A program made the translations under genes and the position numbers. Positions 1 through 41,520 of a stretch of 41,520 bases of DNA are shown here, in pieces. The stretch's first letter is position 1. Every line of letters starts with the position of its first letter. The stretch lies in assembly GCA_030652695.1 (NCBI GenBank), contig JAUSQD010000075.1, positions 1 to 41,520 of the forward strand. Reading direction: 5' to 3'. Under the pieces are notes generated by a model. That model made no database searches. It had not been told where the DNA came from and worked only from the letters and a program-made list of their open reading frames with translations. The DNA comes from Actinomycetota bacterium. GTDB lineage: Bacteria; Actinomycetota; Actinomycetes; S36-B12.

Positions 1-575
1 AGGTGGTTGGTGGGCTCGTCGAGCAACAGGAGATCGGGCTGGCGAAGCAGCAGCTGGCAGAGCGCAACGCGGCGCTTCTCGCCGCCGGAAAGCACGCTGG
101 TCTCTGCATCGCTCGGCGGGCATCGCAGGGCATCCATCGCCTGTTCCAACTGAGCGTCCAGATCCCACGCGTTCTTGTGATCGATGGCCTCTTGGAGTTT
201 GCCCATTTCGGCCAGCAGTACGTCGTAGTCAGCATCTGGCGCGGCGAGCTCAACGGAAATCTCGTTGAATCGGTCGACCATCGCCTTGATTTCAGAGACG
301 CCATCCTGGACGTTCTCCAGCACATTCTTGGTCTCATCAAGCTTGGGCTCCTGCTGTAGAAAGCCGACTGTGAAGCCTTCCATCAGCATCGCTTCGCCGT
401 TGGAGACGTCATCAAGGCCCGCCATGATCTTCAGCAGACTGGACTTGCCGGCGCCATTCGGGCCGACCACTCCGATTTTGGCTCCGGGGAGGAAGGACAG
501 GGTCACATTGTCAAGCACAACCTTGTCGCCGTGCGCTTTGCGGGCCTTGCTGAGGGTATAGATGAACTCGGCCAT
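1..575 (-). CDS. ettA: Energy-dependent translational throttle protein EttA (ABC-F ATPase), 5' part; runs off window edge
   Basis: Not in the ORF track. Manual translation from ATG 575: [53 protein letters not shown] (Walker A) ... [31 protein letters not shown] (signature and Walker B). Confidence 0.95.
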   Translation of the reverse strand, partial: [191 protein letters not shown]

Positions 576-582
576 ATGCGCC

Positions 583-588
583 AGCCTA
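583..588 (-). promoter_or_regulatory. -10 hexamer (TAGGCT) of probable leaderless ettA transcript
   Basis: TANNNT 7 nt upstream of the ATG; no Shine-Dalgarno. Confidence 0.55.
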
Positions 589-626
589 ACGGCCAGAACC
601 CATGGCCGAGTTCAAGGGCTGAGGCG

Positions 627-1172
627 CTAGGCGCCCACTGGCACACCGTTCATCTGATCAGCGCCGAGCCGCTCGAACTCCTCGAGGATCTCGCCGGTCT
701 CAGGATCGATGCCTTCCGGAACCTCGTCAAGTTCTGCAATGGCAAGTTCAGCCCCCTGCAGATCAGCAATGAGTCGCTCTTCGCTCTCCACCACTGCCTG
801 CCTCTTGACTCGACTGAACGTGGCGATGCCTCGAGCCAGATCCGGACCAACGGACCTGGCTTCAATGTCCTGATAGCGAATCCGATGCGAGGACTCACCG
901 CAGGGTCGCTCCACCTCCCTGGAACGCAGCCGCCCGTGCACGACGATCGGCATGCCCTTGGTCACCGACTGCACGATGTTCTGAGCCATGTCTCGCCAGC
1001 ACGAGACACCGAAATAGTGGGTGTCGCTATCGACCCAACGATCAGTTGCTCGATCGAATCGTCGGGGTGTGCACGCAATGCGAAAGGATGCGACTGGATC
1101 GCCGGCGGCACTGAACCGCAGCGAAACATCGCTGACAACATTGCCTACAACGGTCAGTGTGATGTCGTGCAT
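627..1172 (-). CDS. ssb: Single-stranded DNA-binding protein (secondary, SsbB-like paralog)
   Basis: ITLTVVGNVVSD...VASFRIACTPRRFDRATDRWVD...VSCWRDMAQN...KGMPIVVHGRLRSR OB-fold; GGAGG SD before ATG 1172; acidic tail IDPETGEILEE; position beside ettA matches the mycobacterial arrangement. Confidence 0.92.
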   Translation of the reverse strand: MHDITLTVVGNVVSDVSLRFSAAGDPVASFRIACTPRRFDRATDRWVDSDTHYFGVSCWRDMAQNIVQSVTKGMPIVVHGRLRSREVERPCGESSHRIRYQDIEARSVGPDLARGIATFSRVKRQAVVESEERLIADLQGAELAIAELDEVPEGIDPETGEILEEFERLGADQMNGVPVGA

Positions 1173-1465
1173 GAAACCTCCCAGGTGCGGATCGAGACTG
1201 TTCTCGATGCCCACACCCTGAGTGCAAACGCTGGAGACGGCGACCCTGATTCACCGGTTGTGGATGCGATCCTCGCTGGTGCAAAGGCGTGAAGTTCCAG
1301 GGCAATTGATCGGAGTGAAAATTGTGCACTCACATGACTTGCTTGCTTATTCGTGGACAGAGCGCATACTGAAGATGACTCACCGCTTTCGCATCTGTAC
1401 CCAGCCCCAGCTCTTGCGAATCTCGGAACGCGATTCATGGCAAAGGCTTGAGGGACGGTGTGTGA

Positions 1466-3484
1466 ATGTCTCCTCCCCCTGCGTTCGCATTGGACCCCAT
1501 TGTTCCGCTGCTCATCCATCCTTTGCCCATTTCCCTGCTGTTGGTCGATCCACAATTGCGAGTGCTGTTCGCTGGAGGTCGCCAACTGCGCACCGACGGC
1601 TACGAAAGCGTCAGTTTGACCGGGCAATTGCTGACCGATGTGATGCCGGCAGATTCCCTTGAACTCTTCATCGGGGCCTACCGAGCTGCGTTTCAAGGTG
1701 AAACTTCTGAGTTGGTGTACGACAGCCCTCTTGGTGGCGGGCGATATCACGTCTCGATCCTGCCCTTTTCTGACCCGGTGGGTCAGATCGTGGCTGCGAT
1801 GTCAGTTTCGGTTGATATCTCGCATGTGGAGAACCTTGAGTTCGAACTGGGCCAAGTACGCAAGCTCATCGATTTTGGCAGCGGCATCTTCGAACGGCGA
1901 TCCGGATGGACCACCGATGAGCGCCTCCTTGCGATATGGGGCTTGGAGAGCCTGACGGACACCAACAAGAAGCTGAAAGAACTCATGCTCCCGGCGGATC
2001 GCCCACACGCCGAAGCACTCTGGAAGAGCCTGCGGCAGACGGGTGGGCGAGGCAGTCTGGACTACAGCATTGCGCATGGATTCACCAAGGAGGTTCGTCA
2101 CCTGCGTGGGACGTGGGATGTCAGTTTGGACTCCGACGGTGCAATCGTGCGCGTGCAGTCCACTCACGTTGATCTGACTGAGGTACACCGCATTCGTTCG
2201 GAGACAGATCGTGCCCGCGTCGATGCAGCCCATCAGCGCGAGCAGCTGTTGCGACGAGTGGGCGGAGTCCTGGCCACAACTGCACAGTCCATGGAAGACG
2301 CTGCGCTGGCCACCTATGAACTGGCACTGACCGCGTTTGGGTATGGCTGCGGTTTGCGACTGTTCAGTCCTGACGGTCAGTTGATCGAGCGATCGCTGGT
2401 GGGTCAGGCAGAAGGGGCTCGCACAACTGACCTGAGCCACTGGACTCGATCCAACTTTGACACCGTTGATTCTCTGCCTCCAGTGTTCAAGGAGGCCATC
2501 CGCACCCAGACCTGCCTTAGAGGGCGTAGTGAGGATAGGACCGAGGATCCGCTGGCCTGGCACACAGGCATGCGCTACCTCGCGGCTCCCATTCGCCATC
2601 GAGGTCGCGTCTATGGAGTTCTCAGCGTGGCAAGAGCAGCGCATGAGCCAGACTTCGACGCCTTTGAGATCGATCTCGCCCAATTGATGGCCGACCGTCT
2701 CGGAGCCTTTGCCGAACTCGATTCCGCGCGGGTTGCAATCGACCAGATGGGAGAGCTTCGCGCACGCCTGGGAGATCAACTCCAAGAAGTGAGGGCAGAT
2801 CAGCAGAATCTCATTGTTCAACTGGATCAGACTGAATCTCGCGAGCGTCTCAATCTGGCTGAGGCTCTCCACGACGATCCGCTGCAGATGGTGGTGGCGG
2901 CAATGCTGCAACTGGATGTGTGGCGAAGTCAGCAGCTCTCGGAGGATCCGGCCTTTGAGCGGGTGCAGTCAATGCTGGAGACCGCCGTCGAGCAACTCCG
3001 CATGGTCGTCACGACTCTTACTCCGCCCGATCTCACCGAAGGCCTTGGCCCGGCGCTCAGACATCTCGCAATAGCGACCTTCTTCGGCAGTGCAACCACC
3101 CCGAAGGTGCAGGGGCCTCAGCATGTGCCCTTGGACCCCAAGACCAAAGAGTCCGTGTATCGGATTGTGCGCGAGGCACTGGTGAATGTGCGCAAGCATG
3201 CGCATGCCAAGAACGTGGTTATTGAAATCTCGATCGGCGATGACGAAGTTCGGATCAGCGTCGTTGACGATGGCATTGGTATTCAGCATCAGCCCGCTGC
3301 GCCGGGACATTTGGGCTTGCCCTCAATGCGAGCAAGAGCCGCGTCGGCGCACGCTGATCTCGTGATTGCCAGCAATGTGGGAAAAGGAACAACCGTCGAG
3401 CTCGTGCTTCATCCGCAGCCTCGAACTGTGCGCGCGCAATCATCTGCGCTGAACAGCACGCGCGAGAAAGCAGAAGATCAATAG
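1466..3484 (+). CDS. Cytoplasmic PAS/PAS/GAF sensor histidine kinase, HisKA_3 (NarX/DegS) type
   Basis: H-box ERLNLAEALHDDPLQ; N-box YRIVREALVNVRKHAHA; G1 VVDDGIG; G2 GHLGLPSMRARA; N-terminal PAS (AYRAAFQGE) and GAF (YLAAPIRHRGRVYGVLSV); no clear TM. Confidence 0.9.
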   Translation: MSPPPAFALDPIVPLLIHPLPISLLLVDPQLRVLFAGGRQLRTDGYESVSLTGQLLTDVMPADSLELFIGAYRAAFQGETSELVYDSPLGGGRYHVSILPFSDPVGQIVAAMSVSVDISHVENLEFELGQVRKLIDFGSGIFERRSGWTTDERLLAIWGLESLTDTNKKLKELMLPADRPHAEALWKSLRQTGGRGSLDYSIAHGFTKEVRHLRGTWDVSLDSDGAIVRVQSTHVDLTEVHRIRSETDRARVDAAHQREQLLRRVGGVLATTAQSMEDAALATYELALTAFGYGCGLRLFSPDGQLIERSLVGQAEGARTTDLSHWTRSNFDTVDSLPPVFKEAIRTQTCLRGRSEDRTEDPLAWHTGMRYLAAPIRHRGRVYGVLSVARAAHEPDFDAFEIDLAQLMADRLGAFAELDSARVAIDQMGELRARLGDQLQEVRADQQNLIVQLDQTESRERLNLAEALHDDPLQMVVAAMLQLDVWRSQQLSEDPAFERVQSMLETAVEQLRMVVTTLTPPDLTEGLGPALRHLAIATFFGSATTPKVQGPQHVPLDPKTKESVYRIVREALVNVRKHAHAKNVVIEISIGDDEVRISVVDDGIGIQHQPAAPGHLGLPSMRARAASAHADLVIASNVGKGTTVELVLHPQPRTVRAQSSALNSTREKAEDQ

Positions 3485-3502
3485 GCGTCAGCGGTCAGGC
3501 GG

Positions 3503-6500
3503 CTATTCCGAGGCCGACACTTGCAAAGAAAGCGCCTCCATCACTGTGGCAATGAAGTGCGCATCATCTGTTCGCGTCTTTGTCAGGAAAGTCGTGAGGC
3601 CGGCACTCAAGGCATTCTGCTGAGCTGCGGTGAGATCCTCACCCGTGTAGATCACGATGGGAATATCTGAAGCTTCCAATGGATTTCTTGCATTCAGGAA
3701 TTCGTAGCCATCCATGACCGGCATGTGCAGATCCAAGATGATGAGATCCGGACGGTAGTGCTCGATCACATTGAGGGCTTCCAAGCCATTGCCTGCCTGT
3801 CGCACATCGATCCCTTGAGCTTCCAGCATGGCTGACACCACTTGACGAGTAGCGGCATCGTCTTCGACGACAAGCACCGAGGGACGAAGTCTTGTCTCCA
3901 GTGCGAGTCCGATACTTCTCAGCATTTCCTGGTTGGTGAACGGCTTGCGCAGCCAATTGACGACGACTGGCATAGGCATCTCATTCGGCGCATCCTGCGA
4001 ACCGGACACCACCATGACGCGCACATCCTGGAGACGATCGTCTCCCCTCAAGACTTCGAGAAGATCCAGGCCATGACCATCGGGCAGATTCAAGTCGAGC
4101 AGGATCGCATCAGGCACCATCGTGGCAAGGATCTCTCGCGCTGCGTCAACCGTGCCGGCGCTGCGAACCTGATGGCCTGCGCCTTCCAGCAGAGCCACCA
4201 TCACCAAGGACAGTTGTGGATCATCTTCCACGACTAGCAGAGAGCTCGTGGCCTGTCCCATGGCTCGTGAATTCTCGGCGACAGCCCGAACCACGCTGGT
4301 CATTTCAGGCGAAGCGGCCTGCTCGAGCTGGCCGCTGGAGTCCTGCGAAGCTAAGGGCAGCCGCACGGTGAAGGTCGAACCGACGCCCAGCTCGCTTGTC
4401 ACGCTCACCGTCCCGCCATGCTGCTCGACGATTTCCTGAGTGATCGCCAGCCCGAGGCCTGTGCCACCTTTTGCCCGCGTGGATGTCGAATCGACTTGTG
4501 AGAACCTGGCAAAGACAAAGTCGAGTTTGTCGTCTGGGATGCCATCACCGTGATCGATCACTTCGATGGTGGCGTGCGCAGCACCTGAGGCCTGGAGACG
4601 AACAGTGACGGTGGAGTCCTCATTGGAGAACTTGATTGCATTCGACAGGAGATTGGTGATGACCTGAACGATGCGATCGTGGTCGATCTCGGCTGGGAAC
4701 GCCGATTCCTGGATGTCGGTGGCGAGTGTGATGCTCTGGGCGTTCGCCATTCCGTCCACACCATCGACAGCTTCTACGACAACATCGGACAAGTCCTCGC
4801 GACCGAGCTTCAATTCCAGTTTCCCCGCGCTCATCTTCTCAAGATCAAGCACATCATTGATCAGCCGGACGAGTCGGTCGGTGTTCTGGCTGGCGATTTT
4901 CACCATCGACTTGGCCTTGTCAGGCAATTCGCCCATGGCCCCACCCTCAAGCAGTCCAAGGGAGCCTCGAATCGATGTCAGTGGTGTGCGCAGCTCATGC
5001 GAGACGGTCGAGATGAACTCGTTCTTCACTCGCTCAACTTCTTTGAAGGCGCTCACGTCATGCGACACAACCGACATGAAGCGATCATCCTGGTCACCGG
5101 TCAGCGAGTGGGCAAGCACTGTCTGCTGCACTTCGAGCTCGCCGTCCGCATAGGCAATGACCGACTCCCCTGTCCACATCCCGTCCTGCAATGCGATGGG
5201 AGTTGCCACCTTAAGCAACTCCGAGGCGATCTCATCGCCATAGAGATCAGCCAGACTGCCAGGTGCTTGCGTTACCCCATACCAACCCAAGAGTCGACGC
5301 CAAGATCGGTTGACGTGTTGAACATCGCCCTGAGTGTCGAAGAGGGCGATGAAGTCAGCTGACTCCTCAACGATGTCGACCAATCGTGCGAGCTCAGCAT
5401 CACGCAACTTCTGTTCAGTGATGTCCCGTCCTGTGGCGTAAAGACTCAGAGTCGTCGGATCTGCTTGAGATGTCCACAACACCGTTCGCAATGTGCCGTC
5501 CTTGCAGATCGTCCTTGATTCAAAGCCTTTGGAGACGGCTCCTTCGACTTGCCGAGCCACACTCTCCACTGAGCGTTCTACATCCTGGGGCGCGACAAGC
5601 TTGGTGAAGCGCTGCCCAATGACCTCCTCCTCGCTGTAGCCAAAGGCCTCGACAAACGCCGGATTCACTCTGACGAATCGTCCCTTTGCGTCCACGATGC
5701 AAAGGATGTCCACTGAAAGCCCGAAGAACTGGTCGATGTCCGAGCGCAGTTGCTCCAACTCGGTGACATCGCGCGCAGAGGCATAGATCCGCCCAGTGTC
5801 AGGGTCGAAGCGACCGGCCCAGATGAGCCTGCGGATCGACCCGTCCTTGCACACAGCGCGGGCTTCAATTCCCTCAACGGCCGTGCCGTCCTCCAACAAT
5901 CGCGCCATGGTTCCCATCACAAACTCGCGGTCCTCCGGAAACATGAGTTCCATGATTGAGATACTTTGCAATTCTTCCTCGGTGTAACCCAGGATCTCTT
6001 GAAATGCCGGATTGGCACGGACGAGGCGACCCTGCCCGTCCACAATGCAGAAGAGATCAATGGACAGTCCGAAGAAGGCAGCGCTGTCGGCCTGCGCGGA
6101 CACCAGCGCGGACATATCGAATACCAATCCGGTGAATACGCGCCTGCCTCCCACGCGGAACTCCGAGACACTCATTGCCAGTGGGAAATGCTCGCCACTC
6201 TTGCGCACCCCTTCAATCAGCCGATCCTCTGCACCGCCAACGTTGGACGCCAGCGCAGGGTCGACAGTGAAATGCGACAGGAGAGTCCCGGGAGTGGCCT
6301 GGGGCATGAGCCGGATGAAGTCCGTGCCCTTGACCTCTTCACTTGTGTAACCAAAGATCTGCTGCGCCCCGCGATTGAACTCCTCGATGTTTCCCTCGTC
6401 ATCTGTGGTGATCACACCGAAAGCTGTCGTGTCCACAAATTTGGCGAGAGCCTCGGCTGACTCCAGCGCCTTGGCCTGCATTTCACGTTCCCACTGCGAA

Positions 6501-6976
6501 AGCAGCACTCGTTCAGCGGCCTCAGCCAGCACAGCGAGCATCAGTCGATCGGAGTCGCTGAATTCCCGTGGTGTGATATCAATCACGCAAAGGGTCCCAA
6601 TCAATTGTGCATCTGGACCCTTGAGTGGCTGACCCGCGTAGAAGCGAATGTTCGGATCTCCCAGCACAAGCGGGTTATCGGCAAAGCGCGCGTCCAGCGA
6701 CGCATCGTTGACGATAAAGGCCTGCTCATCTCTGATTGCGTGGGCACAGAATGCGACATCCCTGCTGGTCTCCTGAGCTTGCAGCCCCACTCGGGATTTG
6801 AACCACTGCCTGTCGGTATCGACAAGGGTCACAACCGAGATCGGCGCATCGAAATATCGCGATGCCACCTCGGTGATGCGATCCAGAAAGGGATCGGGTT
6901 CAGTGTCGAGCAGGTTCAACTGGCGTAGTGCAGCTATGCGTGCCTCTTCATTCGAGGGAATCGCAGCAATCTCCAT
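3503..6976 (-). CDS. Hybrid sensor histidine kinase: GAF-PAS x4-HisKA-HATPase-REC-REC
   Basis: GAF (EEARIAALRQLNLLDT...RQWFKS...FCAHAI...IRFYAGQPL); four PAS repeats; H-box VSHELRTPLTSIRG; NLLSNAIKFS; DHGDGIP; GGTGLGLAI; two receivers (LLDLNLPDGHG..KPF; ILDLHMPVMDG). Confidence 0.95.
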   Translation of the reverse strand: MEIAAIPSNEEARIAALRQLNLLDTEPDPFLDRITEVASRYFDAPISVVTLVDTDRQWFKSRVGLQAQETSRDVAFCAHAIRDEQAFIVNDASLDARFADNPLVLGDPNIRFYAGQPLKGPDAQLIGTLCVIDITPREFSDSDRLMLAVLAEAAERVLLSQWEREMQAKALESAEALAKFVDTTAFGVITTDDEGNIEEFNRGAQQIFGYTSEEVKGTDFIRLMPQATPGTLLSHFTVDPALASNVGGAEDRLIEGVRKSGEHFPLAMSVSEFRVGGRRVFTGLVFDMSALVSAQADSAAFFGLSIDLFCIVDGQGRLVRANPAFQEILGYTEEELQSISIMELMFPEDREFVMGTMARLLEDGTAVEGIEARAVCKDGSIRRLIWAGRFDPDTGRIYASARDVTELEQLRSDIDQFFGLSVDILCIVDAKGRFVRVNPAFVEAFGYSEEEVIGQRFTKLVAPQDVERSVESVARQVEGAVSKGFESRTICKDGTLRTVLWTSQADPTTLSLYATGRDITEQKLRDAELARLVDIVEESADFIALFDTQGDVQHVNRSWRRLLGWYGVTQAPGSLADLYGDEIASELLKVATPIALQDGMWTGESVIAYADGELEVQQTVLAHSLTGDQDDRFMSVVSHDVSAFKEVERVKNEFISTVSHELRTPLTSIRGSLGLLEGGAMGELPDKAKSMVKIASQNTDRLVRLINDVLDLEKMSAGKLELKLGREDLSDVVVEAVDGVDGMANAQSITLATDIQESAFPAEIDHDRIVQVITNLLSNAIKFSNEDSTVTVRLQASGAAHATIEVIDHGDGIPDDKLDFVFARFSQVDSTSTRAKGGTGLGLAITQEIVEQHGGTVSVTSELGVGSTFTVRLPLASQDSSGQLEQAASPEMTSVVRAVAENSRAMGQATSSLLVVEDDPQLSLVMVALLEGAGHQVRSAGTVDAAREILATMVPDAILLDLNLPDGHGLDLLEVLRGDDRLQDVRVMVVSGSQDAPNEMPMPVVVNWLRKPFTNQEMLRSIGLALETRLRPSVLVVEDDAATRQVVSAMLEAQGIDVRQAGNGLEALNVIEHYRPDLIILDLHMPVMDGYEFLNARNPLEASDIPIVIYTGEDLTAAQQNALSAGLTTFLTKTRTDDAHFIATVMEALSLQVSASE

Positions 6977-6998
6977 CGGGCTCTCCTAGCTGGACTGG

Positions 6999-7409
6999 TC
7001 AGTTGAGGCTGGCTGCGGCTTGCTTGACCTGCTCATGCAGGCTCATGGGATCAAAGGGCTTGGTGATCACCGCGAGGGCCCCCGCCTCGATGTAGCTCGT
7101 GATTTCGTGCACTTGCGCTCGGGCGGTCATGAAGATCACTGGAATGTGATCAGTTGCTGGATTGGAGCGAAGCTGGCGCAGAGTCTCCATGCCATCCATC
7201 CCAGGCATCATCATGTCCAAGACGATGAGATCCGGAAGGTTCTCTTCTGCCGACTGCAGCCCTTCTGGGCCTGACGATGCGACAAAGGTTTCCAGGCCGC
7301 CGACATCGCGAAGGCTGATCTCTGCCACGAAGCGGATGTCATCCTCATCGTCAACAAGAAGCACCTTGTTAATGATCACGTCGCTGCTCACTTTCTCTGT
7401 CGTTGTCAT
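6999..7409 (-). CDS. Single-domain response regulator (CheY-like)
   Basis: VLLVDDEDDIR...IVLDMMMPGMDG...IFMTA...ITKPFDP; no output domain; start may be GTG 7379. Confidence 0.93.
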   Translation of the reverse strand: MTTTEKVSSDVIINKVLLVDDEDDIRFVAEISLRDVGGLETFVASSGPEGLQSAEENLPDLIVLDMMMPGMDGMETLRQLRSNPATDHIPVIFMTARAQVHEITSYIEAGALAVITKPFDPMSLHEQVKQAAASLN

Positions 7410-7731
7410 CCAGACCTGGGGCAGTCAAGGTCGCGAGTGCCAGATGCAAGGCGGCGAGCTGATCTGCTGCGTCATTCCAGACCTCGTTTTGCACCACATC
7501 GCTCTCGAGCAGTTCCTCGGCCACACCTGCCAACTGTGAACCTTCGTGAAAGCCAAAGGTCCCCAGTAGCCCATGAAGTTTGTGTGCCTCAGCCAGGCCT
7601 TCCTCGCGCGATGTACCCGGCTCCTGGCGCAGTACCTGCACGACACGCTCAATGCGTTCCAGGACGCGAGGTGCACGCTCCTTCCATAGCGGCTGCAGAA
7701 GCTCCGGCACCATCGACTCGTCTATTGCCAT
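7369..7731 (-). CDS. Histidine phosphotransfer (Hpt) domain protein
   Basis: Helical protein with AHKLHGLLGTFG matching the Hpt H-x-L-K-G motif; ATG 7731 lies 7 nt after the GT2 stop. Confidence 0.85.
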   Translation of the reverse strand: MAIDESMVPELLQPLWKERAPRVLERIERVVQVLRQEPGTSREEGLAEAHKLHGLLGTFGFHEGSQLAGVAEELLESDVVQNEVWNDAADQLAALHLALATLTAPGLDDNDRESEQRRDH

Positions 7732-7738
7732 CACTGGA

Positions 7739-9214
7739 TCACCGCTGCTCTGCACGAGGGGGATCAGTCTGGGTCGTCAATGACGTGCTCGTTGCTCCGG
7801 CACCCAGTCCGGTGCGCGTCATCGTGCCCCAGGCTGAATCGGATTTCATAACAGCACTGATGACTCCGCGCATGCGCCACCAAGCGTGCATCTGGCGGAA
7901 GCCAATGTTTTCGGCGAAGGCTGAGATGACCAGAATCACCAGGTTCTTGCGGCCTCGGTACACCGCGCGCGTCACATCGTCGACCACAACCGAAGCCAGC
8001 GAGACCATGATCCCGTAGCCCACAGCCACGAGCAGGAAGAAGATGGCAAATGGCGGATTGAGCTGTCCCATGGCAAGGCCAAGAAGGACAGTCGCGAATC
8101 CAAACAACTCAATGAACGGCCCCAAGGCCTCGAAGAGGAGGAAGTAGGGCATCACAACCAAGCCGATCCGGCCGTAGCGAGGGTTGAGAAACATTCGCCG
8201 ATGCTTGATCAGGAGTTCAGTCAATCCGCGCGACCACCGACGACGTTGTCGTCCCAGCACTTTGACCGTCTCTGGAACTTCCGTCCAATTCACCGTGTCC
8301 GGGACCATGGCCATCCGATATGGCCGCTTGTTGGACAGCATGTGGTGATGCATGCGTGCAACCAGCTCCGCGTCCTCACCTATGCAGTGCAGATCGAATC
8401 CGCCCACCTCGATCACGATGTCCTTGCGGAACATGCCAAATGCGCCCGAAATAATGAGCAAGCCATTGAGTTCAGACCATCCAACGCGGCCGAGCAGGAA
8501 AGCGCGAAGGTACTCCACCACCTGGATTCTTGGCAGCCATGAATCTGGCATTCCTGTTTGCAGAATCTCGCCACGCTCGATGACACAGCCATTGGCCACT
8601 CGGATGACGCCACCTGTGGCGATCATCCGTTCCGGATCGTTTGCGAACGGCTGGGCAACTCGGATGAGTCCGTCGCGATCCATCACGCAGTCGGCATCCA
8701 CGATGCACACCAATTCGTGCGACGCCGTGTTGATACCTACATTGGATGCGTCAGCGCGTCTGCCGGTGTTCACCTTTCGCACGACAACCAAGGACTCGCC
8801 ACCTCTGGGAAGGTGAGTGGACAGCACTTCGCCGATGGTCGGCACAAGATGCTCGACAACCTTCGGCACTTCAACAAGGTCGAACTCTGCGCGCAGCCGT
8901 TCGAATGTCTCGTCTTTTGACCCATCATCCACAACGATGATCTCGAACTTCGGGTAGGCCAGTTCAAGCATGGACCTCACGGACTGCACGATCCCAGCCT
9001 CTTCGTTGAAGGCAGCGACAACGACTGAGACTCCTGGCATGAGGGGGCTTGTCGCAAGCTCATTGAACCCCTGCAGTCCCACTCGTCGGTAGCGAGAAGG
9101 CACCTTGCGAGCCGCGATCAGGATGAATATGAGGTACGAGGTGTTGATCGCAATGAAGTAGAAAAGTACGAAATAGTTGAAAGCAAGGAGCAGTCCCTGC
9201 GCAGCCTCAATCAT
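7739..9214 (-). CDS. Membrane-integrated processive glycosyltransferase family 2 (IcaA/PgaC/cellulose-synthase-like)
   Basis: VVVAAFNEE, IIVVDDGSKD, VDAD (DxD), GEDAEL, QRRRW (QxxRW); one N-terminal and several C-terminal TM helices. Confidence 0.93.
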   Translation of the reverse strand: MIEAAQGLLLAFNYFVLFYFIAINTSYLIFILIAARKVPSRYRRVGLQGFNELATSPLMPGVSVVVAAFNEEAGIVQSVRSMLELAYPKFEIIVVDDGSKDETFERLRAEFDLVEVPKVVEHLVPTIGEVLSTHLPRGGESLVVVRKVNTGRRADASNVGINTASHELVCIVDADCVMDRDGLIRVAQPFANDPERMIATGGVIRVANGCVIERGEILQTGMPDSWLPRIQVVEYLRAFLLGRVGWSELNGLLIISGAFGMFRKDIVIEVGGFDLHCIGEDAELVARMHHHMLSNKRPYRMAMVPDTVNWTEVPETVKVLGRQRRRWSRGLTELLIKHRRMFLNPRYGRIGLVVMPYFLLFEALGPFIELFGFATVLLGLAMGQLNPPFAIFFLLVAVGYGIMVSLASVVVDDVTRAVYRGRKNLVILVISAFAENIGFRQMHAWWRMRGVISAVMKSDSAWGTMTRTGLGAGATSTSLTTQTDPPRAEQR

Positions 9215-10297
9215 CGCGAAGCACCGACTTTTCGCGCTCGCTCAAGTTCCCCAACGCTGATCACTTCTGCGGCATACGAACCCGCTCGTGTTTGAGTTGA
9301 AAGGTGATCCAGCGCTTCGCGCCCGGTTGGGCCAGACTTCTCCAGGGCCGTCGCGGCGGCTCTGACGATGTGTGGATTCTCATCCTGCATCAGGCAGATG
9401 AGCAGACGCAGAGCGTCGTCATCGACAATCGCAGACAGCGCACCTATGGCTGCGATTCGCACTTCTGCGTCGGTATGTGTCGTTATGCAGTGCATCAGAG
9501 GCGCGCGCGCTTTGGCCTCCGATCCTCCCCAGGGCCCTCGCCGCTTCAACGAGCGGAAGTCGCGATTGATCCTCAAGCAAGAGTGCCACCAGATCACTAC
9601 TCGCCATGAAATCATCAAGCAGGCCAAGTACTTTGGCGCACAAAGCACGAGTGTTCGCGTTGTCAGACCGCAATCCGCGACGCAATGCAGGAGCACCCAC
9701 CGGTCCAATGCGCAACAGCGCCGCACCCACGAGGGCTGGTGGCGCTCCGTCTGAATGTTCCAGACTGCTCAAGAGGCAGTCGATGGCCGAAGGGTTGCGC
9801 AGTCGGCCCAAGGCCCGCACCGCCGTGTTGCGCACATCAGGATCGGAATCCTCAACCAATCTGGTCAGTTCACCCGCGTATGCGCTATGCCCCAGTGCGC
9901 CGAGCAGTTCGCATGCCACCCCACGGTCAAGACCTTTGCGGCTGCCAAGGAGCTCAATTGCCCTCGTATCGTATTCAGCCATCAGCAGATGCCGCACGAG
10001 CTCGACCTGAGCTTCGCCCTTGATGGTATTCAGCAATTGGGCTGCAGCCAGCATGGACAGCCGCATCGAAGCTGAGCCTTTCAGCTGCGGCGTTTCCTCT
10101 CCCAGGAGTGGATGCACTCCCGCGATGGCTGTCAGCATGGACTTGCGGGCAGCTGCCAATTGAGGCACACGTCGAGCATTGAGCGCACCCTCTGTAATGC
10201 GATAGACGACCACAAAAGTCAAGAGCAACAGATCAAGGACGACAAGACTGATCGCAACGACCTGAATAACCACAAGTGGAACTACAACCGCGTCCAT
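9211..10297 (-). pseudogene. N-terminally membrane-anchored HEAT/PBS-lyase repeat protein, split by a frameshift at about 9501-9510
   Basis: ORF 9419..10297 has a TM then HEAT repeats (LVEDSDPDVRNTAVRALGRL, LRSDNANTRALCAKVLGLL); repeats continue in another frame (DAEVRIAAIGALSAI, LMQDENPHIVRAAATALEK) to a TGA overlapping the GT2 ATG. Confidence 0.85.
9501..9510. repeat. (GC)5 dinucleotide tract at the HEAT-gene frameshift
   Basis: gcgcgcgcgc; adding one GC unit gives GGC CAA AGC GCG CGC GCG CCT CTG ATG (GQSARAPLM), joining both ORFs. Confidence 0.8.
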
Positions 10298-10322
10298 AGC
10301 GAGTTTACCTATCCGCGAGCGC

Positions 10323-10694
10323 TCATCGTGAGACGCGCAGGAATCGCTCGACGCGAGACTGCAACTCCTGCAAGCTGAATGGCTTCACGATGTAATCGTC
10401 GGCGCCAGCATCAAAACCCTTGCTGACATCGGACTCTTGACCACGTGCAGTCAGGAGAAGAACTGGTATCAGAGAGAACTCCGGATTGGCCTTGATGTTT
10501 CTGCAGACATCAATGCCGTTCATGCGAGGCATCTGAATGTCCAGCAGGATGATGTCGGGACGCTCGGACTCAATTGCCTCCAGACACTCATCGCCATTTG
10601 ATGCCTGCCGAACGGTGTGTCCAACAACGCCGAGCCTCAACGCGACGATGTCGCGGATGTCTTCATCGTCGTCAACGACCAGGACGTTCGCCAT
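10323..10694 (-). CDS. Single-domain response regulator
   Basis: MANVLVVDDDEDIR...IILLDIQMPRMNG...LLLTARG...GADDYIVKPFS; ends right after the receiver domain. Confidence 0.93.
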   Translation of the reverse strand: MANVLVVDDDEDIRDIVALRLGVVGHTVRQASNGDECLEAIESERPDIILLDIQMPRMNGIDVCRNIKANPEFSLIPVLLLTARGQESDVSKGFDAGADDYIVKPFSLQELQSRVERFLRVSR

Positions 10695-10827
10695 CTCAAC
10701 CCCCAGAGCCAGATTCGCGTGCTGCGTTGCGGAGACTCGCCTCAACTACTTTCAGAGTAATGGGGATTACTGCTGCGTGGATGAGGCAAATGCACCATTC
10801 GAGGGGTGAAGAATCTTAAGCCTCAGG

Positions 10828-12465
10828 TCAGTTCAACACGACTTGCGCCACTGCCTGAGCCATGTCCGTAGCCGACGGACTGCTGGCGACGGCAGCAACG
10901 GTAAAACCAAGGGACTCAGCCTGTTCAGCTGTGGTTGGCCCCGAAACAATCACGGGGATTGCTGTCCTACTTCCCAGATGTTGAGCCACTGCGCGCGCGG
11001 CACTGGGTGAACGCAGGATGATTGCGCTGATGTCACCACTGCGAAGCAGGGTGGTGGAGATCGGCTCGGGTCGTACGACGCTTGTCTCGTAGACGACGCC
11101 GTCAGTAATCGTCCACCCACGATTTCTGAGTCCGTCAGGCAGCGCGCGCATCGCGATGCTTCCGTGTGGAAACACCACCGTGCCGCCACCGGTAGGCAGT
11201 TCAGCGAGCAGCCCAACAGCTGAAGGCAACACAGGGATGAGATCGATCGAAACTCCCAGCTCCTGGACGCTTTCCGCGGTCTTGCTGCCGACAACTGCGA
11301 CCTGCATGCCCTTCAGCTTCGCTTCCGCAAGCGCATTTGCCAATCGGTCGCGTCCCACCAGCGAAGCCCAGCTCGGCATGGCGATCTGCGAGGTGACGAC
11401 CAGCCAATCAACACCGTCTTCAAGCTTGGCAAGCAGGACGTCGGCGTTGGCTCGGGAGAGCGAAGTCGACATATTCAAATAAGAGTCGGTAACCGAGCCG
11501 ATCCCAAGTGCCGCGAGGGCCTGCGCATCGGCTTCATTGTCATTTGCCCGGACAAGTAGCACTGGGTTCACATCACTTGCCAGCATCAGCTTGGATGCAG
11601 CGAACAAACCCATGGCGCGGGCGCTGCTGATGTCGCCTATTGCCGCGTTGCGCGTGACTCGGACTCGAGAGTGTTGATGCTCGTCAAAGAGTTCGGCGAT
11701 CAGCGTGAGCTCTTCGCCATCGAAAGTTGCGTATGCACCGGCGGCAGTCGTGCACTCAGCAGAGATGCCAACGAGTACTTCTCGCTCTGCCGCGGTTGTG
11801 AATCGCGCGAGGGGATCCTGCAATTGAGCTACGAGTCGCGCGAGGGGATCGCCTTCGCGACACTCAACGGCGAGTGCTCCTTGGGCCGGCGCTGGAACCA
11901 CGACTTCAGGATCCAGCACTTCACTGATGACATCCGTGCGACCGATGCGGGCAATGCCTGCGTAGGCCAGCACCACCGCATCGACTTCGCCTTCGAGCGC
12001 CTTGCGAATTCGTGAGTCAACATTGCCCCGAATCGGCTCGATCCGCAGATCGGGTCGCTGCGCAAGCAGCATCGCCGAACGGCGCGGAGAGCTCGTTCCT
12101 ATTCGGGCTGCATGAGGCAGAGTGGCAAGAGTGAGACCATCGCGACAGACCAACACGTCACATGGATTCTCCCGTTCGGGCACCGCCGCCAAGACGATCC
12201 CTGGCTCGGGAGCACTGGGCAGGTCCTTGAAGGAGTGGACGATGACATCGACTTCTCCAGCGAGCAGGGCTCGACGAAGGCTTGACACGAACAAGCCGGG
12301 GTTGCCTGGCTGATTCAGCGAAGTGCTCGTGTCATCCCCGTCGGTGCGGATGTGGATTTCCTCCCACGGAAGCCCGGCAATTTCCGAGAGCGCGTTGCCA
12401 ACGGTGGCTGATTGCGTGCGGGCGAGCAGACTTGCCCGCGTGCCAAGTCGGATTGGATTAGCCAC
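10828..12465 (-). CDS. hemC: Hydroxymethylbilane synthase fused to uroporphyrinogen-III synthase (HemC-HemD fusion)
   Basis: IRLGTRASLLARTQ, VHSFKDLP, IGTSSPRR, IRGNVDSR, PAPAQGALAVE; C-terminal HemD (WLVVTSQ, VAVVGSKTA, VVYET, LRSPSAA, SGPTTA); GTG 12465 overlaps the hemA stop. Confidence 0.92.
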   Translation of the reverse strand: MANPIRLGTRASLLARTQSATVGNALSEIAGLPWEEIHIRTDGDDTSTSLNQPGNPGLFVSSLRRALLAGEVDVIVHSFKDLPSAPEPGIVLAAVPERENPCDVLVCRDGLTLATLPHAARIGTSSPRRSAMLLAQRPDLRIEPIRGNVDSRIRKALEGEVDAVVLAYAGIARIGRTDVISEVLDPEVVVPAPAQGALAVECREGDPLARLVAQLQDPLARFTTAAEREVLVGISAECTTAAGAYATFDGEELTLIAELFDEHQHSRVRVTRNAAIGDISSARAMGLFAASKLMLASDVNPVLLVRANDNEADAQALAALGIGSVTDSYLNMSTSLSRANADVLLAKLEDGVDWLVVTSQIAMPSWASLVGRDRLANALAEAKLKGMQVAVVGSKTAESVQELGVSIDLIPVLPSAVGLLAELPTGGGTVVFPHGSIAMRALPDGLRNRGWTITDGVVYETSVVRPEPISTTLLRSGDISAIILRSPSAARAVAQHLGSRTAIPVIVSGPTTAEQAESLGFTVAAVASSPSATDMAQAVAQVVLN

Positions 12466-13717
12466 GGGCGTCGAGGTCGATACCAAAGAGCGTGTGAATC
12501 GCCTTCTGGTAGTCCGCGAAGTCTCCGGTGCGCGCCAGTTCCTGTGCGCGAATTGATGGAGTGTGCAAGATCGTGTTCGAGACGCGATGAAGTGCGCGCG
12601 CTACTTCCTCGGCGGTTTCTGCATCGACTCGGCCGCGGATGCGCTCCATCTCTTCATTGATGATCGACATCACGTGGGTGCGCATCGCAACGACGGCATG
12701 GTCCGCGCTTCGACCCGATTCGGTCATCTCGAACTCAGCAACCGCCTGCAGGACGATGTCCTGAGCTTCAAGGATGGCAGAGGAGTGCTCCCTCGGGGCA
12801 AACTCTCGAATGACTTCAAGATTGATGACGTCTGCCCAGGCGCATTCGGCCACCTCAGGAGAAACATCAGGGGTGAGAGCGAGGTCAATGATCGGAATCA
12901 CTGGCTCATCGCCCGAGCCGCGCAACTCCCGTGCCGCCGACATCACTGCCTGGTCCACTAGGTACTCGGCAGTTCCGCTGCATGCGGCGATCAGCTGCGC
13001 TTCGGCGACAGCCGCAACGAGTTGATCGGCGTCAACGGGTACGAGTTCGCGAGTCTGAGCAAACTGCGCTGCCCGCCCTGAAGATGAGTAGACATGGATG
13101 TCTGCGCACCCACGCTTCTGCAGCGCAGCTGTCACCACCCGTGCATACGAACCAGTGCCAAGGATCAAAGCGCGACGACCTTCCAGAGATCCGTAGCGTT
13201 GTTCTGCGACGTCGAGTCCGACGCTGACAATTGAGCGGCCTGCCGCACCGAGGCCGGTTGAACTCGTCACGGCCTTTGACGTGGCCAGCGCCCGCTGTAG
13301 CAGGCGTTCCAGACTGGGCGACGTTGTCTGCTCAGTTTGAGCAGTGGCAAGAGCTTGCCGAACTTGACCAGCGATTTCATCCTCGCCGACCACCATCGAC
13401 TCCAAGCCAGATGCAACAGAGAACAGGTGCTGACCAACTGCAGTTCCCACGAGCACACGCATCGCGTCGACAACGAAGTCGAGTTCAAGGTGAGCGGCTA
13501 CCGCTACCGAAGCCGTGGTGAGTTCAACGGCATCATGGAAGCGTTCCAAATCGAGGTAGACCTCAAAGCGATTGCACGTGGAAAGCACGACGGCGCCATT
13601 CACATCGGCGCTGGATTGCGTCAGTTTCAGGGCCAGCCCCTCACTTGCGGCCGTGAGCCGGGACACTTCATCCAGGGTGACGTCATGATGGCTCGCGCCG
13701 ACCATGACCATCACCAT
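12458..13717 (-). CDS. hemA: Glutamyl-tRNA reductase
   Basis: GASHH, VVLSTCNRFEVY, HLFSVASGLESMVVGEDEIAGQVR, Rossmann ILGTGSYA. Confidence 0.97.
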   Translation of the reverse strand: MVMVMVGASHHDVTLDEVSRLTAASEGLALKLTQSSADVNGAVVLSTCNRFEVYLDLERFHDAVELTTASVAVAAHLELDFVVDAMRVLVGTAVGQHLFSVASGLESMVVGEDEIAGQVRQALATAQTEQTTSPSLERLLQRALATSKAVTSSTGLGAAGRSIVSVGLDVAEQRYGSLEGRRALILGTGSYARVVTAALQKRGCADIHVYSSSGRAAQFAQTRELVPVDADQLVAAVAEAQLIAACSGTAEYLVDQAVMSAARELRGSGDEPVIPIIDLALTPDVSPEVAECAWADVINLEVIREFAPREHSSAILEAQDIVLQAVAEFEMTESGRSADHAVVAMRTHVMSIINEEMERIRGRVDAETAEEVARALHRVSNTILHTPSIRAQELARTGDFADYQKAIHTLFGIDLDARG

Positions 13718-13793
13718 GCTCTGATTCTAGGGCTGACCTGCCCGAGCGATCTCGCGGAACCATCGTCAGTTGTGCCTCTACTAAGTTCTAGGC
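13718..13793. promoter_or_regulatory. Divergent leaderless promoters for hemA and hemE
   Basis: Minus strand TAGAAT (13724-13729) 6 nt before the hemA ATG; plus strand TAAGTT (13782-13787) 6 nt before the hemE ATG. Confidence 0.65.
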
Positions 13794-14864
13794 ATGACTT
13801 CCCCGGCTGCCCTGCCTGCTGAGCACCCGCTGATGAACGGATCCACCTCAGATTCGGCTTTGATCACGGCATATCGAGGTGAGCGCCCCTCGACTCGGCC
13901 TATTTGGATGATGCGCCAAGCGGGGCGATCCCTGCCCGAGTACCGCGCTCTGCGCGAGGGCACGGCAATGCTGGACTCCTGTCTGCGCCCAGACATGGTG
14001 GCTGAGATCACACTGCAGCCAGTGCGCCGTCACAAGGTCGATGCCGCGATCTTCTTCAGCGACATCGTCATCCCCTTGAAGCTCGCGGGAATCGACGTCG
14101 ACATCGTGGCTGGCGTCGGCCCAGTCATGGGGGAACCGATCCGCAGCGCGGCACGGGTCAAGAATCTGCCAGAACTTGATCCTGCTGCCTTGGCCCCGAT
14201 CATTGAAGCTGTCGGAATTCTGGTCGGCGCACTTGGAAAAGTTCCCCTCATTGGCTTCGCGGGGGCGCCGTTCACTCTGGCCTCATACCTTGTCGAAGGT
14301 CGACCTTCACGGGAGTACTTGCACACCAAGGCACTCATGCGCGAGGAGCCTGAGACTTGGCATGCCTTGCTCGCATGGGTGGCTCGCACGACTGGCACGT
14401 TCCTTCGGACTCAGGCGATGGCCGGGGCTAGCGCTGTGCAGTTGTTCGACTCGTGGGCCGGCGCGCTCACTCTTGAGGAGTACACCACGTTCGTTGCTCC
14501 GCATTCTGCCGCTGTGATGGCGCAGGTTGAAGATCTACCAGTGCCCCGCATCCACTTCGGCACCAAGACCGGGCACTTGCTTGTTGCTATGCGTGATGTT
14601 GGTGCGACGGTGGTTGGCGTCGATCAATTCACCCCACTTGATGTTGCCAACGAAATGCTGGGTGGCACATCTGTGCTGCAAGGCAATATCGATCCGGAGT
14701 TGCTTGCCGGCCCTTGGGATCTCTTGGCTGCCAATGTGCGCGATGTGCTCAAACGCGGATTGAGTGCGCCCGGCCATGTCGTCAATCTTGGGCACGGCGT
14801 TCCGCCTGAGACTGATCCTGATGTGTTGACGCGCATGGTCGCGCTCGTGCACGAAGAAGGCTGA
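13794..14864 (+). CDS. hemE: Uroporphyrinogen decarboxylase
   Basis: PIWMMRQAGRSLPEYR, AAIFFSDI, LIGFAGAPFTLASYLVEG, QLFDSW, NLGHGV. Confidence 0.98.
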   Translation: MTSPAALPAEHPLMNGSTSDSALITAYRGERPSTRPIWMMRQAGRSLPEYRALREGTAMLDSCLRPDMVAEITLQPVRRHKVDAAIFFSDIVIPLKLAGIDVDIVAGVGPVMGEPIRSAARVKNLPELDPAALAPIIEAVGILVGALGKVPLIGFAGAPFTLASYLVEGRPSREYLHTKALMREEPETWHALLAWVARTTGTFLRTQAMAGASAVQLFDSWAGALTLEEYTTFVAPHSAAVMAQVEDLPVPRIHFGTKTGHLLVAMRDVGATVVGVDQFTPLDVANEMLGGTSVLQGNIDPELLAGPWDLLAANVRDVLKRGLSAPGHVVNLGHGVPPETDPDVLTRMVALVHEEG

Positions 14865-14867
14865 CCG

Positions 14868-16238
14868 GTGACTAAGCGACACGACGTCGTCATCGTTGGT
14901 GGTGGAGTTGCGGGATTGGTCGCCGCCCTGGAGGCGTCCCATTGCGGTCGCTCAGTCATGCTCCTTGAAGCCCGTGGTCGACTTGGCGGGGCCGTTCAAG
15001 GAGTCAGCCTCGGTGGCGTGACTGTCGACGTTGGCGCTGAGTCATACGCCATCACCCGTCCCGACACCATCGAGTTGATCGAGCAGTTGGGTTTGACGAG
15101 CCAGACGGTGGAAACCCGCAGATCTGACTCTCGACTCGTGGTGCCGACCGGCATCCTCCCGATGCCGCAGGCATTGCTCGGGATCCCCACTGATCCTCTG
15201 TCGCCCGCAGTAGTGGCGATCATCGGCGAGGAGGCTGCCATAGTTGCGGCTGCTCTGGACGCCGAGCCGGTGCCAGATCAGTGGGATCCGCAATTGACTC
15301 TTGGAGCGCTCGTTCGTAAGCGCTTTGGGGACCAAGTAGCTGACCTCATCACCACGCCTGTAGTCGGCGGCGTACACGCGCTGCACCCCGACCTTGCTGA
15401 AGCAGAGGCGATCAGCCCTGGCATCACGGCCGCGATGATCAGACACGGAGGTCTGGCCAAGGCCGCGGCGGCGATGCGATCGGCATCTGGCATTCCTGGC
15501 TCAGCGGTGCGCGGCTTGCAAGGGGGGATGTCCACCCTTGTCACAGCCTTGGTTGAGGCACTTCACGCCGGCGGAGTGGATGTGCGTACCGACGTGACAG
15601 CGCTGAATGTGAACCGCGAGGGCGCGCAGTGGCTCATCAGCACTGGCAGCGGGAGTTACATCGCAGATGACGTTGTGGTGGCTCTGGACGCCCGCGGTGC
15701 GGCGAAGATATTGCGAGAGGTCACCCAGATTCATGCCCCGCTCGGCCGAATGCGGGTTGGCGACGTCGTTGTCTTTGCGGCCGTTGTGCAATGCACAGCT
15801 CTCGATGAGGATCCCTTGGGCTCCGGTGCCCTGATCGCCCCGAGCGCTCACGGTCTGCATGCCAAAGCCATCACTCATTCCTCCTCGAAATGGGCCTGGG
15901 TTCGTAATGCCTACGGCCCTGGCCGTCACATGATTCGGCTCTCCTACGGGCGTGATGGCGTGATTCAGGAATCCCTGAACGAGCTGCCGGCTATCGCTCA
16001 CGCCGATCTGGAATTTCTGCTCGGCACCGCGATCGCACCTTTCGAGGACAGCTATCTGGCTCGGTGGAATGGATCGCTCCTTGCCCCTCGAGTCGGGCAC
16101 CGGGCAGCTGTCGCGGAACTCCAGGCTGCCTTGGCCGCTACCCCTGGCCTTTCGGTCGCCGTTTCAGGCATGGCAGGCAATGGCTTGGCCGGCACCATTG
16201 GGCAGGCTCGCGCCAGCATCGCGGGAGTGCGAAACTGA
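14868..16238 (+). CDS. hemG: Coproporphyrinogen/protoporphyrinogen oxidase (HemY/CgoX)
   Basis: FAD motif VVIVGGGVAGLVAA...LLEARGRLGG, DVGAESY, GLQGGM, SSSKWAW, RLSYGR; position in hem operon. Confidence 0.92.
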   Translation: MTKRHDVVIVGGGVAGLVAALEASHCGRSVMLLEARGRLGGAVQGVSLGGVTVDVGAESYAITRPDTIELIEQLGLTSQTVETRRSDSRLVVPTGILPMPQALLGIPTDPLSPAVVAIIGEEAAIVAAALDAEPVPDQWDPQLTLGALVRKRFGDQVADLITTPVVGGVHALHPDLAEAEAISPGITAAMIRHGGLAKAAAAMRSASGIPGSAVRGLQGGMSTLVTALVEALHAGGVDVRTDVTALNVNREGAQWLISTGSGSYIADDVVVALDARGAAKILREVTQIHAPLGRMRVGDVVVFAAVVQCTALDEDPLGSGALIAPSAHGLHAKAITHSSSKWAWVRNAYGPGRHMIRLSYGRDGVIQESLNELPAIAHADLEFLLGTAIAPFEDSYLARWNGSLLAPRVGHRAAVAELQAALAATPGLSVAVSGMAGNGLAGTIGQARASIAGVRN

Positions 16239-16241
16239 GGC

Positions 16242-16952
16242 ATGGTCACTTCTGACGTACGAGTCGCTTCAGCGCCCAAGCTCACCGCGCGAGAGGCCAA
16301 CGAGATCATTCGCTATACCTGCTGGACTTCGTTCAAGCGCGTGGGCCAACCAAGCGCTCTCGCAGGTGAAGAACTCGAACAGCTCTTGGCCAACTGGGCT
16401 GAACTGGACATCGTCGTCCGCGGGTTGTACGACATTTCCGGAATGCGCGCCGACGCCGATGTGATGACTTGGATCCACGCTTCGAGTGCGGATGCAATTC
16501 AAAAAGCCCTGAGAGAACTTCGACGCAGCGAGCTCGGCAAGGTCCTTGAAGTGACGTGGTCAGGAATGGCCATGCATCGACCTGCAGAATTCAACAAGTC
16601 TCACGTTCCTTCATTCATGCTGGGCAAGGCCCCGAAGGAATGGGTATCCGTCTACCCCTTTGTGCGCTCATATGAGTGGTATCTGCTGCCGGAGGAAGAG
16701 CGCCGAGAGATGCTCTTCGAACACGGGATGATGGGCCGCGACTACGCCGGCATCCAGTCGAACACCGTTGCTGCATTTGCACTGGGTGACTACGAGTGGG
16801 TGCTTGCCCTGGAGTCCGATGATCTCGACGAGATAGTCGACATGATGCGCACTCTTCGGTCTGCGAAGGCTCGTCTGCATGTACGCGAGGAGGTGCCCTT
16901 CTTCACTGGCCGACGTCTGGAAGCAGCCGAGTGGGTCGACAGCCTTCGATGA
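16242..16952 (+). CDS. hemQ: Coproheme decarboxylase (HemQ/ChdC)
   Basis: RGLYDISGMRADAD, HRPAEFNKSHVP, YPFVRSYEWYLLP, FALGDYEW, EVPFFTGR. Confidence 0.97.
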   Translation: MVTSDVRVASAPKLTAREANEIIRYTCWTSFKRVGQPSALAGEELEQLLANWAELDIVVRGLYDISGMRADADVMTWIHASSADAIQKALRELRRSELGKVLEVTWSGMAMHRPAEFNKSHVPSFMLGKAPKEWVSVYPFVRSYEWYLLPEEERREMLFEHGMMGRDYAGIQSNTVAAFALGDYEWVLALESDDLDEIVDMMRTLRSAKARLHVREEVPFFTGRRLEAAEWVDSLR

Positions 16953-18010
16953 GCTACGACTCAATCCTGCTTGCCTCCTTTGGCGGTCCCGAAGGTCCTG
17001 ACGATGTCATTCCCTTTCTCGAGCGAGTGACACAAGGCCGAGCCATCCCGCCAGAGCGGATTGCTGAGGTAAGCCAGCGCTATCTGCGCTTCGGAGGCAT
17101 CAGCCCTATCAACCAGCAAAATCGCGAGTTGATGAATGCTCTGCATCACGAGCTGATGGATCGCGGAATCGATCTGCCGATCTATTGGGGCAATCGCAAT
17201 TGGGATCCCGATTTCACCGACGCCATCAGGACCCTCGACGAAGACGGTCGCTCAAAAGTGCTCGCCATTGCAACTAGTGCGTACCCGTCATACAGCGGGT
17301 GTCGCCAATACCGGGAGAACATTGCTGCCGCACTCCAAGAAGCTGAGACTCCGAACATCACGGTGGACATGGCGTTCCCATACAGCAATCGACATGGATT
17401 CACTGCCCATGTCATCGAGGTGCTTTCCAATGCACTTGTCTTTCTCGTCAATGACAACCACCTCGAGACGGCAATTGATGTGCTCTTCACGACCCACTCA
17501 TTGCCGAAATCGTCGGCGGACACATCCGGGCCAGCGCCACACACGACCCCGGGGCTCTACATCGAGCAGCATGAGACTGCAATCGCTGAGGTCATGCGAG
17601 TCGTCGGTATCGCAACTGGTTTGAAGCCGCGCAGCCGGTTGGTGTTCCAATCGCGCAGCGGTGCTCCTGGCACTCCGTGGCTCGAACCGGATGTCAACGA
17701 TGCGCTGCATGAGATTGCAGCCGCAGGTCAGACAACGGCGGTGGTGCTCGTGCCCATTGGATTCGTCAGCGATCACATGGAAGTGATGTGGGATCTGGAC
17801 AACGAGGCCATGGCCACTGCCGAGGAGCTGAATCTGGCGTGCGTGCGCATCCCCACGCCAGGTGTGTCGCCGGCTTTCGTCAGCGCACTGGCTGACGTGA
17901 TCGAGGATGCGCGTCTGGGCGAGCCCACACGCACCGACCTCATCGGCCTCTGCTCTGGCACGTGCTGCCCCAACCCCCGATCCGAATTGCCGGCGATCCC
18001 CGGGGTCTAG
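16949..18010 (+). CDS. hemH: Coproporphyrin ferrochelatase (HemH/CpfC) with [2Fe-2S] Cys tail
   Basis: [46 protein letters not shown]...[15 protein letters not shown]-terminal CSGTCC; ATGA overlap with hemQ. Confidence 0.96.
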
Positions 18011-18023
18011 GCTCGCCTGCATC

Positions 18024-18998
18024 ATGAATCTCAACGAGCGACCCCGGCGCCTTCGTCGCACTGATGGTCTGCGCAAGCTCGTGCGACAAGTTCATCTGAA
18101 TTCCGGCAACCTCGTTCTGCCGATGTTCGTTCGCGAAGGAGCGAGCGACCCGACGCCCATCGCGTCGATGCCTGGCGTCGTTCAACACTCGCGGGCATCG
18201 CTGGCAAAAGCAGTGCGTGAAGCTGCCGATGCCGGAGTTGGCGCGGTCATGCTCTTTGGCGTTCCATCGACCAAAGATGCCAACGGAGATGCCGCGTGCG
18301 ATCCGAACAGCATCCTTGCCAGCGCCATCCGTTGGACCAAAGCTGAAATCGGCGACGCATTGCCTTTGATTGCCGACTTGTGTCTTGATGAATTCACCAA
18401 TCACGGTCACTGCGGCGTCTTGGATGCACATGGCAATGTCGACAACGATGCCACCTTGGCTCAATACCAGCGCATGTCTTTGACTCTTGCCGAAGCTGGA
18501 GCCGACATCCTTGGCCTGAGCGGAATGATGGACGGCCAGGTCGGCGCGGTGCGCGAAACTCTCGATGCTGCCGGCTCCACTGACACTGTTCTGCTGGCCT
18601 ATGCGGCGAAATTTGCGAGTGCCTTCTACGGACCCTTCCGCGACGCGGTCGAGTCCAGCCTCGAAGGTGACCGTCGCGCCTACCAGCAGGACCCAGCAAA
18701 CATCACCGAGGCAATCCGCGAAGTTCGCCTGGACATCGCTGAAGGCGCCGACATCGTGATGGTCAAGCCTGGACTGCCATACCTGGACATCATCGCCAAG
18801 GTTGCCGCCGAAGTCGATGTACCTGTCGCTGCGTACGTCGTGTCCGGCGAGTCTTCCATGATTGAGGCCGCAGCTGCAGCCGGCATGATCGATCGGGAGC
18901 GAGCGATCCTGGAAACCCTGACTTCAGTCAAGCGCGCAGGCGCCGACATCATCACCACCTACTGGGCAACCGAGGTTGCTCACATACTGAATCGATAG
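18024..18998 (+). CDS. hemB: Porphobilinogen synthase (ALA dehydratase), zinc type
   Basis: [53 protein letters not shown]. Confidence 0.98.
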
Positions 18999-19001
18999 CA
19001 G

Positions 19002-20294
19002 ATGACAAGCTCCCAAGAGTGGTTCCAGCGCGCCCAGAGCGTGATACCTGGCGGAGTGAGCTCACCGGTGCGGGCTTTTCGATCTGTCGGTGGCACACCT
19101 CCCTATGTTGCGACGGCACACGGATCGCGCATCACAGATGTTGAAGGCAGCACCTACGTCGATCTCGTCGGTGCCTGGGGCCCAGCCATCTTGGGACACG
19201 CACATGCTGATGTCGTAGCAGCCGTCACAGCCGCTGCAAGGGACTCCTTCTCTTTTGGCGCCCCTTGCCCACCTGAGGTTGAGCTGGCTGAGGCAATCGT
19301 CAATCGTGTGGATGCAATTGAGAAGGTGCGCTTCACCAACTCCGGCACCGAAGCCGTGATGACCGCCCTGCGCATCGCGCGCGCTGCCAGCAATCGATCA
19401 GTAATCGTCAAGTTCGCTGGGTGTTATCACGGTCACGCCGATTCAATGTTGGCTGCTGCCGGATCAGGGGTGGCAACGCTTGGACTCCCTGACTCCCCCG
19501 GCGTGACTCCAGGATCGGCGCAGGACACGGTGGTACTTCCATATGGCGACATCCCCGCCCTCGAAGCACTCTTCGCGCAGCGCGGCAGTGAGATCGCTGC
19601 CGTGATCACTGAAGCGATCCCGGCGAACATGGGTGTGGTGCCACCGCCACCAGGCTTCAATCAACGACTGAGTGAACTGACCAAGGCCCATGGTGCGCTC
19701 TTCATCTTCGATGAAGTCATGACCGGCTTCCGCGTGGCTGCCGATGGCTGGTGGGGCAAGGAAGGCAAGCAAGAGCAGTGGACTCCGGACCTGTTCACCT
19801 ACGGCAAGGTCATCGGTGGTGGAATGCCTCTCGCTGCAGTAGCGGGCAGCGCAGCAATCATGGATCTGCTCGCTCCGGCAGGACCTGTCTACCAAGCCGG
19901 CACTCTCAGCGGCAATCCGCTTGCAACCACCGCCGGACTGGCCACCCTCAGGCTGTGCGTAGACGACGTCTACGACCATCTCGATGCAACAGCGAATTCG
20001 GTTGCCACGATTGTCAGCGATGCCTTCACCAAGCACGGCATCGGGCATCAAACTCAGATTGCCGGCAACCTCTTCAGCTTCTTCTTCACTGACCAAGAGG
20101 TGAAGAACTATGACGATGCCAAGACCCAGGACACTGCGCTGTTCGGACGCTTCTTTCATGCGATGCTCGACAATGGCGTGTGGCTGCCGCCTTCAGCGTA
20201 CGAAGCCTGGTTTGTCTCGGCTGCTCACAACGACGATGACCTTGCCATCATCGAAAAGGCCGCGAACGAGTCTGCGAGAATCGCCGCTCAATAG
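19002..20294 (+). CDS. hemL: Glutamate-1-semialdehyde 2,1-aminomutase
   Basis: [57 protein letters not shown]. Confidence 0.98.
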
Positions 20295-20299
20295 TCGAG

Positions 20300-20542
20300 T
20301 TAGATGGTTCCGACAATGCGCTGGGGTTGCGCGCGAAGCGACATCACTAAGGCAACGATCCAGCCAATGATCGTCCAGCCCAACAGCAGGTTGACCCAAA
20401 ACACCGACCAGTGCGGCACATCACGAACTGCGGCGATCGCCCAAGGCAACATGTAGCCGGCACTGAGAATCGCAACGATGACCGCAACAACCTTGGTTGC
20501 TGTCCACGAACGCTTGGCAGGCTCGATCTGAAACTGACTCAT
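20300..20542 (-). CDS. Superinfection-immunity (T4 Imm-like) small membrane protein
   Basis: YMLPWAIAAVR....VFWVNLLLGWTIIGWIVALVMS matches the Imm_superinfect pattern; TACGAT -10 lies 7 nt before ATG 20542. Confidence 0.8.
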   Translation of the reverse strand: MSQFQIEPAKRSWTATKVVAVIVAILSAGYMLPWAIAAVRDVPHWSVFWVNLLLGWTIIGWIVALVMSLRAQPQRIVGTI

Positions 20543-20634
20543 AATCCCGATCGTAAGGGCAAGGGGGCCACGCCCGATTCGCGAGCCACCCAACTTCTCA
20601 AGCGTCACTGCAACAGGAAAGAATGACCAACCGA

Positions 20635-20707
20635 GCGCCCGTAGCTCAATGGATAGAGCAACAGGTTTCTACCCTGTTGGTTGGGGGTTCGAGTCCCTCC
20701 GGGCGCA
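20635..20707 (+). tRNA. tRNA-Arg (anticodon TCT)
   Basis: Acceptor GCGCCCG/CGGGCGC, D-arm GCTC-AATGGATA-GAGC, anticodon arm ACAGG-TTTCTAC-CCTGT, T-arm GGGGG-TTCGAGT-CCCTC; CCA not encoded. Confidence 0.97.
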
Positions 20708-20896
20708 CGTTAGTGAGGAGATGGCTGTACTGGGCTCAGGCATGCGGCGCCAGCTCGATGCTGTGTCCCTATTTGTGTGGCAACCGTCGCAAGTTCGCAG
20801 TGGCTATTCCAAGGATGCGGTCAGTTTTGCACAATTGATCTATGCCCACCGACCGATGTCGGCTATGGCTATCGATGCACCAGAGAGGTGAGGCAG

Positions 20897-21136
20897 ATGG
20901 ATCAGCAAGAGGAATACACCGGAATGCTGGAGTCTGAACTGGCGGAGGTAGACAAGATCAGGCTGCTGAACGCACTGGGTGCCGTTGACTTCAGCGAGCG
21001 GAAGCTCGTCGATGTGCTGGTTGCCTGGGGGACGCTCTTCGACGACATTGAAGACATGGACAGCACTGATGAAGCGGTCCTTGCTGCGCTCATCGCAGTC
21101 CGTGACAACCCCGACCTACCGCACACAAACATGTAG
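20897..21136 (+). CDS. Small acidic hypothetical protein (79 aa)
   Basis: GAGGTGAGG SD before ATG; coding-like helical, very acidic sequence. Confidence 0.7.
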   Translation: MDQQEEYTGMLESELAEVDKIRLLNALGAVDFSERKLVDVLVAWGTLFDDIEDMDSTDEAVLAALIAVRDNPDLPHTNM

Positions 21137-21206
21137 AGCAGTGGGCTCGGGTCCTTGCCGGACTACCCTTCCGACCGCCCGCAAGAGACCCTGCGAGAGG
21201 CAATAG

Positions 21207-21560
21207 ATGAAGATAAGCATCACAATCGATTGCCCTGACCCTGACCAGTTGGCCGAATTCTGGGTGCAATTCCTTGGTTACGTGCCTCGTCCCGATGATG
21301 GGGACGGAACCTATGTCACGATCGATCGGCCTGATGGGGTTGATGGGCCACCGACCCTTACGTTCCAGAGGGTTTGTGAACCGAAGATCACAAAGGTCCG
21401 AATGCACCTCGATGTCTACGTCGAACACGCGGCACCGATTGTCACCGCGATGATCGCAGCCGGTGCGACTTCACTCACGACCAAAGAAGCCGGGCAGTGG
21501 ACGACACGAGTACTCCAAGACCCGGCAGGCAATGAGTTCTGCGTGATCGGACCAGACTGA
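21207..21560 (+). CDS. VOC/glyoxalase-like family protein
   Basis: ITIDCPDPDQLAEFW...LTFQRV.EPK...RMHLDV...VLQDPAGNEFCV. Confidence 0.92.
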   Translation: MKISITIDCPDPDQLAEFWVQFLGYVPRPDDGDGTYVTIDRPDGVDGPPTLTFQRVCEPKITKVRMHLDVYVEHAAPIVTAMIAAGATSLTTKEAGQWTTRVLQDPAGNEFCVIGPD

Positions 21561-21678
21561 TGTGGCAAACCTAGAAGCAAGAGGCATGTTGCTTTGGGTT
21601 CGAGTCTTCGGACGCACTTCCAAGCACGTTGCAGCACTCGAGATTGATGCGGTCTAGTCGGGATTGCGAAGCCAGGGC

Positions 21679-21707
21679 TTGACGTTCCACTTGCATTTTG
21701 CAAGTAT
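21679..21707 (+). promoter_or_regulatory. Promoter with inverted-repeat operator (ACTTGCA-TTT-TGCAAGT, 21689-21705) for VOC-HxlR operon
   Basis: TTGACG at 21679, 17-nt spacer, AAGTAT, ATG 7 nt later; perfect 7-3-7 palindrome in the spacer and -10. Confidence 0.65.
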
Positions 21708-21714
21708 CTCTCAC

Positions 21715-22119
21715 ATGAGCCTCTTCATCACCTGCCCCGTGGACAACGTCGAGCGCGCGACTGCGTTCTACTCAGCCCTCGGCTGGACTCTCAATGCTGA
21801 GATGTCCGATCACAACGTGTCCTGCTTCGCGATCGCGCCCGAGCAGTACGTCATGCTCGGCAGCCGTGAGATGTACGCGAACGTCGGGGGCACCGAGGAG
21901 CTGATCGGCGGACCCGACACACCTTCGAAGGTCACAGTCTCGTTCGACCTCACTAGCCGAGAGGCAGTCGACGCGCTCATCGAGCGCGCCGGCGCCGCAG
22001 GAGCACGGATCGGCGACACCGACGACTACCCCTTCATGTACCAGCGCCAGTTCGACGATCTGGACGGATACCACTATTCGCCGTTTTGGATGAAGCCGGA
22101 GGCCGAACTAACCAAGTGA
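21715..22119 (+). CDS. VOC family protein
   Basis: LFITCPVDNVERATAFYSALGW...SREAVDALIERAGAAGA...FMYQRQFDDLDGYH. Confidence 0.9.
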   Translation: MSLFITCPVDNVERATAFYSALGWTLNAEMSDHNVSCFAIAPEQYVMLGSREMYANVGGTEELIGGPDTPSKVTVSFDLTSREAVDALIERAGAAGARIGDTDDYPFMYQRQFDDLDGYHYSPFWMKPEAELTK

Positions 22120-22397
22120 GCGACCTGGCCGCGGCCCTCGACATCGTCGGAGCGCGGTGGGCTCTGCTCGTCGTGGAGCAGATGCTCGACGAGCCGAAGC
22201 GCTACGGCGACCTGCAGCGCGACCTCGGAGTGCCGACTAACATCCTGGCGACCCGCCTGCGCGAGCTCGAGGTGGCCGGCGTACTTGTCCGTCTGCCCCT
22301 CCGGCACAACACCCGGGCATACGCGCTGACCGAGCGTGGGCGTGCCTTGCGCGAGGCGATTATCGCGCTCGGAAACTGGGGCGCAGAGGAGGCCTAG
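22116..22397 (+). CDS. HxlR-family winged-helix transcriptional regulator
   Basis: ALDIVGARWALLVV...RYGDLQRDLGVPTNILATRLRELE...YALTERGRAL; GTGA overlap with the VOC gene. Confidence 0.92.
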   Translation: MSDLAAALDIVGARWALLVVEQMLDEPKRYGDLQRDLGVPTNILATRLRELEVAGVLVRLPLRHNTRAYALTERGRALREAIIALGNWGAEEA

Positions 22398-22702
22398 GTG
22401 CAGTGCCAAGAGCCCAAGTCGACGCCCAATTGCTCGTCAGGGTGCAGGGCAACCGCACACCCTTCGTTTCTGCATCAGAGCTTGAGCATTCCGAGCCACG
22501 CCATCCTCGGGAAGCTATATTTGGACGCCAATGGCTTTCGTGTTACCTGCAATTGCACATGCGTAGGAATGGGAAGGGAGCCGATGCATATGTCGCACGC
22601 CCAAGAGCTAGCAGTGACCGGTGCTCGTTTATGTCGGAACTCCAACTGCGTGATGCTGGACGCAAGTCGTCGCTTCCAACGCTGCACATCGAGCATTGAA
22701 GG

Positions 22703-22939
22703 ATGACCGCCCCATCTGAGAACGAGGAAGATCAGCCTTCTGTCACGGTCTATCCAGACGGACCACTGATTTTGCGAGGTGGAATCGTCGTAAAGGATGT
22801 CAACGGCGTTGTCCTGTCTTCGGGACAAGTGGTTGCGCTCTGCAGGTGCGGCCGGTCAGCCACCAAGCCCTTTTGCGACAGCAGCCACAAGCGCGGCGTC
22901 TTGGACTCGGGGCAAGCCCAGAACTTATCCAGCAAGTAG
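22703..22939 (+). CDS. CDGSH iron-sulfur domain protein
   Basis: YPDGPLILRG...VALCRCGRSATKPFCDSSH. Confidence 0.9.
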   Translation: MTAPSENEEDQPSVTVYPDGPLILRGGIVVKDVNGVVLSSGQVVALCRCGRSATKPFCDSSHKRGVLDSGQAQNLSSK

Positions 22940-23935
22940 CGCTCTGGGTCGCTCGTGCCTGAGTGAGCTCTCGCCCAGGGACCATCGGCCGAGCACGTGC
23001 TCTGCGAATCGCGCTTCAAGGTGGAGACTCACCGCTGCCCCAAAGAGAATGTCTTCGCCCAGCTCGGGCTCAGACTCAACCAGGCTCCCACACAGGTCAT
23101 ACACGGCAGTCTGCTCGTGCAGCGAGTCAGCCGTGATGTGCACGTCGTAGAACCGGCACGCGCCATCGTCAGCACCGATCCGGCGAAGGCCCCGACTGAT
23201 GCGGCGGCTCGGATCCGATGAGTTCATCTCGAAGGCTGCAAGGTGACCGACGAGTGATCCACGCAACGCTCGATGCAGTCCGAACATGGAGATGACGTTG
23301 CTCAGGGCAAGGGTGATGCCCGGAGCCGACTCGATGTGCGCTCCGTAACCGTCGGCGATATCAAGGAAACGCAGCACTCTCGTGAAGAGATGAGAATGCA
23401 TCCGTGCGAGCTCGCCGTTTCCGTACTCGTCCATCTGAATCTCAACCAGGGCTGCCTTCGGACGGCCGGAAAGCCGAGGGATTCCCCAGGTGTGAGGGTC
23501 TGCCTCCTTCAACTGGTAGATCGAGCGATGCATCATGTATTCGCGGAACTGCGCGATTGTCGCCTGCCTTTGCAGGTATCGCGCTGGGGACTTTCCTGCA
23601 TCCTCACCAACGAGGGTCCACAGCTGGTCAGCAATCGAAGTGCCTTCGTTCCAGGGCACCTTTACATCCCTACGGAGGCCATCAAGCATGCGGTTTTCCA
23701 GCGCGGCTCGAAAGGCGATCAATTCGGGCTGCCACTCCCAGTCGTCCGACACATCGTCAAAGCCGAGGTAGTGGAGCTCATAGCACGTCCACAGACACAG
23801 TTGCAGGTCGTCGTCACCGACAGCGTCGGGGATAAGCGGAACCTGGTGAGCGTATGGAAGCCCCTGCGGATCGTTGGCATGAAGTGCCACGAACAACTTG
23901 GCAGAGAGGGGGCCACGAGGAGTGGGGAGAAGCAT
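22925..23935 (-). CDS. Iron-containing redox enzyme (heme-oxygenase-like diiron, Haem_oxygenas_2-type)
   Basis: CYELHYLGF, RSIYQLKEADPH, EIQMDEYGNG...MHSHLF, FEMNS, FYDVHITADSLHE; GGAGG SD before ATG 23935. Confidence 0.88.
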   Translation of the reverse strand: MLLPTPRGPLSAKLFVALHANDPQGLPYAHQVPLIPDAVGDDDLQLCLWTCYELHYLGFDDVSDDWEWQPELIAFRAALENRMLDGLRRDVKVPWNEGTSIADQLWTLVGEDAGKSPARYLQRQATIAQFREYMMHRSIYQLKEADPHTWGIPRLSGRPKAALVEIQMDEYGNGELARMHSHLFTRVLRFLDIADGYGAHIESAPGITLALSNVISMFGLHRALRGSLVGHLAAFEMNSSDPSRRISRGLRRIGADDGACRFYDVHITADSLHEQTAVYDLCGSLVESEPELGEDILFGAAVSLHLEARFAEHVLGRWSLGESSLRHERPRALLAG

Positions 23936-24164
23936 GGTGCCTCCAGTTGTGGATCCGGGATAGTGAAGATTTACTGAATCTAACGACGACCCGATCCCAG
24001 ATCCATCCCAAAGTCGCACGCGATGCGATTTGTTGACACTCGCGCATGAGTTGAATGGGCGATCGATCAACCGTCACAGTCCTGGGCGACTTCAGCGCCG
24101 CGGACAACATTCAAAGTATCCCCATTTCCACGCTGACTGGCGAGGGTTCGACTTCACCGTGGTG

Positions 24165-24644
24165 TCAGGAACTCGGTCGTTCAGTTGCGCCTGTGACGCG
24201 CAGGACAAGTGGCACGACGATCCAGGCGACTGCTGCCAGGACAGCGGATCCAATAGCCAGCCATGGTGTGCTGTCAGGAAATACAACGGAGCTGACCAGG
24301 AGCATGCCCATCACAATGCCGATTGCAAGAAGCGCGATGCCGAAGGAAGCAAACACGTGGGTTACGAATACCAACTGTGGCCGCATTCCCTGGCGAAAAT
24401 TCCATCGGTGGAAGGCCACAGGCGCAACCAGAACCGTGATTGCCGATGCGACAACGAATAGCGTCCATCCATACAGCGAGCGCTGACCGTCATTGAGTTC
24501 CTTGAATACTGGAGTGAAGGCAACGCCGAACAGAAACGCAAAGAAGAGTTGCCCACCGGTTTGCACGACTCGCAGTTCTTGGAGGATTTCCGCAAAATCG
24601 CGGTCAACATCGCGCTTCTCCTCATGACGCTCCAACTGGGCCAC
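24165..24644 (-). CDS. DUF6328-like membrane protein
   Basis: DRDFAEILQELRVVQTGGQLFFAFL...APVAFHR; four TM segments; GAAGGG before GTG. Confidence 0.8.
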   Translation of the reverse strand: MAQLERHEEKRDVDRDFAEILQELRVVQTGGQLFFAFLFGVAFTPVFKELNDGQRSLYGWTLFVVASAITVLVAPVAFHRWNFRQGMRPQLVFVTHVFASFGIALLAIGIVMGMLLVSSVVFPDSTPWLAIGSAVLAAVAWIVVPLVLRVTGATERPSS

Positions 24645-24801
24645 CCCTTCGGTTGAGTTCAGCCAGCACACTTCCTACTTCGAAATCTTCGCACCGGGTG
24701 CCTCATTTTGTTTGGTAAATCGGACGACCTGTAGTCATCGGCCGGCGCTATTGTGAAAACTGCCCACGCTTCCCCCCGAGCACATTGCCGTTGGAGACGC
24801 T

Positions 24802-25854
24802 ATGACACAGCAGTTGCTCGTCGTTCCCAGCATGAGCAACAACCTGCTGACCGTGCTCGATCTCAACGCTCACGCAGTTCTGCGACATGTGCCATTGCCC
24901 AAGCGCGGCCCAAGCACTGCCTTCGCCTCACCCGACGGGGACAAGATGTACGCCCTGGCGAGCGGTGGGAACGACGTCGTAGTGATGGATACCCACACCT
25001 GGACGGTTGACCGCGTCATCCCAGTCAAAGGCACGATCATCGATCGCGGCAAGCTTCCCGCTGCCGGCCGCAACTTCTGGACGGCGGTCATTCCTCAAGG
25101 ACATATCCACCAGGTGGACACTGATTCTGGGAGAGTACTGAGGAGTTTCGAGAAGGCTGGGCCGTGCTTCACGGTCAATGCCGATGAGACTCTGCTGTTC
25201 ACACTCGATCAGGACAAGCGCAAGAAGCCTGGCCATTTCAGAGTCTGGTCAGTGGCAAGCGGTGAACTTCTTGCAGAAACTGCGACTCCCCCACTGCAAG
25301 GATTCACACTGGGAATGTGGACTGATGGCGCCAACGTGTACTGGTGTGAGCTTGCCAAAGCAGGTGCCGTGCATGTCATGGATGTCTCAGAGGCAGCTGC
25401 GCCGAAATACCGCACCCGCGTACCCGTTGGCTCGGCTCCGCTGGCGATCAGCATTCACCCAGACGGCACCATGTGGGTCCCCAATTCAGCTGATGGCACG
25501 GTCTCAGTTATTGACACACAGACACAGAAGGTCATCCACACACTCGACGTCAGTCACTACGTGGGCTCGATCTCGTACATCGACGGTCGCGTCTATCTCG
25601 TGCAGACGACCAAGCATGCACGAGTGAGTTTCTGGAAGTCCATGTGGATCACGATTCCGGCGCCCTATCTAGGCGTCTACATCACCAAGAAATCGGGCGC
25701 CCCGAAGACTCGACGATTCCTCGACATCCCTGCAGAGGTTGTGGCATACGACGCCATTACCTACGAGCGACTGCCTTGGCCAGCGATGACTCTGCCTTCC
25801 ATTGGCTTCTCGGGAGCGGTCATTGCGCGGGACCAATCTGGCGGGACTGGGTAG
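24802..25854 (+). CDS. YncE/YVTN-like beta-propeller protein
   Basis: Repeats SPDGDKMY...DVVVMDT, RVPVGSAPLAISIHPDGTMWVPNSADGTVSVIDTQTQKVI; no signal peptide. Confidence 0.8.
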   Translation: MTQQLLVVPSMSNNLLTVLDLNAHAVLRHVPLPKRGPSTAFASPDGDKMYALASGGNDVVVMDTHTWTVDRVIPVKGTIIDRGKLPAAGRNFWTAVIPQGHIHQVDTDSGRVLRSFEKAGPCFTVNADETLLFTLDQDKRKKPGHFRVWSVASGELLAETATPPLQGFTLGMWTDGANVYWCELAKAGAVHVMDVSEAAAPKYRTRVPVGSAPLAISIHPDGTMWVPNSADGTVSVIDTQTQKVIHTLDVSHYVGSISYIDGRVYLVQTTKHARVSFWKSMWITIPAPYLGVYITKKSGAPKTRRFLDIPAEVVAYDAITYERLPWPAMTLPSIGFSGAVIARDQSGGTG

Positions 25855-25865
25855 TTCAGGGCCAG

Positions 25866-26509
25866 TTACCTTGGCCCATTGATCAACTCGCGCAATCGCA
25901 ACAATGCCGGGCCAGTGTCATCAGCCCAGAAGGACAGCTTCGAGAATCTGTAGTTGCCGCCTGGGAGCTGCGCAGTCTGAGTGTCGATCAGATGCACATG
26001 CATATTGACCTGACTCGACATCGCGATGATCAGATGCTGGTTGTCTTCTGGGTCGAGTTGCACAGTGCGCGACTCCATGAGGCTGCGCGTGTGGGCTCGC
26101 ACTTCGTTGATGTTGTCTATGGGGATCACCACTTCAATGGTGTGACCGTTGCGAACCCGCAGTCCATCGGACTCCAAGAGATGCGGATACACGATGAGGC
26201 CGGCCAAGAGGCCGAACATCCACACCAAGCCCCAAATACTGACGATGAGCAGTGGCCAACGGACCCAGGCCACGGCACGAGGTAGTGGACCACTGCCATT
26301 TCAAGCGCTGATGCACCGATCCATAACCAGATTGTTGACTTGACGATGTCGACATACGGCACGGCCAAAGACTCGTGGTTGCCAACGTCGGGTCGGCGAC
26401 GGATCCAACGGGCGAGGTTTGCATAGATCCCACGCTCAAACCGCATTGCACGACGCCAAATGCTCGTGCCAGACGTGTCTGGATTTGGGCGCACCTCCGC
26501 TTCAGTCAT
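25866..26509 (-). pseudogene. Conserved actinobacterial membrane protein with 1-bp frameshift near 26270
   Basis: 5' ORF ...LEMAVVHYLVPW continues in another frame as AWVRWPLLIVSIWGLVWMFG...PHLL...LRVR; inserting one G (TGG GCC) fuses them; ATGA overlap with upstream MarR. Confidence 0.8.
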
Positions 26510-26961
26510 TTCGATCCTTCCTCGACTAACGGTCGAAGGGTGGCCAGAAGATGATCAAGTGATCGGGTGAGCGGCTCTAACAGGTCGTCTGGGAAGTCGT
26601 TGAACAACGCCGTCGCGAATCGCTGCTGGTCCTTCTGCAGTCGCTTCATCACTGCGCGTCCCTGGGTCGTCAATGTCACGACCGAAGCACGGCGGTCGGT
26701 GGCATGCGGTCCGCGGGTCACCAGACCGATCAACTCCAGTCCATCGACGAGATCAGTGACTGAACGCGGAACAATGCCGAGTTGATCAGCAAGAGCCCGA
26801 TGAGTGTGTGGGCCCGACATCCCAAGGACCCACACCAGTTGCACTCGACTGGGCGTGAGTCCCATTCGATCCAGACTCACGCGCTGGTCCTGTTCAAGCA
26901 AGAAGCCAAGCTCGATTACTCGGTCGAGTGCGTGAATCCATTCCTGGCGTGCCACTGTCAT
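26506..26961 (-). CDS. MarR-family transcriptional regulator
   Basis: GLTPSRVQLVWVL...LADQLGIVPRSVTDLVDGLE..GLVTR.PHATDRRASVVTLTTQG. Confidence 0.93.
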   Translation of the reverse strand: MTVARQEWIHALDRVIELGFLLEQDQRVSLDRMGLTPSRVQLVWVLGMSGPHTHRALADQLGIVPRSVTDLVDGLELIGLVTRGPHATDRRASVVTLTTQGRAVMKRLQKDQQRFATALFNDFPDDLLEPLTRSLDHLLATLRPLVEEGSK

Positions 26962-27000
26962 GTACTGAGGCTACCTCACTAAGAGGTTTCCTCAGTACAT
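26960..27000. promoter_or_regulatory. Double MarR operator / 41-bp nested palindrome overlapping leaderless -10 (TAGCCT)
   Basis: ATGTACTGAGG-CT-ACCTC-ACTAA-GAGGT-TT-CCTCAGTACAT; contains two GAGG-N3-CCTC sites. Confidence 0.75.
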
Positions 27001-27065
27001 TGGCAAATCCCCGATCACCCGATAGTTTCGGATAGACAGGCTGCGATTGTGCAAGGGGGGCAGGG

Positions 27066-27473
27066 ATGGCGGAGATCAAGACCAAGCCGACGACGGTGAG
27101 CGTCGACTCATTTCTTGACGCGGTGGAGAAGTCGTCCCGCCGGGCGGACGGCAAGGAATTGCGCGCGATGATGGAGCGCGTAACCGGCGAGCCGGCGGTG
27201 ATGTGGGGTCCATCGATCATCGGCTTTGGCACGTACCACTACAAGTACGACAGCGGTCACGAGGCCGATATGTGCCGGGTTGGTTTCTCGCCTCGCTCAG
27301 CCAACCTCGTCTTGTACGTTGGAGACTTCCCTGAATTTGAAGCGTTGCTGGCGAAACTGGGAAAGCACAAGCGTTCCAAGGCATGTGTCTATCTCAACAA
27401 GTTGGCAGACGTGGACGCCTCCGTTCTTGAAGAAATCGTCCGGCTGACCTATGAGGCAACCACAGCAGCCTGA
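27066..27473 (+). CDS. DUF1801 (YdhG-like) protein
   Basis: KTKPTTVSVDSFL...MWGPSIIGFGTYHYKYDSG...GFSPR...LGKHKRSKACVYLNKLADVD. Confidence 0.9.
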   Translation: MAEIKTKPTTVSVDSFLDAVEKSSRRADGKELRAMMERVTGEPAVMWGPSIIGFGTYHYKYDSGHEADMCRVGFSPRSANLVLYVGDFPEFEALLAKLGKHKRSKACVYLNKLADVDASVLEEIVRLTYEATTAA

Positions 27474-27485
27474 GCAAGGCCTTGC

Positions 27486-28649
27486 CTACTGCGCCTCATG
27501 CTGACGAATTGCATGGCGGTTGTCCTTGAAATGCCAAGCCTCAAACATCACAAGTCCGACAATCAACGCGGTGAGCAGTACTAGCGAAGTAAGTGACGAG
27601 ACGACGAGTCCGACCGGAATCAGACAGATCGCGACGATGGCTACGACCAGGCGCTGAAGATTCAAGGTGTGGATGTTGCGAAGCCGAAATGCCACATGCG
27701 CAAGCAAGTACACAGCAAACCCTCCAAAGAGCGCGACGTCTGCGACAGCCTTCAAAGGCTCATCAATGTTCAGCAATGTCTTCTTCAGGCCTAGAGCGAC
27801 CAGGACAATGCCCCACACAAAGAACAGGTGAATGTACGAGTAGGAGTCCCGGGCCATCGTGGTTCTTGCAGTCCCGGACACCGCCTCCAGACGGCGTTCC
27901 GCTACCAGGGAAACCACGTCGAAGTAGAGCCACCACATGGCCGAGATGACGATTACGCCCAGAGTGGCGGCCACAATCACGCCTGCACTGAGCGTCTCGC
28001 CTGCCGCAGCAACTCCCAAGGCAACGATCGATTCGCCAAGCGCGATGATGATGATCAAGCCATAGCGTTCTGCAAAGTGCCCAGCGTCGATCCGCCAGCC
28101 CCCAGGACCTGCAACCAGCGGGGATCCAAAGTCGATGACGATCGCCACCAGCCACAGGACGGCTCTCCATGGGCCTTCTGGTACAAAGCCAGCGACCATG
28201 ATCAGCACCGGTGCCGCCACAAATCCAGGTGCGAGCTTCAGCACTGCGGAGAAGACGTCGGGATCAGACCGGGTCGTGATCGCGTACAGGCCCACATGCA
28301 AGAGGCGAACTACGAGGTACGCGACGCCGAACAGTATCGAGTAGGTGCCAAAGGCCGCAGGAGCGGAAAGACCCACAAGCAGCATCGCTGCCATCGCCAC
28401 AAGCATGACCAGTCGTGAAGCGATGTCATCATCGATCTGAATCGAGTTGGTCAACCACGTGTAGCCACCCCATGCCCACCACACCACGGCAAGAACCGCA
28501 AAGCCGCGCAAGAGACCAAGCCACGTCAAGTCATCCGCCATCAGCGTTGTGACTTGGGTCAGTGCAAATACAAAGACGAGATCAAAGAAGAGCTCAAGTG
28601 GCGTGACCACGTGCTTGGAAGGTGAAGCATGGCTATGAGAGTCGCTCAT
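27486..28649 (-). CDS. ltrA: Low temperature requirement protein A family membrane protein
   Basis: VTPLELFFDLVFVFALTQVT, HFAERYGLIIIIALGESI, MWWLYFD, YSYIH. Confidence 0.9.
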   Translation of the reverse strand: MSDSHSHASPSKHVVTPLELFFDLVFVFALTQVTTLMADDLTWLGLLRGFAVLAVVWWAWGGYTWLTNSIQIDDDIASRLVMLVAMAAMLLVGLSAPAAFGTYSILFGVAYLVVRLLHVGLYAITTRSDPDVFSAVLKLAPGFVAAPVLIMVAGFVPEGPWRAVLWLVAIVIDFGSPLVAGPGGWRIDAGHFAERYGLIIIIALGESIVALGVAAAGETLSAGVIVAATLGVIVISAMWWLYFDVVSLVAERRLEAVSGTARTTMARDSYSYIHLFFVWGIVLVALGLKKTLLNIDEPLKAVADVALFGGFAVYLLAHVAFRLRNIHTLNLQRLVVAIVAICLIPVGLVVSSLTSLVLLTALIVGLVMFEAWHFKDNRHAIRQHEAQ

Positions 28650-28706
28650 TGGCGCAAGCTTTCGCAGTGCCGGGCAATCCTCGCCAGTGGTTTACGCAAC
28701 GCCTTG

Positions 28707-29588
28707 CTACTTCAGGAACTTGCTCGTTCGGCGGTCCGCCAGCAACTTGCCGCCCGTTTGACATGTGGGGCAGTACTGAAGTGAGGAGTCAGCGAATGAG
28801 ACTTCACGGACAGTGTCTCCGCACGTGGGGCACTGCTCACCAGACTTTCCATGTACGGCGAGTGTGCGCTTCTTCTCAGATTTCAATGTGCCAGTGCCAT
28901 GACCGATGCTGTTCTGGATCGCATCAGTCAGCTCCTTGCGCATTGCTGCATACAGTGTGGCGAGTTCTTCCGGCTTGAGGGAGTTGCACGCTCGAAACGG
29001 CGAGAGCCCCGCGGAGTGCAGGATTTCATCGCTGTATGCATTGCCAATTCCGGCGATCACAGACTGATTGCGGAGCACGCCTTTGAGCTGTGCTCGTCCA
29101 GCGGCATTCACGATCTCAGTGAAGGCCTCCAAGGTCAGACCATCTGAAAGCGCGTCTGGTCCGAGCCGCTCGACTCCCGGAATGCTCCTAGGGTCATTGA
29201 CGATGTACACAGCGAGTCGCTTTTGAGTTCCTGCTTCGGTCACATCAAATCCGCCTGCCAACTCGTCATCGTCTCGGACAAATGCAAGTCGAAGCGCCAA
29301 GGGGCCCTTGCCCATCTTCACTGGCATCGCGGACAGTTCTTCACGCCAGTGAACCCAACCGGCTCTGGACAAGTGCCAGACCAAGTGCAGGCCGGAGTCT
29401 GTCTTCATGTCGAGAAACTTGCCTACTCGAGTGACCGAATGGACACGCTGGCCTTCGAGGTCAGCAAGAGTCGGGTCATATGTCTTCAGCGCACTGAAGC
29501 TGGCCAGTGTCACTTTGGAGATTCGCAAGCCTGCAGTGTGCTCATGGAGAAATCTGGCGAGCGCTTCTACCTCGGGCAGTTCCGGCAC
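28707..29588 (-). CDS. Fpg/Nei family DNA glycosylase/AP lyase (actinobacterial paralog)
   Basis: N-terminal PELPEVE, GKFL, H2TH IAGIGNAYSDEIL, C4 zinc finger CPTC...YCPTCQ. Confidence 0.93.
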   Translation of the reverse strand: MPELPEVEALARFLHEHTAGLRISKVTLASFSALKTYDPTLADLEGQRVHSVTRVGKFLDMKTDSGLHLVWHLSRAGWVHWREELSAMPVKMGKGPLALRLAFVRDDDELAGGFDVTEAGTQKRLAVYIVNDPRSIPGVERLGPDALSDGLTLEAFTEIVNAAGRAQLKGVLRNQSVIAGIGNAYSDEILHSAGLSPFRACNSLKPEELATLYAAMRKELTDAIQNSIGHGTGTLKSEKKRTLAVHGKSGEQCPTCGDTVREVSFADSSLQYCPTCQTGGKLLADRRTSKFLK

Positions 29589-29603
29589 CGTGAAGTCGAT
29601 GAC

Positions 29604-30380
29604 CTAATGCGAAGCTTTGCGGTCATACATTCGGGCATCGGCACGATCGATCAGCTCGGCGAGTTCTTCGCCCGGCTTCAGTTCCGCCAAGCCGACGGTC
29701 GCAACCCCCAGGGTTGAGTGCAAATCCTCGCTCATGCTTTCAAAACGGCTTGTGGCCTCCGCCAAGTCAATGCCAAGAAGACCGCAGATGAATTCGTCCC
29801 CTCCGTAACGGAGAATGACATCGTCTTGACGCACCACTTCTCGGATGGCATCGGCCACGCGACGCAGGAGCAGATCGCCCGCTCGGTGACCTTCTGCATC
29901 GTTGACGGCCTTGAGCCCGTCGACATCAACGAACGCAAGCACGAATGGCTGCTCAGTTCTTCCAGCGGTCACAATTTCACGTTCAAGCTCTGTGATACCC
30001 GCCTCTCGGCGATACACCCCAGTCAGTTCGTCCTGAAGCAGACTGGCTCGGTGGACAGCAGATAACCGACGGTCCACGTCGGCCGCATCACGATCTGCTT
30101 CGGCTTGTCGGCGATCAGCGGCTGCACCTTTTCGATCTCTCCTGGCGCCGGCGCGGTCAGAGGCGGCTTCAACGTCCACCGTGCCCTCACGCTCATCGCG
30201 AGCCTCAGCTCGAGCATCTCGATCCTCTGAGCGCAGATCGCGATTCTCAGCTGTGAGATCAAGCGCCTCAGCAGTCCTATCGCGATCAACTGCAGTGCGA
30301 TCGCGATCCTCCATGTCCGCTATGGCTGCTACTTGCGCGCTCACCGAGCTTTCGGTGACAGAGGTCGCTCCCTGATCCAT
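29604..30380 (-). CDS. Diguanylate cyclase (GGDEF) with N-terminal Arg/Asp/Ala heptad coiled coil
   Basis: DELTGVY, FVDVDGLKAVND..GHRAGD, RQDD I-site five residues before intact GGDEF, RADARMY. Confidence 0.92.
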   Translation of the reverse strand: MDQGATSVTESSVSAQVAAIADMEDRDRTAVDRDRTAEALDLTAENRDLRSEDRDARAEARDEREGTVDVEAASDRAGARRDRKGAAADRRQAEADRDAADVDRRLSAVHRASLLQDELTGVYRREAGITELEREIVTAGRTEQPFVLAFVDVDGLKAVNDAEGHRAGDLLLRRVADAIREVVRQDDVILRYGGDEFICGLLGIDLAEATSRFESMSEDLHSTLGVATVGLAELKPGEELAELIDRADARMYDRKASH

Positions 30381-30517
30381 AGAGGGATGATGCCACCCAC
30401 CTGTTTCCAGTAAAAGTCCCAGGCTGGCCTGAATATCCCATTTGTCATTGGGGAAGAAACCTGCTCCCTAGGATGTGCATGCCTATTGCGCGATCGGATC
30501 TGCGGAAGGAACACACC

Positions 30518-31906
30518 ATGTCTGGAGTTCGAGGGAAGGGGCGCTACATCACTGCCGCAGCCGTGTTGGCTGTGATGGGGATGACAGCCGCAGTCGGAAG
30601 CACGGCAAGCCAAGCGGCTTCTGCTTCGCCTTCTGCCTCTCCCACGGCTGCAGCTCCGACCCCGATACCGCCAAGCGCCGTCGTATTGAGCCTGCCCAAG
30701 GACATGTATCTGCATCCGGGCGCTCCGACCGAGTGGTGGTGGCACACGGGCACTCTGAAGGCCGGCAATCGCACCTTCGGATTCGAGATCAATGCAGCCT
30801 CCTTTGTGGACCAAGGTTTCGCCTTCTCTCAGATCAGCGTCACTGATGTCGCCAAGCAGAAGCACTACAAGCGCACCAATGTCTACGTTCCACCGGGCAA
30901 TTTCGCGCCCACCACTTGGGCGCAATCGGACACCAGCAAGCCCTGGTACGCAAAGCTTGGCGACCCAGCGAACAAGTTCGGTGGGGTGGAAGTCACCAAC
31001 CCAGGCACCGGCTACACGACTCCACCCACAGTCACGATCACTGGCAACGGCACCGGAGCTTCGGCAACCGCCCAGTTGAACGCCAAGGGCGGCGTCTCAC
31101 AGATTCTGATAGCCAACGCTGGCAAGGGCTACACCACACCGCCCAAGGTCACCATTACCGGCACCGGCAGTGGCGCGACGGCTGTTGCATTCCCCACGTA
31201 CGTATCGATGACCGCACCGGCGGCTGACCCGACCAAGAACATGCGCGTCAAGGCACTGCTGGCCGATGATCCCTCAATGAAGCCAGTGATGATCGATCTC
31301 ACTCTTTCGCAGAAGGGTCGTCCGTTCTTCGTCTGGGGAACTGGCGTGAATCCTGGAGCGACGAGCACCAGCGTGAAGGAGAACAACTACTACTTCTCAC
31401 TGACCAATCTGCAGGCCAGCGGTTCACTCACCATCGACGGAAAGAAGATTCCTGTCACAGGGGTCACGTGGATGGATCATGAGTACGGCGCATTTGGCAC
31501 CGCGGCGAATCCAGTTCAGTGGATCCTGCAGGACATGCAGCTCGACAATGGCTTCTCGATCTCCAATGTTGGCATTGTTGGCGAAGGACAGAAGCCAACC
31601 TTGAACACCGCAATGGTCGGCTACGCAACCCTTGAAGCGGCTAATGGCGATACCTACCTCGTCGGCAGCACGGTGACACCGTTCGGCAAGACGTGGACGA
31701 GTCCCGAAAGTGGGGTCACCTACTTCACGCAGTTCCGGGTACAGATTCCACAGTTCGGCGCCAACATCGTGGTCACCACGTTGATGGATGCGCAGGAGTT
31801 CCCTGGCACCAGTGGTGGATCTGTCTATGAGGGCGTGGCCAAAGCCAAGGGCATCTTCAAGGGCAAGGCCGTAGGCGGAACTGCTTGGATCGAGCAGACC
31901 TTCTGA
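30518..31906 (+). CDS. Secreted AttH/CrtC-like (lipocalin-fold) protein with inserted Gly/Thr-rich tandem repeat
   Basis: Signal peptide, HPGAPTEWWWHTG, NYYFSLTNL, GVTWMDHEYG, W...QLDNG, AQE...YEG...AWIE; AAGGA SD before ATG 30518. Confidence 0.8.
   Translation: MSGVRGKGRYITAAAVLAVMGMTAAVGSTASQAASASPSASPTAAAPTPIPPSAVVLSLPKDMYLHPGAPTEWWWHTGTLKAGNRTFGFEINAASFVDQGFAFSQISVTDVAKQKHYKRTNVYVPPGNFAPTTWAQSDTSKPWYAKLGDPANKFGGVEVTNPGTGYTTPPTVTITGNGTGASATAQLNAKGGVSQILIANAGKGYTTPPKVTITGTGSGATAVAFPTYVSMTAPAADPTKNMRVKALLADDPSMKPVMIDLTLSQKGRPFFVWGTGVNPGATSTSVKENNYYFSLTNLQASGSLTIDGKKIPVTGVTWMDHEYGAFGTAANPVQWILQDMQLDNGFSISNVGIVGEGQKPTLNTAMVGYATLEAANGDTYLVGSTVTPFGKTWTSPESGVTYFTQFRVQIPQFGANIVVTTLMDAQEFPGTSGGSVYEGVAKAKGIFKGKAVGGTAWIEQTF
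30980..31189 (+). repeat. Two 39-aa repeats (VTNPGTGYTTPPTVTITGNGTGASATA / IANAGKGYTTPPKVTITGTGSGATAVA)
   Basis: GGC TAC AC at 31010 and 31127, 117-nt period. Confidence 0.85.
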
Positions 31907-31940
31907 AGCCGGAGCAAGCCGATCGAGCAGGGCTCAACAC

Positions 31941-32711
31941 ATGTCGGCCCTAGTCGACTTGCTCGCGCTGAAGAGCAGTGAGCAGGACGTGTTTGTGAGT
32001 GGTGTCTTTGACTCCGCCACCCCAAACATCTTCGGCGGTCAACTGCTTGCGCAAGCTCTGATGGCCGCGTGCAAGACAGTTATTGCTGACCGACCTCCGC
32101 ATTCCATGCACGCCTACTTCATCGCAGCGGCAGACAGCTCCAAGCCCGTTGCAATCCACGTCAATCGCGAGCGGGACGGCCGATCATTTTCTTCGCGGAA
32201 GCTGCGAGTCGTGCAGGGCGATCGGCTCGTGATGAATGCCCTCGCGTCCTTTCAGGACCCTGAGCCAGGGATTGACGCCCAGAGGTCGATACCTGTGGGA
32301 ACGAAGGCGCCTGCTGAACCGTTCGGGTTCTACGAGCATCCAGTATCTGCCGACATTCAGATTGTTGACGCAGCACCTGAATTGCCGTTTGCACATCCGC
32401 CACGAAGCTGGAGCAGATGCGTGTCGGAGATACCAGACGACATGGCAGTTCAGGCCTGCGTCATGACATACGCGTCAGACTTCTATACCGGACTCGTCCA
32501 GTTCACGGAGTTTCCACAAGACGCAGTAGTGACGAGCATTGATCACGCGATCTGGTTCCACCGCCCGTTGCACATGAACGAATGGCACCTCATGGACTGG
32601 ACCGGCCACTCGATCTCATCAGGCCGCGGGCACTACAGCGGCCACTTCTACGACAGCTCTGGACAGATGGTGGCAGGGGCCAGCCAGGAGATGGTCGTTC
32701 GACGGCGGTAG
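31941..32711 (+). CDS. tesB: Acyl-CoA thioesterase II
   Basis: IFGGQLLAQALMAA, HSMHAYF, RERDGRSFSSR, TYASD, SIDHAIWFHRP, SQE. Confidence 0.9.
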   Translation: MSALVDLLALKSSEQDVFVSGVFDSATPNIFGGQLLAQALMAACKTVIADRPPHSMHAYFIAAADSSKPVAIHVNRERDGRSFSSRKLRVVQGDRLVMNALASFQDPEPGIDAQRSIPVGTKAPAEPFGFYEHPVSADIQIVDAAPELPFAHPPRSWSRCVSEIPDDMAVQACVMTYASDFYTGLVQFTEFPQDAVVTSIDHAIWFHRPLHMNEWHLMDWTGHSISSGRGHYSGHFYDSSGQMVAGASQEMVVRRR

Positions 32712-32716
32712 CCGGC

Positions 32717-32854
32717 TCAGACAGTGACGGATTCCTGCGGGCTTTGCTCTTTGGGCGGGGCAAGCACGACGACAGAGAAACTGCACGCTGGAAGCACACA
32801 CCAAAGCGCATGCACCACTGCAACCGCGGGTTTGGATGATCTGTTGCTGTCCAA
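32717..32854 (-). CDS. Candidate 45-aa small hydrophobic protein
   Basis: AGGAG SD 7 nt before TTG 32854; MDSNRSSKPAVAVVHALWCVLPACSFSVVVLAPPKEQSPQESVTV; fills the gap between the SBP hairpin and the tesB stop. Confidence 0.3.
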   Translation of the reverse strand: MDSNRSSKPAVAVVHALWCVLPACSFSVVVLAPPKEQSPQESVTV

Positions 32855-32891
32855 TAGTGATCTCCTACTTCTTGAGACTGCCCAAGATGGA

Positions 32892-32932
32892 GACGGTGTG
32901 CAGCGAAGGCCACTCCCCCGCTACACACCGTC
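32892..32932 (-). terminator. Long stem-loop just downstream of SBP gene
   Basis: GACGGTGTGTAGCGGGGG-AGTGG-CCTTCGCTGCACACCGTC; 18-bp stem whose G-U pairs form only on the minus strand; no U tract. Confidence 0.65.
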
Positions 32933-32944
32933 CGCTCAAGAGGG

Positions 32945-34246
32945 CTATCCGCCCAGGATGACCTTGCCTGACGAGGTGTCGATGTACTTGGCACCACAGG
33001 TCGGCTTTGCATCAGGTACGAGATCAGTGCCCTTTGCGATCATGAACCAGTTGCAGACAGCTGGATTGCCGTTGGGCAGGATGCCCGGGCCCTTGAAGCT
33101 GATCTTCTCTGGCACCAGTCCGCCACCGTCATAGTTGGTGACATTGCGCAGAGCGCTGATGAACGACGCTCGCGTTGGGCACTTGCCGGCGACCTTGAGA
33201 CCCTTGATCAACAGGTCGGCACCGAGGAAGCCCATAGGCGCTGCTGAGGAATAGGGGTTCAGGCCGGCTGCCTTCATACCTGCCGCGTAGGTCTTCACAG
33301 CGCGGTTGTTCACACCCACGGGAACTGATCCGTAGGTCGTGCCCAATGCACCATCAAGTGCACCATTGGCAGTCCTCAGCACAGAGGGATCTGAAAGGCC
33401 CACGATGCTGACGCCCTTCAGGGTGACACCCTGCTGCTTCAATGCGCTCATGATGGAAATCGCGCCGTCGATGAATCCAACGATGATCGCGCCATCTGCG
33501 CCGGAGTTCTTGATGCGCAGCGCTGTTGACGTGGCGTCGTGAGTTCCCTGAGGCTCATCGGAGATTCGAAGAGCCTGGGTCAGCCCGCCGACAAACGGGA
33601 TGAGACCCGCAGTCGCGTTGCCCGCTGCGGATGCACCAGTGCTGATGTGGTTGATGTTGGCAACCTTGGTGACTCCCATCTGCTTCAACTTCTCAAGCAC
33701 GCCAGTGCTGGCGATTGCGGGGTTGGATGAAACGGTCGCTCCCGTCACGCCAAATGCATTGCGGTCTGTACCGAAGGCTGGGTTATTGAATCCCGTGACC
33801 GGGATTCCCTGGTCTTTCAATGTTGGATACATCGAAGTCGTGGCGGTCTGAGCATTCAGGCCGAAGACGTTGTCTGACTGCACGGCCTTTTGCATCGCGG
33901 TGATCTGGCCGCTGCCATTGGACTGATCGTCATAGACCTTGTAGACCAACTTACGGCCGTTGATCCCGCCCTTGGCGTTCTCCTGGTCAATGCGCAGCTG
34001 CGAGGCTTCCGAGGAACCGATGTAGTTAGCCGACGCGGCGCCCGTCTTTGGGCCAATCCAGCCTACGTTGATCGTGGTCGCAGTCACGCCTGGAGTGGCT
34101 GGGCACGAGGCATTGCTCGTGGCAGCAGTGGGAGCTGGCGTTGGAGCGGCGGCGGCGCTGCCTGCGAAGCCCGCAAAGAGCAATGATGCGCTGGCGCCTG
34201 CCGCAAGAACGACCGTGCGCTTTCGAACTTGATGAGGACTAACCAT
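32945..34246 (-). CDS. ABC transporter substrate-binding protein, branched-chain amino acid (Peripla_BP_6)-like
   Basis: PGVTATTINVGWIGPKTG...NAKGGINGRKLVYKVYDDQS; signal peptide; GGAGG SD before ATG 34246. Confidence 0.9.
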   Translation of the reverse strand: MVSPHQVRKRTVVLAAGASASLLFAGFAGSAAAAPTPAPTAATSNASCPATPGVTATTINVGWIGPKTGAASANYIGSSEASQLRIDQENAKGGINGRKLVYKVYDDQSNGSGQITAMQKAVQSDNVFGLNAQTATTSMYPTLKDQGIPVTGFNNPAFGTDRNAFGVTGATVSSNPAIASTGVLEKLKQMGVTKVANINHISTGASAAGNATAGLIPFVGGLTQALRISDEPQGTHDATSTALRIKNSGADGAIIVGFIDGAISIMSALKQQGVTLKGVSIVGLSDPSVLRTANGALDGALGTTYGSVPVGVNNRAVKTYAAGMKAAGLNPYSSAAPMGFLGADLLIKGLKVAGKCPTRASFISALRNVTNYDGGGLVPEKISFKGPGILPNGNPAVCNWFMIAKGTDLVPDAKPTCGAKYIDTSSGKVILGG

Positions 34247-34327
34247 TGAAACCTCCATGTGCAGATCACTGGTAGTGGTGACGGTTTGGCACTGCTGAGC
34301 CAGTGCCGCGCCCAATCGGATGATTGC

Positions 34328-34342
34328 CAGAATCGGATTCTG
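34328..34342. promoter_or_regulatory. Palindromic candidate operator CAGAATC-G-GATTCTG
   Basis: Perfect 7-1-7 inverted repeat in the divergent SBP/nitroreductase intergenic region. Confidence 0.45.
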
Positions 34343-34519
34343 TTAAGCCGGAATCACATTCCGCCAGATCAGAACAGCGTTTGTTATGCAACCGTTACCG
34401 GAAAACTCGGCATTTCAACTCAAATCAACCAGATCCTGCAGGTGACATGCGCAATGCACGGCTGGAAGACTCCACTGCAGAGGCGGCGATCTCCACGACA
34501 GCACTCAGAAGGGGAAGTC

Positions 34520-34936
34520 ATGAGCGAAATGCAGGATTGGAACGCTCAGATCATTGAGGAGTTTCGAGCCAACGCTGGACAGGTGGGCGGCAACTTTGCC
34601 GGAGCACCCATGCTGCTGCTACACACCACTGGGGCGAAATCGGGGCTCGAGCGAGTCAATCCGATGATGTACCAGGACCTCGGAGATGGGCGTATAGCCG
34701 TGTTCGCCTCAAAGGCTGGAGCCGACAGCGACCCCGACTGGTATCGCAATCTCGTCGCCAATCCTGTAGTCCAGGCTGAGATCGGCACCCGCACGCAGGC
34801 ATTCGTGGCTCGCACAGCCAGCGACGAGCGAGACCACATTTGGACCAAGCAGAAGCTGGACTATCCCGGCTTTGCACAATACGAGTCCATGACGAGCCGA
34901 GTGATTCCGGTGGCCATTCTCCAACCGGCTGACTGA
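34520..34936 (+). CDS. F420H2-dependent nitroreductase/quinone reductase (Ddn/DUF385 family)
   Basis: WNAQIIEEFRANAGQVGG.F.GAPMLLLHTTGAKSG..R..P...ASKAGA...PDWYRNLVANP...RVIPV. Confidence 0.93.
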   Translation: MSEMQDWNAQIIEEFRANAGQVGGNFAGAPMLLLHTTGAKSGLERVNPMMYQDLGDGRIAVFASKAGADSDPDWYRNLVANPVVQAEIGTRTQAFVARTASDERDHIWTKQKLDYPGFAQYESMTSRVIPVAILQPAD

Positions 34937-34944
34937 GCCAGCTC

Positions 34945-35367
34945 CTAAGTCAAAATTCGTGGCCATTCGATTGCCGGGCAGCGATCCATCACCATGTCCA
35001 TCTCGTGCTCGATCACTCGATCAGCAGCGCTCGTGTCGATCACACCAAGTTGAAACCACACAGCGTCAGCGCCAATGACGATGGCTTCATCAGCAACTGG
35101 ACCCGCGAGGTCAGAGTTCACAAACACGTCGACCACATCAATATGACCGATGGCTTCTTGGGCTTCCAAGAGACTCGTGTAGCCCTGCTCGCCGTGGACG
35201 ACCCCTGCGGACGGATGGACGGGGATCACTCGCTTGCCCTTCTGCTTCAGCAGCTGGGCAATTCGGTAGGCGTCGCGGGATTGATTGTTCGACAGGCCCA
35301 CGACGGCCCACACCTGTGCTTCGCGCAAGAGCCGAGCAATGACTTTGGGATCGTTGATGACGCTCAT
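34945..35367 (-). CDS. CoA-binding domain protein
   Basis: WAVVGLSNNQSR...VIPVHP...IDVVDVFVNS...AVWFQLGV...VMDRCPAIE; TAGGTT -10 6 nt before ATG. Confidence 0.92.
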   Translation of the reverse strand: MSVINDPKVIARLLREAQVWAVVGLSNNQSRDAYRIAQLLKQKGKRVIPVHPSAGVVHGEQGYTSLLEAQEAIGHIDVVDVFVNSDLAGPVADEAIVIGADAVWFQLGVIDTSAADRVIEHEMDMVMDRCPAIEWPRILT

Positions 35368-35401
35368 CGCGCCAACCTACGCTCCATGACGGTCACGAGT
35401 T

Positions 35402-36658
35402 TCAGACGGACGCGGCCTCATTCATCGCGCGCCATTCATGCTTGGAACGCAAAGTGGTGTCCACATCAGGCGACATCGCGCGAAGACCGCCAACAGTGGC
35501 GTCCTCCTTGCTGATGTGCTTGAAGGTGTCCCACTGGAAAAAGCGAGCGCTGTTCTCCCAGGTGAACATATGGATCTCATTGTCAGGCACGCCTGCGCCG
35601 TTCATTTCGTTCAAGACGAATTCCGGGGCGTCGGGAAAGATCGAATCAGAGTGTGGGTAATCGCATTCCCACGCGATTACCTCAAGGCCGATGTCGTGTC
35701 GCACCTTCAGTGCAATGGGATCGGTGACATAGCAGGCAAGTGAGTGCTCCCGGAAGATGTCGCTGGGGAGCTTGTCTCCAAAGTCATGCCCAAGCCACCG
35801 CTGATTTGTGTAGTGACGATCGCAACGGTCCAAGTAGAAGGGGATCCAGCCGATCCCGGCCTCGGACCAAGCTACCTTCAGATCCGGGTACTTCCAGAAC
35901 GCTCCACCCCAGAGCAAATCCTGCGCCGCGAATGTCGACACCTGCGTCGCAAGAATGATCATGTTGTCGATCGGCGCTGCCGGGGCCATGTTGATTGCCC
36001 CGAAGCCTTGACCAATGTGCAGACACATCACGACCTGCAGTTCCGAGCAGGCCTGGAAGAAGGGCCCCCAGTACTCAAGATCGTGGTAGCTGGGCAAGCC
36101 CTGAATATGTGGCAGTTCAGGCATCGTCACTGCATGACAACCCTTGGCAGCCACGCGATGAACTTCAGCAACCATGGCGGCCTGATCCCACACAGGAATG
36201 ATGGCCAAGGGAATGAAGCGTCCAGGGTAGGCGGCACACCACTCGTCGATATGCCAGTCGTTGTAGGCCTTCAGCATGATGAGCGCGAGATCCTTGTCAG
36301 CTGCCTCTTGGAAGAAGCGGGCACTGAATCCTGCATAGGACGGGAAGCACATCGAGGCCAGGATGCCGTTGCGATTCATATCCCGCACTCGTTCGTGGAT
36401 GTCGTAGGCGCCTGGACGCATCTCTGCGTAGGACGAGGGGTCAAAGCCCCACTCCTCCTTTGGCCAGCCGACGACTGCATTCATGCTCGTGGACATACTC
36501 CACTTTCCTTGGAAGGTCCACGATTCAATGCCTCGCTCATCGACAAGCAGCTTGGGCGCCTGATCCTTGTAGGCCGCCGGGAGGTGCGCGTCATACATAT
36601 CGCTGGGTTCGATGACGTGGTCGTCATTGCTGATCAAGATCATGTCGTTGACGTTCAT
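35402..36658 (-). CDS. Amidohydrolase family protein (Amidohydro_2-like)
   Basis: ISNDDHVIEP, ASMCFPS, AYNDWHIDEWC, CLHIG, SEAGIGWIP, WECDYPHSD. Confidence 0.93.
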   Translation of the reverse strand: MNVNDMILISNDDHVIEPSDMYDAHLPAAYKDQAPKLLVDERGIESWTFQGKWSMSTSMNAVVGWPKEEWGFDPSSYAEMRPGAYDIHERVRDMNRNGILASMCFPSYAGFSARFFQEAADKDLALIMLKAYNDWHIDEWCAAYPGRFIPLAIIPVWDQAAMVAEVHRVAAKGCHAVTMPELPHIQGLPSYHDLEYWGPFFQACSELQVVMCLHIGQGFGAINMAPAAPIDNMIILATQVSTFAAQDLLWGGAFWKYPDLKVAWSEAGIGWIPFYLDRCDRHYTNQRWLGHDFGDKLPSDIFREHSLACYVTDPIALKVRHDIGLEVIAWECDYPHSDSIFPDAPEFVLNEMNGAGVPDNEIHMFTWENSARFFQWDTFKHISKEDATVGGLRAMSPDVDTTLRSKHEWRAMNEAASV

Positions 36659-36833
36659 GCAGTCTGCCCCCTCGTTGCCGAGCCTGGCTCCAAAAGCCTT
36701 TGCTCATTTTGCAGAGCCCATGCATCGCAGGCAAGAGTCAAGGCGATAGACGAGACAGAAGTCGCTGAATTTGTTCCACTTCGTCGCAATGGTGCGATAT
36801 CGAGATCTCCCATCAATGCGTAGCATCGCGGTC

Positions 36834-37460
36834 ATGGACGTCGCGCACCGTCTGGCAATCCAGTCGCCCAGCACTCCCAAGCCTGAGGCGCACTCCTTCG
36901 AGAGCATGCACATCCGATTGCTTGCCACTGCCCTTGAAGTCATGAACGAAGTGGGCTACGACAACGCAACGGTAGGTGCGATTGCATCGCGAGCATTTGT
37001 CAGTCGTTCAACTCTGTATCGTCACTTCGAGAACAAGTCGGACATGCTTCAGCAGATTCTTCAATGGCACCAAAAGAGCGTGTTTGAGTCGTGCTTGAAG
37101 TTGACGCGCATTCGACCAGGTGACAAAGAGGCGCTCAGCGGGTGGCTGGAAGACTTTCCCGGGCTGTATGAATGGCCCAGCGATGCGATCATCGACAGTC
37201 ACGTGAGCGGCGATCGACTGATCAACAGAATTCACGACTCCCGGCGCGCGGCGGAAAGCGTGATTCGTGCCTGGGAGCGATCTGGGTGGACCACGACCAG
37301 CGCCACTCCGGTTGAACACATTCTGCTGCTCTTTCAGTTGATGACCCACTGGTGTCGCTACCGTCTTGCCTTCGGAACTGAGCGAGCCAACTTGTCCAGG
37401 GAGGCGCTGCTCGACATCGTCAGTCGTGAGCTTGCCTCCGTTTTCGTGCCGAGCAGATAG
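36834..37460 (+). CDS. TetR/AcrR-family transcriptional regulator
   Basis: RLLATALEVMNEVGYDNATVGAIASRAFVSRSTLYRHFENKSDML; TAGCAT -10 7 nt before ATG 36834; divergent from the amidohydrolase. Confidence 0.88.
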   Translation: MDVAHRLAIQSPSTPKPEAHSFESMHIRLLATALEVMNEVGYDNATVGAIASRAFVSRSTLYRHFENKSDMLQQILQWHQKSVFESCLKLTRIRPGDKEALSGWLEDFPGLYEWPSDAIIDSHVSGDRLINRIHDSRRAAESVIRAWERSGWTTTSATPVEHILLLFQLMTHWCRYRLAFGTERANLSREALLDIVSRELASVFVPSR

Positions 37461-37470
37461 CGTGCGCGGC

Positions 37471-37923
37471 ATGAGAATTTCAAAGAGACTTTCACTCGTA
37501 TTCGCCGGCATCGTTTTGACTTCCGTGAGTCTGGTTGGCTGCTCAAGCAGCGCTCCCACAACAAGCACACCTGTCGCGAGCCAGACGCCGCTGACTCAGG
37601 ATCCGATGACTGAAGCGCCAATCGACGAAGAGGCCGGTGCCAGCTACTGCGATCCGCTGGAACAGGCCTTCTCGATCAAGCCGGCATCTGGAGAGCCCGC
37701 GACAAACGAAGAACTGGCAGCGTTTGGCGAAGCGATGCTTCCAGTCGCGGAGGCAGCCTCGGCAGATGGTCGCAATGATCTGGCGGAGATGTTCACTCTC
37801 GTTGCCCAAGTCAACATCGATCCAGACACTACGACAGACGCAGAGACCAGCGAAGCCCTGAATTCGGTTCTCAGCAACGCTGACGAGGTCAACGAGACCT
37901 GCGGAATCGACCTGCTCCAGTAA
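37471..37923 (+). CDS. Hypothetical lipoprotein
   Basis: MRISKR + hydrophobic core + lipobox LVGC; Ser/Thr/Pro linker; acidic helical domain bracketed by two Cys. Confidence 0.82.
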   Translation: MRISKRLSLVFAGIVLTSVSLVGCSSSAPTTSTPVASQTPLTQDPMTEAPIDEEAGASYCDPLEQAFSIKPASGEPATNEELAAFGEAMLPVAEAASADGRNDLAEMFTLVAQVNIDPDTTTDAETSEALNSVLSNADEVNETCGIDLLQ

Positions 37924-37989
37924 ACGCTGGCAGACTGCGCACCGAGTGCATGCGGAGTTCCCGCAGGCACCTTCGCAAAGGGGACTTTC

Positions 37990-38379
37990 GTGTTCGATGA
38001 CAACGGCAGTTATCTGCTCGGCTTGATTGAGTTCTTTCTGTTCTTCGCCTGGTTCATGTGCCTGTTCTGGGTGTTGAGCGACATCTTCCGAAGCAAGGAT
38101 CTAGGTGGCGTAGCCAAGACGGTGTGGGTAGTAGTCGTCATCGTCCTGCCTTGGCTGGGAATTCTGGTGTACCTCATCGCTCGTGGTGGCGGCATGCACG
38201 AACGAGCAATTGAGCAGGCCCAAGCCATGCAGAAGGCACAGACGGAGTACATCCAATCCGTTGCGGGCACCACTGGCACTCCCACAGAGCAGATCACTTC
38301 GGCCAAGAGCTTGCTCGACAGTGGCGCAATCAATCAGGCTGAGTTCGATCAGTTGAAGTCCAAGGCTCTGGCTTCGTAG
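37990..38379 (+). CDS. PLDc_N + SHOCT domain membrane protein
   Basis: DIFRSKDLGGVAKTVWVVVVIVLPWLGILVYLIARG; C-terminal AKSLLDSGAINQAEFDQLKSKAL. Confidence 0.9.
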   Translation: MFDDNGSYLLGLIEFFLFFAWFMCLFWVLSDIFRSKDLGGVAKTVWVVVVIVLPWLGILVYLIARGGGMHERAIEQAQAMQKAQTEYIQSVAGTTGTPTEQITSAKSLLDSGAINQAEFDQLKSKALAS

Positions 38380-38393
38380 CAGTTCTCTGATTC

Positions 38394-38446
38394 AACAATC
38401 GCGGAGGTGCCACCAGCATTGAGCTGGAGGCACCTCCACGATTGTT
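38394..38446 (+). terminator. Long hairpin, probable intrinsic terminator
   Basis: AACAATCG-C-GGAGGTGCC-A-CCAGC-ATTGA-GCTGG-A-GGCACCTCC-A-CGATTGTT, 14 nt after the SHOCT gene stop. Confidence 0.7.
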
Positions 38447-38519
38447 TGACTTCATGATTCGCGCATCAGATCTCGGCATTTCGACAGGGCATGCGTGCCA
38501 GTTTCGACACAATGCGCAC

Positions 38520-38867
38520 ATGACACCAATGGAAACTGCGCAGCGATATGTCGAACTGTTCAATGCCAATCGCATGGGCGATATGGGACGTCTGTTTGCC
38601 GAGAATGGTCTCTGGGTTCCGCCGAACGACAATCCCCCCACTCGTGGGCGCGATGCGATTGTTGCCGGCTACGAGTCGCTCGCCGAGCAGACAGCATCGA
38701 TGACCTTCACTGATGCCCGGTATTACCAGGACGGCAATGTGGCCATCGTTGAACTGACATCCATGACCCCGGACGGACCTGTCGGGCGCGTGGCCGATGT
38801 CTTTGAGTGCAATGACGCAGGCGAAATCCTGCGCATGACGGGTTACAGCCACACACCCCGTGCCTGA
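38520..38867 (+). CDS. SnoaL/NTF2-like protein
   Basis: AQRYVELFNA...LFAENG.W.PP....RGRDAI...DGNVAIVE...DVFECNDAGEI..M. Confidence 0.87.
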   Translation: MTPMETAQRYVELFNANRMGDMGRLFAENGLWVPPNDNPPTRGRDAIVAGYESLAEQTASMTFTDARYYQDGNVAIVELTSMTPDGPVGRVADVFECNDAGEILRMTGYSHTPRA

Positions 38868-38878
38868 CCCGGGATTTC

Positions 38879-38903
38879 ATTAGGCAACCTAATTTGGTAG
38901 CCT
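38879..38903 (+). promoter_or_regulatory. MarR operator (ATTAGG-CAA-CCTAAT) and leaderless -10 TAGCCT
   Basis: Perfect 6-3-6 palindrome at 38879-38893; TAGCCT at 38898-38903, 7 nt before GTG 38911. Confidence 0.7.
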
Positions 38904-38910
38904 TATAAAT

Positions 38911-39372
38911 GTGAATCTGCAATTGAGCACCGCTGCCGCGAACGAGGCACCAGACGCCCCAAGCGACTTGGGCATGGAAGTGGCCGGCGCTGTGGTGCGG
39001 CTTCATCGGCGATTGAGGTCTGAGCGCATCGATGACCAGATCGGTGACACCCACTATTCGGTACTGGTGTTCCTCGTGAAGCAAGGCGCACATTCGCTGA
39101 AGGAGCTCAGCATTCGTGAACGGGTCACGCCTCCGTCAATGAACCAAACAGTGAACGCTCTTGAGGCGGCAGGCTACATCGAGCGTCACGATGATCCTGA
39201 TGACCGACGCAGAGTACTCATCGCGGCAACCGACAGCGGGATCGCTGTTGCCAAACAGACTCGCCGTTTGCGTCATGCCTGGATCAACGCACGCCTGAAG
39301 GATCTGCCCGCCGCCGACCGCGAGGTACTGGAAAGGGCGGCACAGATCCTTCGCCACATCGCTGACTCATGA
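38911..39372 (+). CDS. MarR-family transcriptional regulator
   Basis: RLHRRLR...SVLVFL...ELSIRERVTPPSMNQTVNALEAAGYIER..DPDDRRRVLI. Confidence 0.93.
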   Translation: MNLQLSTAAANEAPDAPSDLGMEVAGAVVRLHRRLRSERIDDQIGDTHYSVLVFLVKQGAHSLKELSIRERVTPPSMNQTVNALEAAGYIERHDDPDDRRRVLIAATDSGIAVAKQTRRLRHAWINARLKDLPAADREVLERAAQILRHIADS

Positions 39373-39382
39373 GACCGCATCC

Positions 39383-40678
39383 ATGAGCGCAATGTTCAGC
39401 TCACTTTCCATCTTCAACTATCGGGTCTGGGCATCCGGTGCGATCGTGTCAAACATTGGCACGTGGATGCAGCGCATTGCTCAGGACTGGCTCGTGCTCA
39501 CCCACTTGACTGACAACAACGCAACAGCTGTCGGCGTGGTGATGGCCTTGCAGTTCGGCCCTTCGATCCTGCTGTTGCCGGTCACCGGAATGGCCGCGGA
39601 TCATTTCGACAGACGCAAGCTTCTGATGATCACTCAAGGCGCGATGGGAGCCCTCGCTCTTGGACTTGGACTGCTCACGATCACCGGCCTGGTTCAGCTA
39701 TGGCAGGTATTTCTCTTCGCGTTCCTCCTCGGATGCGTGACGGCATTCGATACTCCCGCGCGACAGACCTTCGTTTCTGATCTCGTGCCCGGGTCCAGTC
39801 TGTCCAATGCAGTCGCCCTGAACTCGACATCATTCAACGGAGCCCGGCTCATTGGGCCTGCAGTTGCAGGGGTGCTCATTGCGGTGCTCGGCACTGGTTG
39901 GGTCTTCATCAGCAACGGACTCTCATTCAGCGCAGTCCTGGCCTCGCTCGCGATTCTTCGCACTCATGAGCTTGTTCATCGGGATCGACCAGCGAGAGAA
40001 CCTGGAAGTTTCATGGAAGGATTTCGCTACGTCTGGTCACGACCAGATCTGAAGGCGATCCTGCTGATGCTGTTCCTCCTTGGGACATTCGGCATGAACT
40101 TTCCGATCTACCTCTCCACCATGTCGGTCACGGTATTCAATGCGGGGGCGGGGGCATTCGGAATACTGACCTCCGCTATGGCCTTGGGGTCAGTCGTGGG
40201 GGCTCTGCTGTCTGCTCGGCGTGCCCGACCGAAAGTGACCTTGCTGCTCGCTGGTGCCTCAGTGTTCGCAATTTCCCTCGCGTTCGCAGCTATTGCCCCC
40301 ACCTATGCACTGTTTGCCATCGCGCTCATGATCGTTGGGGTCGCATCGCAGACACTCATGACCACCGCCAACAGCACAGTGCAACTCTCCACTGACCCTG
40401 CAATGCGTGGGCGGGTGATCGCAATCTTGATGGCCGTCATCATGGGCGGCACTCCGATCGGCGCTCCGATCATTGGCTGGGTGGCGAACAGCTACGGACC
40501 CCGAGCGGCAATCGGTCTCGGCGCTGTCGCCGGTCTGCTGTCGGCGTGTGTGGGCCTGTTCTACTTGATTCGCTATCACCATCTGCGTCTACACCGCATT
40601 GGTTGGCGCTTGCGGATCAGCCAAAGCGAACCCGAGCACCTGACAGCGATGTTCGAGGAGGTCAGCACCGCACGTTGA
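39383..40678 (+). CDS. MFS transporter (MFS_3/H+ antiporter-like)
   Basis: SNIGTWMQRIAQDWLV, ADHFDRRKL, DTPARQTFV, NAVALNS, MRGRV; about 12 TM. Confidence 0.94.
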   Translation: MSAMFSSLSIFNYRVWASGAIVSNIGTWMQRIAQDWLVLTHLTDNNATAVGVVMALQFGPSILLLPVTGMAADHFDRRKLLMITQGAMGALALGLGLLTITGLVQLWQVFLFAFLLGCVTAFDTPARQTFVSDLVPGSSLSNAVALNSTSFNGARLIGPAVAGVLIAVLGTGWVFISNGLSFSAVLASLAILRTHELVHRDRPAREPGSFMEGFRYVWSRPDLKAILLMLFLLGTFGMNFPIYLSTMSVTVFNAGAGAFGILTSAMALGSVVGALLSARRARPKVTLLLAGASVFAISLAFAAIAPTYALFAIALMIVGVASQTLMTTANSTVQLSTDPAMRGRVIAILMAVIMGGTPIGAPIIGWVANSYGPRAAIGLGAVAGLLSACVGLFYLIRYHHLRLHRIGWRLRISQSEPEHLTAMFEEVSTAR

Positions 40679-40724
40679 TCCTCCTCGGAGATGACGATGT
40701 GCGCCTCTGTTGTTCCGTGACATG

Positions 40725-40758
40725 AATATGGCGGGTGTCCGAGGACACCCGCCATATT
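40725..40758. terminator. Bidirectional terminator hairpin between convergent MFS and SBP genes
   Basis: AATATGGCGGGTGTC-CGAG-GACACCCGCCATATT, perfect 15-bp stem. Confidence 0.85.
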
Positions 40759-40773
40759 GCATATCCGAGTTGA

Positions 40774-41520
40774 CTAGCTGAGAACGACCTTGCCGGTCGA
40801 GGTGTCGATGTACTTGGCACCACAGGTGGGCTTGGGATCAGCGATGAGGTCGGTGCCCTTGGCGATCAGGTACCAGCCGCACAGAGCGGGGTTGCCGTTT
40901 GGCATGAGTCCTGGGCCCTTGAAGCTGACCTTCTCAGGAACCAGTCCGCCACCGTCGTAGTTGGTGACGTTGCGCAGCCCATTGATGAACGAGGCACGCG
41001 TTGGGCACTTGCCGGCGACCTTCAGACCCTTGATGAACAGGTCAGCTCCCAGGAAGCCCATGGGCGCACCTGAGGAGTAGGGGTTCAGGCCAGCGGCCTT
41101 CATGCCTGCTGCGTAGGTCTTGACTGCGCGGTTGTTCACACCGACCGGCACGGAGCCGTAGGTCGTGCCCAATGCGCCTTCAAGAGCACCGTTCGCGGTC
41201 TTCAGCACTGCTGGGTCAGACAGACCCACGATGCTGACACCCTTCAAGGTGACACCCTGCTGCTTCAGTGCGCTCATGATCGAGATGGCGCCATCGATGA
41301 ACCCAACAATGATCGCGCCGTCAGAGCCGGAGTTCTTGATGCGCAGTGCAGTGGAGGTTGCATCGTGTGTGCCCTGAGGCTCATCGGAGATGCGCAGTGA
41401 CTGAGTCAGTCCTGGTACGAATGGGATGAGACCAGCAGTGGCGTTGCCGGCTGCCGAGGCACCCGTGCTGACGTGGTTGATGTTTGCGATCTTGGTGACG
41501 CCCATCTGCTTCAACTTCTC
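40774..41520 (-). CDS. Second ABC substrate-binding protein, close paralog of 32945..34246 (3' part; start outside window)
   Basis: Aligns without gaps to the C-terminal 246 aa of the first SBP. Confidence 0.92.
   Translation of the reverse strand, partial: EKLKQMGVTKIANINHVSTGASAAGNATAGLIPFVPGLTQSLRISDEPQGTHDATSTALRIKNSGSDGAIIVGFIDGAISIMSALKQQGVTLKGVSIVGLSDPAVLKTANGALEGALGTTYGSVPVGVNNRAVKTYAAGMKAAGLNPYSSGAPMGFLGADLFIKGLKVAGKCPTRASFINGLRNVTNYDGGGLVPEKVSFKGPGLMPNGNPALCGWYLIAKGTDLIADPKPTCGAKYIDTSTGKVVLS

Follow-up and report, generated by a model that had tools for sequence, protein, structure and literature searches.

A conserved gene trio of a receiver, a membrane-anchored HEAT-repeat protein and a processive GT2 synthase, encoded with a putative phosphorelay in an Actinomycetota genome

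The window, a stretch of 41,520 nucleotides from an Actinomycetota bacterium (genome of 2.16 Mb, 89.6% complete, 199 contigs), carries six co-directional genes on the minus strand that, based on the list of open reading frames and Pfam, encode a receiver (REC1), a transmembrane HEAT-repeat protein (TM-HEAT), a GT2 synthase, an Hpt protein, a second receiver (REC2) and a hybrid kinase (Table 1). Junctions range from −41 to +25 nt: REC1 to HEAT, +25; the HEAT 3' frame to GT2, −4; GT2 to Hpt, −17 (+7 if the next ATG is used); Hpt to REC2, −41; and REC2 to the kinase, +22. The initial annotation had read the same six closely spaced genes, with four receivers, one Hpt and no HTH or enzymatic output domain; Pfam agrees with this order and domain content, and the six genes gave no match to a PilZ, HTH or enzymatic output domain (E ≤ 0.01), but a frameshift in the HEAT gene had been missed. 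The flanks carry ettA, a second kinase (1466-3484, without an adjacent regulator) and heme-synthesis genes, and contain no deacetylase, hydrolase or exporter gene, as had also been claimed. A GGDEF protein is encoded elsewhere in the window (29604-30380).

Table 1. Coordinates of the six-gene cluster and of the frameshift point within it.
Feature	Position	Strand	Evidence
REC1	10323-10694 (ATG) / 10745 (TTG)	-	Pfam Response_reg 5.8e-32
TM-HEAT, 5' part	9419-10297	-	HEAT_2 1.3e-18; one N-terminal TM segment, residues 13-31
(GC)5 run, frameshift point of the HEAT gene	9501-9510		
HEAT gene, 3' part (~95 last residues, +1 frame)	9211-9500	-	HEAT_2 2e-11, Arm 6.7e-8
GT2, 491 aa	7739-9214	-	Glyco_tranf_2_3 2e-21
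Hpt	7369-7755	-	Pfam Hpt 1e-8, 35.7 bits (cut-off 24.6)
REC2, 136 aa	6999-7409	-	Response_reg 1.2e-27
Hybrid kinase	3503-6976	-	GAF, four PAS stretches, HisKA, HATPase_c, two Response_reg stretches

The catalytic motifs previously read in the GT2 protein (D97, D173xD175, E280-D281 and Q323-R-R-R-W327) are all present and are invariant across 63 aligned relatives, and TM segments lie at residues 5-38 and 350-407. The AF2 model (pLDDT 89.8, pTM 0.88) combines a GT-A domain with a bundle of transmembrane helices, as in the solved synthases. Its 13 best Foldseek matches are hyaluronan and chitin synthases, with BcsA next (E 1e-14 to 1e-11), with TM-scores of 0.5-0.62 for the synthase matches: 0.62 for 7sp8, 0.59 for 8smn and 0.51-0.53 for Chs1 among the hyaluronan and chitin synthases (13-18% identity), and 0.53-0.57 for the BcsA structures 4p00 and 5ej1 (15-18% identity). 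Sequence and model together indicate that the protein is a processive membrane-embedded synthase-translocase. Class I hyaluronan synthases and chitin synthases, which provide the best whole-length structural matches and share the QRRRW motif, make and translocate HexNAc-containing chains without a separate exporter, although they act alone or as dimers, with neither a HEAT partner nor a receiver; the product here is perhaps a HexNAc polymer.

Assignment to a narrower family was not supported. PgaC/IcaA (PNAG synthase, equivalog TIGR03937) is the top-scoring curated family, though at 121 bits against a curated cut-off of 422.3, and the neighboring genes (REC, TM-HEAT, Hpt, REC and kinase) include no PgaD/IcaD and no PgaB/IcaB deacetylase. 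A BcsA cellulose synthase was rejected on the score of the CelA model (48 bits, cut-off 699) and on the absence of a PilZ domain at the threshold given above, which bears out the earlier reading of a GT2 without a PilZ tail; the score for NodC lies far under its cut-off.

The HEAT gene is frameshifted. Its ORF of 292 aa departs from the family alignment after '...ALGRIGGQSARA', the final ~24 codons running out of frame up to a premature stop at 9419, and the HEAT domain is completed by ~95 residues in the +1 frame, the stop of which overlaps the GT2 start (ATGA). The 5' part is 57% identical to the intact 363-aa relatives P0122 and P0123, and the 3' frame aligns with the C-terminal third of intact relatives. 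The (GC)5 run where the frame shifts is the sole GCGCGCGCGC of the 41.5-kb window, and one of 17 five-unit GC runs in the genome, which holds none longer. Judging from the alignment, the addition of one GC unit would place the HEAT protein in gap-free register with P0122 and P0123. The HEAT partner of this genome is truncated by a loss of 2 nt in the (GC)n run, a change that also uncouples translation of GT2 from the HEAT gene.

Since the HEAT gene is frameshifted, a circuit linking relay, HEAT and GT2, as proposed below, is probably not working in this genome, and the module here is probably off or crippled. With this gene broken, the copy may be a decaying remnant, recently inactivated and without present function, a reading that is compatible with the one we favor for the family and to which we assign appreciable, though less than even, odds. 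The same allele recurs, free of indels, in one contig of 31.8 kb (run X1) and in one of 254 nt (run X2, which belongs to a different study), and the distribution of orthologs is patchy (of 148 high-quality genomes drawn from across the phylum, 24 have a GT2 at E ≤ 1e-70; a ~40%-identical GT2 in only three genomes among 40 relatives), all of which would fit a remnant. However, no other gene is broken, and the catalytic and acceptor residues are retained; the HEAT 3' frame stays open over ~95 codons, as far as the ATGA overlap, which suggests that the lesion is recent or tolerated; and contigs are blind to minority alleles with an intact GC run.

The remaining genes supply all parts of a multistep His-Asp phosphorelay, namely a hybrid kinase, a separate Hpt and receivers with an acceptor Asp. 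The kinase (HisKA 1.6e-19, HATPase_c 4.1e-32 and Response_reg 1.9e-38 over two stretches) has no TM segment and is soluble. On reading the sequences, the Hpt protein has AHKLHG where the phospho-accepting His is expected, the accepting residue being presumed from the usual motif, and DD, D, T/S and K can be read in REC2 and in the two receivers of the kinase. The REC1 ORF is open upstream to a TTG at 10745, and the ATG at 10694, with GGAGTGGAG before it, is the likelier start. When REC1 is aligned with 22 other HEAT-adjacent receivers, the acceptor Asp (23/23), Lys and Pro are invariant. Neither REC1 (123-140 aa) nor REC2 could be assigned to the OmpR/PhoB, NarL or NtrC regulators: Pfam returned no HTH family for them, and NCBIfam regulator models of 220-230 residues (PhoB-type among them) are matched only over their own positions ~1-122, the receiver half in the PhoB-type models, and far below their cut-offs.

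The linkage of REC, HEAT and GT2, which the initial annotation had singled out for a neighborhood survey, is conserved across phyla, which removes one of the grounds on which that annotation would have been refuted. Among 137 fetched loci with a GT2 match, 60 reach ≥34% identity over ≥300 aa, forming 50 clusters at 90% identity, from Actinomycetota, Acidobacteriota, Bacteroidota, Bacilli and Clostridia. A TM-HEAT ORF lies directly upstream of GT2 in all 37 clusters that have at least 1 kb of upstream DNA, and Pfam confirms HEAT in 14 of 15 such middle genes scanned. A receiver sits beside the HEAT gene in 21 of the 34 clusters with at least 1.7 kb upstream (19 on the same strand, two divergent) and is in every one of the 21 closer to REC1 than to REC2. 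The trio is widespread, and is found in Bacteroidota and Bacilli as well. An overlap of 4 nt is possible at 10/21 REC-HEAT and 9/21 HEAT-GT2 junctions, as counted with a start-choice heuristic that favors such overlaps. The kinase and Hpt arrangement varies by lineage: a kinase is inside the fetched DNA in 12 of the 21 receiver-bearing loci, and the full six-gene layout is shared only with a close relative (L093, 86% identical), in which the order GT2-Hpt-REC2-kinase is retained (Hpt 43% identical, Pfam Hpt 8.2e-8; REC2 76%; kinase 58% over 1152 aa).

Coupling between HEAT and GT2 is backed by natural single-chain fusions. HEAT_2 and GT2 occur together in one chain in at least 15 of the 120 longer relatives listed, with HEAT N-terminal to GT2 in all four fusions checked, and two genomes from the same genus as this one have single HEAT-GT2 ORFs of 895 and 960-966 aa. 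In the AF2 model of the 960-aa fusion (pLDDT 84.6, pTM 0.81) two helices separate the solenoid from GT2, which would place both on the same side of the membrane. The receiver is the looser element: 13 of the 34 assessable loci have none adjacent, including all five Clostridia-type loci, where CotH and a 707-aa protein stand in its place, which indicates that the synthase can work without REC and that the receiver is an add-on.

These loci without a receiver, together with the fusions, suggest that the main job of HEAT lies with the synthase, independent of REC, as would be expected if the receiver acted directly on GT2 and HEAT were only a structural co-subunit, needed for stability or translocation in the manner of PgaD, IcaD or BcsB, rather than a docking platform. 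We consider such direct action on GT2 unlikely: the receiver gene adjoins HEAT rather than GT2, with a 4-nt overlap onto the HEAT start in the ten loci noted above, and in upstream proteins with several domains the receiver comes last, at the C-terminus and closest to the HEAT gene. Examples are Hpt-GGDEF-REC (L026) and ODP-GGDEF-REC with Glu at the acceptor position (G008); with GGDEF domains linked to the module in some relatives, c-di-GMP may still act in part of the family. A HEAT_PBS protein reported within the CheY interaction network of Halobacterium also argues for HEAT as the receiver's partner (PMC2666748).

We therefore favor, with a probability of roughly 55%, a widespread synthase-type exopolysaccharide module in which GT2 has an obligatory HEAT partner and frequently a receiver, and in which REC1~P, fed by a relay, acts post-translationally on HEAT-GT2. 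The membrane-embedded processive GT2 would build a sugar polymer and pass it through the membrane, while the membrane-anchored HEAT partner would hold its solenoid next to the catalytic domain, on the cytoplasmic side. A phosphorylatable receiver, encoded just upstream of the HEAT gene and often translationally coupled to it, would be the frequent third member. The soluble GAF/PAS hybrid kinase would sense a cytoplasmic cue, and phosphate would pass from its His through its own receiver(s) and Hpt to REC1, with REC2 as a second acceptor, sink or branch. REC1~P would target the HEAT-GT2 complex post-translationally, rather than DNA, a role that falls to c-di-GMP receptors in the systems Pga, Bcs, Alg and Pel. 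Docking of a phosphorylated receiver on the HEAT scaffold, to turn the synthase on, had already been proposed in the initial annotation. We infer that REC1~P binds HEAT or GT2 and switches the synthase; phosphotransfer in this direction, and activation rather than inhibition, are likewise presumed.

Single-domain receivers often act as sinks. If REC1 and REC2 were phosphate sinks or connectors of this kind, the relay output would be transcriptional, via an unlinked DNA-binding regulator, and synteny with the synthase would reflect co-expression only. The incomplete, fragmented assembly leaves room for an unlinked partner, and the second kinase of the window also lacks an adjacent regulator, yet a sink is expected to follow the kinase and not the synthase, whereas the receiver stands beside HEAT-GT2 with no kinase within 8 kb in nine of 21 loci and recurs across phyla with differing kinases. 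In addition, the G008 receiver, with its Glu at the acceptor position and its fusion to a sensor, cannot be a sink. We regard a transcriptional output as improbable.

Several characterized systems resemble parts of the post-translational HEAT-GT2 module that we favor. The poly-beta-1,6-GlcNAc synthases PgaCD and IcaAD consist of a membrane GT2 synthase that needs a small membrane partner encoded alongside, with post-translational gating at the cytoplasmic face. The genes for synthase and membrane partner are likewise side by side here, but the partner is a TM-HEAT solenoid of ~360 aa rather than PgaD/IcaD, no deacetylase or porin gene is nearby, and a receiver with its phosphorelay would provide the input in place of c-di-GMP. 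With BcsA-BcsB the module has in common the synthase fold class and, as proposed here, an allosteric cytoplasmic switch on the synthase, but it has neither PilZ nor BcsB. For the receiver-HEAT pairing, the parallel is OE2401F of Halobacterium, a PBS-type HEAT-repeat protein (HEAT_PBS) reported to belong to the interaction network of the single-domain receiver CheY and to be needed to relay the signal to a membrane machine (PMC2666748). OE2401F, however, is soluble and belongs to an archaeal motility switch with no glycosyltransferase.

The initial annotation knew of no characterized system with this wiring, and our literature search found no published description of a REC/TM-HEAT/GT2 module with a phosphorelay. 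Direct post-translational control by a receiver nevertheless has a precedent in another type of pathway: in Myxococcus xanthus the phosphorylated single-domain receiver EpsW~P is reported to activate EpsZ and exopolysaccharide synthesis post-translationally (PMC12802240, mBio 2025). This is the nearest published concept, in mechanism only, in that a phosphorylated single-domain receiver from a signaling pathway acts on a biosynthetic enzyme; EpsZ, a monotopic phosphoglycosyl transferase, serves a Wzx/Wzy pathway with chemosensory input, with neither a HEAT adaptor nor a processive synthase (PMC12802240). An EpsW-EpsZ type of locus was rejected here, since neither 3503-10745 nor the flanking DNA encodes a large monotopic phosphoglycosyl transferase.

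The trio is common and appears to be unstudied. The standard example of enzyme-level control by c-di-GMP is the group of synthase-dependent exopolysaccharides, among them cellulose, PNAG, alginate and Pel, and a second, phosphorylation-based switch on that enzyme class would tie two-component signaling directly to matrix production without transcription. More tentatively, and in our estimate short of an even chance, c-di-GMP-independent gating of processive synthases by receiver phosphorylation through a HEAT adaptor could be general across at least five phyla; the window would then hold the most complete one-operon form (sensor kinase, Hpt, two receivers, adaptor and synthase), here also toggled by (GC)n slippage in the adaptor gene. 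Cultured carriers include Flexivirga alba (strain NBRC 107580 has an intact module), Polaribacter vadi, Flavobacterium, Sporosarcina luteola and Jeotgalibacillus salarius, so that the module is open to direct testing.

The six-gene module in the initial annotation is real, as judged by its ORFs, Pfam domains and gene junctions (spanning −41 to +25 nt), and its genes, domains and flanks are as stated there; what had been overlooked is a frameshift in the HEAT gene. PhoB-type regulator matches of both REC1 and REC2 are confined to the receiver half (NCBIfam), and, as had been claimed, no HTH, enzymatic output or PilZ domain was reported by Pfam for any of the six module proteins. A hydropathy scan gave a single N-terminal transmembrane (TM) helix for the HEAT protein, TM segments at both ends of the GT2, and none in the kinase, Hpt or receivers; the hybrid kinase of the window being soluble, its cue would be cytoplasmic. 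The module is flanked by ettA, a convergent PAS-GAF-HisKA_3 kinase and a heme-biosynthesis cluster, and the claim that no deacetylase, hydrolase or exporter gene is adjacent also held for these flanks (Pfam and flank survey). Between 3300 and 11000, one promoter-like and one terminator-like site were detected, which is below the shuffle means (2.1 and 5.2, respectively) and uninformative on operon boundaries.

Features of the module and of neighboring genes in the window (one line per feature; domain matches are from Pfam unless stated).
Feature	Coordinates	Strand	Domains and remarks
ORF upstream of second sensor kinase	531–1292		No Pfam or NCBIfam match
Second sensor kinase	1466–3484	plus	PAS, PAS, GAF, HisKA_3, HATPase_c; converges on hybrid kinase with 18-nt gap
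Module, six ORFs	3503–10745	minus	
REC1		minus	Response_reg 5.8e-32
HEAT protein, 292 aa		minus	HEAT_2 1.3e-18
GT2, 491 aa		minus	Glyco_tranf_2_3 2e-21, Chitin_synth_2 5.3e-10
Hpt		minus	1e-8, 35.7 bits (cut-off 24.6)
REC2		minus	Response_reg 1.2e-27
Hybrid kinase, 1157 aa		minus	GAF, four PAS stretches, HisKA, HATPase_c, two receivers
Second HEAT frame	9211–9726		Further HEAT repeats, HEAT_2 2e-11
(GC)5 run	9501–9510		Frame switch of HEAT gene
Heme-synthesis genes	10828–20294		Coproporphyrin-dependent type, directly adjoining module: fused hemC/hemD (552 aa), hemA, hemE, protoporphyrinogen-oxidase-like, HemQ_actino, hemB, hemL
GGDEF protein, 258 aa	29604–30380	minus	Diguanylate cyclase, ~19 kb from synthase

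With 7745 of the 8000 candidates scored reaching E ≤ 1e-20, the GT2 belongs to a large family, and we surveyed 80 loci from species-representative genomes and 59 from metagenomes by six-frame searches with the window proteins and an HMM made from 14 HEAT partners. Linkage was counted in the 60 of 137 GT2-matching loci that had at least 34% identity over at least 300 aa, which form 50 clusters at 90% identity. The survey found the REC-HEAT-GT2 linkage to be conserved across several phyla: a TM-HEAT ORF ends at the GT2 start in 37/37 clusters with at least 1 kb of upstream DNA, and a receiver adjoins the HEAT gene in 21/34 clusters with at least 1.7 kb (19 same strand, two divergent). No adjacent receiver was found in the other 13 clusters, one of which has a receiver and kinase downstream. 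Of the 15 middle genes scanned with Pfam, 14 contain HEAT_2; the exception, in a Bacteroidales locus (L019), is still matched by the HEAT-partner HMM at 2e-73. Carriers include Actinomycetota (among them Flexivirga, Geodermatophilus, Aeromicrobium, and Ilumatobacteraceae), Acidobacteriota, Bacteroidota (Polaribacter, Flavobacterium), Bacilli (Sporosarcina, Jeotgalibacillus), and Clostridia. Most of the 77 loci excluded prior to the linkage counts encode PNAG-type GH18/deacetylase-GT2 fusions, 23–33% identical and without a HEAT gene; a HEAT gene is present in six excluded full-length relatives of 26–34% identity (L023, L024, L031, L033, L128, and L076) and in three truncated matches (L141, L143, and L145). 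The distribution of the GT2 ortholog is patchy, with matches at E ≤ 1e-70 in 24 of 148 high-quality genomes sampled evenly across the phylum, and an ortholog (~40% identity) in only three of 40 relatives' genomes.

The HEAT and GT2 parts also occur as one protein. At least 15 among the 120 longer relatives listed contain HEAT_2 and GT2 domains together, and in all four fusions rescanned the HEAT part is N-terminal, matching the gene order; single-ORF HEAT-GT2 proteins (895 and 960–966 aa) are encoded in two genomes of the same genus (G002, contig 100, and G008). The AF2 model of a 960-aa fusion (pLDDT 84.6, pTM 0.81) begins with a TM helix, followed by a solenoid and by two helices that precede the GT2, an arrangement that fits a cytoplasmic location for both the HEAT solenoid and the soluble part of the GT2. 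Two further candidates were left out as evidence: a 445-aa REC-HEAT fusion (P0213), for its weak match to the HEAT partner (E 4e-6), and an Hpt/CheA-like/GT2/aldo-keto reductase protein (P0227), which may be a gene-calling chimera.

A 4-nt overlap via a start codon occurs at 10/21 REC-to-HEAT and 9/21 HEAT-to-GT2 junctions, counts that lean high because the heuristic takes the start closest to such an overlap. All HEAT-adjacent receivers are closer to REC1 than to REC2, and the acceptor Asp, the Lys and its following Pro are invariant across 23 aligned receivers. Multidomain upstream proteins carry the receiver as their last, HEAT-proximal domain (Hpt-GGDEF-REC in L026, ODP-GGDEF-REC in G008); input domains are not usually placed at the C-terminus, a position that would suit a synthase-facing domain. 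Column conservation in the HEAT family picked out structural repeat residues and no distinct docking patch, and a PDB sequence search found the domain similar to generic PBS-type repeats (alphaRep designs). In a three-chain complex prediction for the REC, TM-HEAT and GT2 of Flexivirga alba (own alignment per chain, receiver scored), the receiver scored 0.72, 0.70, and 0.68, and unrelated proteins in its place scored 0.00 and 0.00; with an unrelated protein replacing the GT2 the score was still 0.57, so that the margin of 0.20 was missed and the prediction carries no weight on binding either way. Conservation of the linkage, together with the fusions, supports the proposal that REC, HEAT, and GT2 form a functional unit.

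Downstream of the GT2, a metagenome contig from a close relative (L093; GT2 86% identical) encodes in the same order an Hpt (43% identical), REC2 (76%), and an 1185-aa kinase (58% over 1152 aa); this contig begins within the GT2, so that a HEAT gene would lie outside it. A kinase was found at 12 of the 21 loci with a receiver, and its type and position vary among lineages; REC/HEAT/GT2 is therefore the conserved unit, and the six-gene layout a lineage-specific elaboration. By analogy with known relays of this kind, phosphate would pass from His to Asp, then to His of the Hpt, and finally to Asp of REC1 and REC2.

The best-supported reading of the module is a putative post-translational gating of the synthase by the phosphorylated receiver, as proposed in the initial annotation. 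The remark made there that no characterised system has such wiring agrees with the full-text literature searched (few subscription journals, no supplements), in which no receiver/HEAT/GT2 synthase module is described. According to the available text of PMC12802240, the phosphorylated single-domain receiver EpsW stimulates the phosphoglycosyl transferase EpsZ post-translationally, so that direct receiver-to-enzyme control of exopolysaccharide has a precedent, although one that belongs to a Wzx/Wzy pathway. The module itself sits among synthase-dependent exopolysaccharide systems and is not a separate category. For the HEAT partner, the available text of PMC2666748 describes a Halobacterium HEAT_PBS protein as one of three that interact with CheY, CheD, CheC2, and flagellar accessory proteins, and as required for motor switching.

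Across 63 GT2 sequences, there is no variation at the catalytic motifs D97, D173xD175, E280-D281, and Q323-R-R-R-W327. The best whole-length fold matches to the AF2 model of the GT2 (pLDDT 89.8, pTM 0.88) are hyaluronan synthases (Chlorella virus and Xenopus), chitin synthases (yeast and Candida), and BcsA (E 1e-14 to 1e-11, TM-score up to 0.62); no member of the GT2/HEAT family with a solved structure turned up in PDB sequence searches. PgaC/IcaA is the nearest curated family, at 121 bits versus a cut-off of 422, with NodC and CelA scoring 54 and 48 bits, respectively. Our guess, based on the chitin-synthase-like QRRRW motif and the deacetylase-fused sister clade, is that the product may be a HexNAc polymer.

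The module varies among lineages. All five Clostridia-type loci (L028–L032) lack the receiver; upstream of their HEAT-GT2 pair are genes for a CotH kinase-like protein and for a protein of ~707 aa without a Pfam or NCBIfam match. Flavobacterial loci add a divergent Hpt, a sulfatase-like/TPR protein, and a YaiO-type barrel/TPR protein. In Bacteroidota (Polaribacter and Flavobacterium loci L020, L023, and L024; proteins P0228–P0336), two further parts, a sulfatase-like (LtaS/BcsG-like) domain and a TPR-bearing YaiO-type barrel, either come after the GT2 or are fused to it, as in 1145-aa Chryseobacterium proteins; these partners hint at polymer modification and outer-membrane export. GGDEF domains occur in several arrangements. 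In Jeotgalibacillus salarius (L026, 5297–6925), a 542-aa Hpt-GGDEF-REC fusion upstream of the HEAT gene joins c-di-GMP and phosphorelay parts in one protein at the synthase locus. In G008 (L155, 4929–9838), the stop of the gene for a 676-aa ODP (di-iron)/GGDEF/receiver protein, with Glu at the acceptor position, overlaps the start of the 960-aa HEAT-GT2 fusion, and two proteins of ~981–986 aa (P0220 and P0222) carry a GGDEF domain C-terminal on the GT2.

The copy of the module in the window is probably switched off. The final ~24 residues of the 292-aa HEAT ORF have no match, and a second HEAT frame runs on until its stop overlaps the start of the GT2 (ATGA). When both pieces were aligned to the nearest intact relatives (P0122 and P0123; 363 aa, 57% identity), homology of the first stopped at '...RIGGQSARA' and that of the second ran from '...ARAPLMHC...' to the end. 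The frame switches at a (GC)5 run, and adding one GC unit would place the HEAT protein in gap-free register with both relatives, as read from the alignment. No other GCGCGCGCGC occurs in the window (0.30 expected; at least one in 28/100 shuffles), and the 2.16-Mb genome has 17 five-unit runs, this one included, and none longer. A 31.8-kb contig from a sequencing run probably of the source sample (X1) is identical to the window over 8800–10800, and a 254-nt contig from another study (X2) covers 9365–9618 with two substitutions and no gap; such contigs are blind to minority alleles, and two further runs (X3 and X4) lack coverage of the site. An assembly error was ruled out as the cause because the same allele occurs in the second study, as was programmed +1 frameshifting, since the site has neither a stop nor a known slippery context. 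The frameshift would deprive the HEAT partner of its last ~95 residues, and with ribosomes halting ~200 nt ahead of the GT2 start, HEAT-GT2 translational coupling would be lost.

Beyond the module, no LuxR/NarL-type regulator lies beside the second sensor kinase. The GGDEF protein at 29604–30380 indicates that the organism has c-di-GMP signalling.
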